Assembly: GCA_038317345.1 (NCBI GenBank)
Contig: JBBQBH010000010.1
Coordinates: forward strand, 339-64,338
Direction: 5' to 3'
Length of the DNA stretch: 64,000 nucleotides
Source of the DNA: Solirubrobacterales bacterium
Lineage (GTDB): Bacteria; Actinomycetota; Thermoleophilia; Solirubrobacterales; 70-9
Numbering within the stretch: position 1 is the first letter of the stretch; the number at the start of each line of letters is the position of its first letter. Below, piece by piece: positions 1 through 64,000 of this stretch. Below the pieces are notes generated by a model. That model made no database searches and was not told the origin of the DNA. It saw nothing but the letters and a program-made list of their open reading frames with translations. The position numbers were made by a program, and so were the translations under genes.

Positions 1-368
1 TCTACCCGCTTGCCCGGCGGGGATCGGAATTCATGCGCTCGACGCGAGTGCTGCGGATGGCGAAGGAGATGGGCGGTGAGCAGGTGGTCACCAAGTCGGG
101 GCTGATGGTCGGCCTCGGCGAGGAGTTCGACGAGATGATCGAGGCTTTCGAGATCCTGCGTGAGCATCGGGTCCAGGTGCTCACCGTGGGCCAGTACCTG
201 CGCCCGACCGAGAGGCACCTGCCGGTGGCCCGCTACTGGCACCCGGACGAGTTCGCGGCGCTCGAACGCGCCGCCTATGAGATCGGTTTCGAGTCGGTGG
301 CGGCGGGGCCGCTGGTGCGCAGCTCCTACCACGCCGACGAGCAGCTCCCGGTCCGCGCGGCGGCCTAG
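1..368 (+). CDS. lipA: Lipoyl synthase, C-terminal part (5' end outside window)
   Basis: Frame open from the window edge to TAG 366-368. The translation GLMVGLGEEFDEMIEAFEILREHRVQVLTVGQYLRPTERHLPVARYWHPDEF...SSYHADEQ matches the conserved C-terminal half of radical-SAM lipoyl synthases. Confidence 0.85.
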   Translation, partial: YPLARRGSEFMRSTRVLRMAKEMGGEQVVTKSGLMVGLGEEFDEMIEAFEILREHRVQVLTVGQYLRPTERHLPVARYWHPDEFAALERAAYEIGFESVAAGPLVRSSYHADEQLPVRAAA

Positions 369-430
369 CTCAGCAGAGCTCGACGGTCGCGGCGATTCGG
401 TTGGCGCCGCCGCTGTAGGCTCGCCGCCCG

Positions 431-1291
431 TTGATCCCGCTCAAGGACAACGTCCCCACCGCGCGGCTGCCCGTGGTGACGATCCTTTTGATCGTCGTCA
501 ACATCGGCTTCTTCATCTGGCAGCTGAGCTTCTCCGGCGGCGACTCCTCGAATCCGCAGCTGAGGCAGCTCGGGATCAGCGACCGCGACCTGAACTCGGT
601 CGAGTACGGCGGGATCCCCTACCGGGTCCTGCATCCGGGCCGCGATTGCGCCTTCGGGGTGACTATCCATTCGGGCTCACCGGAGGCAGACGTCGTCTGC
701 CAGGGGACGAAGCAGTACGCCGAGGCACTCGCGGCCCACGCAAACGGTGAGCCCTTCGTCCGCTACTCGAATCCCCCCTGGTACGTGACCGTGTTCACTT
801 CGATGTTCCTGCACGGCGGGATCCTGCACATCGGATTCAACATGCTGTTCCTCTGGATCTTCGGCAACAACATCGAAGACGCGATGGGACGGAGCCGCTA
901 CCTGCTCTTCTACCTTCTCGCGGGAATCGCCGCCGTGTACGCGCAGGCGGCAATCTACCCGAGCGGTACGCTGCCGAGCATCGGCGCTAGCGGTGCGATC
1001 GCCGGAGTGCTCGGGGCCTACGCGCTGCTCTTACCGCGCGCCCGGATCCTGACCTTGATCTTCCTGATCTTCTTCGTCACCCTGGTCGAGATCCCGGCCT
1101 ACGTGATGCTGGGGATCTGGTTCCTGCTGCAATTCATCCCGGCGGTCGGCCAGGTGGCGGTGCCCAACATCGGCGGCCAGGGCGGGGTCGCCTACTTCGT
1201 CCATGTCGGCGGGTTCGTGTTCGGGTTGGCGCTGGTGAAGGTCTTCGTTCGACGGCGTCCCACCATTCCGCCAGCGACCGCCGCAGGCTGA
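431..1291 (+). CDS. Rhomboid-family intramembrane serine protease
   Basis: Multi-TM 286-aa ORF with rhomboid signatures FLHGGILHIGFNMLFLWIFG and the catalytic GxSG helix GASGAIAGVLGAY. Its stop overlaps the next ATG (TGATG). Confidence 0.85.
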   Translation: MIPLKDNVPTARLPVVTILLIVVNIGFFIWQLSFSGGDSSNPQLRQLGISDRDLNSVEYGGIPYRVLHPGRDCAFGVTIHSGSPEADVVCQGTKQYAEALAAHANGEPFVRYSNPPWYVTVFTSMFLHGGILHIGFNMLFLWIFGNNIEDAMGRSRYLLFYLLAGIAAVYAQAAIYPSGTLPSIGASGAIAGVLGAYALLLPRARILTLIFLIFFVTLVEIPAYVMLGIWFLLQFIPAVGQVAVPNIGGQGGVAYFVHVGGFVFGLALVKVFVRRRPTIPPATAAG

Positions 1292-1381
1292 TGAGCCGCG
1301 GGCGCATAGCGCTCGGGGGATCGATCGTGATCGTCGTTTGGGCGGTGGCGGCGCTGCTGGCGGAGCCGATCGACAAGGGGG

Positions 1382-2245
1382 ATGGCGGGGGGATCGACGA
1401 CGATTGCCGCAACCGCCGGCCTGCCGACCCCACTGACCAATGACCCGGGCATCCGCCCGCCGGTCCACAACCGCTTCACGGTGCGTCCCGCCTCCCCCCC
1501 GACACCGGTGCGGGTCCACTTCAAGCAACCGCCCAACGCCGGCCTGCTGTTCGACCTGCGCAGCGGCCGTGTGCTCTGGCAGCTGCACCCACGCCGCGCA
1601 TTGCCGATCGCCAGCCTGACCAAGATGATGACCGCGCTGATCATCGTCCAGCGCCATCGGCTGCGCGAGCGGGTGCTGATAACTCCGCGGGTGCTGCGCT
1701 ACGCGGGGTCGGGAGTCGGCGTGCTGCCGCCGGGCAAGCGGGTGAAGCTCGGCGCGCTGCTCGACGGGCTGCTGCTGGTGTCCGGCAACGACGCGGCGAT
1801 CGCCTTGGCCCAGCACGACGCGCACACCGTCGCGGGGTTCGTGCGCCGCATGAACCTGCGGGCCCAGGAACTGGGTCTCACCTGCTCGCGCTTCTCGAGC
1901 CCGAGCGGGATCAAGGACCAGGGCAACCACTCCTGCGCCCTCGATCTAGCGACGCTGGCGCGGATGGACCTCGCCAACCAGGTGGTGCGGCGGATCGTCG
2001 GCACGCGGCGGGTGCGGATGCGCTTCCCGGTCAAGGGCGGCTACCTGGACCTGTTCAACATCAACCCGTTCATTGGCGACCCGGGCGTGACCGGGGTCAA
2101 GACCGGCCTCACCAACGCGGCGGGGCGCTGCTACGTCGTCACCGCGCACATCAACGGCCGCTACCTCGGCGTCGTGCTGCTCAACACGCCCGACCCCTTC
2201 ACCCAGGTGCCGCGGCTGTTCAAGGCGGGGGCGCGGGCCGGGTAA
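1382..2245 (+). CDS. D-alanyl-D-alanine carboxypeptidase (peptidase S11, low-MW PBP), catalytic ORF; the signal anchor appears to be in another frame
   Basis: The three PBP motifs occur in order: SxxK (ASLTKMM), SxN (VSGND), KTG (VKTGLT). There is no export signal after the tracked ATG at 1382 (see finding). Confidence 0.8.
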   Translation: MAGGSTTIAATAGLPTPLTNDPGIRPPVHNRFTVRPASPPTPVRVHFKQPPNAGLLFDLRSGRVLWQLHPRRALPIASLTKMMTALIIVQRHRLRERVLITPRVLRYAGSGVGVLPPGKRVKLGALLDGLLLVSGNDAAIALAQHDAHTVAGFVRRMNLRAQELGLTCSRFSSPSGIKDQGNHSCALDLATLARMDLANQVVRRIVGTRRVRMRFPVKGGYLDLFNINPFIGDPGVTGVKTGLTNAAGRCYVVTAHINGRYLGVVLLNTPDPFTQVPRLFKAGARAG

Positions 2246-2248
2246 CGC

Positions 2249-2653
2249 CTAGAGCGGGGCGTCCTCGGAGCGGCCCGCCTTGCAGACGTGCCTGTGCTTG
2301 TGGTTGTGCTTGAGGACCAGCCTGTCCACGGTCACGTAGTAGGTGTTGCCGTGGGAGATCACCAGCGTCGGCGATGCATCGATCCTCCAAGTCCCGTGCG
2401 CATCGGCGTTCGTCGTCGTCGTCGCCAGCAGCCCCGACGCGTCGTAGAGCGAAAGCGTGCGACCTGCCCTGCACGCCGGCTTCACCGTCTCGAGGTCTCC
2501 TGCGACGTACTGGTAGAGCCCTGTGACCACGTTGTAGCCGCTGACGTTCGTGATCTCGGGGGAGACGATGTACTTGCGGACGTGAGCCGACACCGGTCCC
2601 GCGAGGGCGAACACGGCAGCGCAGAGGGCGAGCCCGACAATCGACTTCCTCAA
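2249..2653 (-). CDS. Hypothetical secreted protein
   Basis: 134-aa ORF with an N-terminal signal peptide (MRKSIVGLALCAAVFALAGPVSA) and a His/Lys-rich tail (KHNHKHRH). I recognise no family. Confidence 0.55.
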   Translation of the reverse strand: MRKSIVGLALCAAVFALAGPVSAHVRKYIVSPEITNVSGYNVVTGLYQYVAGDLETVKPACRAGRTLSLYDASGLLATTTTNADAHGTWRIDASPTLVISHGNTYYVTVDRLVLKHNHKHRHVCKAGRSEDAPL

Positions 2654-2728
2654 CGTCTTCCCCTCCCGGCCAATTCGCGATCGAGGCTAGCAGCGGCCCA
2701 CGCCGCCAAATCGGGAATCGACAAACGA

Positions 2729-2801
2729 TGGAGCCAGCCGGGCTCGAACCGGCGACCTCCCGGATGCAAACCGGACGCTCTTCCAACTGAGCTATGGCCC
2801 C
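2729..2801 (-). tRNA. tRNA-Ala (anticodon UGC)
   Basis: The reverse complement GGGGCCATAGCTCAGTTGGAAGAGCG...CCGGTTTGCATCCGG...GGTTCGAGCCCGGCTGGCTCCA folds as a cloverleaf. It has the G3:U70 Ala identity pair, anticodon loop UUUGCAU and a GGTTCGAGC T-arm. CCA is not encoded. Confidence 0.93.
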
Positions 2802-2912
2802 TCCTGACTAAGTGTAAGTCGGCAGAATCTCGTAGAAATCAAGCGCCGCGCCCAGGCAGGGGAAGGGCCTTGTGTAAGACTGGCTGAGCAGGCACAGGAG
2901 GGACCAGAGCAG

Positions 2913-4280
2913 ATGGCAACGAAGACGGAAACAGCCGAGGCCGTCGCGGAGCGGGAGGATCAGGACAAGTCGCCGGAGGCGACCGACCGAGCCAAGGAGG
3001 AGGCGGAGGCGGAGGGCAAACGGAAGCCCGGGCAGCGAGCCGAGGTCTCCAACCTGGAGATCGTCCGCCACTACTTCGATATCGCCTGCGACCGCATCGA
3101 TCTGCGCGACGACCTGCGCACCGTCTTCTGGAGCCCCTACCGCGAGGTCAGCGTCCAGATCCCGATCAAGCTGTCCGACGGCAAGGTCCACGTCTACTCC
3201 GGCTACCGGATCCAGCACAACGGCGCCCGTGGCCCCTACAAGGGCGGCGTCCGCTTCCACCCCGAGGTCGATATCGACGAGGTGCGCGCCCTTGCCTCGC
3301 TGATGAGCTGGAAGACGGCGATCGTCAACGTGCCCTTCGGCGGCGCCAAGGGCGGCGTCAACTGTCCCGCCGAAGACCTCGAGCCCGACGAGCTGCAGAA
3401 GATCGCCCGCTCGTTCATGGACAAGGTCGAGAAGGTGCTCGGCCCGACCCGCGACATCCCGGCGCCCGACGTCAACACCGACGCCCAGGTGATGGCCTGG
3501 TTCATGGATGAGTACGGCAAATTGCACGGGCACACCCCGGCGATCTGCACCGGCAAGCCGATCGAGCTCGAGGGCTCATACGGGCGCGAGGCGGCCACCG
3601 GGCGCGGCTGCGTCTACATGTTCCGCGAGGCGGCGCCCCACCTCGGCCTGAGTCCCGCCGACGTCACCTTCGCCGTGCAGGGCTTCGGCAACGTCGGCTC
3701 ATGGGCAGCCCGCCTGATGCACCAGCTCGGCTGCCGCATGGTCGCCGTCTCCGACGCCCACGGCGCGATCCGCAACGACGCGGGCATCGACCCCGACGCG
3801 CTGTATAGCTTCGTCAGCGAGGGCGGCAAGCTGACCGAGTTCGAAGGCGCGGAGACGATCGACGCCGACGACCTGGTGGCGGTCGAATGCGACGTCTTCA
3901 TCCCGGCGGCGCTCGGCGGCATGATCCACGAGGGCAACGCTGATCGGATGAGCTGCAAGATGCTGATCGAGGGCGCAAACTCCCCGACCACCCCTACCGC
4001 CGACGCGATCCTCAACGACAAGGGCGTCTACATCGTGCCCGACGTGATGGCCAACGCCGGCGGAGTGGTCGTCTCCTACTTCGAATGGGTCCAGAACCTC
4101 CAGCACTTCCGCTGGGAGGAGCGCGAGGTCAACGACAAGTTGAGCACGATCATGCGCCGCGCCTACCGCGAGGTCTCGGCCCGAGCCAAGGAGGAGGGGA
4201 TCCCCCTCCGCGAGGCCTCGTACGAGGTCGGCATCGAGCGCGTCGTGCAGGCCGCACGCACCCGCGGATACGTCAGCTAG
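2913..4280 (+). CDS. gdh: Glutamate dehydrogenase (Glu/Leu/Phe/Val dehydrogenase family)
   Basis: 455-aa ORF with the catalytic-lysine box KTAIVNVPFGGAKGGV and the dinucleotide fold AVQGFGNVGSWAA. A GGAGGGA Shine-Dalgarno lies upstream of the ATG. Confidence 0.9.
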   Translation: MATKTETAEAVAEREDQDKSPEATDRAKEEAEAEGKRKPGQRAEVSNLEIVRHYFDIACDRIDLRDDLRTVFWSPYREVSVQIPIKLSDGKVHVYSGYRIQHNGARGPYKGGVRFHPEVDIDEVRALASLMSWKTAIVNVPFGGAKGGVNCPAEDLEPDELQKIARSFMDKVEKVLGPTRDIPAPDVNTDAQVMAWFMDEYGKLHGHTPAICTGKPIELEGSYGREAATGRGCVYMFREAAPHLGLSPADVTFAVQGFGNVGSWAARLMHQLGCRMVAVSDAHGAIRNDAGIDPDALYSFVSEGGKLTEFEGAETIDADDLVAVECDVFIPAALGGMIHEGNADRMSCKMLIEGANSPTTPTADAILNDKGVYIVPDVMANAGGVVVSYFEWVQNLQHFRWEEREVNDKLSTIMRRAYREVSARAKEEGIPLREASYEVGIERVVQAARTRGYVS

Positions 4281-4478
4281 GTGCGTTGGGACGGCGCCGT
4301 TAGGCGCCGGCGAGGCATGTCAGGCGGCGAAGCCGCAGTAATTTGTGGACGCCTGTTCGAATTCCCGACCTAGGAGGCTCAAGTACCGCTGTGGTGCCTC
4401 CGATTAGCCCTGTACCGGTCAAGAACCGGATCCGACTGCCTACAAATACTTGCCAGGGAAGGCAAGAACGCCAACAGG

Positions 4479-4502
4479 AAACCCCGCCTAGAGCGGGGTT
4501 TT
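4479..4502. terminator. Bidirectional intrinsic terminator between convergent gdh and the acidic-protein gene
   Basis: AAACCCCGC-CTAGA-GCGGGGTTTT: a 6-bp GC stem (4482-4487/4493-4498) flanked by an A-run and a T-run, so it reads as a terminator on both strands. Confidence 0.6.
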
Positions 4503-4539
4503 CCTGATTCTGGGCTGTTGCGCCTGAAGCTGTGCGCCG

Positions 4540-5391
4540 CTAGTCGTCGAAGTCGAAGTCCTTGGGCGGCTTCTGCTCGAACCAGAGCCGATCGTGCTCG
4601 GGTGTGTCCTGGAGGAACTCCGGCGTCTCCTCGAGCACGTCCTCCTCCTCGTCGGGAAGGGTGTCCTCGAAGCCTCCCTCCTCCTCGGCGGGGAGCTCCT
4701 CCTCTCCCGAGTCGGGCTCGGCGGGCTCGGCGACATCGGGCGGAGGCGGGGCCCCCTCGGTCTCGGGCGCGTCGAGCGCCTTGTCAAGCTCATCGGAGAG
4801 CGATTGCTCGGAGAAGAACTCGTCCTCGACGGCCTCCTCTCCCTCCTCTTCCGCTTCGGGCTCGACCGACTGCTCAGCTTCCTCGGCGCCCGGCTCGGGC
4901 TCGAGGTTGTGGAGCTCGGTGGGCTGATCGGCGATCGAGGCCTCCTCGGGCTCCCCCACCGCCTCGGGCTCGTCCGGAGGCTCCGGCGGCGGATGCTCCT
5001 CGGTCTCCGCGGCGACGGTCCCGGCGTCCGCGGCATCCGGAGCCACCGTCGCGTGCTCCATCGCGGGATGCTCCTCCACGGCGGGGGGCTCCGCAGGAAG
5101 CTCGACCGGCTCCTCGACCGCTTCGACCGGCTCGACTGGTTGATCGGCCTCGGGCAGTGGCTCGACCGGCCCTGAGGGAGGCTCGGCGGGCTCCGCCAGC
5201 GGCTGCTCGACAGCCTCCGCAGCCTCCGCGGGGGCGATCGTCGTCGGCGCCTCAGCGGCCGGCGGCTCCGCGCCCGGGCGCTCCGCAGGACCGAACGCGT
5301 CGTCCTCGAGTTCGCGCACCTCGTCATCGCCGGCGCCGTGCTGGCGTTTCAGCTCCAGATGTTCGCGGATTGCCTCGTCAAGAATGCCCAT
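4540..5391 (-). CDS. Acidic Glu/Pro/Ala-rich low-complexity protein, unknown function
   Basis: 283-aa ORF with structured-looking ends (N-terminus MGILDEAIREHLELKRQHG, C-terminus DRLWFEQKPPKDFDFDD) around a long E/P/A-rich acidic linker. This frame was chosen over the two Arg-rich alternative frames. Confidence 0.55.
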   Translation of the reverse strand: MGILDEAIREHLELKRQHGAGDDEVRELEDDAFGPAERPGAEPPAAEAPTTIAPAEAAEAVEQPLAEPAEPPSGPVEPLPEADQPVEPVEAVEEPVELPAEPPAVEEHPAMEHATVAPDAADAGTVAAETEEHPPPEPPDEPEAVGEPEEASIADQPTELHNLEPEPGAEEAEQSVEPEAEEEGEEAVEDEFFSEQSLSDELDKALDAPETEGAPPPPDVAEPAEPDSGEEELPAEEEGGFEDTLPDEEEDVLEETPEFLQDTPEHDRLWFEQKPPKDFDFDD

Positions 5392-5470
5392 GATTTCCGC
5401 CCAATCTCGGCGTACAGACTAGGCGGTTTAGCACCGGCCAGCGGGATAGCCCGCCCACCGATTCATGGGG

Positions 5471-6799
5471 TCACGAGGGTGCCTTGAGCTTGCGCGGAAC
5501 CGGCTCGGGAGCGCGGCGGTCGCCGGCGCGCGCGGTGCGGTTCTTGCCCTGCTGCTTGGCTCGGTAAAGCGCCTGGTCGGCGGCTTTGATCAAGTCCCTG
5601 ACGTCGGGGCTCTGCTCCGGGCTGCCGGCAACACCCACGCTGGCCCGAATCGTGATCTCGCTGTTCTGACCGTCAAGCGGGATGCGCGCCGCGTCGAGCC
5701 GCCGTCGAATTCGCTCGCCAACCTCCATCGCGCCGTCGATGCGGGTCTCTGGCAAGGCGATCGCGAACTCCTCGCCCCCGTAGCGCGCCGGCTCGTCGAC
5801 CTCCCGCGACTCCAACTTGAGAATGCGTCCGACCTCACGCAACACCCGGTCGCCCTGAAGATGTCCGTAGTTGTCATTGATCTCCTTGAAGTCGTCGAGG
5901 TCGAGCATCACGACCGAGAGCGGGCGATCGAAGCGCTTCGCGCGTTCGACCTCCTTACCCAGGATCTGCCGGAAGCGCCGGTGGTTGGAGAGGCCCGTCA
6001 ACTCGTCGGTGATCGCCTCCTCCTCGGTGCGCTCATGCTGCTGGCGGAGGTCGCGTACTAGGGGGACGATCAGCGCGAAGGCAACCAGCACCAGCCCCAC
6101 CAGAATCGCGGCAACCAGTACCGCACTGCCCGAGAACCCCGAGCCCCGCGGCCCGAGCAGCGCCGCGCGGACATTGGCGGATGCGTCCGGCAGCGAGACG
6201 ACCCGGGCCCGGTAGTCGCCGGAGGGAAGACTGACGTCGATCGTGTGCGCCCCTGTGCCCCCGAGATCGAGTGCGCTGGCACCCGACGCGCCGGTCGCGA
6301 TCGTCGCGCCGCCGGCGGAGACGACGAACGGGAGCCCCGTCGCCTGGTGCACACCATGCGCGAACTCGGTCGCATCGGTCGTCGACGTCACGAGGTAGCC
6401 GAGCGGCCCGCTCGGGCCGCTGATCCGCAGCTTGACGCTGGCCACGGGCTGCCCGATCGAGAACCTGGCGACCAGTCGGCCGCCTCGGCGGACCTCGAGG
6501 CGGGTCAGCCCCAGGGTCAGGGCCAGCTGCCTGACCCGCCGATCCAGAGTCGGTGTCGGACCAACCGGGATCTCCGCTCCGAGCTGCTGGTCGTTGGCGA
6601 CCAGACGCGCGGCGTGCCGCGCCGAGGCCAGGTCGACGCGATACTGGTTCAGCGTCGGAGCCAGGGCGCCGGCGAGCCGTGCATCCGCCTTACCCGTCCT
6701 CGATTCCGAAGAGAGGGGGACGAACGAGATCAGGATCGCGATGACCGGCACGACCACGATCAGGAGCACGGTGACTGTTAGGCGCCTACGAAAACTCAT
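5471..6799 (-). CDS. Membrane sensor diguanylate cyclase (GGDEF domain)
   Basis: An N-terminal TM helix, a ~200-aa extracytoplasmic region and a second TM helix precede a GGDEF domain with the active-site RYGGEEFAIALP and NDNYGHLQGD. Confidence 0.85.
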   Translation of the reverse strand: MSFRRRLTVTVLLIVVVPVIAILISFVPLSSESRTGKADARLAGALAPTLNQYRVDLASARHAARLVANDQQLGAEIPVGPTPTLDRRVRQLALTLGLTRLEVRRGGRLVARFSIGQPVASVKLRISGPSGPLGYLVTSTTDATEFAHGVHQATGLPFVVSAGGATIATGASGASALDLGGTGAHTIDVSLPSGDYRARVVSLPDASANVRAALLGPRGSGFSGSAVLVAAILVGLVLVAFALIVPLVRDLRQQHERTEEEAITDELTGLSNHRRFRQILGKEVERAKRFDRPLSVVMLDLDDFKEINDNYGHLQGDRVLREVGRILKLESREVDEPARYGGEEFAIALPETRIDGAMEVGERIRRRLDAARIPLDGQNSEITIRASVGVAGSPEQSPDVRDLIKAADQALYRAKQQGKNRTARAGDRRAPEPVPRKLKAPS

Positions 6800-6863
6800 G
6801 GGAGGGAGAGCGTATTCTTGCAGTGCGTGGGGGGCTTGAACACCGTCTCCCCTCCTTATTTCT

Positions 6864-6936
6864 GGGGCTATAGCTCAGTTGGAAGAGCGCCTGGATCGCA
6901 CCCAGGAGGTCGCCGGTTCGAGTCCGGCTAGCTCCA
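6864..6936 (+). tRNA. tRNA-Ala (anticodon CGC)
   Basis: GGGGCTATAGCTCAGTTGGAAGAGCGCCTGGATCGCACCCAGGAGGTCGCCGGTTCGAGTCCGGCTAGCTCCA folds as a cloverleaf with G3:U70 and anticodon loop AUCGCAC. CCA is not encoded. Confidence 0.93.
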
Positions 6937-6975
6937 TTGCGGGAAATTGGGTAGGCGCGATAGCTTTTTCTGACC

Positions 6976-8121
6976 GTGCGTCTAACTAACAGGTCTCGTG
7001 CGATCGCCATCGGAGCCGGCTGCTGTGTGCTCGCATTGGCGTTCTTCGTCCCTTCAGCGGCGGCGCTGCGCCTGCACACGGTCGCTCGTTTCGACCAGCC
7101 CGTCTACGTGACCGCACCGCCGGGCGACCGGCGCGAATTCTTTGTCATCGAGCGGGCCGGGCGGATTCGAATCGTCCGCCACGGGCACAAGCTGCGCCGC
7201 CCATTTCTGGACATTCGACGCCTGGTCGACCTTCGCTACCCGAACAACCAGTTCCGCGACCAGGGCGGACTCGCCTCGATGGCCTTCTCGCCGGACTACC
7301 GCCGCAGCGGCCTCTTCTACGTCTTCTACACCCACGCCGGGGGGACGATCCACGTCGACGAGTTTCGCCGCGCCCCCGGCTCATCCACCCGGGCCCAACG
7401 CTCGAGCCGCAGGACCGTCCTCACGGTCCCACGCCACGGCAGGACCGATCTGGGCGGTCAGCTCGAGTTCGGCGCCGACGGTTTCCTCTACGCCAGTTTC
7501 GGCCAGGGCGACGCTTCCGACTCGAGCCAGGACCTCGAACAGCTGACCGGAAAGATCCTGCGAATCGACCCAAGACCTTCCGGCGCGCTTCCCTACACAG
7601 TCCCCGCCGACAACCCGTTCTCCAATCGAACCGATGCGCGCCCCGAGATCTTCGCCTACGGCCTCCGTGTGCCCTGGCGATTCTCCTTCGACAATTCGAC
7701 CGGGGACCTGATCGTCGGCGATGTCGGCGAGGAACACTTCGAGGAGGTCGACCTGCTGCCACCCCCAGATGCGGGCGCGAACCTCGGTTGGCCGTTCTAC
7801 GAGGGCCGCCACCGGAACAGTCCCGGAGGCACTGGCTCACTTGCCTTTCCGGTGCTCGTCAAGCCGCATGCCCACGGCACCTGCGCGATCGTCGGCGGTT
7901 ACCTGATCCGCAACAGTCGGCTGCCGTCGCTGCGCGGCCGTTATCTCTACGGCGACGTATGCACCGGCCGGCTTCGCTCGGCGCGGCTGGGGTTGCCTCG
8001 AGCCAGCGGCGATCGCTCGGAGCATCTCGCAGTCCCCTATCTGGACTCGTTCGGCCGCGACGCTCGGGGACGCCTCTATGCCGTGAGCCTGCTCGGGCTC
8101 GTCTACCGGATCTCCGGCTGA
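6976..8121 (+). CDS. PQQ-dependent soluble sugar (glucose/sorbosone) dehydrogenase-like beta-propeller protein, secreted
   Basis: Signal peptide followed by family motifs GKILRIDP, TVPADNPF, EIFAYGLRVPWRFSFD, GDLIVGDVGEEHFEEVD and NLGWPFYEG. Confidence 0.75.
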   Translation: MRLTNRSRAIAIGAGCCVLALAFFVPSAAALRLHTVARFDQPVYVTAPPGDRREFFVIERAGRIRIVRHGHKLRRPFLDIRRLVDLRYPNNQFRDQGGLASMAFSPDYRRSGLFYVFYTHAGGTIHVDEFRRAPGSSTRAQRSSRRTVLTVPRHGRTDLGGQLEFGADGFLYASFGQGDASDSSQDLEQLTGKILRIDPRPSGALPYTVPADNPFSNRTDARPEIFAYGLRVPWRFSFDNSTGDLIVGDVGEEHFEEVDLLPPPDAGANLGWPFYEGRHRNSPGGTGSLAFPVLVKPHAHGTCAIVGGYLIRNSRLPSLRGRYLYGDVCTGRLRSARLGLPRASGDRSEHLAVPYLDSFGRDARGRLYAVSLLGLVYRISG

Positions 8122-8202
8122 GTCGGACCTCCGATCGAGGACGGCTCAAACCGGGTAAAGATGGGACAATCTGCCTCCGACGGAAAAGCGAGAAGGATCG
8201 CG

Positions 8203-9669
8203 ATGGCGACCGCACAGACGCAAGAGCAGAAGCTTCTGATCGGCGGAGAATGGGTCGCCGCGAGCGCGGGACGCAGCTTCGAGAGGCGCGACCCCTACAC
8301 CGGTGAGGCGGCGACCAGCGCCGCCGCCGCGGGCCGCGAGGACGCACGCGCCGCAGCCGAGGCGGCCGCGGGTGCCTTCGAGGAGTGGTCTTCGACCCCG
8401 CCTGCAAAGCGCCGCGAGCTGCTTCAGAGGGCGTCGAAGCTGCTGCGCGAGCGCGGCGAGGAGATCGCCGCCACGGTCACCGCGGAGACCGGAGGGACCT
8501 TCGGCTGGGGGATGTTCAACGTCGACCTGGCAGCGGGGATGCTCGGTGAAGCGGCCGCCCAGGCCTACGCGGCAACGGGTGAGGTAATCCCCTCCGACGT
8601 TCCGGGCCTGACCGCGATGGGGGTTCGCCAGCCGGCCGGGGTCGTGCTCGGGATCGCGCCCTGGAACGCCCCGGTGATCCTCGGCGCCCGTGCGGTGGCG
8701 TCGCCGCTGGCCTACGGGAACACGGTGGTGCTCAAGGCTTCAGATGTCTGCCCCCGTAGCCACGCCGCCGTCGCGACGGCGCTCGACGATGCCGGGCTAC
8801 CCGCCGGGGTCGTCAACCTGCTCACGCACGAGGCGGATGACGCCGCCGACGTCGTCGACGAGCTGATCGCCCACCCGGCGGTGCGGCGGATCAACTTCAC
8901 GGGCTCGACCCGGGTCGGGAGGCTGATCGCCGAAAACGCGGCGCGGCACCTGAAGCGTGTGCTGCTGGAGCTCGGCGGCAAAGCGCCGTTGGTGGTGCTC
9001 GCGGACGCCGATCTCGACGAGGCCGTCGCGGCGGCGAAGTTCGGGGCCTTCATGCACCAGGGGCAGATCTGCATGTCGACCGAGCGGATCGTCGTCGACG
9101 AGTCAGTCGCGGACCCGTTCACGTCGCGGCTCGGCGAGCGCGCCGCGGCGCTGAAGGTCGGCGACCCGCGCGATCCCGAGACCCAGGTCGGCCCGCTGGT
9201 CAACGAGGCGGCGATGATGCGGGTCACGGAGATGGTCGAGGACGCCGTCTCGAAGGGCGCCGAGGTCGTGACCGGCGGCGAGGCCGACGGTCCCTGCTTC
9301 AAACCCACAGTTCTCAGGGGCGTGACTTCAGACATGCGCGTCTACGAGGAGGAGTCGTTCGGCCCGATCGTCGGGATCATCCCGGTGGACGGCCCCGACG
9401 AGGCGGTGCGGGTCGCAAACGACACCGAGTACGGGCTCGCGGCCGCGGTCTTCGGCTCACACGTTCCGAGCGCCCTCGACGTCGCCCGGCGGATCGAAAG
9501 CGGGATCTGCCATGTCAACGGGGCGACAGTCCACGACGAGCCGCAGATGCCCTTCGGGGGCGTCAAGGCAAGCGGCTGGGGACGGTTCGGCGGCAGGGCG
9601 GCGATCGAGGAGTTCACCGAGCTGCGCTGGATAACGGTCCAGCAGGGCTCGCGGCGCTACCCGATCTGA
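8203..9669 (+). CDS. NAD(P)-dependent aldehyde dehydrogenase
   Basis: ALDH signatures ELGGKAP and FMHQGQICMSTER (catalytic Cys), plus EEESFGP. The start is placed at the ATG at 8203 behind GAAGGA; the tracked ORF begins at 8161. Confidence 0.85.
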   Translation: MATAQTQEQKLLIGGEWVAASAGRSFERRDPYTGEAATSAAAAGREDARAAAEAAAGAFEEWSSTPPAKRRELLQRASKLLRERGEEIAATVTAETGGTFGWGMFNVDLAAGMLGEAAAQAYAATGEVIPSDVPGLTAMGVRQPAGVVLGIAPWNAPVILGARAVASPLAYGNTVVLKASDVCPRSHAAVATALDDAGLPAGVVNLLTHEADDAADVVDELIAHPAVRRINFTGSTRVGRLIAENAARHLKRVLLELGGKAPLVVLADADLDEAVAAAKFGAFMHQGQICMSTERIVVDESVADPFTSRLGERAAALKVGDPRDPETQVGPLVNEAAMMRVTEMVEDAVSKGAEVVTGGEADGPCFKPTVLRGVTSDMRVYEEESFGPIVGIIPVDGPDEAVRVANDTEYGLAAAVFGSHVPSALDVARRIESGICHVNGATVHDEPQMPFGGVKASGWGRFGGRAAIEEFTELRWITVQQGSRRYPI

Positions 9670-11282
9670 TCAACCGCCCCCACGACCACCCCCGCGTCCT
9701 CCATGGCCGCCATCGCGGCGTTGCGCCCGTTAAGCGCAATCACCGAGCCGGCCGGATGGGTCGCGGCGCCGCAGAGGTAGAGCCCATCGACCGGGGTGCG
9801 GTGGTCGAGGCGGCGGTCCCACATCTGATTCGGCAGCGTCTCGCCCTGGAATATGTTGCCGCCACTGAGGCCGATTCGCTGCTCGATGTCGGGGGGGCCG
9901 AGAACGTCGACGTGCTCGACGCAGTCGCGGATGTCGGGGGCGTGCTCGGCGATCGCGTCGAGGATCAGGGCGCCGATCTCGTCGCGGCTCGAATCCCAAT
10001 CGCCATCGGCGAGTGCGTAGGGCGCGTATTGGGCGAAGACGCTCATCGTGTGCTGCCCGGGCGGCGCCACCGATGGGTCGTAGGCGGTCTGGAAGTAGAG
10101 CTCGGCGAAGCCGAACCGTGGTTCGCCCCGCTGGCAGGCGTCGAAGGCCTCCTGCGCCGCTTCGGGCCCGGGCGTGATCGTGACCATCGCGCGGTGCGGC
10201 TCGACGGTGCCGGCGGCGCTGAACGTGGGCAGCCTCTGCAGGGCGGCGTTCAGCTTCACGACCGGCGAGCGCACCTGCCAATCCTCGACCCGCTCGCGGA
10301 AGCCCGCCGGCAGATCGGAGGACCCGAGCATCGCCAGGGTTCGCTTCGGGTCGGCGTTCGAGATCACGGCGGCGCTGCGGACGAGCTCGCCGCTCTCCAG
10401 CTCGACGCCCTCGCCGGGAACGATCCGAGCCACCGGGACACCGGCGGCGAGCACGGCGCCGGCGTCCTGCGCCGCCTGCGCGATCGCGAACGAGATCCTT
10501 CCCATGCCGCCCTCCACGTAGCCCCAGATCGATCCCTGCCCGAGCAGGTCGCCCTGGTGGTGCATCAGCTTCACCGAGGCTGTGCCGGGATCCCGCGGAC
10601 CCGAGAAGGCGCCGATGATCCCCTGGCCGAACAGTGCGTGGACCAGGCGTTCGTCGTCCACGTAGCGCTCCAGGGTCTCGACGATCGAGTCCTCGAAGAC
10701 GACCGAGATCATCTCCTCGTCGCCACCCATCGTCTCCTCCAGCTCGGCGCGGCTCGGTGACGAGCCGAGCCAGGTGTCGCCCCGCGTTCCGTGGCGCAGC
10801 GCGAGCCGAATCCGATTGAACAGATCCTCATAGGCGAGCAGGCCGCTGATGTCGGACTCCGAGAAGCCGTTCTCGCGCATGTGGGCGACGGTGGCCTCGT
10901 CATCGATGAACTCGGCAAACGAGGTTCCGTCCGCGAACGGGCACCAGAGGTTGGGGTCGGCGGCGAGGACTCGGTAGCCATGGCCCGCCAGCCCCAGCTC
11001 GCGGACCACGAGGTCGTCGAGCAGCCCGACCACGTAGGCGCAGGGGCTGACCAGAAAACGGTCGTCGGGGAACGGCTGCTCCATCGTGCAAGCTCCACCG
11101 AGCTGCTCGCGGCGCTCCAGCACCAATACCCGCTGCCCCGCCCGCGCAAGGTAGGCGGCGGCGGTCAAACCGTTGTGGCCCCCACCGACCACGATCGCGT
11201 CCCAGTCGCGCGCCGCAAGCTCGGAGACCGGGGCGGGAAGACCGACCTTGCCCATCACCGCGTTGACGTCGACCGGGCCCAT
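9657..11282 (-). CDS. FAD-dependent oxidoreductase, phytoene-desaturase (CrtI-like) family
   Basis: N-terminal dinucleotide fold DAIVVGGGHNGLTAAAYLARAGQRVLVLERREQLGGA. The start is set at MGPVDV (11282) because the longer tracked ORF overlaps the upstream gene. Confidence 0.75.
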   Translation of the reverse strand: MGPVDVNAVMGKVGLPAPVSELAARDWDAIVVGGGHNGLTAAAYLARAGQRVLVLERREQLGGACTMEQPFPDDRFLVSPCAYVVGLLDDLVVRELGLAGHGYRVLAADPNLWCPFADGTSFAEFIDDEATVAHMRENGFSESDISGLLAYEDLFNRIRLALRHGTRGDTWLGSSPSRAELEETMGGDEEMISVVFEDSIVETLERYVDDERLVHALFGQGIIGAFSGPRDPGTASVKLMHHQGDLLGQGSIWGYVEGGMGRISFAIAQAAQDAGAVLAAGVPVARIVPGEGVELESGELVRSAAVISNADPKRTLAMLGSSDLPAGFRERVEDWQVRSPVVKLNAALQRLPTFSAAGTVEPHRAMVTITPGPEAAQEAFDACQRGEPRFGFAELYFQTAYDPSVAPPGQHTMSVFAQYAPYALADGDWDSSRDEIGALILDAIAEHAPDIRDCVEHVDVLGPPDIEQRIGLSGGNIFQGETLPNQMWDRRLDHRTPVDGLYLCGAATHPAGSVIALNGRNAAMAAMEDAGVVVGAVDQIG

Positions 11283-11295
11283 CGGCCGATCCAGC

Positions 11296-11652
11296 CTAAC
11301 GCGCCGGTGGAGATCCGCCCAGCGCCGCGACGTCAACCCAGGCCTGCTTGAGGTCGACCCGGGAGCCGCGAAACGGCACTCCTTCGGCTTCCAGCAGGCG
11401 CCGCTGCTCCGCCCCTTTTGGCAGCGATCCATCGGCGCGGACCACGCGCTGCCAGGGGACGCTGGGATCGTGACCGGCGGCGAGCACCGATCCCGCGTAG
11501 CGGGGTGCCTCCGGACTGAGGTCCCCGTAAGTGGTCACACAGCCCGGCGGGACCGATCGGACCTTGCGGAGAATCTCGCCAGCCCGCGGCGAATCAGCCA
11601 ACGTACCCGGCGCGTCGGCAATCCGCGGCAATAGCGTGCGAGCCCGGGTCAT
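11296..11652 (-). CDS. MGMT-family DNA-binding protein lacking the acceptor cysteine (alkyltransferase-like, ATL)
   Basis: Conserved MGMT C-terminal domain (VPPGCVTTYGDL ... SVPWQRVVRADGSL), but the PCHR active site reads PWQR. The start is set at MTRARTLL. Confidence 0.7.
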   Translation of the reverse strand: MTRARTLLPRIADAPGTLADSPRAGEILRKVRSVPPGCVTTYGDLSPEAPRYAGSVLAAGHDPSVPWQRVVRADGSLPKGAEQRRLLEAEGVPFRGSRVDLKQAWVDVAALGGSPPAR

Positions 11653-11911
11653 CGAGCCTCGCGTGGGTGGCGCAGATGCTCTTGGCCCGCGCCCCGCAGG
11701 CATCGACGGGCTCCGCTCCCATGGCGCCGGGCACGATCGCGTAAATGCAACCGGGCGCCGGGGCCGGTCTCGAGTCACCCACTGTGGCGAGGATCAGCAC
11801 CAGGACGGTGACCAGCGTAGCCGCGAGGGCGGCGATCGCCACATTGCGCTCGCGCCGGGTGAGGCGGCGCAGGGGCGTGTTCACACGCTGCCAGTGTCCC
11901 TCCAGAGGCAC
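11594..11911 (-). CDS. Hypothetical small membrane-anchored Cys-containing protein
   Basis: 105-aa ORF with one TM helix (VAIAALAATLVTVLVLILATV) and four Cys. It overlaps the ATL start by 59 nt. I recognise no family. Confidence 0.35.
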   Translation of the reverse strand: MPLEGHWQRVNTPLRRLTRRERNVAIAALAATLVTVLVLILATVGDSRPAPAPGCIYAIVPGAMGAEPVDACGARAKSICATHARLDDPGSHAIAADCRRAGYVG

Positions 11912-12107
11912 AGCCTGGCCAGGTTAGCCGCTCCAGTCAACGGCAGCCCCTGACACTGAGGCCAAACCTCCCTGCCGATCTTTGTACCGCTGTACGTGGT
12001 GGGCTCTTGAGGATCCGGGCAGGGTGCGGGATGGCATCGGGCGGTCGATTTCAGGAGAGCGTCGTTGGAGCTCCGACTAGCCCTCGACTAGAAAGGAAAT
12101 CTGGGCT

Positions 12108-13463
12108 ATGCACTGGTTGAGTCCAGGCGACAATTCTTGGCAGCTCACGGCGGCGACTCTGGTCGGCCTGATGAGCGTGCCCGGCCTTGTCGTCCTATAT
12201 GGCGGCGTGATGCAGAAGCGCTGGTCGGTGAACTCGATGATGATGGCCTTCATCGCGTTCGCCTTGGTGCTGATCGTCTGGGTCTTGTTCGGCTACAAGA
12301 TGGCCTTCGGACAACCGATGCACATCTTCGGTGCGGACAGCGGCTTCTTCGCCAATGCGTGGGGTAAGCCGGGTTCGATCCTGAGCAGCGACGCCCTGCT
12401 TAAGCAGGGGAACATCCCGAACGTTGGAGACGTGGTCTTCCCGCAGTCGACGCTGGCGTACTTCCAGTTCGTCTTTGCCGCGATCACCCCGATCCTGATG
12501 CTGGGCTCTGTCCTCGGCAGAATCAATTTCAAGGCCTGGATCCCGTTCGTGTTGCTTTGGTCGAGCATCGTCTACACGATCAACGCCTTCCTGATCTGGG
12601 GCGGCGGGTTCTTCTCTCAGCACGGCGCACTCGACTTCTCCGGGGGCTACGTGATCCACCTTTCCGCCGGGGTCGCGGGTTTCGTCGCAGCGGCGGTGGT
12701 CGGCCCACGCCTCCAACGCGATCGCGAGGTCGACGCGCCCAACAACCTGCTGATGGTCGCGACCGGAGCGGGGTTGCTCTGGCTCGGCTGGAACGGGTTC
12801 AACGGAGGCGACCCGTACCTGGTCAACGACATCGCGGCGGCGGCGGTGCTGAACACGAACCTGTGCACCGCCGTGGCCTTCCTGGTCTGGGTCGCCTGGG
12901 ACTACATCACCGGCCACAAGCCGAGCCTGATCTCGAGCGTCAACGGCATGATCACCGGCCTGGTCGCGATCACTCCCGCAGCTGGTTTCGTGAACGGCTG
13001 GGGTGCGATCGCAATCGGCACGATCGCGGCGACGGTCGTCTACTTCGCGCTCAACTACCTGAGCCGGGTGCAGCCGTTCCGCAACGTCGATGACACACTT
13101 GGCGTTGTGTACACGCACGGGTTCGCCGGCCTCTCCGGTGGCCTGCTGACGGGCGTCTTCGCCAACTCCGCGATGGGCTCCGCGCCGGGTCTGATCTCGG
13201 GCAGCTCACATCTGCTCAAGTGGCAGGCGCTCACGGCGCTCTGGGTCATCGTGTTCACAGCGGTGGTCACCTTCATCATCCTGCAGGTGGTCAAGGTCTT
13301 CGTGCCGCTGAGGATGGACGAGAAGGACATGGAGGAGGGCGACCTCGCGGTGCACGGACATGAGGTCTACCCGTCCGACGTCCCATCGCTCGCGTTCCCA
13401 TCGGGAACGGAGGGCTACAGGCCAACGCCTCCGGCGGCACCTGTGCCGGAGGGCGGTACCTAG
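12108..13463 (+). CDS. amt: Ammonium transporter (Amt/MEP family)
   Basis: 451-aa polytopic protein with Amt signatures DFSGGYVIHLSAGVAGFVAAAVVGPR and VYTHGFAGLSGGLLTGVFA. AAAGGAAA lies upstream of the ATG. Confidence 0.9.
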   Translation: MHWLSPGDNSWQLTAATLVGLMSVPGLVVLYGGVMQKRWSVNSMMMAFIAFALVLIVWVLFGYKMAFGQPMHIFGADSGFFANAWGKPGSILSSDALLKQGNIPNVGDVVFPQSTLAYFQFVFAAITPILMLGSVLGRINFKAWIPFVLLWSSIVYTINAFLIWGGGFFSQHGALDFSGGYVIHLSAGVAGFVAAAVVGPRLQRDREVDAPNNLLMVATGAGLLWLGWNGFNGGDPYLVNDIAAAAVLNTNLCTAVAFLVWVAWDYITGHKPSLISSVNGMITGLVAITPAAGFVNGWGAIAIGTIAATVVYFALNYLSRVQPFRNVDDTLGVVYTHGFAGLSGGLLTGVFANSAMGSAPGLISGSSHLLKWQALTALWVIVFTAVVTFIILQVVKVFVPLRMDEKDMEEGDLAVHGHEVYPSDVPSLAFPSGTEGYRPTPPAAPVPEGGT

Positions 13464-13490
13464 GACGAAGCAGAGCCCGATACCCAAAGC

Positions 13491-13522
13491 AGACCGCCCC
13501 CGCCTTCGCGCGGGGGCGGTCT
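13491..13522. terminator. Intrinsic terminator hairpin between convergent amt and the LysR gene
   Basis: AGACCGCCCCCGC-CTTCGC-GCGGGGGCGGTCT: a 13-bp perfect stem followed by CGTTTCT. Confidence 0.65.
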
Positions 13523-13539
13523 CGTTTCTAGGAGGCCCG

Positions 13540-14457
13540 CTAGCCGCCCGCCTGCTGGAAGCTGCGTGCGGCGCTTTGCAGCACCTCGAGCATCGTCGAC
13601 ACGGCCGGCATCACCGGCGTCCCTCGCGGTGTCGCCGCGAGCACGCTGCGCACCGGGCTCTGTGGATAGAGCGAGCGGATGGCGATGTCCTCGCGCACGG
13701 TCGAGAGCGCCAGCTGCGGGATCAGGGCGACGCCCACCCCGGAGGCGACGAGGCCCTGCACGGTCTGGTAGTCGTCGCTCTCGAACGAGACCCTGGGCTC
13801 GAAGCCGGCGGCGTGGCAGGAGCGCACGACGTGGCGCGCGCAGGGGCTCGAGGCGGACGTCTGAACCCAGGACTCCGACGCCAGGTCCTCAAGTCGCAGC
13901 TTCGACTTCGAGGCCAGCGCGTGGCCCTTGGGCAGCGCCAGGTGCATCGGGTCCTCGAGCAGCTCCAAGCGCCGCATTCCCGCCCCCAGCCCCTCGCTCA
14001 CGCCCTGAAACTCGAACAGCAGCACAAGGTCGAACTCCCCCTCCCGAAGCCGGGGCGCGATCTCCTCCGGCTCTCCCTCGGCCAGCGTCAGCGTCACCAG
14101 GGGATGGGCTGCCCGGAAGGTCGCAACCGCGACGGGGATCAGGGTCGCGCCGGCGGTGGGAAAGGAGGCGATCCGCAGATGTCCGCCGCGGACGCCCGCG
14201 ATCGCCGCGACCTCGGACTCGGCGACGTCGAGGCGGGCGAGAACCGCCTCCGCGTGCCCAACCAGCACCTCACCGGCAGCCGTTGGCCGCACGCCGCGCC
14301 GGTCGCGTTCGATCAGCGTCACCCCGGTCTCCGCCTCCAGCGTCGCCACGGCCTGCGAGACGGCTGGCTGCGAGTAGGAGAGCGCGTCGGCCGCGGCAGA
14401 GAAGGAACCGCGCGCGGCGACCTCCCGCAGGATCTTCAATCGCCGGACATTGAGCAT
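13540..14457 (-). CDS. LysR-family transcriptional regulator
   Basis: N-terminal wHTH MLNVRRLKILREVAARGSFSAAADALSYSQPAVSQAVATLE followed by a LysR substrate-binding domain. Confidence 0.9.
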   Translation of the reverse strand: MLNVRRLKILREVAARGSFSAAADALSYSQPAVSQAVATLEAETGVTLIERDRRGVRPTAAGEVLVGHAEAVLARLDVAESEVAAIAGVRGGHLRIASFPTAGATLIPVAVATFRAAHPLVTLTLAEGEPEEIAPRLREGEFDLVLLFEFQGVSEGLGAGMRRLELLEDPMHLALPKGHALASKSKLRLEDLASESWVQTSASSPCARHVVRSCHAAGFEPRVSFESDDYQTVQGLVASGVGVALIPQLALSTVREDIAIRSLYPQSPVRSVLAATPRGTPVMPAVSTMLEVLQSAARSFQQAGG

Positions 14458-14465
14458 AAGGACAG

Positions 14466-14482
14466 CTTATCTCACAGATAAG
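14466..14482. promoter_or_regulatory. Putative LysR-type operator in the divergent LysR/Usp promoter region
   Basis: Perfect 7-bp inverted repeat CTTATCT-CAC-AGATAAG, 9 bp upstream of the LysR start codon. It lies in an AT-richer spacer and fits the T-N11-A LTTR box architecture. Confidence 0.5.
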
Positions 14483-14569
14483 TAATAGAAGTTGTACTAA
14501 TGCAGGGAGGTGTGCCACGCTCGTCGTAACTTCGCTTTGAAAAGTTTGACCGAAGAAGGAGCAGGTTCT

Positions 14570-15268
14570 ATGACCCCCCGAATCATCGTTTCCTATGACG
14601 ACTCCGACAACGACCGCGACGCGCTGACGCTGGGTCGTCTGCTCGCGGTCTCCGGCGCCGACCTCTCGCTCGCCTACGTCCGCCACTCCCAGCTTCCAGA
14701 GCAGGATCGCGAAGCCGACGAGAAGCGCCAGGCGGAAGAGCTGCTCGAGCGCGGGGCGCGCGAGATCGGCGCCCCCGACATGCCCCGTCACGTGGTCTTT
14801 CACGCATCGACCGGCGAGGGCCTGACCGAGCTCGCGGAGAGCGAGCACGCCGACGTGGTCGTGTTCGGCTCCGACTACCGCACCGCCGCCGGAACCGTCC
14901 AGCCCGGGACCTCGGCTCAGCGAATGCTGAGTGGCGGCTCGACCGCGGTCGCCGTTGCACCGGCGGACCTCCGCTCCCATCCCTCGGTGAAGGTCGCCCG
15001 AATCGGCGTCCTTGCCGAAGGCGACGACGCCGCTCAGGAGACTGCGAGCACGCTTGCGAGCGCACTGGGCGCCACGGTCACCGACGCCGAGGACGAATCG
15101 GCGGATCTGCTCGTCGTTGGCTCACGCGAGGGCACGCCCGAAGGTCGGGTCGAGCTGAGCGCCAGCGCCGAGTACGGCATCGCAACCGCGACGTCGCCGG
15201 TATTGGTCGTGCCCCGTGGCACGGCGGTTCGCTTCGCGGCTCCTGCGCCGGCCCTCTCAGGCGCCTAA
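14570..15268 (+). CDS. Universal stress protein family (tandem Usp-like domains)
   Basis: Usp-like blocks MTPRIIVSYDDSDNDRDAL and HADVVVFGSDYRTAAGTVQPGTSAQRMLSGGSTAVAVAP. GAAGGAG precedes the ATG at 14570; the tracked ORF begins at 14510. Confidence 0.65.
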   Translation: MTPRIIVSYDDSDNDRDALTLGRLLAVSGADLSLAYVRHSQLPEQDREADEKRQAEELLERGAREIGAPDMPRHVVFHASTGEGLTELAESEHADVVVFGSDYRTAAGTVQPGTSAQRMLSGGSTAVAVAPADLRSHPSVKVARIGVLAEGDDAAQETASTLASALGATVTDAEDESADLLVVGSREGTPEGRVELSASAEYGIATATSPVLVVPRGTAVRFAAPAPALSGA

Positions 15269-15294
15269 GCGCTACTTATCCACGCCTCGGAACC

Positions 15295-15327
15295 GGGGTG
15301 AAGGCGTCCACTTGGCGTCTTCACCCC
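15295..15327. terminator. Hairpin between convergent Usp gene and the 15321-16001 gene
   Basis: GGGGTGAAGGCG-TCCACTTG-GCGTCTTCACCCC: a long near-perfect stem that overlaps the stop codon of the minus-strand gene. Confidence 0.5.
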
Positions 15328-16001
15328 GTTGTCGTTCCGGCCCGGCCCACCGCGTGTCGGAGTCGCTCGACGAGGGCGTCAATGGACGCGGGCTGTGCCG
15401 GATCGAGGCGGATCACGCCGAGTTCGCCCAGCTGTGGCGGCGGCGGCGGGTCTCCAAGCTGGGCGACGATCGCCCGGCCCCGGAGCGCACCCAGCGCCAA
15501 CCCCGCCTCGAATAGCCATGACGGATCCGGGTCCGCTCCCTGGGCCACGAGGATGACGGCGCCGACACCGAGGTCGTGCGAGGTCCCGCCGACGACCATC
15601 GCGCCGGCGAGGATGCGCGCCCGCAGCGCCTCCCAATCCGCCACCTGCACCCCGGCTCGTTCGAGCAACTCGATCACCGCACGGCGGGCGGTGGGTGTCT
15701 GCGCCATCACCGCCACGCTGGCCGCCTGCGCGGCGATGCGCTCGATCAGGCGAGCCGTTGCGTCTTGCGCCGAGCGCTCCGCGTTATGCCACCCGCGGCC
15801 GACTGCGAGATCCGGCGCTGCGAGCTCGGGGCCTTCGAGGATCTGAAGGGTGCTCTCCTGCGGGTCCCACTCCTGGTCCCCCAACTCCACTGGGCCGCCT
15901 CGCTGCCATGGCTCGAGCACGGTGCGCCGCAGTGTTTCCTCGTCGAGGTTGAATGCCGAAGCCCGCCGGAACCCCTGGCGCAGCTCGACATGGAAGGGCA
16001 T
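15321..16001 (-). CDS. Hypothetical protein; the C-terminal half weakly resembles TIR-like nucleotide-binding domains (unverified)
   Basis: 226-aa ORF with typical high GC3 coding character. I recognise no motif with certainty (see finding). Confidence 0.55.
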   Translation of the reverse strand: MPFHVELRQGFRRASAFNLDEETLRRTVLEPWQRGGPVELGDQEWDPQESTLQILEGPELAAPDLAVGRGWHNAERSAQDATARLIERIAAQAASVAVMAQTPTARRAVIELLERAGVQVADWEALRARILAGAMVVGGTSHDLGVGAVILVAQGADPDPSWLFEAGLALGALRGRAIVAQLGDPPPPPQLGELGVIRLDPAQPASIDALVERLRHAVGRAGTTTG

Positions 16002-16067
16002 GCGGCGATGCTACGCAACAGCCCAACCGGCGGGCGGGGCCGAATCCGCTCCTCTACCCTGCCCAGG

Positions 16068-16991
16068 ATGCGCATCGACGAGATCATCGCCTCCGTCCAG
16101 CCCTGCTTCTCGGTCGAGTTCTTCCCGCCGAAGACCGACGAGGGCCGTGAACTGCTGCTCGACAACGCCCGTGAGCTGTCCGCGCTGGATCCCGCCTTCG
16201 TTTCGGTGACATACGGGGCCGGGGGCTCGACCCGCGACGGGACGGTCGAGATCTCGAGCCTGCTGCACAACGAGCTGGACCTGGAGACGATGACCCACCT
16301 GAGCTGCGTCGGCGAGACGGCCGACGGTCTGCGCGAGGTCCTCGATCGCGTCGAGGCGGCCGGGATCGACAACGTGCTGGCGCTGCGGGGCGACCCGCCC
16401 CGTGGCGAGAGCGACTTCATCCAGCCCGAGGGCGGGCTCGGGAGCGCCGCGGAGCTGACCGGCTTCATCGGGGAGAACTACGGTTTTGCGGTTGGCGGTG
16501 CCTGCTTTCCGGAGGTGCATCCCGAGGCCCCCAGCCTCGATGCCGACCTTGCCTATCTGAAGACAAAGGTCGACAACGGGGCGACCTTCCTGATCACCCA
16601 GCTTTTCTTCGACAACCAGGTCTATTTCGACTTCGTCGCGGCTGCTCGCGCGAAGGGGATCGAGGTCCCGATCCTCGCCGGCGTGATTCCGATCGCAAGC
16701 TACGCGCAGACGGAGCGCATCTGCGAGCTATGCGAGGCATCGATCCCGCCGCAGCTGGCCGAGGCGATGGCGGCGCTGGGAGGCGACGAGCGCGCCGAGT
16801 TCGAGCTCGGCGTCGCCTACGCCGCGCAGCAGTGCACCGAGCTGCTGCTCGGCGGGGCCCCCGGGATCCACTTCTACGCCCTCAACAAGGCTCCCGCCAC
16901 CCGCGCCGTGCTCTCAGCCCTGCGTGCCGCCCGGCCCTGGGAGCGCAACGCCCGCGAGGGCGCCACCAGCGAGGCCGATGCGGTCCACTAG
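16068..16991 (+). CDS. metF: 5,10-methylenetetrahydrofolate reductase
   Basis: Starts at MRIDEIIASVQPCFSVEFFPPKT. MetF blocks SVTYGAGGSTR, THLSCVG, NVLALRGDPP and FLITQLFFD are present. The upstream part of the tracked ORF is antisense to the neighbouring gene. Confidence 0.9.
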   Translation: MRIDEIIASVQPCFSVEFFPPKTDEGRELLLDNARELSALDPAFVSVTYGAGGSTRDGTVEISSLLHNELDLETMTHLSCVGETADGLREVLDRVEAAGIDNVLALRGDPPRGESDFIQPEGGLGSAAELTGFIGENYGFAVGGACFPEVHPEAPSLDADLAYLKTKVDNGATFLITQLFFDNQVYFDFVAAARAKGIEVPILAGVIPIASYAQTERICELCEASIPPQLAEAMAALGGDERAEFELGVAYAAQQCTELLLGGAPGIHFYALNKAPATRAVLSALRAARPWERNAREGATSEADAVH

Positions 16992-17025
16992 GCCGCGTGG
17001 CGCCTGATCTAGACTGGCGCGTTCG

Positions 17026-17868
17026 ATGGGCGAGTTCACCTACGAGGGCTATCGGCTCTCCTATGACGAATACGGGGCCGGCGACCGGCCGATCGTGCTG
17101 ATCCACGGTCTGCTGATGAACCGGCACATGTTCGAGCGGCTGGGGCCGATCCTGGCCGAGCGCGGCAATCGTGTGATCGCGCTCGACCTGCTCGGACACG
17201 GGCGCTCCGACCGCCCCGAGGACCTGCAGCGCTACTCGATGCCGCTGTTCGCCTATCAGGTGACCGCATTGCTCGACCACCTTGGAATCGAATCGGCGGT
17301 TGTCGGGGGCACGTCGCTGGGCGCAAACGTCAGTCTGGAGGCGGCCGTGCGCTTCCCGGAGCGCGTTCAGGGGTTGTTCATCGAAATGCCGGTACTAGAC
17401 AACGCCCTCTCGGCGGTGGCGGCGATATTCGCCCCGATCATGATCGCCCTGCGCTTCGGCCGCCCCGTCTTCGAGGCGGTGTCTCGGGCCACCGCGATGC
17501 TGCCGCGCTCCCACTTCATCGTCGACATCGGGCTCGACATGGTCCGCCAGCGCCCCGGGCCCTCGGTCTCGGTGCTGGAGGGGCTGCTGTTGGGGGAGAG
17601 CTCGCCGCGCAGCGCCGAGCGGCGCGGGATCGAGCAGCCGGCGCTGATCGTCGGGCACCCGAACGATCCTCTGCACCCATTCAGCGACGCGGGAATGCTG
17701 GTCGGGGAGCTGGCCAACGCGCGCCAGATCGACGCCGATTCGATCTTCGAGTGGCGACTGAAGCCTGACCGCCTGAACGCCGCGCTGGCCGACTTCCTCG
17801 ACGACGCCTGGTCGCAGGTCGAGGAGGAGCGCAGGCCCGAGCGCAAGGCGCGCATGGCTGGGGCGTAA
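17026..17868 (+). CDS. Alpha/beta-fold hydrolase
   Basis: Oxyanion HG motif (IVLIHGLLMN) and nucleophile elbow GGTSLGA (GxSxG). Confidence 0.8.
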   Translation: MGEFTYEGYRLSYDEYGAGDRPIVLIHGLLMNRHMFERLGPILAERGNRVIALDLLGHGRSDRPEDLQRYSMPLFAYQVTALLDHLGIESAVVGGTSLGANVSLEAAVRFPERVQGLFIEMPVLDNALSAVAAIFAPIMIALRFGRPVFEAVSRATAMLPRSHFIVDIGLDMVRQRPGPSVSVLEGLLLGESSPRSAERRGIEQPALIVGHPNDPLHPFSDAGMLVGELANARQIDADSIFEWRLKPDRLNAALADFLDDAWSQVEEERRPERKARMAGA

Positions 17869-17871
17869 GGC

Positions 17872-18651
17872 ATGGCGGACCGGCGGGAAGAGAAGGCGCG
17901 GCTGCGACAGATCCGCGAGGAGGCGGAGAAGCGCGAGGCCGGCGAGCAGCGGCGCAAGCTGTTGATCGGCTACGGGGTCGCCGGTCTGCTGGCCGCCGCG
18001 GTCGTGCTCGGGATCGTGATCGTCGTGGTCGGCAGCAGCGTAGGCGGGGGCGCGAGCGGGGCCGCCCACATCAATGCCCCCGACAGCGGCTCGACCAACG
18101 GGGTCCCTCCCGACGACCGCACAGGCCCCAAGCCCCCGCCCGTCAAGGTCTCGGACCTGAAGCTGGCGGCGAAGAAGGCCGGCTGCGATCTGCGACTCGG
18201 CCTTCGCGACGAGGGCCACACGCATATCCCGCCTGGTTCGAAGACGCCCCACTACGACACCAACCCGCCCAACTCCGGCACCCACGTCCAGACAGGGTTC
18301 CAGCAAGCGGACGGCGCATATCTGAAGCAGCCGAAGGAGATCGACTTCGTGCACTCGCTCGAGCACGGGCGGCTCGAGATCCAGTACAGCCCCAAGCTGC
18401 CGACCAAGGACCAGTTGGCGCTCAGAGGGCTCTACAACACCCTCTACGGGGGCGTGCTGCTGTTCCCCAACGACACGATGCCCTACGCGGTGGCCACGAC
18501 GACGTGGACGAACCTGATGGGCTGCAAGACGTACAAGGGCGCGATCACGCTCGACGCCGTCCGCGACTTCGGCAAGGCCACCGGGGGGCGCTTCGGCGGT
18601 GAGGGCGCTCCCTTCACCGGCCCGACCCCAGTCAATCCGACGGTCCGCTAG
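17872..18651 (+). CDS. DUF3105-like membrane-anchored protein
   Basis: A charged N-terminus and one TM helix precede an extracytoplasmic domain with His-rich blocks DEGHTHIPPGS, NSGTHV and FVHSLEHGRLEIQY, as I recall for DUF3105. Confidence 0.6.
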   Translation: MADRREEKARLRQIREEAEKREAGEQRRKLLIGYGVAGLLAAAVVLGIVIVVVGSSVGGGASGAAHINAPDSGSTNGVPPDDRTGPKPPPVKVSDLKLAAKKAGCDLRLGLRDEGHTHIPPGSKTPHYDTNPPNSGTHVQTGFQQADGAYLKQPKEIDFVHSLEHGRLEIQYSPKLPTKDQLALRGLYNTLYGGVLLFPNDTMPYAVATTTWTNLMGCKTYKGAITLDAVRDFGKATGGRFGGEGAPFTGPTPVNPTVR

Positions 18652-19592
18652 CTGGACGCCGGGGTGGCCCGGTAGGCGGGAAAGAATCCTCCCGATTCGC
18701 GTCCGCTGCTGAGCCGCCGGTAGGCGTCGCCGTCGCAAACGATCTCCGAGGTATGGAAGGGCTCGGTGCGGTTGGCGAAGCCGCGCTTGAACTCCTCCAG
18801 GTGATCTCCGGGCTTGATTCCACCGCCGAGGTTGAGCGGCAGGCCCGAGTCCTCGGCGAAGTCGGCGATCGCTGCGACCACGTTCTTCATCGGCGAGTCA
18901 GAGACGAGCCGGTCGGCGCTGCCGCTGAGGTAGTAATGGAGCATCCCGTCGCTGCGCGCGGCGATCGAGCCCGCAGCCACCTCCCCGCCAGGCTCCAGCG
19001 CCAGGAACAGCGAGCAGCCTTCGAAGGCGAGGATCCCGGCGAAGTACTCGTCGCCGAAGAAGTAGCGGCCCTCGGCTCCAGCCCGCTGCATCGTCTGCTC
19101 ATAGGCGGCAAGGAAACCGACACGCTCGGAGTCCGACACCGCCGGACCCGAAACGTGGCGAACCTCATAGCCACGCTCGGCGTTGCGCCGGATCTGCTGG
19201 CGATCGCTTGGGCGACTCTTTCGAGGCAGCGCCGGATCGGCGATCTGGACCTGGTTTCGGACGGTCGCGCCGGTCAGCGCCGGCTCGCCGCCGAGGCGAT
19301 GACGCAGGAAGAGGCTGACCAGGCCAGTCTCCGACCAGTCGACCTGATCCGGGTCGAGCCTGCAGCCCTGTTGCGCCTCGATCCCCGGATAGCCATAGGG
19401 CGAAGTCGCATCCAGCGCGTCCGCGGCATCTATCTCGCGCACGACGACGGGGGCCAGCATCTGGCTTCCCCCGCCCGAGATCCGCAGCGTGTGGGTGACC
19501 CCTTCGGCTGACATGAACTCGGCCGAGTGGAAGAACTCCGCTCCGGCCACGGCGGCACCTCCATCCTCGAGCAGCTCGGCCGCGGCGCTCAC
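18648..19592 (-). CDS. FemAB-like / GNAT-fold acyltransferase (Acetyltransf_6-like)
   Basis: 314-aa ORF whose C-terminal block MLHYYLSGSADRLVSDSPMKNVVAAIADFAEDSGLPLNLGGG...EFKRGFAN is typical of FemAB/BioF2-like acyltransferases in polysaccharide loci. Confidence 0.55.
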   Translation of the reverse strand: MSAAAELLEDGGAAVAGAEFFHSAEFMSAEGVTHTLRISGGGSQMLAPVVVREIDAADALDATSPYGYPGIEAQQGCRLDPDQVDWSETGLVSLFLRHRLGGEPALTGATVRNQVQIADPALPRKSRPSDRQQIRRNAERGYEVRHVSGPAVSDSERVGFLAAYEQTMQRAGAEGRYFFGDEYFAGILAFEGCSLFLALEPGGEVAAGSIAARSDGMLHYYLSGSADRLVSDSPMKNVVAAIADFAEDSGLPLNLGGGIKPGDHLEEFKRGFANRTEPFHTSEIVCDGDAYRRLSSGRESGGFFPAYRATPASS

Positions 19593-20131
19593 TCGAGGTC
19601 GGCGGCCGCGGCGCGGAACTCGTCGGGAAGGACTCCCCAGACTTCGCAGTCGGCCTGCTCGCCGTCACGAGACAGGTGGCCCCGCATCGTTCCCTCGTGG
19701 CTCCAGCCGAGGCTCGCGACCACGCGCTTGGCGGCCTCGTTATCGGCCGGGATCCGCCCGTAGACGCGATGGGCACCGAACTCGTCGAAGGCCTTGGCGA
19801 TCGTCAGCGCCTCGGCCCGCCGGCCCACCCCCTTGCCGCGCACGTCGTCGCCGATCAGCGCCCCCAGCTCCGGCGCCGTCTGGCGAAACAGCCCGTACAG
19901 GGCCGTGAAACCGACCGGCCCCTCGTGCCCCTCGACCATGATCGCGAACTTGCGGTCCTCCCCCGAGTCGCCCATCGCCCGCTCAACCCACCGTTCGGCG
20001 TCCTGCTCGGAGAAGTCCGAGCGCTGCTCCATCAGTGTTGCGGTCGCGTCGCGGTTGTTGAACCAACGGTGCACCGCGCCCGCGTCGCCGAGCTTAAACC
20101 CGCGCAGCCAGACCTTGGGGGCATCGCTCAT
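19589..20131 (-). CDS. GNAT-family N-acetyltransferase (RimJ/RimL-like)
   Basis: Acetyl-CoA binding motif RGKGVGRRAEALTIAKAFDEFGAHRVYGRIPADNEAAKRVVASLGW. Overlaps both neighbours by 4 nt. Confidence 0.8.
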   Translation of the reverse strand: MSDAPKVWLRGFKLGDAGAVHRWFNNRDATATLMEQRSDFSEQDAERWVERAMGDSGEDRKFAIMVEGHEGPVGFTALYGLFRQTAPELGALIGDDVRGKGVGRRAEALTIAKAFDEFGAHRVYGRIPADNEAAKRVVASLGWSHEGTMRGHLSRDGEQADCEVWGVLPDEFRAAAADLE

Positions 20132-20156
20132 CGAGTCGGAACGATACGCGCGGGCT

Positions 20157-20720
20157 CTAGTCAGGCGCCAGCCCGTGGCCCGTGATCAGCAATACGAAGG
20201 TCCTGCCGAGGATGCGCAGATCGAGGGCCAGCGAGCGATGATCGACGTACCAGACGTCGAGCTCAATCCGCTCCTCCCAAGGAATCCCGGCGCGGCCCTG
20301 AACCTGAGCCCAGCCGGTGATCCCGGGCTTCACCTCGAGACGGCGACGCTGGTACGGGTTGTAATCGGAGACTTGGGCCTCGATCGTAGGGCGCGGCCCG
20401 ACGATCGACATCTCCCCCCGCAGGACATTGATCAGATTGGGGATCTCGTCGAGCGAGAAGCGACGCAATGGGCGCCCGACGGGCGTCACCCGCGGGTCGT
20501 CGCGGGTAACCACGGTCCCCACCCCAACCGGATCGGAGCCCTGCACCATTGTGCGCAGCTTCAGCATCTCGAAGACCCGCCCGTCCTTTCCAACCCGGCG
20601 CTGGCGGTAGATCGCCGGCCCAGGACTGCCGAGCCGGATCGCGATCACCGCCACGGCGAGCAGCGGCAGGCAGAGAATCAGTGCCACCGAGGCGACGACT
20701 ACGTCGAGGGCCCTGGTCAA
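20157..20720 (-). CDS. Small PglC/WbaP-type undecaprenyl-phosphate sugar-phosphate transferase (priming enzyme)
   Basis: One N-terminal re-entrant helix plus the bacterial sugar-transferase blocks RRVGKDGRVFEMLKLRTM and DEIPNLINVLRGEMSIVGPRP. Confidence 0.85.
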   Translation of the reverse strand: MTRALDVVVASVALILCLPLLAVAVIAIRLGSPGPAIYRQRRVGKDGRVFEMLKLRTMVQGSDPVGVGTVVTRDDPRVTPVGRPLRRFSLDEIPNLINVLRGEMSIVGPRPTIEAQVSDYNPYQRRRLEVKPGITGWAQVQGRAGIPWEERIELDVWYVDHRSLALDLRILGRTFVLLITGHGLAPD

Positions 20721-21844
20721 CGCGTTCCCGCCGCCTTCTCCCAGGTGGCAGGGCTACCACGGCGAGCCCGGTCCCAGAGCCCAGCGGCAATCGAGGCAGT
20801 GGTGAGCACGTAGTAACGCGCGATCCGCAGCGGGGCGAGGGGAACGAAGCGCCCCAGCAGGGCGGCGAGCAGGATCGCCGCCTGTGCGGCGAGGGTGACC
20901 GCGTAGACCCAGCCGTGGCCGAGCAGGACGACGTTGGCGGCAAGCGCGACCAGGTGCAGCAGCGGCGTCAAATAGCGAATCAGCCGGTGCGAGGCGATCT
21001 GAAACGCGAACAGGGGACGGTATCCGCGCGGCGAGAGCATTCCTTCGCGCACGACGATGTCCCAGAGGCCGACCATCATCCGTCGCTTGCGGGCGAACTC
21101 ACCCTCCAGGGTGGGGACCATGCGCTCCTCGGCAACCGCCCACGGCGCGTAGAGCGCCCGCATCCCCCGCTTCTCCAGCTCGAAGGGAAGCGAGAGGTCG
21201 TGGCTGGCGCTCGGCGGAAGCGGCATGTAGGCGTCGCTTCGCACCGCGTATATCCCCCCGTTGCCGGCCGTGACCCCGCCGAGACCGGACTCCAGCTCGC
21301 GGACCGCCATCTCGTAGCGCCAGTAGAAGCCCTCCTGGTTGTCGCCCTCGCCGTCGATGAGTTGCAGCTGGCCGCAGACGTAGCCGACGGCCGGGTCCGC
21401 GAACGGCTCCACGAGGCGCAGCAGGGCGTCGTCGCGCCAGAAGCTGTTGGCGTCGGAGAAGGCCAGAACCTCGCCTGAGGCCCGCTCCGCAGCGGCGTCC
21501 TGGGCGGCGATCTTGCCGCCCCGCGGCAGGTCGAGGACGAGGTCGGCGCCCGCCCCGCGCGCCGCCTCGATGGTGGCGTCGGAGGAACCGTCGGAGGCGA
21601 CGATCAATTGCAGCCGCTCGCGCGGATAGTCGAGCGCCAACGCGTTTTCAACCTTCACCGCGATCACCTCCGCCTCGTCGTAGGCGGCGACGATCAGCGA
21701 CACGGGAGGGAGCTCCTGAAGCGGGCGTGGGTGCTCCAGCGTCGGCCGCCGCCGCAGCTTCGCGAGCACCCACAGGGTCAGCGGGTAGCCCGCGTGCGTG
21801 TAGGCGATCAGCCCAACAGAGATCCAGAAGACTGCTTCGAGCAC
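20717..21844 (-). CDS. Family 2 glycosyltransferase with C-terminal TM segments
   Basis: GT-A N-terminus VSLIVAAYDEAEVI...IVASDGSSDAT, a DxD-like FSDAN, and C-terminal membrane helices. Confidence 0.8.
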   Translation of the reverse strand: MLEAVFWISVGLIAYTHAGYPLTLWVLAKLRRRPTLEHPRPLQELPPVSLIVAAYDEAEVIAVKVENALALDYPRERLQLIVASDGSSDATIEAARGAGADLVLDLPRGGKIAAQDAAAERASGEVLAFSDANSFWRDDALLRLVEPFADPAVGYVCGQLQLIDGEGDNQEGFYWRYEMAVRELESGLGGVTAGNGGIYAVRSDAYMPLPPSASHDLSLPFELEKRGMRALYAPWAVAEERMVPTLEGEFARKRRMMVGLWDIVVREGMLSPRGYRPLFAFQIASHRLIRYLTPLLHLVALAANVVLLGHGWVYAVTLAAQAAILLAALLGRFVPLAPLRIARYYVLTTASIAAGLWDRARRGSPATWEKAAGTR

Positions 21845-21851
21845 GGCCCGA

Positions 21852-22973
21852 TTATCGGCGCTCCGACGCCAGTAGCTCTTCGTAGAGGCTCAATGTGTCG
21901 GCGGCGATTCGATCCCAGGAGAACGGGCCCTCGGCCGCACGGCGCGCCGCCGCCGCGAGCTCGGAGCGGGCCGCCTCGTCATCGACGAGCTCGGCCAATG
22001 CCTGAGCGAGCGCCGCTGGGTTCTCGGGCGGGACGATCCGGGCCGCCCCATGCTCGCTGGCCAGCTCCGGGAAGCCGCCGACCGCGGACAGCACCATCGG
22101 CTTGCCGAAGGCGAGCGCCGTGTAGACGACGCCCGAGTGCTCGACGTCGCGGTAGGGCAGCACGACGAGGTCGGCGCGCCGAAAGTAGGCGGGGATCTCG
22201 GGGTCGGTGATGAAGCGGGGCACGAAACGGACCGTGCCGCCCGCCGACTCGGCGAGCCGGCGAAGCGGCTCGACCGGCATCCGGGGGTTGCCGACAATCC
22301 ACAGCTCAGCCCCCTGCACCGACCGAAACGCCTCTAACAGGGTGTCGATCCCCTTGTAGGGGCGCAGCAGCCCGAAGAAGAGGATCACCGGGCCCTCGGC
22401 GTCGCGCAGCTCGGCCGGCAGCGGTTCTTCCTCCGGCAGCCTGGATAGGTAGTCGAAGGCACCGTGGTTGATGACGCGCACGCGGGTCGGCTCGACGCCG
22501 ACCTCCTCCTCGAGCCGGCGCGCGCCGTGGCGCGAGTGCGCCACGACTGCGTCCATGCGACCGAAGACGCGCCGCGCGGTCGCGAGCTGGCTGCGGCTGG
22601 GCTGCGGCGGAAGCACGTAATGCGCGGTCATCACCCGCGGGCGCAGCGGCGGCAACAGCAGCGCGTCCAGACCGGGCACCGTCAGCCACTGGTAGTGGAT
22701 GACGTCGGCATCGGCAGAGCGCCGGAAGCGCAGCATGTCGGGGACGTGCTCGGCGAGCTTGAAGACGCGCCTGGCCGGGGTGTCGAGGCCACGCCCCGCG
22801 GCTCGCCTATAGAAGCGCTCCGAGACCTCATATCCCTGCGGCTGCGGAGTGGGGCCGTAAAGAAAGCGGCTGGTGACCAGCTCGACTTCGGCGCCGGCAC
22901 GAGCGAGGGCGGCGGCCAGCGCGTGGTCGTAGGGCGGCGTGAAGGCCGACGGGTCGACGAGCTGCACTCGCAT
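21852..22973 (-). CDS. Family 4 (GT-B) glycosyltransferase
   Basis: C-terminal GT1/GT4 signature LVVLPYRDVEHSGVVYTALAFGKPMVLSAVGGFPEL. The ATG at 22973 is overlapped by the stop of the 54-codon ORF (TGATG). Confidence 0.85.
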   Translation of the reverse strand: MRVQLVDPSAFTPPYDHALAAALARAGAEVELVTSRFLYGPTPQPQGYEVSERFYRRAAGRGLDTPARRVFKLAEHVPDMLRFRRSADADVIHYQWLTVPGLDALLLPPLRPRVMTAHYVLPPQPSRSQLATARRVFGRMDAVVAHSRHGARRLEEEVGVEPTRVRVINHGAFDYLSRLPEEEPLPAELRDAEGPVILFFGLLRPYKGIDTLLEAFRSVQGAELWIVGNPRMPVEPLRRLAESAGGTVRFVPRFITDPEIPAYFRRADLVVLPYRDVEHSGVVYTALAFGKPMVLSAVGGFPELASEHGAARIVPPENPAALAQALAELVDDEAARSELAAAARRAAEGPFSWDRIAADTLSLYEELLASERR

Positions 22974-23137
22974 CAGATGAGTGATGCCACGGCAACGTGC
23001 GCCTGGGGGCGCGCGTGGCCGAGCAGATCGAGGATGGAGGGCGCGAAGTGTGCTTGTTGCACTCGAGCGCCCGAAGAGGATGAGATGCGAAGCGCCACGC
23101 GCGTAATCCAGGCGTGCGGGGTCGTGGGGTTACTCAT
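22973..23137 (-). CDS. Possible 54-aa ORF coincident with palindromic element copy 1
   Basis: The ATG at 23137 lies 8 nt after a GATAAT hexamer, and the stop TGA overlaps the GT4 ATG. The peptide MSNPTTPHAWITRVALRISSSSGARVQQAHFAPSILDLLGHARPQAHVAVASLI is 37/54 identical to the ORF at 43292-43456. The plus strand has an equally long ORF, so coding is uncertain. Confidence 0.3.
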   Translation of the reverse strand: MSNPTTPHAWITRVALRISSSSGARVQQAHFAPSILDLLGHARPQAHVAVASLI

Positions 23138-23139
23138 CT
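22975..23139. repeat. 165-bp imperfect palindromic element, copy 1 (ERIC/Correia/MITE-like or structured RNA)
   Basis: Gapless ~79% identity by hand alignment to 43294-43458. Termini are AGATGAGT...ACTCATCT, and the internal stems CGCCTGG/CCAGGCG, CGCGTGGC/GCCACGCG, GGGCGC/GCGCCC and GTGC/GCAC fold it into one long hairpin. Confidence 0.75.
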
Positions 23140-23162
23140 AGGGCGATTATCGTGAGCGGGCC

Positions 23163-24101
23163 TTGGAGCCGACTCTTTCCTACTGCGTCGTGAACACGAA
23201 CGGCCGCGAGTTCCTGCTCGCCTGCCTGGAGGCGATCGAGCGCAGCACGCCTGCCGACCTCGAGCGTGAGGTCCTGGTGCTCGACAACGCCTCCGATGAC
23301 GGCTCGGCCGACGCGGTGCGCGGACTTGGTCGCAATATCCGTCTCATCGAGCTGGATCGGCGCACCGGCAAGGCGGCCAACGATTCGACCCTCTTGCGCG
23401 AGGCCCGTGGTCGCTACTGCCTGCTGCTCAACGAGGATTCAGAGTTGCGACCCGGCGCCGTCGAGGCGCTGATTGAGGAACTGGAGGCCGACCCAGCGGC
23501 CGCCGTCGCCGGCGCCCAACTGCTCGACTCCGGCGGACACGAAGTGCCTTGTGCCTGGCGCTTCCCCGGCGTCGGCACGGCGCTTGCCGGGGCCCTGTTC
23601 CTGCACCGCTGGCTGACCGTGCAGAGCAAGGGCAGCGAGACCCGGCGGGTCGACTGGGTGCAGTCCAGCGTCATGCTGGTCCGCCGCGAGGCGGCCGCCG
23701 GGGTCGGCTACCTGGACTCGGACTTCTTCGTCTACTACGACGAGTGTGATCTCTGCAAGCGGCTGGCCGACGCCGGATGGCGGACCCTCTACGTCCCGGG
23801 CGCCCGCGCCGTCCATCACGACCAGCTGGCCACCGACCTCGGCGCCGGGCTGCCTCGCATCGTCGAGTTTCACCGCAATCGCGACCTCTATATGCGCAAG
23901 CACAGCTCCGCGCTGGCGGCCTTCGCCGTGCGGTTGCTGACCGCCTGGGCCTACGCGATACGGGCGCTGGCGGCACTGTTCCTCCCCCGCCACCCGGCGG
24001 GCGTCTATCTGGCGCATGCACGCCAGGCGCTGCGCCCGGCTCGCGGCGAAAGCATGCGTGACCTAGCTAGTGGTCACGCCCACAACGACGGTCATCTCTA
24101 A
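23163..24101 (+). CDS. Family 2 glycosyltransferase
   Basis: GT-A N-terminus SYCVVNTNGREFLLACLEAIE...VLDNASDDGSADAV and a DxD region (YYDECD). This is the only plus-strand gene in the polysaccharide locus. Confidence 0.8.
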   Translation: MEPTLSYCVVNTNGREFLLACLEAIERSTPADLEREVLVLDNASDDGSADAVRGLGRNIRLIELDRRTGKAANDSTLLREARGRYCLLLNEDSELRPGAVEALIEELEADPAAAVAGAQLLDSGGHEVPCAWRFPGVGTALAGALFLHRWLTVQSKGSETRRVDWVQSSVMLVRREAAAGVGYLDSDFFVYYDECDLCKRLADAGWRTLYVPGARAVHHDQLATDLGAGLPRIVEFHRNRDLYMRKHSSALAAFAVRLLTAWAYAIRALAALFLPRHPAGVYLAHARQALRPARGESMRDLASGHAHNDGHL

Positions 24102-25642
24102 CGAAGCGTGTCCTCGTCGGCCGCCTCGGCCTCGTAGATCTCGGGGATCGTGCCGGTCGGCGTCGCCGCCGGAGCGGCCCGCAACTCGCCCAGTCGTGCG
24201 ATCAGCTCGCGGGGGCGAAACAGAATCGAGAACGAGCGACGCTCGGAGCGGGTGAAGAAGCCGCTCGCCACCAGCACGAACGGAAAGGCGAGCCAAAGCA
24301 CGAGGCGTCCGGCCAATCCGGCCAAACCGGAGGTCGGCATCCACAACTCACCGAAGCCGACCAGGGCGGCGGAGGCAAGCACGATCCGCAGCAGCCTCCC
24401 CCACTCGTAGGGCACCGCGAAGAGGCGCTGGGTGAACGCGTACATCAACACCAGCACGACGACGTAGGACGCGACCAGGGCGAGGCCGGCTCCGACGATC
24501 CCCAGCGACGGCACCAGGGCAAGGTTGAGGGCGACGTTGGTGACGGTCGCCGCCGCGGTGGCGGGGAAGTTGAACCCTGTGCGCCCGGTTCGCCCCAGGA
24601 TCACCACCAGCACCATGTAGAGGGCATAGAGGGTGACGCCGGTAGAGATCAGGCCTATCGCCTTGTATGAGCCGAAGAAGTCCGGGGCGGCCAGCGCCCT
24701 GACGATCCAGCGCGAGAGCAGCCACATCCCGGTTACCACGAAGGTGCACCCGGCGACGAACCAGGTGACGATCAGGGCGTAGGCACGGCGCGCCTCGTCG
24801 TCGTCGCGGATCGAGTAGGCGAGCGGCGGCCAGGCGAGTTGAAAGCCGCGCACCAAGACGTTGACCGCCTGCGCGAACTTGACCGCCAGCGCGTAGAGGC
24901 CCGCCTCGGCGAGCCCCGCATATCGGACCAGGATCACGCGGTCGATGAAGTTGAGCGAGTACAGCGAGAGCTCGGCCGGCATGGTCGGGAATCCGAACCG
25001 CATCAGGCGACCCAGAAGCGGCCTGTCGACGCGCAGCGAGAGGCGCCTGCGATGGACGGCGATCAAACCAATCACGAACACTGCCCCGGTCGCGTAGCTG
25101 CCGATCAGCAGTCCGCGCGCGCCCTCGTCGCCGCCGACGACCAGGACGACGGTAACCGGGATCGTCAGCAGCACGTTGGCGATCGTGGTGACGAAGTAGG
25201 CGCGGGCGCGCTCCTCGAGCCGGAACAGGGTCATCAGGTACTCGAACAGGGTCAGCACCCAGAGGCCCCCGATCGCGATCCGCACCAGACCGGGATCGTG
25301 AGTCTTGATCAGCGCATCGGAAATCTGGCCGGCGAACGGCAGCGCGATCAGCGCCCCGGCGGTGGCGGCCCAGAAGATCGCCGCGAACGAGGTCGCGACC
25401 ACTCGGTCGGAGTCCTCGTCGGCCTCGTAGTAGAAGCGCAGCAGCGCTTCGATAGCTCCCAGCCGGACCACGATGCTGGCGGAGACAACGCCGGCGAACA
25501 GCACCTCGGCGGCGCCGTAATCGGCCGGGGTGAGGTAACGCGTGTAGACCGGCAACAGCGCGACCGCGATCAGCTTCGAGAGAACGCTCGACGCCGTGTA
25601 CGCGGCACCGGTCGTCGCGAGGCGGCGAAGGTACTGCGACAT
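24098..25642 (-). CDS. Wzx-type oligosaccharide flippase (MOP superfamily polysaccharide biosynthesis protein)
   Basis: 514-aa protein with ~12-14 TM helices. The N-terminal block AYTASSVLSKLIAVALLPVYTRYLTPADYGAAEV is typical of Wzx/RfbX flippases. Confidence 0.8.
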   Translation of the reverse strand: MSQYLRRLATTGAAYTASSVLSKLIAVALLPVYTRYLTPADYGAAEVLFAGVVSASIVVRLGAIEALLRFYYEADEDSDRVVATSFAAIFWAATAGALIALPFAGQISDALIKTHDPGLVRIAIGGLWVLTLFEYLMTLFRLEERARAYFVTTIANVLLTIPVTVVLVVGGDEGARGLLIGSYATGAVFVIGLIAVHRRRLSLRVDRPLLGRLMRFGFPTMPAELSLYSLNFIDRVILVRYAGLAEAGLYALAVKFAQAVNVLVRGFQLAWPPLAYSIRDDDEARRAYALIVTWFVAGCTFVVTGMWLLSRWIVRALAAPDFFGSYKAIGLISTGVTLYALYMVLVVILGRTGRTGFNFPATAAATVTNVALNLALVPSLGIVGAGLALVASYVVVLVLMYAFTQRLFAVPYEWGRLLRIVLASAALVGFGELWMPTSGLAGLAGRLVLWLAFPFVLVASGFFTRSERRSFSILFRPRELIARLGELRAAPAATPTGTIPEIYEAEAADEDTLR

Positions 25643-25648
25643 CAGTCC

Positions 25649-27334
25649 CTACGCGGTGGCCTGGGCGGGCGGTGCCGTTGGCCATTCACCCTGTGAGTCC
25701 GCTTCGCCCTGCTCCATCGCGAGTTGGGGTGCAATGGCAAGCGAGCCTCCGATCGAGAGCAGCACCCAGGTGAGGGGGTCCTCGAGGAAGCCGGCGTAGG
25801 CCATCGTGTGGGCTATTAGCGCCAAGAAGCAGGCGAAGACGGCCGCGCGGGCCGCGACCAGCACGACCCGCTCGGCTGAGGGTCCTGTCGTGGAAGGTGG
25901 CGCCCGAAGCCCCGGCATCAGTCCCATGAACCCACGTGCCAGGGTGGCGAAGGCCACCGCGAGCAGGGCCAGGTAGGCGAGGAGGCCGAGCAGGCCCTGC
26001 TCGGCGGCGACGGTGACCGGCTCGGTGTGCGACACGCTCAGTCGCCCGTTGCCTCCGGTTCGGTGCTTCTGGTAGGCGACCGAAAAGGAGCCAGAGCCAT
26101 ATCCCCACAGCGGCCGATCGCCGAACAGCGCGATCCCTTCGCTGACCAGGTTGGCGCGACCGCTGGTGTCCTTGTTGAGGGTGTGCTCGGTTGAGAGGTT
26201 GATCTTCAGCGAGCCCCCGGCGGCGAGCACGAAGGCGACCGCGAGAATCGCTGCGCCGCCGCAGGCGGCAAGCGTCCAACGAGCGCTCCAGCGCAGCGCG
26301 GCCAATGCGGCAAGCCCGACCAGCAGTGCGACGAAGCTCGATTGCGAGAAGGTCGTGATCAGGCCCAGCCACAGCACCGCGACGAGGGAGCCGAGCCAAA
26401 GCACGAGACGGGGGCTGCGCCCCCAAAGCAGCGCGGCGGCGATCGCGGTGATCGTCAGCGCCAGATAACGCCCGAAGATATTGGGGTCCCAGAACAGGGA
26501 GTTGACCCGGAAGTAGGTGTGAAAGTCATTCGACTGGATCACCTCGGGATTCCAGATCAGGTGGCGCGCCGCGTACTCCCAGAAGCCGAAGAGAACGAAG
26601 AGCAGCGCTTCGCCGGCGACCACACCGAGCCCCAACACCAATAGGCGGCGGTCCCAGCGCCATTCGGCCAGCAGGATGAAGGCGAGCGCGAACGGAACGT
26701 AGAAGAAGGCAACGTTCTGAAGGGCGCGGGAGAAGTCCTCGGAGTAGACGGATTGGAGGGCGTAGAGGACGAGGACGGCGGCGAGGACCTTGGGGAGCAG
26801 CGTGATGCGCCCGGCTGCGGGTCCTGTCACGGAGGTCGCGCTCGCGGCCGTGCTCGAACCCTGCGCGCGGTCCGCGACCGCGACCTCCGCACCACCCGCA
26901 GAAGGCGCGTCATGGTGCTCCCCCCATTGGTGCTCCAGCCACTGCCTCCAGGCCACGGCCAGCACTCCGCCGGCGATCACGAGGTAGAGGGGGACAAGGA
27001 GGTTTGCCTCCTGGCCGCCGGCGTGGATCGGGACGCGGAATGGAACCGCGGCGATCACCGCGAGGGGCAGCAGCATCGGGCGGCGGCGGAACAAGGCAGT
27101 CAAGACGGCAACCGCAATCACCGCCACGGCGCCTAGGGCGACGAAACGGGCGACGTGGTCGCGCAGATCGGTGATCTCGGCCGAGTGCCACTGGTCGGCG
27201 AGGATCAGCACCGGGATCAGCACCAAGGCGATCAGCATCGTCGCCGAACGGCGCGGCGACGCCTCCCAGAGCATCGCGGCAGCGGCTGCGAACACCGCCG
27301 CGAACAAGCCCGCCACCGCTAGGACATTCCCCAT
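25649..27334 (-). CDS. O-antigen ligase / Wzy-like polymerase family membrane protein
   Basis: 561-aa polytopic protein with a large loop (RPLWGYGSGSFSVAY, HTEPVTVAAEQGLLGL) resembling the Wzy_C/O-antigen ligase domain. Confidence 0.65.
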   Translation of the reverse strand: MGNVLAVAGLFAAVFAAAAAMLWEASPRRSATMLIALVLIPVLILADQWHSAEITDLRDHVARFVALGAVAVIAVAVLTALFRRRPMLLPLAVIAAVPFRVPIHAGGQEANLLVPLYLVIAGGVLAVAWRQWLEHQWGEHHDAPSAGGAEVAVADRAQGSSTAASATSVTGPAAGRITLLPKVLAAVLVLYALQSVYSEDFSRALQNVAFFYVPFALAFILLAEWRWDRRLLVLGLGVVAGEALLFVLFGFWEYAARHLIWNPEVIQSNDFHTYFRVNSLFWDPNIFGRYLALTITAIAAALLWGRSPRLVLWLGSLVAVLWLGLITTFSQSSFVALLVGLAALAALRWSARWTLAACGGAAILAVAFVLAAGGSLKINLSTEHTLNKDTSGRANLVSEGIALFGDRPLWGYGSGSFSVAYQKHRTGGNGRLSVSHTEPVTVAAEQGLLGLLAYLALLAVAFATLARGFMGLMPGLRAPPSTTGPSAERVVLVAARAAVFACFLALIAHTMAYAGFLEDPLTWVLLSIGGSLAIAPQLAMEQGEADSQGEWPTAPPAQATA

Positions 27335-27936
27335 CAGCCGCCGGGCCCCGGGCTCGAGATTCGCTGAAGCGTGTGCAGCCTGATCCGCCCGACCGCGTCC
27401 AGTGTTCGATCCTCGTCGAGCAATCTGACACGCAGGCGATACGGCCCCGTTGGCGCTAGCCTGCCGGAATTGGTGCGACCGTTCCAGCGCACCGCGAGGA
27501 TCTTGTAGGCGGGGAGCGTCGCGCCCGGAGGCAGTCGATCCAACACCCGGTTGCGCTTGCTCAGGACCTTGACCGTGAACGTCTTCACGGGGTGGTCGTG
27601 GCGATCGATGATCTGGACGATCCCCGGATCCGACCGGGTGAGGCGAAACCGGATCCGCGCCAGATCGGTCTGGCCGTCACCGTTCGGTGTGATCACAGTC
27701 TGCCCGTTGACGAGGGGGTTGAACGTCACCTTGTCGAGGATCAACGGCTCCCGCTTGAGGCGCTGCGCAGCGGCAAATGCGGCGACCGTCGCGACGACCA
27801 GCAGCGCGAAGATCGCCGGGGCGAGAACCCGATTCGCCGTCAGGCGTCGTCGCTGCTCACGATCGAGCTCCACGACGGCCAGATTACTTGCGCTGCAACC
27901 CCGGATCCGGCGCGCGAGACGCCGGCGCGCAAACAA
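27334..27936 (-). CDS. Membrane-anchored protein with FlgD-Ig-like fold (hypothetical)
   Basis: One TM helix followed by a beta-rich domain with ITPNGDGQTD and AVRWNGRTNSGRLAPTGPYRLRVRL, the pattern seen in FlgD_ig-type domains. The start is uncertain. Confidence 0.5.
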   Translation of the reverse strand: MFARRRLARRIRGCSASNLAVVELDREQRRRLTANRVLAPAIFALLVVATVAAFAAAQRLKREPLILDKVTFNPLVNGQTVITPNGDGQTDLARIRFRLTRSDPGIVQIIDRHDHPVKTFTVKVLSKRNRVLDRLPPGATLPAYKILAVRWNGRTNSGRLAPTGPYRLRVRLLDEDRTLDAVGRIRLHTLQRISSPGPGG

Positions 27937-27945
27937 TTGCGGCGC

Positions 27946-28740
27946 CTAGCCGCCGATGTTGGCCTTGTCCTGGCCCACGACCACGGAGACCATTGCCCCG
28001 GCGGAGTCGCCCCTGATCTCAGGCGTCATCAAGCCCACCTTGTTGATCCCCAGGCCCTTCCCGACCTTGACCGCCTCGGGCTTGTGCCCGCGGGTGAACA
28101 TGATGACGCTCTGGGTGAAGCTGTTGCGGCTGTTGGTCACAACGCCGACCTTAAATCCCTTCCCTTCGAGCTTGTTGCCGACCGTGCCCGCGAGCCCCTG
28201 CACGGGCGGGTTGGTCCCGTTGAGGACGGCCACCTCGACCTGACTTGGCTTCACGACCCCGTTGGTCGATCCCTTGTCGTTGCCGCTGCCCCCGAGGAGC
28301 TGTGTAGCCGCAGCAGCCACGCCAACCCCGAGCACGATCACAGCGCCGATCACCACCGCCAGATAGCGCGGCTCCGGCATACGCCCCCCGGGCCCGCGGC
28401 TGAAGAACTGCCGAAGCCGCTCCATGCGCGTCTGCGCCGGAAGCCCGGCCTCGCGCCTTTGGCGGCGCTGCTCCCGCTTCGTCGTGGCTTGACGCTCAGC
28501 CGTCTGCACCTCATCGCGCTTGCGGCGCTCCTCCTCGACCTTGCGTATCTCCTCCGCCCGCTCCGCCGCCAGGTCTGAGGTCGCCTCAACGCCCTCGGCG
28601 TCGCGCTCGGGAGCGCGGCCTGCCCAGTCGCGAAGGCGGCGCACGTCGCGAGCCTGTGAGAAGTAGAGGAGCGACAAGACCGCCAAGCCCACGAAAGCGC
28701 CCAGCCCGGCGATGGCCCCGATTTCCTTGATCAACTCCAC
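27946..28740 (-). CDS. LytR_C (cell-envelope-related attenuator C-terminal) domain protein
   Basis: An N-terminal TM helix and a charged coiled region precede VEVAVLNGTNPPVQGLAGTVGNKLEGKGFKVGVVTNS...VVVGQD, characteristic of the LytR_C domain. Confidence 0.7.
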   Translation of the reverse strand: MELIKEIGAIAGLGAFVGLAVLSLLYFSQARDVRRLRDWAGRAPERDAEGVEATSDLAAERAEEIRKVEEERRKRDEVQTAERQATTKREQRRQRREAGLPAQTRMERLRQFFSRGPGGRMPEPRYLAVVIGAVIVLGVGVAAAATQLLGGSGNDKGSTNGVVKPSQVEVAVLNGTNPPVQGLAGTVGNKLEGKGFKVGVVTNSRNSFTQSVIMFTRGHKPEAVKVGKGLGINKVGLMTPEIRGDSAGAMVSVVVGQDKANIGG

Positions 28741-28758
28741 GGCAGCGAGCCGCGGAGG

Positions 28759-30651
28759 CTACTTGTCGTAGACGACCGCCGTCTCTCCACCGTCGCTGGA
28801 AGTGACCAGCGCGACGATCTGCTCGGCCAGGTGAGACTCGTCGCCGGTGAGCACGAGCTGCTCCATTCGGTCGAGCGTGGCGACCACCCAGTCGGCGTCG
28901 AGCGGGACCTCTCTCACCGCCCGCAGAATCCTCTTTGCCGCGGTCGGCTGGGACCGCTCGTTATCCCCGAACAGCTCCTCTTGCAGCTTCTCGCCGGGGC
29001 GGATCCCGGTGAACTCGACCGCGATGTCGGTCTCGGGCTCGTATCCAGCCAGCCGGATCATGTTGTGGGCCAAGTCCTCGATCCGAACCGGGTCGCCCAT
29101 GTCGAGGACGAAGACCTCGCCCTTGCCGGCCCCGATGTCCCCGGCCCGGATCACCAGCTGCACGGACTCGGGGATGGTCATGAAATAGCGCGTCATCTCC
29201 GGGTGGGTGACGGTGACCGGGCCACCGCGCTCGATCTGGCGACGGAAGATCGGCACCACGCTCCCGGACGATGCGAGCACGTTGCCGAAGCGAACGCTGA
29301 CGAAGCGGGTGTGCGGATGCTTCTGGCCCGCCACCTCGACGATCCACTCGGCCATCGCCTTCGAAGCCCCCATCACGGTCTTCGGGTTCACGGCCTTGTC
29401 GGTGGAGATGAGGACGAAGCGCTCGACGTCGGAGGCGGCCGCGGTCTCGGCTGTGATCCGGGTCGCGATCGCGTTGTTGCGGATCGCCTCCAGGGGGTTT
29501 GCCTCCATCAGCGGCACGTGCTTGTAGGCGGCGGCGTGGAAGACCACCTCGGGCTTGAAGCGCTGCATCACCTCGAGCATCCGCGCCGGCTCGCGGCAGT
29601 CGGCCAGCACCGACTCGACGTTGGTGAAGTGGCGCTCCTCGACCATCTCGCGGTCGATCCCGAAAAGGTTGCTCTCCGACTGGTCGAGCATCACCATCAG
29701 GCGAGGGTTCACGCGGGCGATCTGCCGGCAAAGCTCGGAGCCGATCGAGCCGCCGGCGCCGGTGACCAGGACCTTGCGGTCCTCCAGGTAGGCGCCGACC
29801 CGATCCAGCTCGACGTGGACCGGATCGCGGCCCAGGACGTCCTCCACCTGGACCTCGCGAAGCTGCCGGGTCAGCTGCACGCCGCCGCGCAGCAGCTCGA
29901 AGACGGTGGGCAGCGTGCGCACGGGGATCTCGCGCCCGCGGCAGGCCGCCACGACCTGGGCGCGCAGGGTGCCTGGCGCCGACGGAATCGCGATCACCAC
30001 CTCGTCGGGCTCGGTCTCGTCGAGGATCTTGCCGATCTCGGCCGTGGTTCCAAGCACCTTCAGTCCCAACATCCGCATCCCCTGCTTGCGGGCGTCGTCG
30101 TCGATGAAGCCGATCGCCACCGAGCCGAGGTTCGGGTTGAGCTGCAGCTCGCGGACCACCATCTGCCCGCCCGAACCGGCGCCGACGACGAGCACGTCGC
30201 GGCCGCGGACGATGCGGGCGCCGCGACCCGGCCGCTCGACCACCAGCCTGACCAGAAGGCGCGCCCCGGCGACCAGCATCAGCGTGAACATGAAGTCGAT
30301 CACGCCGACCGAGCGAGGCAAGCTGTCGTCGAACGGCTTCGCGACCGTAAAGACGAAGATCAGGATCAGGCTCGACACGGCGACGGCGCGAACGATCCCG
30401 GCGAAGTCGCGCAGGCCCACGTAGCGCCACCACTTCTGGTAGAGGCCGAAGGCGGCGAAGACGATCACCTTGCCGACCGCGACGAAGGCGACCGACTGAA
30501 GGAACAGCGTCCAGTAGCGGTCCGGGATGCCGTGCGCCTCGTCGAGGAAGCGGAGGCGGAAGGCGAGCAGGAACGCGAGCGCGCAGAGCGCCACGTCGGC
30601 CAGTATCTGAAGGGTTCGGCCCCGGTAGACGGGGTGGTTCAAGCGCCGCAT
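28759..30651 (-). CDS. CapD/WbpM/PglF-type membrane-anchored NDP-sugar 4,6-dehydratase/epimerase
   Basis: Starts at MRRLNHPVYRG. Four N-terminal TM helices, then two Rossmann motifs (VLVVGAGSGGQ, VLVTGAGGSIGSEL) and the catalytic YKHV/MGASK block. The tracked 987-aa ORF extension overlaps dedA and is rejected. Confidence 0.85.
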   Translation of the reverse strand: MRRLNHPVYRGRTLQILADVALCALAFLLAFRLRFLDEAHGIPDRYWTLFLQSVAFVAVGKVIVFAAFGLYQKWWRYVGLRDFAGIVRAVAVSSLILIFVFTVAKPFDDSLPRSVGVIDFMFTLMLVAGARLLVRLVVERPGRGARIVRGRDVLVVGAGSGGQMVVRELQLNPNLGSVAIGFIDDDARKQGMRMLGLKVLGTTAEIGKILDETEPDEVVIAIPSAPGTLRAQVVAACRGREIPVRTLPTVFELLRGGVQLTRQLREVQVEDVLGRDPVHVELDRVGAYLEDRKVLVTGAGGSIGSELCRQIARVNPRLMVMLDQSESNLFGIDREMVEERHFTNVESVLADCREPARMLEVMQRFKPEVVFHAAAYKHVPLMEANPLEAIRNNAIATRITAETAAASDVERFVLISTDKAVNPKTVMGASKAMAEWIVEVAGQKHPHTRFVSVRFGNVLASSGSVVPIFRRQIERGGPVTVTHPEMTRYFMTIPESVQLVIRAGDIGAGKGEVFVLDMGDPVRIEDLAHNMIRLAGYEPETDIAVEFTGIRPGEKLQEELFGDNERSQPTAAKRILRAVREVPLDADWVVATLDRMEQLVLTGDESHLAEQIVALVTSSDGGETAVVYDK

Positions 30652-30768
30652 GTAACCGGTCGATTCTAGACGGCGGTGCGGGAGTCCTGGGGGCCGCAGC
30701 TCGCCTCGGCAACGAACCTGCCGGTCGCCTAGCATGTAGCGTCCGCTCAGCCGGGCTCCGGCGCGCCC

Positions 30769-31446
30769 ATGCTCATACTCGCCAGCATCTCCGACGTCGT
30801 TCTCGACCCGATCATCAACGTCTGCACGGACTTCATCGGGTCGGTCGGCCTCCCCGCGGTTTTCCTCCTGATGACGCTGGAGTCCGCCTGCATCCCGGTG
30901 CCCAGTGAAGCGATCATGCTTTTCGCGGGCTTCAGCGTCTCGAAGGGCGACCTGACCCTGTTCGGGATCGTCGGCGCGGGAGTGTTGGGGAATGTGGTCG
31001 GCTCCTGGATCGCATACGCGCTGGGCTACTACGGCCGACTGGAGCTGCTCGAGCGCAACCGCGTCTTCCACGTCAACCCGCGTCAGCTCGCCTTGACCGA
31101 ACGCTGGTTTCAGCGTTACGGGAGCGCGACGGTCTTCTTCAGCCGCATGCTGCCGATCATCCGCACCTTCATCTCCCTGCCCGCCGGAGTGGCGCGGATG
31201 CCATTCTGGCGCTTCACGGTACTCACCACCCTCGGCTCCATTCCCTGGGTCCTGATGCTGGCCCTGGTCGGCCGCAAGGTCGGCGACAACTGGGAGCACT
31301 GGCGCCACAACCTCGGCTACCTCGACTACGTCATCGTGGCGGCGATCGTCGGCGCGATCGTCTACCTGGTGGTCAAGCGACGGCGCGGTGGGGACCCTGA
31401 CGAGGAGACACCGGAACCCGAGCCCGCCGGGACGAGCGGCGGTTGA
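30769..31446 (+). CDS. DedA-family membrane protein
   Basis: DedA/SNARE-associated signatures LMTLESACIPVPSEAIMLFAGF and FFSRMLPIIRTFISLPAG. Confidence 0.85.
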   Translation: MLILASISDVVLDPIINVCTDFIGSVGLPAVFLLMTLESACIPVPSEAIMLFAGFSVSKGDLTLFGIVGAGVLGNVVGSWIAYALGYYGRLELLERNRVFHVNPRQLALTERWFQRYGSATVFFSRMLPIIRTFISLPAGVARMPFWRFTVLTTLGSIPWVLMLALVGRKVGDNWEHWRHNLGYLDYVIVAAIVGAIVYLVVKRRRGGDPDEETPEPEPAGTSGG

Positions 31447-32351
31447 GCGCGGCGTCAGAGGACGGAAGGGGTCCGACCGCGGAGGCGCCGGTGTCGATAC
31501 CTGCGCGCCGCGCAATCGCGCTGGGGTTGATCCAGGGCCCCGCCGAGCTGCTTCCCGTCTCCAGCTCCGCCCACCTGGTGCTGGTGCCCTGGCTCGCGGG
31601 GTGGGATTGGGACGGGCTCGATCCAGAGCTTCGAAAGAGCTTCGAGGTGGCTCTGCATGCCGGGGCGGCCGCCGCACTGCTGGTTGGTCAACGGCGCGTG
31701 ATCGCCGACGAGCTGCGCTCATTCGACGCCCGCCGGGCGGCGGTGCTGATTCTCTCGTTCGCCCCCCCGGCGTTGGTCGGATACACGCTGGAGCGATCGA
31801 TCGAGCGCCGCCTCGGGGGCCCTCGGACGACGGCTATAGGCCTGCTCGCAGGGGCGGCTGCGATGGTCCTCGCCGACCGGCGCCCCCAGCGGCGGGGGCG
31901 AGGCGAGGCGACGACGCTCGATGGGCTTGCCCTCGGAGTCGCCCAGGCGGCGGCTCTGGCGCCGGGGGTGTCGCGTAACGGCGCCACGCTGGCCGCGGCC
32001 CGCTGGCGCTGCTTCACGCGCGAGCAGGCCAATCTGCTGTCGCGCACGGTCGCGCTTCCGATCATCGTCGGGGCGGCGATGCTGAAGGGCGCCCGCCTTC
32101 ACGGCCGCGGCACCGATCCCTCGCTGCGCAAGGCGATGAGGGTCGGCGTCGCCGCGTCGTTCGCCTCTGCGCTCGCCTCGCAGAGGCTGATCCGCCAGGT
32201 CGAGCGCGACCGCTCCCTCTGGCCCTATGCCGCCTACCGCGCCGGGCTGGCCGCGATCGTGCTGGCGCGCCTGCGGCGCCTGCGCAGGCGACCGGAGGCT
32301 GAGGTTCAATCGAAGCTGATGGAGATCGGCGACCGCGAAAGGGTGACGTGA
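31443..32351 (+). CDS. uppP: Undecaprenyl-diphosphate phosphatase (BacA/UppP)
   Basis: UppP signature GLIQGPAELLPVSSSAHLVL and the second motif PGVSRNGATL. Overlaps the dedA stop by 4 nt; the exact start is uncertain. Confidence 0.85.
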   Translation: MSAASEDGRGPTAEAPVSIPARRAIALGLIQGPAELLPVSSSAHLVLVPWLAGWDWDGLDPELRKSFEVALHAGAAAALLVGQRRVIADELRSFDARRAAVLILSFAPPALVGYTLERSIERRLGGPRTTAIGLLAGAAAMVLADRRPQRRGRGEATTLDGLALGVAQAAALAPGVSRNGATLAAARWRCFTREQANLLSRTVALPIIVGAAMLKGARLHGRGTDPSLRKAMRVGVAASFASALASQRLIRQVERDRSLWPYAAYRAGLAAIVLARLRRLRRRPEAEVQSKLMEIGDRERVT

Positions 32352-32373
32352 GCGCCCAAGACAGCCGAGCCGC

Positions 32374-33381
32374 GTGAACGAGACCGACGCCTACGCCAGC
32401 GCGGGGGTCGACCAGAGCGCCGCCGACTCGGCGGTATCGGCGCTGGTCGAAGCCCTGGGTGCGATCGAGCTGGGTCGGCCGTCTCGCCAGGTGCCGCTGC
32501 CCGGGCACTACGCGAGCGTGATTCGCATCGACGAGCGGACCGGGATCGCCCTCTCAACCGACGGAGTCGGCACCAAGCTGGCGGTCGCCGAGCAGCTGGG
32601 TCGGTACGACAGCGTCGGCATCGACTGCGTGGCGATGAACGTCAACGACGTGATCTGCGTCGGGGCCGAGCCGCTGGCGATGCTCGACTACATCGCGGCG
32701 GAGATCGCGGATGCCGAAGTCAGCCGACAGATCGGCGTCGGGCTTGCCCGGGGAGCGCAGGTCGCCGGGATCGAGATCCCGGGCGGGGAGCTGGCCCAGC
32801 TCGGCGACATGGTGCGTGGCTTCGACCTTGCCGGAGCCTGCTTCGGAACCGTCGCCCTGGACGCGATCGTCGATGGCTCCGCGGTGGAGCCCGGCGACGC
32901 GGTCCTCGGCCTTCCGTCGTCCGGTCTTCACTCCAACGGCTACACGCTCGCGCGCGGTGCGCTCGACGGCATCCCGCTCGACGACGAGCAGCTCGGAGCG
33001 CCGCTCGGCGAGGTGCTGCTGACCCCGACCGAGATCTACGTTCGCCCGGTGCTCGAGCTTCTGGGCTCCGCCGTCGCGACGCGCGGCCTCGCCCACATCA
33101 CCTCCGGCGGGCTTGGAAATTTGCTGCGTCTGCGGGCCGAGGTCGGCTACCAGATCGACGACCCGCTGCCGGCGCCGCCCGTGTTCGGTCTGATCCAGGA
33201 GCGCGCCCAGGTCTCAGACGACGAAATGCATGACGTCTTCAACATGGGCTGCGGGTTCTGCTGCGTGGTCGCCGCGGATGACGAGCACGCCGCGCTGGAG
33301 ATCCTCCATCGCCACTACCCCGGTGCGAAGCGGATCGGCAGGGCAACCACTGGGCCACGTGAGGTGCGCCGCTCCGGCTGA
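32374..33381 (+). CDS. purM: Phosphoribosylformylglycinamidine cyclo-ligase (AIR synthetase)
   Basis: PurM blocks YASAGVD, STDGVGTKL, GIDCVAMNVNDV and HITSGG. Confidence 0.9.
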   Translation: MNETDAYASAGVDQSAADSAVSALVEALGAIELGRPSRQVPLPGHYASVIRIDERTGIALSTDGVGTKLAVAEQLGRYDSVGIDCVAMNVNDVICVGAEPLAMLDYIAAEIADAEVSRQIGVGLARGAQVAGIEIPGGELAQLGDMVRGFDLAGACFGTVALDAIVDGSAVEPGDAVLGLPSSGLHSNGYTLARGALDGIPLDDEQLGAPLGEVLLTPTEIYVRPVLELLGSAVATRGLAHITSGGLGNLLRLRAEVGYQIDDPLPAPPVFGLIQERAQVSDDEMHDVFNMGCGFCCVVAADDEHAALEILHRHYPGAKRIGRATTGPREVRRSG

Positions 33382-33390
33382 TCGCCGGAG

Positions 33391-34269
33391 CTAGGGCTGC
33401 CCCCACAGCGTCCCGGTGAGCACGCTGACCGGCTTCAGCTTCCACTCGGTCGCCAAGCCCCAGAGCTCGGCTTCGACAAGCGGCCGTGGCCGCCCGGACA
33501 GCATCTCCGCCTCTGCGGTCGCGATCGGGCCGAAGCGGTCGATCGCGGCCAGTGGCTCGAGCGGCCCCTCGTTTACCGGCGACGCTCCCGCGGCCAGCGC
33601 GGCGTCGCGGTAGGCGCTGTACGGCTGCCAGCCGAAGACGCTGTGTCGCCGGCCGTCGGCGCCGATGAAGATCGCGGTGGAAAACGGGACCCGCTCCCTG
33701 CCTTCGGTGGTCCGCACCTGGCCGGCTGCCCGCGCCTCCTCGGGGACGTCGCGCACCTCGTCGAGGTCGGCGGCAAACAGCTCGGTGATCGCGTGCGAGT
33801 CGAGGTCGATCCGGAACCGGTCGACGTCGAGCCCCACGGGCCCGGCCTCGGCGACGAGCGCGTCGGCGGTATCGAGCTTTCGCCGCTCGACCATCAGTCC
33901 CTCGCGCAGGCGACGTAGATAGCGGTACTCGTGCTCCGAGCCCTGCTCGCCCGCCGCCTTGACCGCCATGCAAGCGGGATAGGAGCTGCGAATCGGGTTC
34001 TGGGTCCAGATTCGCGGGTCGCAGGGCATCGCGGTCACTTCACCGACGGCAAGCCAGTGCGACATCAGGTCGGCGAAGCAGTCCGGCCCCGACCCGATAC
34101 GTCCCTCCTCGTCGCGATATTCGGGGCCGTACTGGCGCGCCAGACCGCCCATCACCCAGATAAATCGGAGCTCGCGGTCAAACTCCCACATGAGTTTGCG
34201 AAGCTTGGGCTCGCTGCCCCACGACCAGGAGCAGGCAGGGTCTGTCAGGTAGCGAATCTCTACGGGCAC
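33391..34269 (-). CDS. DsbA-family thioredoxin-fold protein (CxxS variant)
   Basis: N-terminal YLTDPACSWSWGSEP lies at the position of the DsbA/FrnE-like CxxC motif, but reads C-S-W-S. Confidence 0.6.
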   Translation of the reverse strand: MPVEIRYLTDPACSWSWGSEPKLRKLMWEFDRELRFIWVMGGLARQYGPEYRDEEGRIGSGPDCFADLMSHWLAVGEVTAMPCDPRIWTQNPIRSSYPACMAVKAAGEQGSEHEYRYLRRLREGLMVERRKLDTADALVAEAGPVGLDVDRFRIDLDSHAITELFAADLDEVRDVPEEARAAGQVRTTEGRERVPFSTAIFIGADGRRHSVFGWQPYSAYRDAALAAGASPVNEGPLEPLAAIDRFGPIATAEAEMLSGRPRPLVEAELWGLATEWKLKPVSVLTGTLWGQP

Positions 34270-34321
34270 GGAGTTGCCGAGAATACGTGCCGGATGCGCG
34301 AACCTCAGTGATCAGAGACGA

Positions 34322-35836
34322 ATGGACGCCCGCTCCACAAGCGCTCAGATGATCGGAACGGTCCTCTCGGGCCGTTATCGGCTCGAGGCCAAGCTCGGCA
34401 GTGGCGGCATGTCGACCGTCTACCTGGCGCGCGACGCGACGCTCGACCGGCAGGTCGCGGTGAAGGTCATGCACCGCGAGATGTCCGAGCAGCCCGAGCA
34501 GCTGGAGCGCTTTCGCCGGGAGGCGCGCGCGGTCGCGAAGCTTTCCCACCCCAACGTCGTGGCGGTGATCGACGCCGGCGAGGACGGCGGCCATCCGTAC
34601 ATCGTCTTCGAGTACGTCGAGGGCGAGAACCTCAAGCAGCGGATCAAGCGGCTCGGGCCCCTGGACCCGCAGGAGGCGCTCGCCTACGCGATCGAGATCG
34701 CCCGCGGCCTCACCGTCGCCCACGCCCGCAAGATGGTGCACCGCGACATCAAGCCGCAGAACGTGCTGATCGATGCCGAGGGGCGCGCCAAGGTGACCGA
34801 CTTTGGGATCGCCCGCCAGCTCGAGCAGCACGGCGTCACCGATACCGGCCGGGTGCTGGGCACGACCGACTACGTCTCGCCCGAGCAGGCGATGGGCCAT
34901 GGCGTCGACCCGCGCTCCGACGTCTACTCGCTTGGGGTCGTTCTCTACGAGATGCTGACCGGCGACGTTCCGTTCAGCGCCGACACCCAGGTCGGGGTGG
35001 CGATGAAGCACGTGAACGAGGAGCTGCCGGACGTGCAGCGGCGCCGCCCCGAGATCTCGGCCGCGACGGCACTGACGATCGAGCGGGCAACGACCAAGGA
35101 CATCTCGAAGCGCTACAAGGGCGTCGGGGAGATGATCGCCGACCTCGAGACCGCTCTCGAGGTCGAGGCGGCGCGGGCCGGATCGACCGAGGGCGAGGCG
35201 ACCACGGTGCTCAAAGCGGTGCGGCCGCGACGGCGATGGCTGCGGGGGCGGGGCTGGCGCTCGCTCGCTGGGGTACTCGGGGTGCTCGCCCTCGCCGCAG
35301 GAGCGATCGCGGCGGTGATGCTGATCTCGAGCGGAAACGTCGGTGGCGGTGGCGGTGCCGTCGCGGGCAAGGAGATCTCCATCCATTCGGCGACCGACTT
35401 CGACCCCGAGGGCGACAACACAGAGGACGGCAGCCTGGTCCATTTGGCGGTCGACGGGGATCCGATCGGAACCGCCTGGACCACCGAGCACTACGACTCC
35501 GACAACTTCGCGGGAACCAAAATCGGGCTCGATCCCGGCGTCGGCATATACGTGAAGACGAACTCCCCCGCGAAGCCGAAGAAGATGGAGGTGCGCTCTC
35601 AGACCCCCGGCTTCAACGCGGAGGTATTCGCCGCCTCGGGCGCGGCGCCGGCCGACATCGGCGGTTGGGGCAACCCGATCGGGACAATCAGCAACGCGGG
35701 CGAACGCCAGCTGATCGCTCTGAAGCCGAACGGAGCGGCGCAGTACTTCCTGCTCTGGTTCACCCGGCTCGGGCCCGCCAAGGACGACCCGCTCCGCTTT
35801 CAGGCGCAGATCTCCGACATCAAGCTGATCGGCTAG
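34322..35836 (+). CDS. Receptor-type Ser/Thr protein kinase with an extracellular beta-rich domain
   Basis: Hanks kinase motifs GSGGMSTVYLA, VAVK, HRDIKPQN, DFG and SPEQ. One TM helix (LAGVLGVLALAAGAIAAVMLI) and a ~170-aa C-terminal ectodomain. The start is set at MDARSTSAQ. Confidence 0.85.
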   Translation: MDARSTSAQMIGTVLSGRYRLEAKLGSGGMSTVYLARDATLDRQVAVKVMHREMSEQPEQLERFRREARAVAKLSHPNVVAVIDAGEDGGHPYIVFEYVEGENLKQRIKRLGPLDPQEALAYAIEIARGLTVAHARKMVHRDIKPQNVLIDAEGRAKVTDFGIARQLEQHGVTDTGRVLGTTDYVSPEQAMGHGVDPRSDVYSLGVVLYEMLTGDVPFSADTQVGVAMKHVNEELPDVQRRRPEISAATALTIERATTKDISKRYKGVGEMIADLETALEVEAARAGSTEGEATTVLKAVRPRRRWLRGRGWRSLAGVLGVLALAAGAIAAVMLISSGNVGGGGGAVAGKEISIHSATDFDPEGDNTEDGSLVHLAVDGDPIGTAWTTEHYDSDNFAGTKIGLDPGVGIYVKTNSPAKPKKMEVRSQTPGFNAEVFAASGAAPADIGGWGNPIGTISNAGERQLIALKPNGAAQYFLLWFTRLGPAKDDPLRFQAQISDIKLIG

Positions 35837-35842
35837 CGGCGG

Positions 35843-36811
35843 CTAGAACTCGAACGAGCGCACCCGCTGGTGCCGCTCGACGGCGAGCCCAACGAGGCGG
35901 TCACAGAGGTCGGGGTAGCCGATGCCGCTGGCCTCGAGGAGCTTCGAGTAGACGCTGGTCTCGGTGAAGCCGGGGATCGTGTTGATCTCATTGACCAGCA
36001 CCTCGCCCTCCTCGGTGATGAAGAAGTCGCAGCGTGCCATGCCGCTGCAGCCGGTCAGCGAGAAGACCTGCGCCGCCAGCTCGCGGACCCGCTCGAGGAT
36101 CGGCTCCTCAATCGGCGCCGGCACGACCAGATCCATGCCGCCCTCCGAGTACTTGGCCTCGTAGTCGTACCAGTCGGCATGGGCGACGATCTCACCCGGC
36201 AGCGACGTCTGCGGCTCGTCGTTGCCGAGCACCGAGCACTCCACCTCCCTACCGCTCGCCGGCGCCTCGACGATCACCCGCGGGTCATGGCGGGCGGCAA
36301 GCTCGACCGCCTCGTCGAGCCCACGCTCCCGCGAACTCACCTTGCTGATCCCGACGCTCGAGCCGAGCCGCGAGGGCTTCACCCAGAGCGGCAGCCCAAA
36401 CGAGGCGGCGCGCTCTCGCCAGCCCTCCTCGCCCGCCTCGACGAAATCGACCTGGGGAATGCGGAAGTAGGCGAGCAGGCGCTTGAAGCTGAGCTTGTCC
36501 ATGCAAAGGGCCGAGGCGAGCACGTCGGCTCCCACGTAGGGCAGATCGAGGCACTCGAGCAGTCCCTGCACGGTGCCGTCCTCCCCGAACGGCCCGTGCA
36601 GGACCGGAAACGCTACCTCGCAGTCGAGCAGCCCCGTGCCGGGCGCCAGCCGCACCGCCTCGCCGTCGCAGGACCACCCCCCCTCGCGGTCGATCAGCAC
36701 AGCGACCGCTTTGTGCCCCGCCTGCCCCAGGCCCTCGGCGACCGAGGCGCCGGAGCGCAGCGAGACCTCGTGCTCGCTGGAGCGGCCCCCGGAGAGGACG
36801 GCGACGCGCAT
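35843..36811 (-). CDS. ddl: D-alanine--D-alanine ligase
   Basis: MRVAVLSGGRSSEHEVSLRSG, FPVLHGPFGEDGTVQGLLE and the ATP-grasp block EINTIPGFT. It starts 4 nt after the pknB stop. Confidence 0.92.
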   Translation of the reverse strand: MRVAVLSGGRSSEHEVSLRSGASVAEGLGQAGHKAVAVLIDREGGWSCDGEAVRLAPGTGLLDCEVAFPVLHGPFGEDGTVQGLLECLDLPYVGADVLASALCMDKLSFKRLLAYFRIPQVDFVEAGEEGWRERAASFGLPLWVKPSRLGSSVGISKVSSRERGLDEAVELAARHDPRVIVEAPASGREVECSVLGNDEPQTSLPGEIVAHADWYDYEAKYSEGGMDLVVPAPIEEPILERVRELAAQVFSLTGCSGMARCDFFITEEGEVLVNEINTIPGFTETSVYSKLLEASGIGYPDLCDRLVGLAVERHQRVRSFEF

Positions 36812-36815
36812 CCGC

Positions 36816-38726
36816 TTAGCCGGCCCGTGGAACGGGGGTGGTCGGCGTCGTCGTGGTCGTCGGTGGTGGGGTCGGCGTGGTGAAGTGCCCGACGAAGATC
36901 GTCACCGTGCTGCCCTTCGTCGCCGAGCCGCCCGGCGACGGGAACTGGTCCACCACCTTGCCGTCCTGGGTCGCGACGGTGACCTCCTGCGACTGGACCG
37001 AGGCGGCAAAGCCCTTCGAGCGAAGGGCCGAGACCGCGCTCGACTGCGTCTTGCCGATCACGTTGGGCACCGTCGCCTTCGCCTGGCCGCTGGAGACGAC
37101 GATTGTCACGGTCGAGCCCTGGTCGACCCGCTGGCCGGCGTCGGGCGCCTGCTGGAGCACCTGCCCCGCGGGCGCGTTGTCCTGACGCTTGACCACCGAC
37201 GGGACCAGACCGGCGCCGCGGATCTCGGACTCGGCGACCGCCTGCGTCTCGGCGACCACGAGCGGCACATCGACCTTCTTCGGGCCGCGCGAGACGTTGA
37301 TCGTCACCTCCGAGCCCTGTCGGGCCAGGGATCCTCCGGTGGGGTCGCTGCTGATCACGGTGCCCGCGGGGACGCTGTCCGACGCCGCCTTGACCACCGC
37401 GACCTTGAAGTGCGCGGCCGCCAGCTTGCTCTCCGCGGCGGTCTGGTCGAGGCCGGTCACCGAGGGGACCTTCGCCTGCCCGGGGCCGGCGTTGACGGTC
37501 AGGGTCACGGTCGGCTTGGTGCAAGAGAGCTTCAGAAGGTCGCAGCTCTGGCTTGCCTGCCCCGCCGGCGGGTCCTGCTCGAGGACGATGTCCTTGGCAG
37601 CGAGGCGATGAACGGTGTCTGTCTGAACATCGAACCCCTTCACCTGCAGCACCGTCTTGGCGTCGGAGAGGTTCTGCCCGATCACGTCGGGGACGTCGGC
37701 CTTCGGGGCACTGCGCTGGCTGAGGACCAGGCCGACGACCAAGCCGAGCAGGATCGCCCCCACGACCCATTGCCAGCGGCGTCGCTTCTCCTCGTCCTCG
37801 GCCCCCGGTGGTGTCGGGCCGCCATCCGCAGCCGCCGCCTCGGCTGGCGCCTGCGCCGGTGGCAGCGGCGCGAAGGTCGCGGTGGATCCCGGAGGCGCCG
37901 AAGCCGGATCGCGCTCCGCCGCGTCGAGGGCGGCGGCGAACGCCTCGGCGTCGGCGAACCGCTGCGCCGGGCCCTTGGCGAGCGCCCGCATCACGACCGC
38001 ATCGAGGGCCGGAGAGACCTGCGGGTTGATTGCGCTGGGCCGCTGGGGCGCCTGCGAGACCTGTTTGAGGGCCACGGCGACCGTGCTGTCGCCCTCGAAG
38101 GGGACCTGGCCGGTCAGCGCCTCGTAGAGGATCACGCCGATCGAGTAGAGGTCGGACGACGGCGTCACCTCCAGCCCCTGGGCCTGCTCGGGAGACAGAT
38201 AGTGCGCGGTCCCCATCACCGAGCCGGTTTGGGTGATCTCCGAGACGCCGGCGCGGGCGATGCCGAAGTCGGTGACCGTCGCGTGGCCCTCCGAATCGAC
38301 GATCACGTTCTGGGGCTTGAGGTCACGGTGCACGATGCCGTGACGGTGCGCGAAGCGAGCCGCCTCGAGGATCTGGCGCACGAGCGCGACTGCGGCCGTC
38401 GGGGTGAGGCCGGCGTCGATCAGCTCCTTCAGCGTGCGCCCATCGAGGTACTCCATCGCGATGTAGTAAGTGCCGTTGACGGCGCCGCGATCGAACACGC
38501 CGACCACGTTGGGGTGCTGAAGGCCGGCCGCCGCCTCCGCCTCACGGCGGAAGCGCTCCACAAACTCCTGGTCCTGGGCGAAGCGGTGGTGCAGGACCTT
38601 GAGCGCAACCTTGCGCTGCAGATGGGTGTCCTCGGCGACCCAGACATCGGCCATGCCACCGGAGCCGATCCGCCCGATCACCCGGTAACGGTTGTCGACC
38701 AGTTGGTTCTCGGCGACCTCAGGCAC
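36816..38726 (-). CDS. pknB: Ser/Thr protein kinase PknB with four extracellular PASTA repeats
   Basis: Hanks motifs GSGGMADVWVA, VALK, HRDLKPQN, DFG and SPEQ, then one TM helix. Four VP(D/S/L/N)V-initiated PASTA-like repeats follow. Confidence 0.9.
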   Translation of the reverse strand: MPEVAENQLVDNRYRVIGRIGSGGMADVWVAEDTHLQRKVALKVLHHRFAQDQEFVERFRREAEAAAGLQHPNVVGVFDRGAVNGTYYIAMEYLDGRTLKELIDAGLTPTAAVALVRQILEAARFAHRHGIVHRDLKPQNVIVDSEGHATVTDFGIARAGVSEITQTGSVMGTAHYLSPEQAQGLEVTPSSDLYSIGVILYEALTGQVPFEGDSTVAVALKQVSQAPQRPSAINPQVSPALDAVVMRALAKGPAQRFADAEAFAAALDAAERDPASAPPGSTATFAPLPPAQAPAEAAAADGGPTPPGAEDEEKRRRWQWVVGAILLGLVVGLVLSQRSAPKADVPDVIGQNLSDAKTVLQVKGFDVQTDTVHRLAAKDIVLEQDPPAGQASQSCDLLKLSCTKPTVTLTVNAGPGQAKVPSVTGLDQTAAESKLAAAHFKVAVVKAASDSVPAGTVISSDPTGGSLARQGSEVTINVSRGPKKVDVPLVVAETQAVAESEIRGAGLVPSVVKRQDNAPAGQVLQQAPDAGQRVDQGSTVTIVVSSGQAKATVPNVIGKTQSSAVSALRSKGFAASVQSQEVTVATQDGKVVDQFPSPGGSATKGSTVTIFVGHFTTPTPPPTTTTTPTTPVPRAG

Positions 38727-38728
38727 GC

Positions 38729-40210
38729 CTACTGTCCTTCACTGAGGATCGTCTCCATCACCGCGCGGGTGATCGGGCCGGCGACCTGGGCGCCGAAGCT
38801 CGAGGTGCACTCGATCGTCGCCGCTACCGCGATCTTCGGGTTGTCGGCCGGGGCGAAGCCGATGAACCAGGCCTGGTTCGGAAGCGAGCACCCCGCTCGC
38901 CCGCTGCCCAGCTCGGCGGTTCCAGTCTTCCCGGCGACGCGCAGCGAGGAGGGAAAAACACCGGCCGCGGTGCCGTCATTGACCACGTTCTGCATCATGT
39001 CGTTGAGCTCGGTCGCGGTCTGGGGCTTCATCACCTGCGACTGCACGGTCGGGTTCATGCGCTTAACGGTGCGGCCGTCTGGGTCGACGACGCGGTCCCA
39101 GAGCTGCGGCCTCATCAGCTCGCCGCCGTTGGCAACCGTCGACGCAACCTCCGCCATCTGCAGCGGCGTGACCGAGAGGCGCTCCTGCCCGATTGCGACG
39201 CGGCCGATGTCGATCGCGTCGCCCGGGCCGAGCAGGTGGCCGTTCTCCTTCACGCCGCTGGTCGCCAGCTCGTCGCTGGGCAGGTCGATCTGGGGCGGAG
39301 AGTTGAAGCCGAAGCGGTCCATGTACTGGTACATCGTCGAGGTGCCGACCTTCTCCCCCACCTGCGCGAAAACGGTGTTGACCGAGTTGGTGAGCGCGTC
39401 GGTGAGCGAGATCGAGCCGAACTGCTCGCCGCCCGCGTTGGAGAGCGGAACGCCCTCGATCGGGATCGGCGAGCGGCCGTTGATCACCGAGTCGGGGGTG
39501 AACTTGCCGGTGTCGAGCGCCGCCGTAGCGGTCACGACCTTGAAGGTCGAGCCGGGGGCGTAGCCGCTCTGGGTAGCTCGGTCGAACAGCGGCGAACCGG
39601 CTTCCTTGTTGAGCTGGGCGAAGTGATTGGGGACCTGGTTGGGGTCGTAGGGCGGTTGGCTGACCAGGGCGCGGACCTTTCCGGTCTGCGGCTCGATCGC
39701 CACCACCGCACCCGTCCGCCCCGCGAGCTGCTCCAGTGCGACCCGCTGCGCGGCGGGATCGATCGAGGAGACGATGTTGTCGCCCTGCTGGCGTTGGCCC
39801 TGGAGCTGGTCGAGGATCGAGGTGAACTCGGACTTGTTGCCGACCAGCTCGTCGTTGTGGTAGCGCTCGAACCCGGCCTGGCCGAGGTCGAGGAAGCTGT
39901 AGCCGATCGGATGCCCGAACAGGCTGCCTTCGGGGTAGTGACGCACATAGAAACGGCTGGACCCCCTGCCTTCCCTGGTCGAGCGAGCAATCACCGAGCC
40001 GTCGTCGGCGAAGATCGTTCCGCGGTGGACCTGCAGCTCCTCGAGCAGCGGGCGCCGGTTGGCGCGCTTGTCCTTCAGCGCTTGGGCGTCGAACACGGCC
40101 CAGTAGGAGGTGAAGCCGATCAGCACCGCGAACATCAGCACGATCAGCCCGTACAGCTTTGCGACCTGGGCGTTCACAGCACACCCACTGGTTCGCGCTC
40201 GGCCCCGCAC
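38729..40210 (-). CDS. pbpA: Class B penicillin-binding protein (PbpA-type transpeptidase)
   Basis: SxxK (STFK), SxN (LSNAG) and KTG (KTGTA) motifs. The GTG at 40210 follows AAGGAG by 5 nt. An alternative GTG at 40177 (VNAQVAKLYG...) would give a shorter tail. Confidence 0.88.
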   Translation of the reverse strand: MRGRARTSGCAVNAQVAKLYGLIVLMFAVLIGFTSYWAVFDAQALKDKRANRRPLLEELQVHRGTIFADDGSVIARSTREGRGSSRFYVRHYPEGSLFGHPIGYSFLDLGQAGFERYHNDELVGNKSEFTSILDQLQGQRQQGDNIVSSIDPAAQRVALEQLAGRTGAVVAIEPQTGKVRALVSQPPYDPNQVPNHFAQLNKEAGSPLFDRATQSGYAPGSTFKVVTATAALDTGKFTPDSVINGRSPIPIEGVPLSNAGGEQFGSISLTDALTNSVNTVFAQVGEKVGTSTMYQYMDRFGFNSPPQIDLPSDELATSGVKENGHLLGPGDAIDIGRVAIGQERLSVTPLQMAEVASTVANGGELMRPQLWDRVVDPDGRTVKRMNPTVQSQVMKPQTATELNDMMQNVVNDGTAAGVFPSSLRVAGKTGTAELGSGRAGCSLPNQAWFIGFAPADNPKIAVAATIECTSSFGAQVAGPITRAVMETILSEGQ

Positions 40211-40235
40211 AATGCTCCTTTGCTGAGCCTCGCGC

Positions 40236-41600
40236 TCACGACGGTAGGGACTCGCCGTCGGGAGCGCCGATGAGCTGGCGGCGGGCGCGGTCGGAGATCA
40301 GCAGCAGCAGGGCCAGCAGCACGAAGTTGGCGACGATCGAGCTGCCGCCGTAGCTGACGAACGGCAGGGTGACCCCGGTCAGCGGTATCACCCTCGTCAC
40401 CCCGCCGATGATCACGAATGCCTGGATCGCGAACACGGCGGTCAACCCGGTGGCAAGCAGCTTCGAGAAGCCGTCGCTGGCGATGATCGCGGTCTTGAAG
40501 CCGCGGGCGGCGATCAGCAGATAGATCAGGCAGACCGCCGAGGCGCCGAACAGACCCAGCTCGTCGACGATCAGGGCGTAGATCGTGTCTGTCTGGGCGG
40601 CTGGCAGAAGCGCAACCGGTGGATGGCTGCCGGGAATGAACAGCAGCGATTGCCCGAACCCCTGTCCGAACAGGCCGCCGTCAGCCTGGGCGAAGATCGA
40701 CTGCAACACCTGGTAGCCGGACTGCTGGGGATGCTGGTAAGGGTCGAGCCAGACGTCGACGCGCTCGTGCACGTGAGGCACGGTGTTGGCGAAGAACCAG
40801 GCGCCGACCAGGAACAGCGCCATCCCGATCACCACGAACGAGAAGCGCCCGGTGGCGACGTAGAGCAGCGCCAGAATCGCCGCGAAGAACATCAGCGAGC
40901 TGCCGAGGTCGCGGATGTAGACGAGCATGAACATCGAGGCGCCCCAGATCACCAGCAACGGCCCGAGGTGCTTGAGCGGTGGCAACGTGATCCCCGCGAT
41001 GCGGCGCGCTCCCACGATCAGCACCTCGCGATGCTCGCGCAGGTAACTGGCCAGGAAGATGACGATGCAGATCTTCGAGAACTCTGCAGGCTGGAACGAG
41101 ACCGAGCCGATCTTCACCCCAAGATAGGCGCCGTTGACCTGCTGTCCGATGCCGGGCAGCCGGGGCGCGAGCAGCAGCGCGATTCCGAGGGTGGCGATCA
41201 GGTAGCGGTAGCGCTCCAGCAGCTCGTAGTCGCGCAGGAAGTGGATTGTGAGGGCGAAGAGGAGGAGGCCGAGGACGAACCAGTTGGCCTGGTCGCGGGC
41301 CAGGGTCTCGTCGATTCGGTAGATGACGATCAGCCCGAAGGCGGCGAGCAGCGCCATCAGCGGGAATAGGTAGGGATCCGCATAGGGCAGCCGAGCCCGC
41401 AGATAGAGGTGGCCGGCGACGCAGATGGCCAGGAAGTAGCCGCCGTAGAGGATGCTGAGGTTGCCGAAGCGGGTCCCGCCCTGGATGAACACGGCCGTGA
41501 ATCCGGCGGTGAGCAGCAACGCCACCGGCACCAGCGCGATCAGCTCGCGGTTGCGGGCGCTTCTCATATCAACACTTGTTCGCGCTCGGCCCGTGGCCAA
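40236..41600 (-). CDS. rodA: SEDS-family peptidoglycan polymerase RodA/FtsW
   Basis: Polytopic FtsW/RodA/SpoVE protein with blocks SFQPAEFSKI and GVTLPFVSYGGSS. An alternative ATG at 41567 is possible. Confidence 0.88.
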   Translation of the reverse strand: MATGRARTSVDMRSARNRELIALVPVALLLTAGFTAVFIQGGTRFGNLSILYGGYFLAICVAGHLYLRARLPYADPYLFPLMALLAAFGLIVIYRIDETLARDQANWFVLGLLLFALTIHFLRDYELLERYRYLIATLGIALLLAPRLPGIGQQVNGAYLGVKIGSVSFQPAEFSKICIVIFLASYLREHREVLIVGARRIAGITLPPLKHLGPLLVIWGASMFMLVYIRDLGSSLMFFAAILALLYVATGRFSFVVIGMALFLVGAWFFANTVPHVHERVDVWLDPYQHPQQSGYQVLQSIFAQADGGLFGQGFGQSLLFIPGSHPPVALLPAAQTDTIYALIVDELGLFGASAVCLIYLLIAARGFKTAIIASDGFSKLLATGLTAVFAIQAFVIIGGVTRVIPLTGVTLPFVSYGGSSIVANFVLLALLLLISDRARRQLIGAPDGESLPS

Positions 41601-41622
41601 GCTCTTTTCAAGAGCCTCGCGC

Positions 41623-42795
41623 TCACGGGGATGGCAACGCTCCCTCGCTGCGCTCGAGATCCTCGATCAGCGAGACGGCGTCGCTGCGCGAACGCAGCTC
41701 GTGGCCGGTCACCGAGCCCCGCCGGTCCTTGGGCACCGAGCTGGTCTGGATCGGGCTCGCGTAGCGCTCCTCGTAGAGGCTGATGCCGAACGGCAGGTCG
41801 TAGGGCAGGCCGCGGTAGAGCGCCACACGCCCGGCGTCGTCGGTGCCCAGGAACCAGATCTGGCGGTTGCCGTACCAGGCCCCGAACCCGACCGCGCCCA
41901 GCACCAGCAGCACCGCGAGCACCTTGGCGGCCCGTTTCAGCGCCCGCCTCCCTCGCGGCACCTCGGCCCGCGCTCGAGCCTCGGCGGCCGCGACCCGGCG
42001 CACCTCGTCGCCACGCAGCCCCTCCGCCTCGGCCGCGGGCCCGACCAGAGTCGGGTGCTCGGGCCCGGGGGCCGGCGCGCCGACCTCCTCGAGCTTGAAG
42101 GCGACCGCGGTGATGTTGTCGCGCCCCCCGGCCCGGTTGGCCTCCGCGACGAGGGCACGCACGGCCGCATCGAGGCTGGTCGAGGAGAGAAGGATCTTGG
42201 TGATCTGCTCTTCCCCGATCATCGTTGTGAGGCCGTCGGAGCAGACCAGGTAGACGTCCCCGGGGCGTGCCGGGACCGTGCGGAGGTCGGGCTCGACCTC
42301 TTCGTCGGGGCCGAGCGCCCGGGTGATGATTGAGCGCTGCGGGTGCTCCTCGGCCTGCTGGTCGGTGAGCTGTCCCTTGCGGCGCAGCTCCTCGACCAGC
42401 GAATGGTCCTGGGTCAGCCGCTCCAGCTTCCCGTCGCGCAGCAGATAGGCGCGGCTGTCGCCGACATGTCCGATCGCCACCTCGTCGCGCTCGGGAGCGA
42501 CGATCACCGCGGTGAGCGTCGTTCCCATGCCGGCGTGGCTCTCGTCGCTGGCGGCGTGCTCGTGAATCTCGCGGTTGGCCGACTTGAAGACCTCCCGCAG
42601 GGCGTCCTCGGGACCGGCGGGGAGCTCGCGGTCGAACGCCTCCGCGGCGATCCGCGAAGCAACCTCGCCGGCCTGGGCGCCCCCCATGCCGTCGGCGACC
42701 ACGAACACCGGCGCCCTCACGTAGTAGGAGTCCTCGTTGGCCCGGCGCTGGCGGCCGGTGTCGGTGCGGTATGCCTGGTCGGCGATCCTCAGCAT
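41623..42795 (-). CDS. pstP: PP2C-family Ser/Thr phosphatase PstP with C-terminal TM segment
   Basis: PP2C motifs RRANEDSYYV, VADGMGG and DNITAV, followed by a TM helix and an extracellular tail. Confidence 0.9.
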   Translation of the reverse strand: MLRIADQAYRTDTGRQRRANEDSYYVRAPVFVVADGMGGAQAGEVASRIAAEAFDRELPAGPEDALREVFKSANREIHEHAASDESHAGMGTTLTAVIVAPERDEVAIGHVGDSRAYLLRDGKLERLTQDHSLVEELRRKGQLTDQQAEEHPQRSIITRALGPDEEVEPDLRTVPARPGDVYLVCSDGLTTMIGEEQITKILLSSTSLDAAVRALVAEANRAGGRDNITAVAFKLEEVGAPAPGPEHPTLVGPAAEAEGLRGDEVRRVAAAEARARAEVPRGRRALKRAAKVLAVLLVLGAVGFGAWYGNRQIWFLGTDDAGRVALYRGLPYDLPFGISLYEERYASPIQTSSVPKDRRGSVTGHELRSRSDAVSLIEDLERSEGALPSP

Positions 42796-42806
42796 CGGTT
42801 CAGCCC

Positions 42807-43286
42807 CTAGTCACCCGGTTCGAAGCGGAACTCGGTGTCGCCGATCCTGATCAGATCGCCAGCCACCAGCTCCGCCTCCCCGGCGAGGACCTCGTCGTTG
42901 AGCAGCGTGCCGTTGGTCGACTTGAGGTCCTCGACATAGAAATGGCCACGGTGCGCGTAGATCCTGGCGTGTAGGCCGGAGGCGTAGCGGTCCTCGATCT
43001 GAACGTCCGCCTCGACCGAGCGACCGATCGACAGTCCCCCGAAGAGATCGAAGCGCGAGCCAGCCTTCAGCCCGCCGCCGCGTTCGACCACCAGCCAGCC
43101 CTCCTCGGAGGAGGAGCCGCCATTACCGTCCATAAGCGGCGCTCCGTGCAGTCCCGTGGCATCGGGTGCGGGCGCCGCCGTGCCTCGCAGGTCCTTGAGC
43201 GCGCTGCGCGCGATCCAGAGCAAGAACAGGTAGAGGACGGCGATGAAGCCGAACTTGAGCCCAACCGAGATCGGCTCGTAGTCCAC
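42807..43286 (-). CDS. fhaB: FHA-domain protein FhaB/FipA (membrane-anchored)
   Basis: N-terminal TM helix (GLKFGFIAVLYLFLLWIA) and a C-terminal FHA domain (SIGRS...VQIEDRYASGLHARI...DLKSTNGTLLND). The start is taken as the GTG at 43286 (VDYEPIS). Confidence 0.85.
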   Translation of the reverse strand: MDYEPISVGLKFGFIAVLYLFLLWIARSALKDLRGTAAPAPDATGLHGAPLMDGNGGSSSEEGWLVVERGGGLKAGSRFDLFGGLSIGRSVEADVQIEDRYASGLHARIYAHRGHFYVEDLKSTNGTLLNDEVLAGEAELVAGDLIRIGDTEFRFEPGD

Positions 43287-43291
43287 TGGCC

Positions 43292-43456
43292 CTAGATGGT
43301 CGATGCCACGGCGGCGTGCGCTTGGGGGCGCGCGTCGTCGAGCAGGTCGAGGATCCAGGCCGCGACGTGTGCGACCAGCACACAAGCGGCCGAGGACGAA
43401 GAGATGCGACGCGCGACGCGCGACCTCCAGGCGTGCGGAGTCGTGGCGTCGCCCAT
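43292..43456 (-). CDS. Possible 54-aa ORF coincident with palindromic element copy 2
   Basis: The ATG lies 4 nt after the fhaA stop, and the TAG stop lies 5 nt before the fhaB GTG. Peptide: MGDATTPHAWRSRVARRISSSSAACVLVAHVAAWILDLLDDARPQAHAAVASTI. A plus-strand 54-codon ORF also exists. Confidence 0.3.
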   Translation of the reverse strand: MGDATTPHAWRSRVARRISSSSAACVLVAHVAAWILDLLDDARPQAHAAVASTI

Positions 43457-43458
43457 CT
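43294..43458. repeat. 165-bp imperfect palindromic element, copy 2, filling the fhaA-fhaB junction
   Basis: Same length as, and gapless alignment to, 22975-23139. Termini are AGATGGTCG...CGCCCATCT, flanked by TA on both sides. Stems are CGCTTGG/CCAGGCG, CGCGTCG/CGACGCG, GGCCGC/GCGGCC and GTGTGC/GCACAC. Confidence 0.75.
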
Positions 43459-43460
43459 AA

Positions 43461-44231
43461 CTACTGCTCGATGTCGAAGCTGAACGTGGAAGTGCCGAGG
43501 GTGACTTCGTCGCCGGGACGCAAGCGGGAGGAGGACACCTGACGCCCGTTGATCTTGACGCCGTTGGTGGAGCCGAGATCGGCGATATGCCAGTCGCCTG
43601 TCTCGGCCCGGCGCAGCTCCGCGTGGTGGCGCGAGACGTTGGGGTCCCGGAGCACGCAATCGCTGTCCTTGGAGCGCCCGATCACCGCCTTCGGCCCGTC
43701 GAGCACGTAACGACGATCGCCGATCGAGACGATCGCTCGGGTCGCGACCAGGGCGGCCTCTGGCCGCTTGCTCGGCTTCGCCTTCTCCCGCTCGCGCACC
43801 GCCGAGTAGACCATCGTGTGGCCCTCTTCGCCCTGGCTGGGAGCCTCGCCCTCGTGCGAAGCCGGCTTGACGAGCCGGGTCTGGATGCCGAACTCGCCGA
43901 GCCGTAGCCGCTCGTCGGTCTGAAAGTCGACCGCCGGCCTCGTCAGCAGGTCATAGCTGCGCCGCCGGGCATGCTCGAGGAGGTAGCCGGACAGCTCCTG
44001 TTCGAGCGAGCGCTCATAGCCCTCCAGCTTCGAGCGGTCCTGCTTGGAGAGGTAGACGGTGTACTCGTTCGGCACGTAGATCCGCGAAACCGAGGCGGTC
44101 TTGTGGGCATCCATTTCCTTGGCCAGCTTGCGGGCGAGCTCGACAGGCTGCACCTCGGAGGAAAACGCGCGGCTGAATACGCCCTCGACGAGGCCTTCGA
44201 TCCGTGCTTCGAGGTTGCGCAGGACGCTGAT
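43461..44231 (-). CDS. fhaA: FHA-domain protein FhaA (DUF3662-type N-domain plus C-terminal FHA)
   Basis: N-domain LRNLEARIEGLVEGVFSRAFSSEVQPVELARKLAKEM and a C-terminal FHA domain (VIGRSKDSDCVLRDPNVSRHHAEL...DLGSTNGVKING). The start is inferred at ATC 44231, 7 nt after AAGGAG, because no canonical start lies nearby. Confidence 0.8.
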   Translation of the reverse strand: MSVLRNLEARIEGLVEGVFSRAFSSEVQPVELARKLAKEMDAHKTASVSRIYVPNEYTVYLSKQDRSKLEGYERSLEQELSGYLLEHARRRSYDLLTRPAVDFQTDERLRLGEFGIQTRLVKPASHEGEAPSQGEEGHTMVYSAVREREKAKPSKRPEAALVATRAIVSIGDRRYVLDGPKAVIGRSKDSDCVLRDPNVSRHHAELRRAETGDWHIADLGSTNGVKINGRQVSSSRLRPGDEVTLGTSTFSFDIEQ

Positions 44232-44292
44232 GGCGGGGCTCCTTGGCAGGGGTGGGCGCAGTCCGCGGCGCGAGGACGCCGCGCCCGAAATC

Positions 44293-45984
44293 CTACGAAA
44301 GTGTCGCTTCTCGACTGGCTTCCCGTAGCGGTGCCGGATCGGGTCCGAGCGATATCCCCCGTGGCTCCGCCGCGCCCCTGGCGCGCCAGACGACCACCGT
44401 GGCGACGACCGCGAGCACGGCCGCGGCCAACACCCCGGGCGACGGACCGACGCTGCCGGCCTGCAACCGCAGGGCCGCAACCAGCGCCGCGACCCACACA
44501 AGGGCGCCCAGAAGGTCGAGGGCGGGATTGCGCCCACGCACGACCAGGCCGAGTGCCAGCGCACCCAGCGACCACAGCGCGAGACCGAATATGAAGGTGG
44601 GATCGACCGCTAGCGGAAGCAGCAGATCGCGCGCGGCCTGCCCGGCCGACTGCTGCCATCCCGCGGGCGCGACGTGCTGCGGACCAAAGAGGAGCTTGCG
44701 GTCAAGGACGGACTCGGCGATCGCCACCCAGGCGTAGCCCGCAGCGCCCAGCACAAGGCGGTCGCGAGCCCGCCCCGCCAGTCCGGCGAGCGCCGGGTAG
44801 ATCGGTGCGGCACCCGCCAAGCCGAGTAACGGCGACGCGGCGGGCAAGGTCAGGGCGCGGCCGCCTGCGCCGAGCAGCAGAACCGGCGGCAGAGTCAGCA
44901 CCCCGACCACGAGTGCCGCGCCGGGGCGACCCGCGGGCCCCGCCAACCAGGCGACCAGCCCAGCGGCGCCCAGCAGGTAACCGAGTCGAGACCACAGAAA
45001 GGTCAGCAGTCCGGCGGCAATCGGGAGCAGGTAGGCCCAGGCCGGGCCGCTGTTCGGGGTGAAGATCATCGCCGCACCGGTCAGCGCCGCGACCGCTCCG
45101 GCCGAGGCCAGCTCCGCCGGGCCGCCGCCGGCCAGCGCCCCCATCGCGGTGGCCAGAGATGGGCGTCGACGCCGGGGCCGTGGCACGCTGCGGCCAGCCT
45201 CGAGGTCGGGCAGCGTGTCCTCGACCGCCGCGGCGAGCTCCTCGAGCGGGGGGCGCAGCTCCGGGTCGGCCTCCAGGCAGGCGTCGATCGCATCGCAAAG
45301 CTCAGTCGGGAGGTCGGGGCGCATCTCGGCAAGCGGCGACACCGGCTCGCCGATCGCCCGCGCCGTGGCCGCCGGCGTCGAGCGGGCATTGGGGTTCTCG
45401 CCGCTCCATGCTTCGTAGAGGGTGAGCGCAAGCGAGTAGACGTCGGCCGGCGGGCCGGCGTCATCCCCCTCGGCCTGCTCCGGCGCCATGTAGGCGAGCG
45501 TGCCGACTATGTCGCCGGTGGCGGTGATCCCAGCTCCATCGAGGACGCGGGCGATCCCGAAGTCCATCAGCTTGGCGCGTCGATCGTCGGCGGCGAGCAG
45601 GACGTTCTGCGGCTTGATGTCGCGGTGCACGACGCCGCGCGAGTGGGCGTGCTCCAGCGCGTCGCTGAGATCGGCGGCGGCCTCCCCGACGTCGCGGTCC
45701 GAGAGCAGCCCCTGACGTTGCATCTCAGTCAGCGTCGCGCCGTCGATCAGCTCACTGACCAGATAGGCGCTGCGGCCGTCCTCTCCAAGCTCGTAGAGGG
45801 TGAGGACGCTGGGGTGGTTGAGGCGAGCGACGGCCTGCGCCTCGCGCATCACCCGCTCCACTGGCTGACCGCCCAGGTCGATCACCTTGACCGCCACGTC
45901 GCGCTCAAGGCGCTCGTCCCATGCCCGATAGACCGTGCCGAACCCGCCGCTTCCCAACCGCTCGCGGACCTTGAAACGGCTCAT
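44293..45984 (-). CDS. Ser/Thr protein kinase fused to a polytopic (~8-9 TM) C-terminal membrane domain
   Basis: Hanks motifs GSGGFGTVYRA, VAVK, HRDIKPQN, DFG and APEQ, then ~300 aa of Gly/Ala/Leu-rich TM helices. The start is set at MSRFKV (45984); upstream in-frame ATGs exist. Confidence 0.8.
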   Translation of the reverse strand: MSRFKVRERLGSGGFGTVYRAWDERLERDVAVKVIDLGGQPVERVMREAQAVARLNHPSVLTLYELGEDGRSAYLVSELIDGATLTEMQRQGLLSDRDVGEAAADLSDALEHAHSRGVVHRDIKPQNVLLAADDRRAKLMDFGIARVLDGAGITATGDIVGTLAYMAPEQAEGDDAGPPADVYSLALTLYEAWSGENPNARSTPAATARAIGEPVSPLAEMRPDLPTELCDAIDACLEADPELRPPLEELAAAVEDTLPDLEAGRSVPRPRRRRPSLATAMGALAGGGPAELASAGAVAALTGAAMIFTPNSGPAWAYLLPIAAGLLTFLWSRLGYLLGAAGLVAWLAGPAGRPGAALVVGVLTLPPVLLLGAGGRALTLPAASPLLGLAGAAPIYPALAGLAGRARDRLVLGAAGYAWVAIAESVLDRKLLFGPQHVAPAGWQQSAGQAARDLLLPLAVDPTFIFGLALWSLGALALGLVVRGRNPALDLLGALVWVAALVAALRLQAGSVGPSPGVLAAAVLAVVATVVVWRARGAAEPRGISLGPDPAPLREASREATLS

Positions 45985-46162
45985 GATCACTGTGCCCACC
46001 ACCGCTTCTTTGCCTTCGGGACGCGCCGCCTCAATCCTTGTCGGAGGGCTCGCATTCCCCATCGGAAAGCCAATAGCGCAACGTTTCCTGCGCACCGGCT
46101 GCCCGGGGCGGCATACTCTCCGCGAGGCGAACCCGACCTGGCGACCCTGGGAGACTCACGCC

Positions 46163-47236
46163 TTGGAGTTCTTCGACGAGGATCCTCCAGCCCCGACCGC
46201 AACACCCACAGCACCGAGGCCCCCGCGCAACCGCGGCGGGCGACGGTTGCCGCGGTCGCCGCGCCAGCAGATCATGCTGCGCCGCGCGATCGCTGCCGGT
46301 GCCGGGTTGCTGGTGCTGGTGCTGCTTGTCCTCGGCGTCAAGGGCTGCCTCAACGCCCGCCATGACCGAGCGCTGAGGGATTACGGCAAGAACGTCGCCG
46401 ACATCGTCCAGCAGAGCAACCAGACCAGCACTTCGCTGTTCAAGCAGCTCGAGAACGCCGGGTCGCTGAGCGTCACCGAGTACACCAACAACATCGCCTC
46501 CTACCGCAGCGAGCTCGACAGCCTTCTGCAGCGGACCGACCGGTTGAGCGTTCCGGGGGACATGAGCTCGGCGCAGAAGGCCTTCCAGCTGACGATGCAG
46601 CTGCGCCGCAATGCGCTGACCAACATCGCCAACTCGATCTCCACCGCACTCGGAAGCGAGGGTCGCACCCAGGCGATCAAGAAGATCACCTTCCAGATGA
46701 AGGCGATGCTGGCCAGCGACGTGCTCTACCGCCAGATCGCCAAGCCGGACATGGAGACGGCGCTGAGCGACAACGGCATCGACGACGTGCCGATCCCCGA
46801 GAGCAAGTTCCTGCCCGACGACAGCTGGCTGGACTCGACCAAGGTCGAATCGGCGCTGGCCCAGGTGAGCGGAACGGCGTCGGCCACCCCCGGTATCCAC
46901 GGGCTGGGCTTGATTCAGACGAGCGCCAACGGACAGGTCGTTCAGGACGGCGTCCCGGCGACCGTGACGGCTGGCGGCAAGCCGGAGCTCGAGGTACAGG
47001 TCCAAAACCAGGGCGACCAAACGGAGACCGGGGTCACGGTTTCGGTGACCGTCAACGGCGGTCAGCCGATCGAGCAGCAGATCTCCTCGATCGGGCCCGG
47101 CGAGACGCAGACGGTCAAGATCCCGCTTACCCCGGTGCCCAAGGGGCAGGCGACGCTTGACGTCGAGGTGAAGCCGGTCCCCGGGGAGCAGGTCTCATCC
47201 AACAACAAGGCCTCCTACACAGTCACCTTCCAGTAA
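46163..47236 (+). CDS. Membrane-anchored protein with C-terminal CARDB-like Ig domain
   Basis: A TM helix (AAGAGLLVLVLLVLGV), a helical region, then PELEVQVQNQGDQTETGVTVSVTVNG...IGPGETQTVKIPL...VSSNNKASYTV, typical of CARDB. The TTG at 46163 lies behind GGGAGA; an ATG alternative lies ~110 nt downstream. Confidence 0.65.
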   Translation: MEFFDEDPPAPTATPTAPRPPRNRGGRRLPRSPRQQIMLRRAIAAGAGLLVLVLLVLGVKGCLNARHDRALRDYGKNVADIVQQSNQTSTSLFKQLENAGSLSVTEYTNNIASYRSELDSLLQRTDRLSVPGDMSSAQKAFQLTMQLRRNALTNIANSISTALGSEGRTQAIKKITFQMKAMLASDVLYRQIAKPDMETALSDNGIDDVPIPESKFLPDDSWLDSTKVESALAQVSGTASATPGIHGLGLIQTSANGQVVQDGVPATVTAGGKPELEVQVQNQGDQTETGVTVSVTVNGGQPIEQQISSIGPGETQTVKIPLTPVPKGQATLDVEVKPVPGEQVSSNNKASYTVTFQ

Positions 47237-47273
47237 GGCCGCTGCAAACTGTCGCATTTCGGCCTCCTCGGTC

Positions 47274-47293
47274 AACCGAACTGCTCGGTTTTC
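47274..47293 (+). terminator. Intrinsic terminator after the CARDB-domain gene
   Basis: AACCGA-ACTGC-TCGGTTTT: a 6-bp stem followed by a T-run. Confidence 0.45.
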
Positions 47294-47326
47294 GCGGCCC
47301 AAGGCGCCTAACTATCCTTCGCCGCC

Positions 47327-47824
47327 GTGAGCTCTGACACGGCAGGAATGATCGCCATCGCGGCCGGCGCGCTTGCATTAGTGGCGCTCGGGGTCTGCGC
47401 ACTGCTGGCCAGGCGGTTGCGGCGCATCCGCACCTCCCAGCAGCTGATCGCAGGTGAGGACGGTGAGCGCACTCTTGCCGAGCACGCCGGTCAGCTCGAC
47501 CAACGCCTGGCCGAGCTTGGACGCCAGGTGAAGGACTCGGTCGGCAGGCTGGAGGGGCGCGACGCGGAGCTCGACCTGCGCCTGCAGGGGGCGATTACCC
47601 AGTGCGCCATGGTCCGTTACGACGCGATGGGAGAGATGACCGGGCGGCAATCGAGCTCGGTGGCCCTGCTCGACTCCCACGGCACCGGGGTCGTGCTGTC
47701 CTCGATCCTGCATCGCGAGCAGGCCCGCCTGTACGCGAAGCCGATCACCGCGGGCCGCTCGGAGTTCGACCTCTCTCCGGAGGAAAGCCAGGCGCTCGAA
47801 ACCGCGATGCGCCCCGGCACGTGA
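47327..47824 (+). CDS. DUF4446-family protein
   Basis: An N-terminal TM helix, a coiled region, and the conserved block VRYDAMGEMTGRQSSSVALLDSHGTGVVLSSILHREQARLYAKPI...LSPEE, as I recall for DUF4446. Confidence 0.7.
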   Translation: MSSDTAGMIAIAAGALALVALGVCALLARRLRRIRTSQQLIAGEDGERTLAEHAGQLDQRLAELGRQVKDSVGRLEGRDAELDLRLQGAITQCAMVRYDAMGEMTGRQSSSVALLDSHGTGVVLSSILHREQARLYAKPITAGRSEFDLSPEESQALETAMRPGT

Positions 47825-48660
47825 GCACCCGGATCGCCTATCTCGGCCCAGCCGGCACGTTCACCGAGGACGCGCTGCGCAATGCGACCGCCGCCACCGA
47901 CTTCGAGCCTCTGCCGGCTGCAACGATCCACGACGCGATCGTCGCGGTCGAGAATGGCGAGGCGGACCGGGCACTGGTGCCATTCGAGAACTCGATCGAG
48001 GGCTCAGTACGGCCGACCCTCGACACGCTTGCGCTCGAGGCCGAGGGGGTGGCGATCGTCGGCGAGTTCGATTATCCGGTCCGGGTCAGCCTGATCGCAC
48101 GAAATGAGCTTCCCCTGGAGCAGATCACCGCGGTGCTCTCCCATCCGCAGGCCAGCGCCCAGTGCGCGCGCTTCATCCGCGAGCAGCTCCCGGACGCCGA
48201 GGTGCGGGCAACGGCCAGCACGGCGGACGCGGTCCGCACGGTCAGCAAGACCGAGCAACCCTGGGCGGCGCTCGGCGCACATGCCGCCGCCGACCTATAC
48301 GGGTGCATCGAACTGCGCGCCGGGGTCGAGGACTCCCCCGACAACGTCACCCGTTTCGTGTGGATCGCACCACTCGGCACCGAGCCCGAGGGTGAGGGTT
48401 CGTGGAAGACGTCGCTGGTCTTCTCCGAGCTCGGCGAGGATCATTCGGGCGCCCTCGTCGATGCCCTGCTCGAGTTCTCGCGGCGACAGATCAACCTGAC
48501 GCGAATCGAGTCCCGGCCGCTGCGTCAGGGCCTTGGCCGCTACATGTTCTTCATCGATCTCGACGGCCGGGCTTCGGAGTCGCCCATCTCCGAAGCGATC
48601 GAGGGGCTGCGAGGCAAAGCCGAGTCGGTCCGCTTACTGGGCTCATACCCAGCAGGCTGA
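47821..48660 (+). CDS. pheA: Prephenate dehydratase (PDT plus ACT domain)
   Basis: The GTG start overlaps the upstream stop (GTGA). Blocks RIAYLGPAGTFTEDA and VPFENSIEGSV are present, with the ACT-domain ESRP motif in INLTRIESRPLRQGLGRYMFFID. Confidence 0.88.
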   Translation: MSTRIAYLGPAGTFTEDALRNATAATDFEPLPAATIHDAIVAVENGEADRALVPFENSIEGSVRPTLDTLALEAEGVAIVGEFDYPVRVSLIARNELPLEQITAVLSHPQASAQCARFIREQLPDAEVRATASTADAVRTVSKTEQPWAALGAHAAADLYGCIELRAGVEDSPDNVTRFVWIAPLGTEPEGEGSWKTSLVFSELGEDHSGALVDALLEFSRRQINLTRIESRPLRQGLGRYMFFIDLDGRASESPISEAIEGLRGKAESVRLLGSYPAG

Positions 48661-48691
48661 CGAGCGCCACCCTCTAGAATCCGGCGCCATC

Positions 48692-49312
48692 ATGGCTAGA
48701 CATCGCGCCTCGGCCGCCGACGGACGGGCCAATGGGGGTCCGTCACAGAACGGCGCGAGCGCGAACGGCCATCCCACCACCAACGGCTATCGCAAGAGCT
48801 TCCCCGGCCACGGCCGCGTCTTGGTACTGAACGCCAGCTTCGAGCCGATCAACGTATGCACGGTTCGACGCGCCGCCGTACTTGTGCTGAAGGACAAGGC
48901 GGTGATGCTGGAGCGGGCCGAGCGCCCGCTCCGTTCGGAGCGGCTCAGCCTCGATCGGCCGGCGGTGATCCGGCTGATCTCGTTCGTACGGATCCCACGC
49001 GACGCCCACGGCCGCAAGATCACCCGCAAGGCGGTGCTGGCCCGCGACTCCTGGACCTGTCAGTACTGCGGCACGCGCAAACCGGGCCTCACGGTCGACC
49101 ATGTGATCCCGCGCAGTCGCGGCGGCAAATCGGTGTGGGAGAACATCGTCGCCTCGTGTGCGACCTGCAACCGGCGCAAGGGCAGCCACCTACCGCGGGA
49201 GATCAAGATGCACCCCCGCACAAAGCCGAGGGCGCCGGGGCCAACCGTGTTCATCCGCATCGCCAGCCCGACGATCCCGCACGCCTGGCAGCCGTACCTC
49301 GTCCCCGCTTAG
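48692..49312 (+). CDS. HNH endonuclease-family protein
   Basis: HNH core CQYCG...LTVDHVIPRSRGGKSVWENIVASCATCNRRKG preceded by the conserved VLVLNASFEPIN N-domain. The start is set at MARHRAS. Confidence 0.8.
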   Translation: MARHRASAADGRANGGPSQNGASANGHPTTNGYRKSFPGHGRVLVLNASFEPINVCTVRRAAVLVLKDKAVMLERAERPLRSERLSLDRPAVIRLISFVRIPRDAHGRKITRKAVLARDSWTCQYCGTRKPGLTVDHVIPRSRGGKSVWENIVASCATCNRRKGSHLPREIKMHPRTKPRAPGPTVFIRIASPTIPHAWQPYLVPA

Positions 49313-49563
49313 CGGGCGCCGGCATGCGAAGGGCCGCCCCGTTAGAGGCGGCCCTATCGCAAAGGTGCGGGAAGAAGCGGATCGGAGATTCGCGGTCGAG
49401 CGGGACGTGCTCCCAACCTCTCTTCACCGTCGGTGCCCGGGGTGGATTCCGCCGGGCGCCCCACACAGGTCGCCTAGCGGCCCAGCACCTCCAGCGTCCC
49501 AAAAAGCATGTGACTCAAGTTAGGACCACCTCCTTTCTCCGGTATACCAATTCAATCAGGTGG

Positions 49564-49602
49564 CTCAGTCGGGCGTCTCAGTCGGGCGTCTCAGTCGGGC
49601 GT
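49564..49602. repeat. Three tandem copies of a 13-bp unit (CTCAGTCGGGCGT) at the SDR gene stop codon
   Basis: Exact copies at 49564-49576, 49577-49589 and 49590-49602. On the minus strand each unit reads GACGCCCGACTGA, and the first TGA met is the SDR stop. Confidence 0.9.
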
Positions 49603-50466
49603 CCGCGGGGCCGCCCGCTCTTCGGCCAACGTCTGAGGAGCGCGTCTTTTCTCTTGCGCGAAACGCTCGGCGAACTCTCGAAAGCGCCGCGTACGTCCGA
49701 GTTTCGCCGCCGTACGGGGCGCGAGGACGCTCAGAAGGATCAGCGGCCGCGCGCCCGGCTGCACGATCACCTCGGCCCGCTTGCGGCGGATGGCGGTGAC
49801 GACCGCCTCTCCGACGGCCTCCGGCGGCACGGTGCGGACCACTCCCGGCGGCTGGCCGACCCGAGCCTGGATGCGGCCGAACATCCCGGCCCGAGAGACG
49901 AACCCGGGACAGATTGCAGAGAAGCCCACCGGGTCCTCGCCGTATTCGGCGCGAAGGCAGGCGGTGAAGCCGACCACGCCGTGTTTGGACGCGGAGTAGG
50001 TCGCGAGATAGGGAAATGAGGTCTTCCCCGCGAGCGAGGCGATGTTGACCACGTGACCGTGGCCGCGTTCGAACATGCCCGGCATGGCGGACCGTGTGAG
50101 CAGCATCAGCGCCAGCAGGTTGACACGGGTCAGCCCCTCGATCTCGTCGCCCGTTCGCTCGAGGAACGGCCCACTGAACTCGAGGCCGGCGTTGTTGACG
50201 AGGATGTCGATTGGGCCCATTGCGTCCTCGGCGCGGGCGATCAGACCCTCCGCCTCGTCGCGCTCCATGAGGTCGGCGGGAACCGACTCGACTTCGACGC
50301 CAACGCCAACGCCCCGAAGCTCGGCGATCAGCTCGTCAAGCGGTACCCCCGGGAGATCGGAGAGCACCAGGTTGACGCCCTCGGCTGCCAAGGCTCGGGC
50401 GATGTACCCCCCGAGCCCTCCGGCGGCCCCGGTGATCAGCGCGTTGCGGCCGCGCAACTGCTCCAC
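49591..50466 (-). CDS. Short-chain dehydrogenase/reductase (SDR)
   Basis: TGxxxGxG cofactor motif (ALITGAAGGLGGYIA), NNAG, and the catalytic YSASKHGV (YxxxK). Confidence 0.85.
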   Translation of the reverse strand: MEQLRGRNALITGAAGGLGGYIARALAAEGVNLVLSDLPGVPLDELIAELRGVGVGVEVESVPADLMERDEAEGLIARAEDAMGPIDILVNNAGLEFSGPFLERTGDEIEGLTRVNLLALMLLTRSAMPGMFERGHGHVVNIASLAGKTSFPYLATYSASKHGVVGFTACLRAEYGEDPVGFSAICPGFVSRAGMFGRIQARVGQPPGVVRTVPPEAVGEAVVTAIRRKRAEVIVQPGARPLILLSVLAPRTAAKLGRTRRFREFAERFAQEKRRAPQTLAEERAAPRTPD

Positions 50467-50488
50467 GCGGCCAGCCTATAGCCGTGCG

Positions 50489-53047
50489 TTATTCCTCAGC
50501 GGCTTCCGGGCCGGCGCCATCGGTCGCGGCCTCGGCGCCGTCCGTCGCGGCTCCCACGAGCGCCACCGTCGACTCTTCAGCCTCTCCCTCCGCTGACCCA
50601 TCGCCCGACTCGACCACCAGCGCCACGGCGCTCACCCGGTCGTCGTCCTTCATGTTCATCACCCTCACACCCTGCGTCGGCCGGCCCATCTGCGAGATGC
50701 CGCTCACCGACGTGCGCTGGACCATCCCGTTCTGGGAGATGAAGAGCAGCTCCTGGTGCTCGCGCACGATCAACGCTCCCGCCAAGCCGCCCTTCTTGGT
50801 CGTCAGCTTCGCCGTCAAAACGCCCTTCGTACCGCGGCCCTTGACCGGATACTCGGAGACCAGCGTTCGCTTGCCGTAGCCGTTCTCGGTGACCACGAAA
50901 AGCTCGGTGTCATCGCGGGCGACGTCCATCGCCAGCACCCGGTTGGCCTTGTCGGCGACGTTCATGCCCTTGACGCCACCGGTGTCGCGAGCCATCGGAC
51001 GCACCCGCTTCTCGCTGAAGCGCGAGGCGTGCCCGGACTTCGAGACCAGCAGCAGGTCGTCATTGCCGCTGGTCAGGCGCACCTGGACAAGCTCGTCGCC
51101 CTTGCGGATCTTGATCGCGATGATTCCGTCGGCGCGGATCGGCGTGTTGTAAGCCGTGAACTCGGTCTTCTTGACCTGTCCCTTGGCGGTCGCGCAGACG
51201 AGGTACTTCTCCTCCTTGAAGTCGCGGGTAGGGACCACCGCCATCACCCGCTCGCCCTCGGCGAGCGGCAGGACGTTGACCAGGGCGCTGCCCTTCGAGG
51301 TTCGCGACCCCTCCGGCAGCTCGTAGACCTTGCTGCGGTAGACCTTGCCGAGGTTGGTGAAGAAGAGCATGAAGTCGTGGGTCGAGCAGATATGCAGGTG
51401 CTCGATGTAGTCGCCCTCCTTCATGTTCATCCCCATCACCCCGCGCCCGCCACGATGTTGCTGGCGGTAGGTGGCGAGCGGCAGCCGCTTCACGTAACCC
51501 GAGGCGGTCAGCGAGACGACCATCTGCTGGTCGGCGATCATGTCCTCGATCCCCATGTCGCCCTCGAAGTGGGTTATCTCGGTGCGGCGCTCGTCCCCGT
51601 AGGAATCGACTACCTCGGCCAACTCGTCCTTGACCAGGCCCATCACCTTGGTCTCGTCGGCAAGGATCGCCCGCAGCTCGCCGATCCGCTCCATCAGGTC
51701 GGCGTGCTCGCTGCGGACCTTGTCGGCCTCCAACGCCGTGAGGCGCTGGAGGCGCATGTCGAGGATCGCCTGCGCCTGCTCGCGCGAGAGCTCGAACTTG
51801 TCGATCAACCCGTCGCGGGCGTTATCCGGGTCCTGGGAGGCGCGGATCAGCTTGATCACCGCGTCGAGGTTGTCGAGCGCGACCAGCAGCCCCTCGAGAA
51901 TGTGGGCGCGGGCCTCGGCTCGGCGCAGCTGGTACTGGGTGCGCCGGGTGACGACCTCGCGCTGGTGCTCGACGTAGTACTGGACCAGCTCCCGCAGGCC
52001 AAGTGTCCGTGGGACCTGGTCGACGAGCGCCACCATGTTGACGCCGAACGACGTCTGCATGCCGGTCTTCTTGTAGAGGTTGTTGAGAACGACCTTGGCC
52101 GGCGGGCCGCCGCGCTTCAGCTCGATCACCAGGCGCATGCCGCTGCGGTCCGATTCGTCGCGCAGGTCGGAGATCCCGTCGAGCTTCTTCTCGCGCACCA
52201 GGTCGGCGATCTTGGTGATCAGGCCGTTGTCGCCGCCCTTCTTGACCATGAACGGCAGCTCGGTGACGATGATCGCCTCCTTGCCGCCCTTCAGCGGCTC
52301 GACGTGGGCGCGCGCGCGGACCCGCAGGCTGCCGCGGCCCGACGCGTAAGCGTCACGAATCCCCTCCGCGCTCATCACCCCGCCGCCCGGGAAGTCGGGG
52401 CCCTTGACGTGCTCCATCAGCCCCGCCAGGTCGATCTCGGGGTCCTCGATGTAGGCGATCGTGGCGGCGATTGCCTCGCGCAGGTTGTGGGGTGGGATGT
52501 TGGTCGCCATCCCGACCGCGATCCCGGTTGCGCCGTTGACGAGCAGGTTCGGGAACCGGGCTGGGAGGACCAGCGGCTCGCGCTGCGACTCGTCGTAGTT
52601 GGGGCCGAAGTCGACCGTGTCGGCGTCGATGTCGCGCAACATCTCGGTGGCCAGCCGGTCGAGGCGCGCCTCGGTGTAGCGCATCGCGGCTGCCGGGTCG
52701 TCGTCGATCGAGCCGAAGTTGCCCTGACCGTCGACCAGTGGGTAGCGCAGCGAGAACTCCTGCGCCATCCGAACCAAGGTGTCGTAGATCGCCGAGTCGC
52801 CGTGCGGGTGGTAGGTACCCATCACCTCGCCGACGACGAAGGCGGACTTGCGGTAGGGCCGGGTCGGCTGCAGCCCAAGGTCGTGCATCGCGTAGAGCAC
52901 ACGGCGGTGGACGGGCTTCAAACCGTCGCGAACGTCGGGGAGCGCCCGGCCGACGATCACGCTCATCGCGTAATCGATGTAGGAAGAGCGCATCTCCTTT
53001 TCGAGCTCGCGCTCCTCTATTCGCCCGGTGAGGGCCTCCAGCGCCAT
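50489..53047 (-). CDS. gyrA: DNA gyrase subunit A
   Basis: 852-aa ORF with [28 protein letters not shown], the catalytic AAMRYTE and C-terminal beta-pinwheel repeats. Confidence 0.95.
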
Positions 53048-53131
53048 CAGATCTCCGTCTCTAGTCGCTCGTCTCTAGTCACTCGGGGCTTAGGCCCGAA
53101 CCTCGAGCGACTAGCGACTAACGACGAGTTT

Positions 53132-55645
<2,514 letters not shown>

Positions 55646-55828
55646 TCAAATCGGCCTCAACACCGGCGTCGGGGCAAACGATCAAGTTGACATAAAGGAT
55701 ACCAGTTTCGATCCCCGGAAAGACCCGTAAAGCGTCACGAAAACCCTGCAAATCACGCACTAAATCGAGCGGGCGCGTCGAACCTTTGGAGCGGGCCTCG
55801 AAATTCCCTTCATCCACCCCTAGGCTGG

Positions 55829-56119
55829 CTAGCCAGCCAGCAGCTTTAGGGCCTTCGGGGCGCGCTCCCCGAGCCGCTCGCCAAGACGCTTCAGCAGCTC
55901 GCCCTCCATCAGGCTCAGCTCTTGCGCCCAGGTAGCGCTCTGGCAGCGGACCGTCAGCACCCCGTCGTGCTCTGCAACCGGTTCGGCGGCGGCGGCGATC
56001 GCCTCTCCCACCGCATCGCTCCAGACCGTTTGCGCCGCCGCGAGATCGGTGCGCGGAGCGCTGCGTTCGAGGGCCGCGCGCAGGGCATGCGAAGCCGGCC
56101 TCGGCATCGAGCGGCCCAT
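55829..56119 (-). CDS. DUF721 / DciA-like protein
   Basis: 96-aa ORF in the recF-to-gyrB position. The block VWSDAVGEAIAAAAEPVAEHDGVLTVRCQSATWAQELSLMEGELLKRL is typical of DUF721. The start ATG overlaps the recF stop (TGATG). Confidence 0.8.
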   Translation of the reverse strand: MGRSMPRPASHALRAALERSAPRTDLAAAQTVWSDAVGEAIAAAAEPVAEHDGVLTVRCQSATWAQELSLMEGELLKRLGERLGERAPKALKLLAG

Positions 56120-57210
56120 CAGGCGACCGCCTTCAGGGTCGCCGCAGAGCCCGACGGCATTCGCACCAGCCGCTCTGCGGCAGGGGAGGGAAGGGCATCC
56201 TCGTCGGCGGCGCTGACCAGGCTCTGCCCGCCATTCGCGAGACGCGAGGCCAGCAACTCGCGGTGGGCGGGATCCAGCTCGCTCATCACGTCGTCGAGCA
56301 GCATCAGTGGAGCTGGGGAGCCGGCGGCAATCAGGGTCTCGCGCTCGGCGAACAGCAGCGCCAGCAACCCGGCGCGCTGCTCTCCCTGCGATCCGTATCG
56401 GCGCATCGATCGCCCGTCGATCGTCAGCTCGAGCTCGTCGAGGTGCGGGCCCAGGGACGTCCTCGCCCGCCGTAGGTCGGAGGCGCGGCACTCGGCCAGA
56501 GCCTCCCGCAGAGCCTCGGGATCGGCCTCGCTGCGAGGGGCATAGCGCAACTCGGCGGCCTCGACGCCGAGCTCGGCCGCCGCCTCGCCGAAGCGCGGGG
56601 CAAGTTCGGCCGCCGCCTCGGCACGCGCGTCGATCAGCGGCGTCGCGGCTGCCGCGAGGGCGATGTCCCATGCCTCCAGCTCCGCCTCCGGCGCGAGGCC
56701 GGCGCTGACCCTGCGCAGCAAGGCGTTGCGCTGCGCGAGCGTCTGCCCGTAGTCCTGCCGCAGGCCCGAGCGCGAGGGCCAGCGGGCAGTTATGAAGAGG
56801 TCGATATGAGCCCGGCGCTCCGCCGGCGGACCCTTGACGAGGACGAGGCGGTCGGGGCTGAAGACGACCAGGTGTGGACGGTGCCGGGCGATCGTCTCCG
56901 GAGGCGCCGGCTCCCCGTCGAGCAGGTGGCGGCGGCCCTCGGTGCGCGAGACCGATGCCAGCAACGAGTGCGAAGTCCCCTCGTCCTGGGCAACCAGCTC
57001 GGCGCGGGCGACCGACTCCCCGAAGCGGATCAGCTCCCTGCGATCGCGAGTCCGAAACGAGCGGCCGCTGAGGCCGAAGTAGATCGCCTCCAGCAGGTTC
57101 GTCTTGCCGGTTCCGTTGTCACCGACGACAGATGTGATTCCGGGCCCGATCTCGATTTGCAATCGATCGAGGCTGCGAAGGTCGCGAACGTCGAGGCTGA
57201 CCACCCGCAT
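56119..57210 (-). CDS. recF: DNA replication and repair protein RecF
   Basis: Walker A GDNGTGKTNLLEAI, signature SQGEQR and Walker B LLLDDV. Confidence 0.93.
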   Translation of the reverse strand: MRVVSLDVRDLRSLDRLQIEIGPGITSVVGDNGTGKTNLLEAIYFGLSGRSFRTRDRRELIRFGESVARAELVAQDEGTSHSLLASVSRTEGRRHLLDGEPAPPETIARHRPHLVVFSPDRLVLVKGPPAERRAHIDLFITARWPSRSGLRQDYGQTLAQRNALLRRVSAGLAPEAELEAWDIALAAAATPLIDARAEAAAELAPRFGEAAAELGVEAAELRYAPRSEADPEALREALAECRASDLRRARTSLGPHLDELELTIDGRSMRRYGSQGEQRAGLLALLFAERETLIAAGSPAPLMLLDDVMSELDPAHRELLASRLANGGQSLVSAADEDALPSPAAERLVRMPSGSAATLKAVA

Positions 57211-57226
57211 CCCGCAACCGTCCCCG

Positions 57227-58333
57227 CTAAACGTTGAGGCGGATCGGCATCACCAGATAGCGGAAGTCCTCGCCCTCCCCGGGTTGCAGCAGGCCCGGAC
57301 GCAGCGGCGAGATCAGCCGCAACAGCAGCTCGTCGCCCTCGATGCTCTCGATTCCGTCCTTGAGGAACTCCGGGTTGAAGCCGATCTCCAGCGGCTCGCC
57401 ATCGAAGGCGGCTGGCATGGTCTCGGTCGCGTCGCCCACCTCCGGCGTCTCCGCTGCCACCGTCAGCTCGCCGGGATTGAACGAGAGCCGCAGCGGCGCG
57501 TTGCGTTGGGCGAGCTGGCTGACGCGCCGAGTCACCTCCAGGAACTCCTCGCGAGGCAGGCGCACGTCGTGGTCATAGGACCCGGGCAGCAGTTGCGTGT
57601 GGTTGGGGAACTGGCCCTCGATCAGTCGCGTCGTCAAGACGACCCTGCCGGCAACGAAGACTGCCTGATTGGGCAGCAGCGAGATCTCCACCGCCTCGGC
57701 TTCCTCGCCGACCAAGATCCGCGCCAGCTCTCGAAGCGCCCGGGCCGGCACGTTCGCCTCCAGCTCCCCGCCCACCTCTGTCTCCAATTCGGTGCGCTTG
57801 ACGCTGAGCCGATAGGAGTCGGTCGCGACCATCGTCATCTCACGGCCCGAGGCGCTTACCAGCACGCCGGTGAGGACCGGCCGCATGTCGTCCCGCGAAG
57901 CAGCGCGCGCAACGAGCTCGACCGTGGCGGCGAATGCCGCCGCCGGGATCCGCAGCGGGTCGGCGCTCGGAGCCGGGAACTGCGGGAAATCCTCGGCGGG
58001 CAGGGTCCGTAGGTGAAAGACCGCGCTGCCCGAGCGCAGCTCGACGTCGCGCTCCGCCTCGCGCGTCTCGATCGTGACCTCATCCACCCCCAGCGACCTG
58101 GCCACCTCGACCAGCTGCCGACCCGGCAGCAGCACGGATCCATCGACGTCGACATCACCTTCAAGGTCGGTCTGCATGCTCATCTCGAGGTCGGTCGCGC
58201 GCAGCGCCAGTTTTCCTCCCTCGCTGGAGAGCAAGATGCCGCTGAGAGCTTGGGTCGTGGCGCGAGTGGAAACAGCACGGCTGACGATCCCGAGACGCTC
58301 AACGAGACCTTGCCGCTGTGTAGTGATCTTCAA
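57227..58333 (-). CDS. dnaN: DNA polymerase III beta sliding clamp
   Basis: 368-aa ORF between recF and dnaA. The N-terminus is MKITTQRQGLVERLGIVSRAVSTRATTQALSGILL and the C-terminus RYLVMPIRL. TTG start behind AAGGA. Confidence 0.93.
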   Translation of the reverse strand: MKITTQRQGLVERLGIVSRAVSTRATTQALSGILLSSEGGKLALRATDLEMSMQTDLEGDVDVDGSVLLPGRQLVEVARSLGVDEVTIETREAERDVELRSGSAVFHLRTLPAEDFPQFPAPSADPLRIPAAAFAATVELVARAASRDDMRPVLTGVLVSASGREMTMVATDSYRLSVKRTELETEVGGELEANVPARALRELARILVGEEAEAVEISLLPNQAVFVAGRVVLTTRLIEGQFPNHTQLLPGSYDHDVRLPREEFLEVTRRVSQLAQRNAPLRLSFNPGELTVAAETPEVGDATETMPAAFDGEPLEIGFNPEFLKDGIESIEGDELLLRLISPLRPGLLQPGEGEDFRYLVMPIRLNV

Positions 58334-58464
58334 AAGAGGTTGTCCTTAGTCGTATTTAGGTTTGTGTACTTAGTGGATAGGGCTGCTTTTTGGCTTTCTA
58401 CTGCCAGATTTATCCTGTGGGTTGCTGAAGCTGGAGGGTTGGATTCTTACAGCGTTGGCGGGCG
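58334..58464. other. Candidate oriC segment / DNA-unwinding region in the dnaA-dnaN spacer
   Basis: A 131-bp spacer that is markedly AT-richer than its surroundings. It holds DnaA-box-like 9-mers TTGTCCTTA (58340-58348), AGTGGATAG (58372-58380, reverse complement CTATCCACT) and TTATCCTGT (58410-58418). Confidence 0.45.
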
Positions 58465-59844
58465 TCAAGCGGCCGCGCCGAGCTGGCTGTGGATGTTGTC
58501 GCGTAGACGCTCGAGTTGTTCACACGTCTCGGCATCGCCGTCGGCGCAGCGTTTCTCGACGCGGCGAATGGCATTGAGAATCGTCGCGTGATCGCGTCCG
58601 CCGAACTCGCGCCCGATCTGAGGCAGGGAGAGGTCGGTCATCTCGCGGCAGAGATAGACAGCGAGCTGGCGCGCGCGCAACGGCGCTGCGGCTCGACTTG
58701 GGCCGACGATGGAGGAGTGCGGCAGGTCGAATGAAGCCGCGGCCGCACTCTGGATTGCCTCCACGGCGCTTGGCCTCGGCCGCGGTTCGGCGGGGATGAC
58801 TTCCTCGACCAGTTCGGAGCTGAGGGGCCGCGCGCGCAACGAGGCGTGGGCGATGACGCTGGTCAAGGCTCCGTGCAGCTGGCGGATGTTGGCGTCGATG
58901 CGGCGCGCAAGAACCGTCAGGGCGTCGGCGTCGGCGACCTCGACGTCCGCCTCGCGGACCAGGCGTCGTAGAACGATCAGTCGGGTGGCGAGGTTGGGAG
59001 GCTCCACTGCGACCGTGAGACCCCATTCGAAACGGTCGCGTAGGCGTGCGGCGAGGGTCGACAGCTCGCTGGGAATGCGGTCCGCCGAGAGCACGAGTTG
59101 GCTCCCGGCCTCATAGAGCGCGTTGAAGGTGTGGAAGAACTCCTCTTCGGTGTGGCGTTTTCCCTCCAGGAACTGGACGTCGTCGATCAGCAGCACGTCG
59201 ATGTCGCGGTAGCGCCGCTTGAACTCCTCCGACCCGGAGGCGTGCAGCGCGGTGACGAACTCGTTGGTGAAGCCCTCGGCGGTCGAGTAGCGAACGTTCA
59301 GCTCCGGGGCGCTGTCGCGGAGGTAGTTGGCGATCGCCGCAAGTAGGTGGGTCTTGCCGAGCCCTGGGGGCCCGTGCAGGAAGAGAGGGTTGTAGGCCTC
59401 CGCGGGAGCCTCCGCGACAGCCAGCGCGGCCGCGTGGGCAAGACGATTGCTCTCGCCGATCACGAAACGGTCGAAGGTGTAGCTGGGGTTGAGGACGACC
59501 CCGCCCGCGTCGCCATCCGCGCCAGCGCCCGACTCCAGCGGAGCGAAACTGACCTCGCGAAGCCCGGCCGCCACCTGGGTCAGCGCCTGGCTGATCAGCG
59601 TCGTGTATCGACGCTCGACCCAGGCACGGATCCCATCCGGAGCTTTTACGTAGAGCGTGTCCCCCTGGGCCGCCGCCGCGCGCAGGGGCTCGAGCCAGAG
59701 CTTGAAGGTCGCGTCGGGGACCGAGACCCGCAGCCTTTCGGTCACTGCCTGCCAGATCGAGCCCAGGTCCTGTTGCGCCGCCGTGTCGCTGAAGTCGCCT
59801 TCATCGAGGGCGCTGGCGGTTGGCTGATCTGGGACTTGCGGCAC
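58465..59844 (-). CDS. dnaA: Chromosomal replication initiator DnaA
   Basis: AAA+ Walker A GPPGLGKTHLL, Walker B LLIDDVQF, and the C-terminal DNA-binding block GGRDHATILNAIRRV. The start is provisionally the GTG at 59844. The tracked ORF runs on to 60243 but overlaps rpmH on the opposite strand. Confidence 0.88.
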   Translation of the reverse strand: MPQVPDQPTASALDEGDFSDTAAQQDLGSIWQAVTERLRVSVPDATFKLWLEPLRAAAAQGDTLYVKAPDGIRAWVERRYTTLISQALTQVAAGLREVSFAPLESGAGADGDAGGVVLNPSYTFDRFVIGESNRLAHAAALAVAEAPAEAYNPLFLHGPPGLGKTHLLAAIANYLRDSAPELNVRYSTAEGFTNEFVTALHASGSEEFKRRYRDIDVLLIDDVQFLEGKRHTEEEFFHTFNALYEAGSQLVLSADRIPSELSTLAARLRDRFEWGLTVAVEPPNLATRLIVLRRLVREADVEVADADALTVLARRIDANIRQLHGALTSVIAHASLRARPLSSELVEEVIPAEPRPRPSAVEAIQSAAAASFDLPHSSIVGPSRAAAPLRARQLAVYLCREMTDLSLPQIGREFGGRDHATILNAIRRVEKRCADGDAETCEQLERLRDNIHSQLGAAA

Positions 59845-60037
59845 CTGGCGTAGACCCCTCTCATCGCGGTTCGGTGGCGGCGGTGCCGGTGCATTGGGTC
59901 GCCACCACGTGAAGCGCCGCCGACCATACGTCGCCGCTCGACCTGCTGCAAGACGCCCCGTCGCAATTCGCGCCGAAATCGTCAGGAGCGATCCGATCGA
60001 CGTTCGGACTGACCCGAAGACGGCGGAGAGCGGACCG

Positions 60038-60043
60038 TATACT
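60038..60043 (+). promoter_or_regulatory. Possible -10 hexamer for the rpmH operon
   Basis: TATACT lies 17 nt upstream of the rpmH ATG. No clear -35 was seen. Confidence 0.3.
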
Positions 60044-60060
60044 GGCGCCCAGGCCAGGCC

Positions 60061-60195
60061 ATGAAGCGGACCTACCAACCGAAGAAGCGCAAACGAGCCC
60101 GGACCCACGGTTTCCGAGCCCGGATGCGCACGCGTAGTGGACGCGCGATCTTGAAGCGCCGGCGCCGCAAGGGCCGAAAGCGCCTGGCGCCCTGA
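60061..60195 (+). CDS. rpmH: 50S ribosomal protein L34
   Basis: A 44-aa ORF below the track cutoff: [44 protein letters not shown], the canonical L34 sequence pattern. Divergent from dnaA. Confidence 0.93.
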
Positions 60196-60197
60196 GC

Positions 60198-60584
60198 ATG
60201 GCCTCTGGAGACGCAGGCGCGCGCAAGCGGCGCCGCCTGTCACGCAGCGGCGAGTTCGATCGTGTCTACCGCGAGGGCTCCTCGCACGCCAACCGCTTCT
60301 TGGTCGTGTACAGCTTTCCGCGCTCCGAGGAGGACGCCGACGAGCTGCGGCTCGGGGTCTCGGTGGGCCGCAAGATCGGCGGGGCGGTGGAGCGCAACCG
60401 CATCAAGCGGGCGCTGCGAGAGGCGTTCTGGAGTCTCGAGGAAGAGCTTCCGGAGGGCCACGACTTCGTGTTGGTCGCCCGTGCCGAGATCGTGCAGCTT
60501 TGGGAGCGCGAGGGAGCGCAGGGGCTCCAGGCGTCGTTGCGAGAGGCCCTGGGAGCGGCTTCGCAGAAGGACCGTTTGACGTGA
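60198..60584 (+). CDS. rnpA: Ribonuclease P protein component
   Basis: Follows rpmH by 2 nt. Contains the RNR motif region [21 protein letters not shown]. Confidence 0.88.
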
Positions 60585-60588
60585 AACG
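60573..60588. promoter_or_regulatory. parS-like ParB binding site candidate
   Basis: CGTTTGACGTGAAACG matches the Firmicute/actinobacterial parS consensus TGTTNCACGTGAAACA at 13 of 16 positions. It lies inside a 20-bp inverted repeat ACCGTTT-GACGTG-AAACGGT at the rnpA/yidD overlap, about 3 kb from parAB. Confidence 0.35.
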
Positions 60589-60853
60589 GTTGCTGCTGGC
60601 GTTGATATCCGCCTACCGGCGCTGGATCTCCCCGGGCCTGCCGCGGCGCTGCCGCTACGAGCCGACCTGCTCCGTGTATGCGATGACCGCGATTCGGCGC
60701 TTCGGGCCACTGCGGGGGGCCCTGCTGGGCGGCTGGCGCCTGCTGCGCTGCAACCCGTTCTCGAACGGCGGCTTTGACCCGGTCCCCGAGCGGTTCACCC
60801 TGCGGGTGAAGCCGATCGACCCGGCCGACTACTACGGTGAGGCGAAGACGTGA
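60581..60853 (+). CDS. yidD: Membrane protein insertion efficiency factor YidD
   Basis: The GTG overlaps the rnpA stop. The YidD signature is [34 protein letters not shown]. Confidence 0.88.
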
Positions 60854-61602
60854 TCCCTCCCGCAGACCTCTTCGCCCCGCTCGAGAACGTCGCCAAGTCG
60901 ATCCTCGACTTCTTCCACGACGACGTTGGATTTACCTGGGGCACCTCGATCGTTGCGCTGACGGTCGCCATCCGGACGATCCTGATCCCCCTCACCTACA
61001 AGCAGATCAAGGGGATGCGGGCGATGCAGGCCCTGCAGCCGGAGATCAAGCAGATCCAGGAGAAGTACAAGAACGATCGCCAGCGCCAGCAGCAGGAGAT
61101 GATGAAGTTCTGGCAGGAGAACAAGGTCAACCCCCTGGCCTCCTGCATGCCGCTGCTGCTTCAGCTGCCGGTCTTCTTTGCCCTCTTCCGCCTCCTGCGA
61201 GGGGGCGCGTTCAAGGCCGATGTGCTGGCCAGCGGAGACCAGAGCTGGCTGTTCATCAACTCGGTGATCGAGAAGCCCCACGGCGCGGAGCTGATCGTCC
61301 TGGTCGTCCTGTTCATGGGTTCGATGGCGCTCTCCAGCCTGGTGATGATCCAGTCATCGCCCGGTGGGGGCGGTAGCCAGCAGTACATAATGCTCGGCGC
61401 CTTCGCCCTGCTGGGCGTCTTCTTTGTGCCCGGGTTTCCGGCCGGGCTGAGCATCTACTGGATCACGACCAACTTCTGGACCGTCGGCCAGCAGTACGTG
61501 GCCTCGAGGGTGATCCCGGCGCCCGCGCTGCCGACCCCCGCGCAGGCCTCGGCCGCCAAACCGCCTCCCCCGCCGCCGCGCAAGCGCAAGAAGCGCCATT
61601 AG
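60850..61602 (+). CDS. yidC: Membrane protein insertase YidC (short form)
   Basis: Conserved blocks [67 protein letters not shown] and [16 protein letters not shown]. Confidence 0.9.
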
Positions 61603-61659
61603 CGGGCCCCTCGCGGCACGCGGCCGGGTCAGCGCTCGCGCCTCGCCTTGCGAACGACC

Positions 61660-61665
61660 TAGACT
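61660..61665 (+). promoter_or_regulatory. Possible -10 hexamer giving a leaderless jag transcript
   Basis: TAGACT (TANNNT class) ends 7 nt before the GTG at 61673, and no Shine-Dalgarno lies between them. Confidence 0.3.
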
Positions 61666-61672
61666 GCGGCCG

Positions 61673-62155
61673 GTGAGCGCGCCCGGATCGATGCCAGAGG
61701 ACCCGGCAGAGCGGGTGCGCGCCGTCCTCGAACGGGTTCTCGGCGAGCTCGAGCTCGAGGGCGACGTGGAGATCGATGAGAATGAAGGCGAGATCCTCGC
61801 CGTCGTCGAGGGGGAAGACGACTACGGCCTGCTGATCGGCAAGCGCGGCCAGACGATCGATGCCCTGCAGCTGCTCTGCTACCAGGCCGCCTTTCGCGGC
61901 ATCGCGGAGCGCAAGCGGGTGATGGTCGACGCCGCCGGCTACCGCGAGCGTCGCCGCGAGACCCTGCAGCGGCGCGCCGACCGTGGCGCCGAGCAGGCCC
62001 TCGACCTCGCCCGCCCGGTTGAGCTCGATGCGATGAGCGCACCGGAGCGGCGCGTCGTCCACGAGCGCCTCAAGGAACGCCCCGAGGTCGAGACCTACAG
62101 CGAGGGCACGGAGCCGAATCGCTGCGTGGTCGTCGCCCCGCTGGTCTCTGAGTGA
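61673..62155 (+). CDS. jag: Jag/KhpB-type RNA-binding protein (KH plus R3H domains)
   Basis: KH-like LLIGKRGQTIDALQLL and R3H block MSAPERRVVHERLKERPEVETYSEGTEPNRCVVV. It sits in the conserved position after yidC. Confidence 0.85.
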   Translation: MSAPGSMPEDPAERVRAVLERVLGELELEGDVEIDENEGEILAVVEGEDDYGLLIGKRGQTIDALQLLCYQAAFRGIAERKRVMVDAAGYRERRRETLQRRADRGAEQALDLARPVELDAMSAPERRVVHERLKERPEVETYSEGTEPNRCVVVAPLVSE

Positions 62156-62880
62156 GCTCTTCCTGCGCCGCCGCGGGACCGCCGCCGCAGCTCGAAGACC
62201 CGCACCTGCGCGAAGCGCTGGCGCCGGTCCTCGATCTGCTGCGCGCCGAGCGCGCATCGGTCAGCTCGGTCACCGACCCGGAGCGGGCCTGGCGGGTGCA
62301 CGTCGCCGACAGCCTCAGTGGCCTCACCGTCGCCGGGCTCGCGACCGCGACGCGGATCGCCGACGTCGGTTCCGGAGCTGGCTTCCCGGGTCTCGCGCTC
62401 GCCGCAGCTCTGCCCGAGGCCCGGGTGGACCTGATCGAGTCGGTGAGCCGAAAGGCGGAGTTCATCGGCCGCGCGGCGGCGGCAGGCGGGCTCGCCAACA
62501 CGCGGGTGGTCGCCGACCGCGCCGAGACCTGGGCCGCCTCGCCCCCGCCCGACGGCGGTCGCGGCGCCTATGAGGCGGTTACGGCACGGGCCGTCGGCAG
62601 GCTCTCGACCCTGGCCGAGCTGGCCTCGCCCCTGCTTCGCGAGGGAGGGGTGCTGGTCGCCTGGAAGGGTCGTCGAGACACGGGCGAGGAGAGCGAGGCC
62701 GAGCGGGCCGCGGATCGACTGGCGATGCAGCCAGTCGAGGTGCGGGCGGTGGGCCCGTTCGCGGGCAGCCGCCACCGCCACCTTCACGTCGTTCGCAAGT
62801 CCGGGCCGACCCCGGAGGAGCTACCGCGCCGGCCCGGCCTGGCCAAGAAGCGCCCCTTCGGTCGCCGCGGCGCTGGCTAG
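62152..62880 (+). CDS. rsmG: 16S rRNA (guanine527-N7)-methyltransferase RsmG/GidB
   Basis: SAM-binding motif IADVGSGAGFPGLALAAALPEARVDLIESVSRKAEFI. Overlaps the jag stop by 4 nt. Confidence 0.88.
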   Translation: MSSSCAAAGPPPQLEDPHLREALAPVLDLLRAERASVSSVTDPERAWRVHVADSLSGLTVAGLATATRIADVGSGAGFPGLALAAALPEARVDLIESVSRKAEFIGRAAAAGGLANTRVVADRAETWAASPPPDGGRGAYEAVTARAVGRLSTLAELASPLLREGGVLVAWKGRRDTGEESEAERAADRLAMQPVEVRAVGPFAGSRHRHLHVVRKSGPTPEELPRRPGLAKKRPFGRRGAG

Positions 62881-62945
62881 GCTGGGAGCGTGAGGCTGAT
62901 GACGAGAGCTCGGCGGTTGGCCGAACGTCAATTGGGTTTTTCCTG

Positions 62946-63731
62946 ATGGGCGCCGTTTACGCAGTCGCGAACCAGAAGGGCGGAGTCGGCAAGACGACCA
63001 GCGCGATCAGCCTCGCCGCCGGCTTTGCCGCCACCGGCGCCCAGACCCTGCTCGTCGACCTCGACCCGCAATGCAGCGCGACCCTGGCCTTGGGCGCCGA
63101 TCGCGAAGCCTCGCCTTCGACCTACGACTGTCTTTGCGGCGAGGTCTCGGTCGCCGAAGCTGCGCGCCCGGCTGGGCCGGACAACCTCTGGCTCGCTCCC
63201 GCCAGCCGCCACCTCGCCGGTGCATCGGTGGAGCTACCGCGGATGAAGAAGGCTGAGACGCGCCTGCGACAGCGGCTGGGCCCGCTGCGTGAGCGCTTCG
63301 TCTTTACGGTTCTTGACTGCCCTCCTTCGCTCGGCCCGGTCGCAGTCAACGCGCTGGCCGCGTCGGACCGGGTGCTGGTCCCGGTCCAGGCCGAGTACCT
63401 CGCCCTCGAGGGCCTGGTTCAGTTCCTCGACACCCTGGGCCTGGTGCGCCGCGAGCTCAACCCGTCCCTGGAGCTGTCGGGTCTGATCATCACCATGTAC
63501 GACGAGCGCACCCGCCTCGCGATCGACGTCGAGCGCGAGTTGCGCGATCACTTCGGTGAGTTGGTGTACGAGACCGTGATCCCACGCAGCGTCAAATTGG
63601 CCGAAGCGCCGAGCTACGGCGAGCCGGTCAGCGCCTACGCCCCCGCCTCCCGCGGCGCGCTCGCCTACGCGAAGCTCGCCGAGGAGATCGCCGCCCGCGA
63701 GGCGGTCGAGGCGATCCGGGAGGCGGCGTGA
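62946..63731 (+). CDS. parA: Chromosome partitioning ATPase ParA/Soj
   Basis: Deviant Walker A NQKGGVGKTT, plus VLDCPPSLG and SYGEPV blocks. Confidence 0.93.
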   Translation: MGAVYAVANQKGGVGKTTSAISLAAGFAATGAQTLLVDLDPQCSATLALGADREASPSTYDCLCGEVSVAEAARPAGPDNLWLAPASRHLAGASVELPRMKKAETRLRQRLGPLRERFVFTVLDCPPSLGPVAVNALAASDRVLVPVQAEYLALEGLVQFLDTLGLVRRELNPSLELSGLIITMYDERTRLAIDVERELRDHFGELVYETVIPRSVKLAEAPSYGEPVSAYAPASRGALAYAKLAEEIAAREAVEAIREAA

Positions 63732-64000
63732 GCGAGCGTCGCGGAATCGGTCGCGGCCTCGCCGCGATCCTCCCGGAGCGTGCCGAGGGCGCTGAGGAGC
63801 TGCGCGAGCTGCCGATCGAGCTGGTCAAGCCGAACCCCAGGCAGCCGCGGCGTCGCTTCGACGCCGCGGGCATCGAGGTGCTGGCTGCCTCGATCAAGGC
63901 CAGCGGGATGATCCAGCCGCTGCTCGTCCGCCCCCTCTCCGACGGCAGCTATGAGCTGATCGCCGGCGAGCGGCGCTGGCGAGCCGCCAAGGAGGTCGGG
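63728..64000 (+). CDS. parB: Chromosome partitioning protein ParB/Spo0J, N-terminal part (3' end outside window)
   Basis: The GTG overlaps the parA stop (GTGA). The translation RGIGRGLAAILPE...LPIELVKPNPRQPRRRFD...ELIAGERRWRAAKEVG contains the ParB box GERRxRA. Confidence 0.9.
   Translation, partial: MSERRGIGRGLAAILPERAEGAEELRELPIELVKPNPRQPRRRFDAAGIEVLAASIKASGMIQPLLVRPLSDGSYELIAGERRWRAAKEVG

Follow-up and report, generated by a model that had tools for sequence, protein, structure and literature searches.

The two 165-bp palindromes found in a 64,000-nucleotide stretch of DNA (hereafter the window) are probably members of a large family of non-autonomous mobile repeats of the MITE/REPIN kind, which occurs almost only in uncultured Solirubrobacterales/Thermoleophilia. 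We infer that the family is an undescribed variant of MITE/REPIN-like repeats, and likewise infer its mode of movement and its role in the host. Selection maintains the long hairpin of the repeat, and it is on the strand antisense to the genes (the plus strand of the window) that pairing is preserved. The best-conserved portion of the repeat is a GCGTCCT motif that occurs twice, in direct orientation, within an internal loop.

Two copies in the window

Copy 1 (22975–23139) and copy 2 (43294–43458), both on the minus strand, align without gaps over 165 nt, and the approximately 130 identities that a sequence-only reading had estimated come to 131 of 165 positions when counted. Copy 1 (nhmmer score 139, E 1.6e-40) lies between divergent glycosyltransferase genes (21852–22973 on the minus strand and 23163–24101 on the plus strand). 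Copy 2 is flanked by an FhaA-like gene (stop at 43461–43463) and an FhaB-like FHA gene (GTG near 43286) in a PP2C/RodA/PBP/kinase cluster, and its junction is also filled in L002, L011 and L022. These two are the only full copies in the window. Throughout, 'sense' denotes the strand that carries the neighbouring genes and defines the family orientation, here the minus strand of the window.

Each copy folds into one long hairpin, as the sequence-only reading had proposed. The plus strand, which pairs better, folds at −109.7 kcal/mol (z −11.4) in copy 1 and at −117.9 kcal/mol (z −9.6) in copy 2; the minus-strand values are −75.2 kcal/mol (z −6.4) and −89.1 kcal/mol (z −4.4), and 0 of 200 shuffles folded equally well in all four cases (two copies, two strands). 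The plus-strand G·U pairs, read beforehand as about 6–7 against at most one pair of the opposite kind, number 7 and 8 in the two copies, with only 0 and 1 A·C. Between the copies, both sides are altered yet still paired at four pairs, which bears out the compensatory stem changes noticed earlier.

Both copies contain a 54-codon sense ORF. In copy 1 (MSNPTTPHAW...ASLI; 22973–23137, minus strand), its TGA overlaps by one base (22973) the ATG of a 373-aa GT4-like glycosyltransferase ORF (21852–22973), as first described. In copy 2 (MGDATTPHAW...ASTI; 43292–43456, minus strand), the ATG lies 4 nt past the TAG of the FhaA-like gene, and the ORF's own TAG lies 5 nt ahead of the FhaB-like GTG. The plus strand of both copies also carries a 54-codon ATG-to-stop frame, which in copy 1 lies within a longer GTG-initiated ORF.

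On the minus strand of copy 1, central motif block 1 (23070–23092; sense CTTCGCATCTCATCCTCTTCGGG, family consensus GCGCATCTCTGCGTCCTCGGG) has near-zero per-column variability, is located in the internal-loop region and is retained by the short relatives of the family. Next to it are (i) a variable apical hairpin (23041–23069, minus strand), which is subfamily-specific in sequence and retains its pairing (columns 76–81 and 87–92 covary), and (ii) central motif block 2 (23019–23040, minus strand; sense CCTCCATCCTCGATCTGCTCGG, family consensus CCCTGCGTCCTTGATCTGCTTGG). Blocks 1 and 2 form a direct repeat of GCGTCCT within the inverted repeat. The gap-free alignment to copy 1 (offset 20319) places block 1 of copy 2 at 43389–43411 and block 2 at 43338–43359, both on the minus strand.

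Eight nucleotides separate the copy-1 ATG from a −10-like hexamer that precedes it, GATAAT (23146–23151, minus strand). Two related genomes (L075 and L076) have kept the hexamer and its surroundings (TCACGATAATCG) at the orthologous locus. It is a candidate promoter of the GT4 operon, in which case the mRNA would begin with copy 1. We treat it as a candidate because a sigma-70 consensus scan gave no full promoter around copy 1.

Family size and hosts

Our searches reveal 86 full copies at 69 insertion sites in the 1.4 Mb analysed. The family comprises 87 metagenome protein clusters, mostly of exactly 54 aa, and 281 tblastn-confirmed genome matches, from which 79 loci in 50 assemblies were kept. 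All but one belong to uncultured Solirubrobacterales/Thermoleophilia or broader actinobacterial bins, and several complete MAG chromosomes of the Microflora Danica (MFD) set contain multiple copies each. Complete MAG chromosomes with copies include OY969915.1, OY970293.1, OY970203.1, OY969702.1 and OY970260.1. Dozens of 54-aa 'hypothetical proteins' annotated in soil metagenomes are most likely this 165-bp repeat, whose GC content is 65–71%.

The earlier statement that no described element matches is consistent with the database searches. Rfam gave no match in the window at gathering thresholds and none at E ≤ 10 on 22900–23220, and Pfam and NCBIfam gave nothing for all four peptides. Plasmid and phage collections gave no blastn match for the repeat, and its core 21-mer is present in only three IMG/VR contigs. 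Within the 1.4 Mb, we found neither solo or long-spaced repeat termini nor tandem arrays. No transposase or recombinase was found for the repeat, which counts against the mobile-repeat reading, but the test was weak: IS200 TnpA and E. coli RAYT/YafM queries gave no significant tblastn match over the same 1.4 Mb, the best weak match being a pyruvate dehydrogenase beta subunit gene.

Insertion at stop codons

On the gene strand, the unit reads 5'-TAG ATG (52 codons) ATC-3' and lies directly ahead of a gene's stop codon. The TAG of the element terminates the upstream gene and its ATG opens the 54-codon ORF, for which the original stop, now displaced, serves as terminator; this stop frequently overlaps the start codon of the next gene. 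Whichever forward frame is read, the repeat consensus opens with a stop codon. In 44 of 85 copies the junction stop is precisely where a long upstream ORF terminates, a stop is present at the right edge in 71 of 85, and the next ORF starts no more than 20 nt away in 61 of 85 (overlapping in 23). At the COX2/COX1 junction, the element is inserted between the COX1 Shine-Dalgarno sequence and the ATG, and terminates in TGATG. The downstream gene is co-oriented with the element in 77 of 86 copies. Orientation agrees with the nearest genes in 87% of cases and with distant genes in only 56%, which argues against an orientation set by replication direction.

This anatomy suggests that the repeat would be transcribed with host operons. 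The TAG-ATG module of the element would close the upstream gene and open a pass-through ORF ending on the displaced stop, and, judging from the gene context, the 54-codon ORF is probably translated as such a pass-through, preserving translational coupling. Preserved coupling would account for the tolerance of insertions at housekeeping gene junctions. The repeat may serve as a model of how a mobile element colonises tightly packed high-GC operons, by bringing a replacement stop and start and passing ribosomes onward.

Mobility and conservation of the insertions

We conclude that the repeat is or was mobile because 15 sites have an empty orthologous counterpart in related genomes. These filled and empty sites, together with the multiple copies, terminal inverted repeats and mostly TA flanks, make an ERIC/Correia-like MITE the best supported of the candidates that the sequence-only reading had listed. 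The terminal inverted repeats are AGATGGTTGATTCCACG...CGTGGAATCAACCATCT, with columns 1–20 paired with columns 146–165. For example, the filled L057 site reads ggccTA[GATGG..CCATC]TAggc and the empty L060 site ggccTAgcc, and the filled L038 site reads gggtTAGATGG..CCATCTGATGGAC against gggcTGATGGA in six genomes. TA is present at both flanks in most copies, and a simple IS630/Tc1-type TA duplication would suit the L057/L060 pair, but it does not suit the empty sites opposite the L038, L035, L067 and L034 copies, which have TGA and no TA. Recent spread also occurs, given the 95–99% identical paralogues in some genomes (five copies of one assembly share this mutual identity). The neighbouring genes are varied (FHA, cytochrome oxidase, gmk/rpoZ/coaBC and glycosyltransferase) and have no common function.

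Orthologous copies are less diverged than the synonymous sites of their neighbours (pS 0.158 vs 0.321). Concerted evolution as the source of this similarity is weakened by locus-specific terminal-stem variants that are common to orthologous copies. Such conservation exceeds the neutral level and suggests that the copies have a function for the host, which a purely selfish-repeat model does not predict.

Pairing, covariation and strand asymmetry

Covariation is strong. Among 72 family members, both sides have changed with pairing retained at 34 of 64 pairs, a number reached by 0 of 500 shuffles (slid controls give 8–15), so that the compensatory changes seen between the two window copies extend to the family. 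Departures from Watson–Crick pairing are strongly asymmetric. Family-wide, 564 cells show A·C when read in sense and so G·U when read in antisense, whereas 27 are sense G·U; pairs of orthologues show 44 vs 5 changes in the same direction, plus 16 double compensations. The antisense fold is the stabler in 50 of 50 copies, the sense fold being ∼25 kcal/mol weaker. Strand-biased mutation was considered as a source of this asymmetry, and the four-fold sites of the neighbours (C 0.52, G 0.38, A 0.043, T 0.054) do not fit it. Regarding the plus-strand RNA favoured by the sequence-only reading, the family-wide counts strongly bear out the plus strand as the folding one, but no promoter for a full antisense RNA was found, and no conserved sequence outside the hairpin could serve as one.

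The relevant folded form may be a single DNA strand processed by a putative enzyme, for which IS200/IS605-derived elements, REPINs and integron attC sites would be parallels; an antisense RNA is less likely as the active form than a folded single DNA strand. To our knowledge, such a strand signature, in which the fold is conserved opposite the genes and G·U/G·T intermediates occur there only, is rare except in integron attC sites. Either Thermoleophilia would have an undiscovered enzyme that acts on single-strand DNA, or an antisense structure would be widespread. More tentatively, and with low confidence, we suggest that the repeat could be a new single-strand element, structure-specific and homing to stop codons. 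It would be active as folded template-strand DNA or antisense RNA, a putative enzyme would read the asymmetric internal loop with its two GCGTCCT motifs, and many copies would since have come under host-level purifying selection as operon-junction parts. The element would supply a stop-start-ORF module, so that its insertion would be translationally silent.

It is rather unlikely that the repeat is instead a host-selected cis-acting element of operon junctions, active as folded single-stranded DNA or as antisense RNA (window plus strand), with the GCGTCCT loop as a site for a putative dedicated protein and with mobility secondary or ancient. In its favour is the strand-specific pairing, both family-wide (564 vs 27) and in place (44 vs 5), and folded attC sites have the same G:T vs C/A skew (PMC5027507). 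In addition, the internal-loop motif is the best conserved part and is common to short relatives with locus-specific complementary stems, and orthologous copies are more conserved than their neighbours' synonymous sites. Internal rather than terminal conservation is unusual for a MITE and would better fit a functional RNA or a folded-DNA site, which counts against the mobile-repeat reading. By contrast, a cis-acting element is at odds with the recent spread indicated by the filled and empty sites and the near-identical paralogues, and with neighbours that have no common function; moreover, no conserved candidate for an antisense promoter was found outside the hairpin and no partner protein was identified.

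Protein-coding potential

A mild coding-like signal also counts against the mobile-repeat reading: pN/pS is lower in the sense (0.61) and antisense (0.50) frames than in the others (0.9–1.45), the central blocks show a third-position excess, and 50 of 50 gap-free copies have no in-frame stop, against ∼7 expected in simulations. We nevertheless consider it improbable that the repeats are genuine small-protein genes in operons (54 aa, with conserved RISSSSG and PCVLDLLGHARPQ) in which the palindrome is secondary. A 54–55-codon ATG-to-stop ORF ending at the element edge is present in 72 of 86 copies, its pN resembles that of flanking genes (0.098 vs 0.104), and codons 33–45 vary almost only at third positions. 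However, a peptide search supplied the copies, which biases the statistics of the sense ORF, and the antisense frame gives an equal or better signal because the third positions of both frames coincide. The open antisense ORF is largely a by-product of the palindrome and the open sense ORF, and was rejected as independent coding evidence.

Several other features are difficult to reconcile with a selected peptide: (i) substitutions in the arms are distributed 27/23/21 over the codon positions, i.e. without periodicity, and the third-position excess of the central blocks is dominated by three hot sites; (ii) frame-shifted and re-closed variants exist (e.g. TTPHAWMTRV vs TIPARLDDAR); (iii) the short relatives conserve nucleotides out of frame, with a TGA present and the ATG absent; (iv) the ORF is lost in ∼12 of 86 copies, including L075, the orthologue of copy 1; (v) GC3 of the consensus ORF is ∼74% (hand count) vs ∼90% in neighbouring genes; and (vi) AlphaFold2 predicts from the sense-peptide alignment a single low-confidence helix (pLDDT 62, pTM 0.22), and no Pfam or NCBIfam family matches. 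The 54-aa peptide is probably not the selected product. The small-protein family proposed earlier is weakly supported: the ORF is usually open, with a pN/pS near 0.6, against the aperiodic arms, the out-of-frame short relatives, the ORF losses and the AlphaFold2 result.

Marginally less probable still is that the repeat acts as a structure in the sense-strand mRNA, whether to stabilise it between cistrons, to mark a processing site or to couple translation, as in REP/ERIC/Correia RNA. In every case the repeat is internal to a transcription unit or at one of its ends, and its orientation is fixed; its hairpin base takes in the upstream stop codon and adjoins the next start codon, and an effect of ERIC and Correia RNAs on neighbouring mRNA has been reported (PMC2229807), but the sense strand shows 564 A·C vs 27 G·U cells and has evolved in place 44 times via A·C and five times via G·U, the reverse of what selection on a sense RNA fold predicts, and the sense fold is the weaker one in all 50 tested copies.

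Comparison with known systems

Among the closest known systems are the enterobacterial and neisserial MITEs ERIC/IRU (127 bp), YPAL/RU-2 (168 bp, with a 56-codon ORF) and Correia/NEMIS (Delihas 2008, PMC2229807), which are likewise shorter than 200 bp, multi-copy, non-autonomous and palindromic over the whole element. Shared features also include a terminal TA, filled and empty sites, an element-spanning ORF and co-transcription with neighbours, the last being predicted for the repeat. However, the 165-bp repeat is GC-rich and theirs are AT-rich, it is best conserved internally rather than at the termini, it inserts at stop codons with a built-in TAG-ATG, and its pairing is kept antisense to genes. 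The known MITEs belong to a different host lineage, and no sequence similarity to the repeat was found. The 165-bp repeat encodes no transposase, and its only ORFs have 54 codons.

REPINs with RAYT and IS200/IS605-derived palindromic elements (Bertels & Rainey 2011, PMC3116915) are also comparable. Like them, the repeat forms a long hairpin from two inverted halves with frequent compensatory changes, has a predicted fold in mRNA or in DNA when single-stranded, and combines long persistence with within-genome spread; it also resembles them in its strand-specific logic and its insertion beside a short target without clear duplication. Unlike REPINs, it has (C)TAGATGG termini without a conserved GTAG or CGTC tag, and a weak test gave no RAYT or Y1 transposase in the vicinity of the copies. 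REPINs are extragenic without stop-codon precision, and the core of the 165-bp repeat is a direct repeat inside an inverted repeat.

Integron attC sites are shorter than 165 nt and lie 3' of cassette ORFs, and their folded bottom strand is the non-coding one. The repeat resembles them as an imperfect palindrome directly 3' of an ORF in fixed orientation, and in having conserved unpaired features alongside variable stems and tip. The folded attC strand is enriched in G, with G:T pairs where the opposite strand has unpaired C/A (Nivina et al. 2016, PMC5027507; see also Bouvier et al. 2009, PMC2727003), the same skew as in the repeat. By contrast, the RYYYAAC...GTTRRRY core order of attC is absent; the repeat ends are GGTTGAT (5') and ATCAACC (3'), reversed and each matching at 6/7. 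Its neighbours are housekeeping operons (fhaA/fhaB, COX2/COX1, gmk/rpoZ/coaBC) and not cassette arrays, no integrase was seen at the loci whose genes were listed, and the repeat carries an ORF.

Two further systems are comparable. Mycobacterial interspersed repetitive units (MIRU) are actinobacterial intergenic operon repeats with small ORFs, each of which overlaps the preceding gene's stop with its start and the following gene's start with its stop, and they consist of 40–100-bp direct tandem units and not long palindromes. The 165-bp repeat is similar in its actinobacterial host, its position within operons and its start/stop-overlapping small ORF, but it is a long palindrome and no tandem arrays were seen. 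The Rickettsia palindromic elements (RPE) are also palindromes with a length that is a multiple of three and open reading frames, compatible with host translation. They insert in frame within genes and join the protein (PMC2229807), whereas the 165-bp repeat starts with stops in three frames and remains between genes.

Short relatives

Short relatives of the family retain only the central motif, with a spacing of 41 nt and not 43 nt, an in-frame TGA and no ATG. Their stems are locus-specific but complementary. The right arm repeats, in inverted form, the last 15–20 nt of the upstream gene, and this inverted gene-end copy is missing from empty orthologous sites. The short relatives may disclose the mechanism of the repeat. 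The window appears to contain one degenerate example (GCCGCTGCAAACTGTCGCATTTCGGCCTCCTCGG...CTGCTCGGTTTTCGCGGC; approximately 47237–47299, plus strand), a weak nhmmer match to the short-family profile (E 0.37). It lies directly 3' of the TAA of the gene at 45935–47236, folds as a hairpin and has a GCTGCAAAC...GGTTTTCGC frame in common with the stronger short members; the orthologous site in L002 is ∼50 nt shorter.

Two copies in the window and their family in related genomes

The element is a lineage-restricted palindromic repeat of 165 bp, present in many copies and polymorphic for presence or absence. It is inserted at stop codons, in an orientation linked to that of the genes, and shows strong covariation and antisense-strand-specific conservation of pairing (sense refers here to the window minus strand, that of the neighbouring genes). 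The window contains only two full copies, copy 1 at 22975–23139 and copy 2 at 43294–43458, which align without gaps (131/165 identical positions) and each fold into a single long hairpin. The plus-strand folds reach −109.7 (copy 1) and −117.9 kcal/mol (copy 2), with z of −11.4 and −9.6, versus −75.2 and −89.1 kcal/mol (z of −6.4 and −4.4) for the minus strand; plus-strand G·U pairs number 7 and 8, and A·C pairs 0 and 1. Either copy has a 54-codon ATG ORF on both strands. The minus-strand ORF of copy 1 (22973–23137) ends in a TGA overlapping, by one base, the glycosyltransferase ATG (gene at 21852–22973), while that of copy 2 (43292–43456, minus strand) fits from the stop of an FhaA-like gene to the GTG of an FhaB-like gene. 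Realignment, folding and ORF positions agree with the sequence-only reading, which had accurately described a gapless 165-nt pair of hairpins and the ORF/ATG overlap.

Copy 1 belongs to the minority of family members located in a divergent intergenic region. The glycosyltransferase mRNA probably begins with copy 1, as the GATAAT hexamer lying 8 nt ahead of the copy's ATG is conserved in L075 and L076 (loci fetched from related genomes, as are the other L-numbered loci below except L082–L084). A consensus scan at copy 1 gave no full promoter. Copy 2 lies between both FHA genes of a conserved actinobacterial cluster (35843–46095, minus strand), whose window translations include FHA proteins, a PP2C phosphatase and a Ser/Thr kinase; by synteny with L002, RodA/FtsW, PBP, PASTA kinase and D-Ala-D-Ala ligase genes lie beyond the phosphatase.

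The minus-strand peptides match 87 protein clusters, all unnamed, nearly all from JGI metagenomes and mostly of exactly 54 aa. In a collection with one genome per species, which excludes the window's own genome, a back-translated scan gave 281 confirmed stretches, and 79 loci from 50 assemblies were kept. Except for one 'Chloroflexota' bin, these are uncultured Solirubrobacterales, Thermoleophilia or broader actinobacterial bins, several with more than one copy. An nhmmer profile recovered 86 full-length copies, plus partial ones, from 1.4 Mb of fetched DNA. Rfam gave no family matching the repeat, even at E ≤ 10, Pfam and NCBIfam none for its peptides, and plasmid and phage collections no match to the repeat. 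Three contigs labelled 'viral' in IMG/VR (L082–L084) carry the exact 21-nt core motif. Proteins P0005, P0035 and P0086 are a 64-aa peptide variant with the same 10-residue insertion (APKARASAKRE) directly before the LDLL motif, which indicates a putative 30-nt insertion subfamily.

Insertion at stop codons and mobility

With its flanks, the repeat consensus reads cTAGATGGTTGATTCCACGACCCC...CGGCCGTGGAATCAACCATCTAg. At the left junction, a long upstream ORF terminates exactly on the TAG or TGA in 44/85 copies; the right edge carries a stop codon in 71/85, and the next long ORF begins within 20 nt in 61/85, overlapping (TAATG, TGATG or TAGTG) in 23. Of the 86 copies, 77 have a sense-strand gene downstream, and 64 have sense-strand neighbours on both sides. 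Agreement with the element is 87% for the nearest genes versus only 56% for more distant ones; orientation therefore follows the adjacent gene, and replication direction is rejected as its source.

The occupied junctions belong to housekeeping genes. The FhaA/FhaB junction is filled in the window, L002, L011 and L022, and the alr/CBS-domain gene junction is also occupied. At COX2/COX1, the element lies between the COX1 Shine-Dalgarno sequence and its ATG and ends in TGATG; four genomes are filled here and two empty. One copy occupies each of the two gmk/rpoZ/coaBC junctions. In the operon at L005:271-2085, these full copies are at 850-1014 and 1256-1421, which leaves rpoZ with a co-oriented element on either side, in a cassette-like arrangement.

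Flank matching resolves the 86 copies into 69 sites, 8 of them filled in at least two genomes and 15 of them empty at the orthologous position of another genome. Examples are ggccTA[GATGG...CCATC]TAggc in L057 against the empty ggccTAgcc in L060, and gggtTAGATGG...CCATCTGATGGAC in L038 against gggcTGATGGA in six genomes. The insert is 165 nt, placed immediately before the stop codon of the upstream gene. The TA flanks suggest a possible TA duplication on insertion, with which empty sites carrying TGA do not fit; a target rule on the antisense strand, namely insertion 3' of TCA, CTA or TTA without duplication, would be equally consistent. Within genomes, paralogues are 77% to 99% identical. The five copies in assembly VRUE01 (95–99% identical) indicate recent spread, and the window's pair (79%) is among the most diverged. 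The repeat thus is or was mobile.

The window also holds empty forms of filled sites, at 57204–57228 (filled by a 165-bp copy at the orthologous L033 junction) and at the gene junction 25645–25730 (filled likewise in L076). An 'arms-only' derivative at L073:16447-16527, with the central ~84 nt deleted, occupies the site of the L038 full copy and is an example of decay in place.

Selection on the antisense-strand hairpin

Selection acts on the hairpin as formed by the antisense strand. Changes on both sides affect 34 of the 64 pairs (273 cells; 72 gap-free copies), a number reached by none of 500 shuffles, and slid partners give 8–15 pairs. The non-Watson-Crick cells on the sense strand comprise 564 A·C (i.e. 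G·U on the antisense strand), 27 G·U and 121 others. Evolution in place can be followed in ten orthologous pairs: Watson-Crick pairing switched to or from A·C 44 times and to or from G·U 5 times, and there were 16 full double compensations. As A/G (51) and C/T (41) substitutions both yield both switch classes, the difference lies in which partner was faced. The antisense fold is the more stable in 50/50 copies (mean −109 versus −84 kcal/mol). One-sided wobble cells, in-place switches and fold stability therefore identify the plus strand as the folding strand, as had been correctly proposed from the two window copies. Base bias of the neighbouring genes was rejected as the cause of this asymmetry: their four-fold sites (C 0.52, G 0.38, A 0.043 and T 0.054) show none able to produce it.

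In 27 orthologous comparisons, 'synonymous' divergence is 0.158 in the element versus 0.321 in flanking genes, and 'non-synonymous' divergence 0.098 versus 0.104. At the COX2/COX1 site, element identity is 91–96% and that of the flanks 84–88%. This evolution of orthologous copies, slower than that of neighbouring synonymous sites, points to probable nucleotide-level constraint. Orthologous copies have locus-specific terminal-stem variants in common (ACCAACC at COX2/COX1, TTAATT in L020 and L049), which traces each set back to one insertion; on this ground, repeated homing and gene conversion are rejected.

Short relatives and the question of coding

Shorter elements of about 75–100 nt have only the central module with two GCGTCCT motifs: TGAC-CGGCGCATnTCGGCGTCCTCGG, a variable apical hairpin, then CCCTGCGTCCTTGAnCTGCTTGGTCA. 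They occur at L028:8451-8529, L027:8687-8765, L007:10275-10349, L017:18080-18153, L017:12953-13007, L015:987-1066, L026:8060-8134, L049:6096-6171 and elsewhere, directly after the upstream gene's stop codon and always in sense orientation. Their motif blocks are 41 nt apart, versus 43 in full copies, which brings a TGA into frame. Their outer stems differ at each locus but retain complementarity. Where examined, the left arm consists of the final 15–20 nt of the upstream gene, stop included; the right arm repeats this stretch in inverted form, and the inverted copy is missing from empty orthologous sites (sets C, D and F). Possible origins are template switching at a hairpin or selection for a stem enclosing the stop codon.

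Is the repeat ORF a gene whose peptide is the selected product? A 54–55-codon ORF is present in 72/86 copies, the sense ORF is stop-free in 50/50 gap-free copies against about 7 expected, sense-frame pN/pS is 0.61, and variation in codons 33–45 is nearly confined to third positions. However, third positions coincide between the two strands, so that pN/pS in the antisense frame is 0.50, and antisense ORF openness is largely a consequence of the palindrome. In orthologue pairs, the arms lack codon periodicity (27/23/21) and the central third-position excess (8/6/21) is largely due to three hot sites. Frame-shifted then re-closed peptide variants occur, ATG or frame is lost in about 12/86 copies (including L075, the copy-1 orthologue), and AlphaFold2 predicts one low-confidence helix (pLDDT 62, pTM 0.22). 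Most tellingly, the short relatives keep the central motif with an in-frame TGA and no ATG; 'RISSSSG' and 'VLDLLGHARP' are therefore nucleotide motifs, and these stretches form a GCGTCCT direct repeat inside an inverted repeat. The repeat is thus probably not a protein gene, and its ORF is plausibly kept open to carry ribosomes across the element.

Affinity and possible mode of action

We file the 165-bp repeat among palindromic mobile repeats. It works in like manner to a MITE or REPIN (PMC2229807; PMC3116915), although the GTAG tag that defines REP is absent. Its strand signature is that of integron attC, for which the same skew has been reported (PMC5027507): the bottom strand, which folds, carries G:T where the top strand has unpaired C/A. 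However, attC core sites and cassette context are both absent. The repeat may be co-transcribed with host operons, pass-through translation of its ORF, which ends on the displaced stop of the upstream gene, would maintain coupling, and the element may move or act as a folded single strand. No enzyme for the repeat was found, and tblastn with Y1 transposase queries, a weak test, was negative. The finding is real and goes beyond an ordinary repeat, with three unusual and testable features: (i) insertion exactly at stop codons by a unit that carries its own stop-start module, (ii) selection on the fold of the antisense strand and (iii) in-place conservation above neutral level.

Other elements in the same spacers

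A degenerate short relative at about 47237–47299 (plus strand) of the window, right after the TAA of the gene at 45935–47236, is without the apical hairpin and second motif; the orthologous L002 spacer is about 50 nt shorter. L007:10275-10349 versus L017:18080-18153 and L014:6674-6761 represent one intergenic spacer with short elements in opposite orientations, each adjoining the stop codon of its own-strand gene, which implies independent insertions; the flanking genes in L017 and L014 are convergent. At L076:8540-8580, orthologous to the copy-1 locus, an unrelated small palindrome (ATGACAGGAAGCTGACAATTTTGTGTCGGAACCTGTCAT) replaces the 165-bp element, so that different hairpins have landed in one and the same spacer. 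Another kind of palindrome, rich in CTAG (…GTTAGTCGCTAGTCGCTCGAGG…CCCCGAGTGACTAGAGACGAGCGACTAGAGACGG; fold z about −2.5 to −3) at window 53049–53148 (minus strand) occupies the spacer where L033 has a short family member. The sole Rfam matches in the window are tRNA genes at 2729–2801 (minus strand) and 6864–6936 (plus strand).

Follow-up and report, generated by a model that had tools for sequence, protein, structure and literature searches.

The window analysed here, a 64,000-nt stretch of contig JBBQBH010000010.1 from a Solirubrobacterales bacterium with a G+C content of 68%, contains on its minus strand a conserved actinobacterial cluster in the order Ser/Thr kinase, fhaA (FhaA_N and FHA domains), fhaB (FHA domain), PP2C phosphatase, RodA/FtsW and PBP transpeptidase. 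This cell-division signalling operon is normally compact and widely conserved, which raises the question of why fhaA and fhaB are separated by an odd gap of 174 nt (43287-43460). A preliminary description of the sequence had reported that the gap is filled by the second of two copies of a palindrome, and the fhaA stop, the fhaB GTG, the spacer length and the palindrome coordinates were all confirmed on the sequence.

The fhaA-fhaB junction and the two copies in the window

The features at the junction are as follows.

42807..43286, minus strand: fhaB (FHA domain, 159 aa), the downstream gene, with its GTG start at 43284-43286
43292..43456, minus strand: 54-codon ORF of copy 2, with its ATG (43454-43456) 4 nt past the fhaA stop and its TAG (43292-43294) 5 nt ahead of the fhaB GTG
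43293..43459, minus strand (the sense strand of the fha operon): element copy 2, a 167-nt imperfect palindrome, TAGATG...CATCTA
43296-43460, plus strand: second 54-codon ORF of copy 2, sharing its third codon positions with the minus-strand ORF
43349..43357, plus strand: purine-rich core repeat 1 of copy 2, GAGGATCCA here and AAGGACGCA in the family consensus, located in an internal loop of the hairpin
43367..43383, plus strand: apical stem-loop of copy 2, GTGTGC-GACCA-GCACAC, which covaries between subfamilies (helix 5)
43392..43400, plus strand: purine-rich core repeat 2 of copy 2, GAGGACGAA here and GAGGACGCA in the consensus
43461..44564, minus strand: fhaA (FhaA_N and FHA domains), the upstream gene, with its TAG stop at 43461-43463

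The true start of fhaA probably lies downstream of 44564, while the fhaB homologues share the same GTGGACTACGAG at their start. Copy 2 is made up of 163 nt (GATG...CATC, 43295-43457) flanked by TA on either side, and is matched over its full length both by nhmmer and by the covariance model described below. The minus-strand ORF was found in the position reported for it between the fhaA stop and the fhaB start, and it is also called at the same junction in four related contigs. Core repeat 2 is a direct, not an inverted, repeat of core repeat 1, and the two differ in codon phase.

The other copy lies in the 5' leader of a glycosyltransferase gene, in a divergent region.

21852..22973, minus strand: GT4 glycosyltransferase gene, with a start codon coupled to the ORF of copy 1
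22973..23137, minus strand: 54-codon ORF of copy 1, whose TGA shares one base with the GT4 ATG (TGATG)
22974..23140, minus strand: element copy 1, CAGATG...CATCTA

Copies 1 and 2 share 78% identity over 176 nt, and the left end of copy 1 reads CA instead of TA, as had been noted. The products of their ORFs agree in 37 of 54 residues, with 17 codons differing non-synonymously and 10 synonymously; the Ser-Ser-Ser codons singled out in the preliminary description do differ at third positions only, and silently. Both copies fold much more stably than their dinucleotide shuffles, with z = -7.9 and -10.4 on the plus strand and z = -3.8 and -7.2 on the minus strand, so that the palindromes are well beyond chance.

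A repeat family of Solirubrobacterales

The element is multi-copy. A 19-base pattern common to both copies, searched in one genome per species, retrieved 91 loci, about half of which are chance matches in unrelated taxa; the pattern was exact and lies in the 3' arm (alignment columns 135-154), where conservation is given by construction, and divergent copies are under-sampled by it. Profile searches yielded 41 full-length copies, including the two of the window and three on metagenome contigs. The hosts of all 41 are Solirubrobacterales, Thermoleophilia or unclassified Actinomycetota MAGs, and the profile score of every copy on its better strand is about double that on the opposite strand. The interior of the element is approximately 90% conserved across species, and the copies are single 167-nt palindromes, with no tandem arrays of the element.

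The covariance model (R1), built from 33 full-length copies, identifies in the window the two known copies and a third match (26829-26890, 27 bits), which was rejected as a family member, being an unrelated G+C-rich hairpin. When applied to 360 kb of related loci, the same model picks up further, more divergent relatives, some of which have entirely different stems with the same ends (CTAG...CTAG; L089, 2824-2991) and a length of about 168 nt. These relatives keep two purine-rich stretches, AAGGACGCAGGG and CGAGGACGCAGAG, as a common core. One locus of 8 kb (L080) holds three family members, all on one strand. Searching Rfam 15 at the gathering score and at E<=10 gave no relevant family and only two tRNAs in the window; for the element itself the best-scoring Rfam model, that of a plant miRNA precursor, reaches 22.6 bits against a threshold of 268.

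Filled and empty sites

Copy 2 is an insertion: close relatives and a co-occurring strain lack it at this junction. Metagenomes scanned with FhaB gave 80 loci, of which the first 24 junctions were read, and by profile the element is present at the fhaA-fhaB junction in one of the 80 (L104, which is on the same contig as L001). In most of the junctions read the spacer is 9-18 nt long and free of the element, among them L095, L096-098, L101, L103 and L105, the FhaB identity of these empty-junction relatives being 95% for L095 and 88-89% for L096-098. Two other junctions (L099 and L100) contain a 35-nt internally deleted mini-hairpin, and one (L102) only the 3' part of the element. The best-matching metagenome run (X1), which holds 83% of the sampled words of the region, contains the filled form together with an empty allele, in which 43293 is joined to 43461 with two other letters between them (net -165 nt).

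Two further sites are polymorphic in the same way. Runs X2, X1 and X5 have no element at the site of copy 1 (net -164 nt), while upstream of fhaA one locus (L154) is filled and a close relative (L151) is empty, reading ...ccgTAGgatttt. At three sites the net insertion relative to the empty alleles, which come from diverged strains, amounts to 164, 165 and 166 nt. The element has recently moved in at least one genome; near-identical 164-nt copies with unrelated flanks, each reading C-TAGATG...CATCTA-G, are found in L075, L082 and L086, the first two of them on one contig. In run X1 the element is covered about five times as deeply as its flanks.

The fhaA-fhaB gap is thus a recent, polymorphic insertion and no part of the FHA/kinase module, which explains the odd spacer, and the 54-codon ORF should not be named in annotation as a protein of that module. 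The suggestion that the palindrome is a MITE is supported by the empty sites, the many further copies and the TA/CTAG ends. The comparison of filled and empty junctions that had been proposed as its check gave empty sites at the exact fhaA-fhaB junction in close relatives and in the second strain of run X1, and a relative with a non-palindromic protein gene at this junction, which would have spoken against it, was not found.

Orientation and reading frame

Flanking genes were scored as long ORFs with high third-position G+C, with the plus strand of each element defined as in the window. The right-hand (upstream) neighbour is located on the minus strand of the element in 31 of 32 scorable cases, with its stop between -11 and +18 nt from the element end, and random orientation would give such a count with a chance of about 8e-9 (our own arithmetic). 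The minus strand is therefore taken as the mRNA strand. The sole exception among these neighbours is that of copy 1 in the window, and one copy (L007) lies between convergent genes. In 11 of the 31, the element's own TAG is the stop of the upstream gene (at -3). On the other side, 21 left-hand (downstream) neighbours are minus-strand genes starting 0-15 nt from the element end, often with CATCTGATG, where the TGA of the element overlaps the ATG.

The 54-codon ORF is intact in about 34 of the 41 copies, and its frame is broken in three. In a 164-nt subfamily the frame is restored by -1 and -2 indels, with about 30 interior residues changed, while a 30-nt insertion at the apex, present in L003 and in a variant in run X1, is in frame. 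Internally deleted copies (65, 59, 50, 50 and 35 nt) follow the same rule, as five of six deletions are multiples of 3 that keep the ATG-to-stop frame (p ~0.02, also by our arithmetic); little of the ORF is left in the mini copies. The terminal stop is retained as TAG, TAA or TGA, and the two ends diverge unequally, with 13 CA variants at the sense 3' end and 3 mirror-image TG variants at the other. In unpaired columns third codon positions are the more variable (0.80 vs 0.35 bits; Mann-Whitney p = 5e-4), a test which is blind to strand because the third positions of the plus- and minus-strand ORFs coincide; it is the orientation of the neighbouring genes that distinguishes the strands.

These patterns suggest that the frame is conserved and not the peptide. 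Neither of the two 54-codon ORFs has a match in Pfam, and a protein homology search of 5.8 billion sequences with the 54-aa product found three clusters only, all at the fhaA-fhaB junction, and no longer protein sharing its ends. The AGGACGCAG repeats stand in different codon phases, and the core is therefore a nucleic-acid motif, not a peptide motif. On this sequence evidence the ORF would count as a frame to translate through and not as a conserved protein.

Hairpin structure and strand asymmetry

The consensus hairpin, derived from an alignment of 33 sequences, contains 60 pairs, where 97.6% of the 1980 cells are standard pairs and 28 of the 60 pairs have changed on both sides. The observed measures were reached by none of 500 shuffles, and when the partner is slid by 1-3 columns the pairing falls to 31-51%. 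The plus strand folds more stably in all 41 copies (mean -110.6 vs -86.5 kcal/mol), and DNA energy parameters point in the same direction (-57.5 for plus vs -47.3 for minus). Plus-strand pairing includes 224 G.U cells as against 12 A.C cells, the latter being equivalent to G.U on the minus strand; the hairpin of the mRNA strand has about 7 A.C mismatches and is weaker by about 24 kcal/mol. The divergent relatives with other stems show the same strand asymmetry.

A further comparison was made between copies from different species that occupy one and the same site, as judged by a match of the flanks on one side or both. Among single changes 29 keep the plus-strand pairing and 3 the minus-strand pairing, to which 17 compensated double changes are added. 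Compensatory change at resident loci suggests selection at the level of the locus, which would not be expected of a purely selfish element; the same signal could arise through gene conversion or repeated insertion. Taken together, the pairing patterns indicate that purifying selection acts on the hairpin of the strand complementary to the mRNA. Mutational strand bias was considered as the cause of the G.U excess and rejected, as a 10:1 excess of one transition class in the stems of same-site copies was judged too large for it. The sense-strand GC skew of the elements is -0.15, resembling the third-position skew of the host genes.

Current accounts of bacterial MITEs do not lead one to expect pairing conserved on the antisense strand, and this conservation offers a handle on the movement or the function of the element. 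A scan of 43150-43600 for promoter and terminator consensus sequences found none, and the antisense promoter that had been suggested earlier thus has no consensus within the element to stand on. The RNA runs holding the region consist of unstranded contigs with depth 0 over the element and are uninformative.

Ends and candidate mobilising enzyme

The element ends mostly read C-TA-GATG...CATC-TA-G. TA stands beside GATG...CATC at the left end of 24 and the right end of 28 of the 41 copies, and at both ends in 17 copies, while the ends are other than TA in 17 of 41 (left) and 13 of 41 (right). The tetranucleotide CTAG is present at 21 of 41 left and 18 of 41 right ends, as well as in all three recent copies. 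In PMC2170065, which cites Tenzen & Ohtsubo 1991, the target of IS630 is given as TA within CTAG, with duplication of the TA, and the element is similar to IS630/Tc1-mariner elements in the TA at both ends and in the preference for CTAG. The ends fit the proposed IS630-type footprint; the 2-bp duplication itself is consistent with, but not proven by, the net insertions of 164-166 nt, the empty alleles coming from diverged strains.

In the terminal repeat, positions 1-6 and 14-47 are conserved, whereas positions 7-13 are hypervariable between copies and complementary within each. This pattern would run contrary to what is predicted for a TIR bound by a transposase. The element thus differs from IS630/Tc1-mariner elements in a terminal repeat that is not conserved at 7-13 and in a strand-asymmetric structure unexpected for duplex cut-and-paste, and a cut-and-paste dsDNA mechanism would leave the one-strand conservation of pairing unaccounted for.

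No transposase with matching ends was seen within the 8-kb loci. Five loci containing the 3' arm only (L055, L083, L089, L091 and L066) were examined as ends of a longer, autonomous IS and proved to be internally deleted copies, and other pattern matches were rejected as IS ends, being chance matches in coding sequence. An IS630-like partner may be regarded as the leading candidate for the mobilising enzyme, with a strand-specific ssDNA system as its main rival.

Proposed mechanism and alternative explanations

The element is most probably (a probability of about 0.65) a new family of non-autonomous hairpin MITEs of approximately 165 bp from Solirubrobacterales, with a MIRU-like coupled relay ORF. 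As read from the sequence, the element would land on TA, a dinucleotide that is rare in a 68% G+C genome and concentrated in TAG/TAA stops and short spacers, and would therefore end up at gene junctions, where a single orientation would survive, or be made. The mRNA strand would then supply, in order, a TAG stop, an adjacent ATG, an open frame of 54 codons and a stop abutting or overlapping the next start. A ribosome ending fhaA may start again at the ATG of the element ORF, open the hairpin while translating across it, and stop 5 nt ahead of the fhaB GTG, where a further round of initiation would follow. The 165 extra bases would then cost the operon neither its translational coupling nor its protection from polarity. 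The selected structure would be that of the single-stranded plus strand, either as ssDNA during mobilisation or as antisense RNA. The weaker sense hairpin would ease the passage of ribosomes, make the sense orientation tolerable and could explain the single orientation, but it gives no reason for the upkeep of plus-strand pairing. An element of this kind would be an unusually clean natural case of mobile DNA built to be harmless inside operons, with a stop-start leading into an open frame whose own stop falls on the start of the next gene.

Alternatively, the element may be moved as ssDNA by a hairpin-recognising HUH/Y1-type enzyme (cf. REPIN/RAYT and IS200/IS605), or by another strand-specific route, and not by an IS630-like DDE transposase, where the plus-strand hairpin would be the substrate and the CTAGs at the ends would be target tetranucleotide and element end, not a duplication. 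Pairing conserved on one strand only, also with DNA parameters, would fit such a route, as would an element that is one whole hairpin and not two short TIRs, a stem near the tip that varies yet remains complementary, net insertions that leave the 2-bp duplication unfixed, and divergent relatives that share both the asymmetry and the core. This explanation is nevertheless considered rather unlikely, as the conserved REP head GTAG is present at 4 of 41 ends only, the TA/CTAG ends are the classic footprint of IS630 (PMC2170065), no Y1/HUH gene was seen in the loci covered, and ssDNA transposons orient with replication, from which a moderate gene bias at most, and not 31 of 32, would be expected. 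Somewhat less probable again is that the element has been co-opted, or has always served, as a structured nucleic acid on the antisense strand that is useful to the host. It could be a hairpin without a U-tract that stops antisense transcription into operons and is silenced in the sense direction by translation of the ORF; alternatively, the two AGGACGCAG loops could be the centre of an antisense RNA or of a protein-binding motif. The compensated pairs and plus-strand G.U transitions among same-site copies argue for such a role, together with the conserved interior and a core kept in two codon phases by relatives with unrelated stems. Against it, copies are readily lost (empty alleles, remnants and internal deletions), neither a promoter consensus at 43150-43600 nor an Rfam family was found, and the fhaA-fhaB site is empty in most relatives, so that the element is not needed there; moreover, local selection could be mimicked by gene conversion among the ~100 copies or by repeated insertion at the same TA. 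A bolder form of the idea, to which we attach a low probability of the same order as to ssDNA transposition, is that the hairpin is selected at resident loci on the antisense strand while the sense strand is kept translatable, which would make the family a new class of mobile, translation-transparent modules, with the functional form being an antisense RNA or a template-strand ssDNA hairpin around the double AGGACGCAG loop. If true, such modules could insulate against antisense transcription, or feed an undescribed strand-specific, transcription-oriented mobilisation system.

Two further explanations concern the junction itself. The sense-strand hairpin, and not translation of the ORF, might restore coupling by bringing the fhaA stop and the fhaB start together, with re-initiation across the closed stem. 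In most copies the stem does have the upstream stop at one foot and the downstream start at the other, and the minus-strand hairpin is still very stable, yet the in-frame indels, the retained stop and the third-position variability would be left without explanation and pairing is not conserved on the mRNA strand, for which reasons this explanation appears improbable. The least credible, and rejected here, is that of the preliminary description, in which the ORF would be a regular gene for a small protein acting together with the FHA/kinase module. The ORF called at the junction in the four related contigs and the third-position excess of variability are what such a gene would show, but the same element occupies more than 40 unrelated junctions, the fhaA-fhaB junction lacks it in most relatives, one subfamily has a shift of frame in the interior, the mini copies have lost the greater part of the ORF, and non-synonymous differences between copies 1 and 2 exceed synonymous ones. 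With no Pfam match and three protein clusters confined to a single junction, the ORF does not behave as a conserved small-protein family.

Comparison with known repeats

The element agrees with MITEs in general in being short, encoding no transposase and forming a long stem-loop, with many dispersed copies and filled and empty alleles. ERIC/IRU (RU-1) and Correia/NEMIS elements, from enterobacteria and Neisseria, are MITEs of 100-200 bp with a long stem-loop, TA termini, transcribed intergenic sites and filled/empty sites, some families of the ERIC/Correia type carry an ORF, and the orientation of ERIC matters for its effect on mRNA (PMC2229807, PMC2759123). The present element is similar to them in size, long stem-loop, TA termini, intergenic transcribed sites and filled/empty sites. 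In contrast to them, it shares no sequence similarity with these elements, resides in a host of a different phylum, and has one fixed orientation to genes, with its own stop-start and a stop on the codons of its neighbours. It further differs in a frame kept through indels, in pairing conserved on the antisense strand, and in a sub-terminal stem that is hypervariable but complementary, in place of a conserved TIR.

The RPE of Rickettsia and YPAL/RU-2, likewise palindromic and mobile, measure ~100-170 bp and contain an open frame translated along with the genes of the host (PMC2229807), and the element resembles both in being palindromic and mobile with an open frame. RPEs are fused in frame inside protein genes, whereas the element, with a stop preceding its ATG, stays a cistron of its own; YPAL has no TA termini and makes duplications of 3-26 bp, whereas the element is mostly TA-ended. 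REPIN/RAYT systems, which are long-lived, form long hairpins as the element does, but their conserved GTAG (or CGTC) head has a counterpart, as GTAG, at only 4 of 41 sense 5' ends of the element, where the consensus is CTAG, and the element is not built of two short REP hairpins.

The closest described match for the way in which the element works is the MIRU (mycobacterial interspersed repetitive unit), as the element ORF likewise sits on the stop and start codons of co-oriented flanking genes. MIRUs, as Supply et al. reportedly described them in 1997, are units of 46-101 bp that commonly stand in tandem, and they are not known to be long palindromes bounded by TA/CTAG. The element differs from them in unit size and in the lack of tandem repetition, as it is a single 167-nt hairpin in Solirubrobacterales.

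In the literature consulted, no repeat of this kind was found described for Solirubrobacterales or Thermoleophilia. The family is a large, undescribed one in an abundant and mostly uncultured soil lineage, where it will break assemblies and is usable as a strain marker.

Element copies in the fhaA-fhaB operon

A second insertion site of the element, the hairpin of about 167 nt that fills the fhaA-fhaB spacer, is located in the same operon directly upstream of fhaA, where two metagenome contigs carry filled copies (L146 501-657 and L154 511-676), one of which is decayed. This site is empty in many relatives, such as L151. The longest fhaA ORF (43461-44564; 367 aa) shares about 270 nt with the upstream kinase ORF (44293-46095), and the true start of fhaA probably lies a good way downstream of the outer limit of this ORF at 44564. 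Its FhaA_N domain begins only at residue 115, the orthologue in L001 is called as 230 aa, and the 367-aa sequence was absent from the protein collection. A variant of the fhaA-fhaB copy, present in L003 (407-603) and in the best-matching metagenome run X1, contains a 30-nt in-frame insertion at the hairpin apex, which represents 10 additional codons (AAPKARASAKRE), and in X1 a loose end for this variant is at window 43355.

Shortened copies, element ends and divergent relatives

Element copies shortened to 35-65 nt by internal deletions and divergent long hairpins occur in the loci listed below.

Internally deleted copies and divergent hairpins
L055 6092-6156, internally deleted copy
L089 1064-1122, internally deleted copy
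L083 2599-2648, internally deleted copy
L086 1436-1485, internally deleted copy
L099 and L100, upstream of fhaB, internally deleted copies
L089 2824-2991, divergent long hairpin
L080 2243-2412 and 1577-1725, divergent long hairpins
L085 3919-4030, divergent long hairpin

As the shortened copies retain both stem feet and the ATG...stop frame, the series suggests that hairpin-mediated deletion of the element is frequent, with the frame acting as a filter. About nine copies (L080, L040, L087, L092, L037, L010, L084, L029 and L154) have (T)GAGATG in place of TAGATG at the sense 5' end, with TGA as the upstream stop, shifted by one base relative to the frame of the ATG. Such ends are not accounted for by a simple duplication of TA with later single substitutions. 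The divergent hairpins differ in their stems, but have either TA-type ends or the core AAGGACGCAGGG / CGAGGACGCAGAG in common with the element, together with the greater stability of the plus over the minus strand, which suggests a superfamily.

Other repeats and hairpins in the window

A perfect G+C-rich hairpin of 62 nt (26829-26890; CGGAGGTCGCG...CGCGACCTCCG) is located between two minus-strand ORFs; it matches the covariance model of the element weakly (27 bits) and has no sequence homology with the element family. A 75-nt direct repeat (40186-40260 and 41573-41647; 73% identity), whose copies share the sense-strand blocks CGTGAGCGCGAGGCTC and GGCCGAGCGCGAAC, occupies two successive junctions of one operon (rodA/pbpA and pstP/rodA); it may represent a second repeat associated with gene junctions, or else a shared leader. 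The segments 34717-34965 and 45398-45649, 10 kb apart, contain inverted repeats with 70-83% complementarity over 61-130 nt. One arm is inside the Ser/Thr kinase ORF 44293-46095, and the likely source of the repeats is a pair of paralogous kinase genes encoded on opposite strands. Two tRNA genes, at 2729-2801 (minus strand) and 6864-6936 (plus strand), form an inverted pair 4 kb apart and are 88% complementary to one another.
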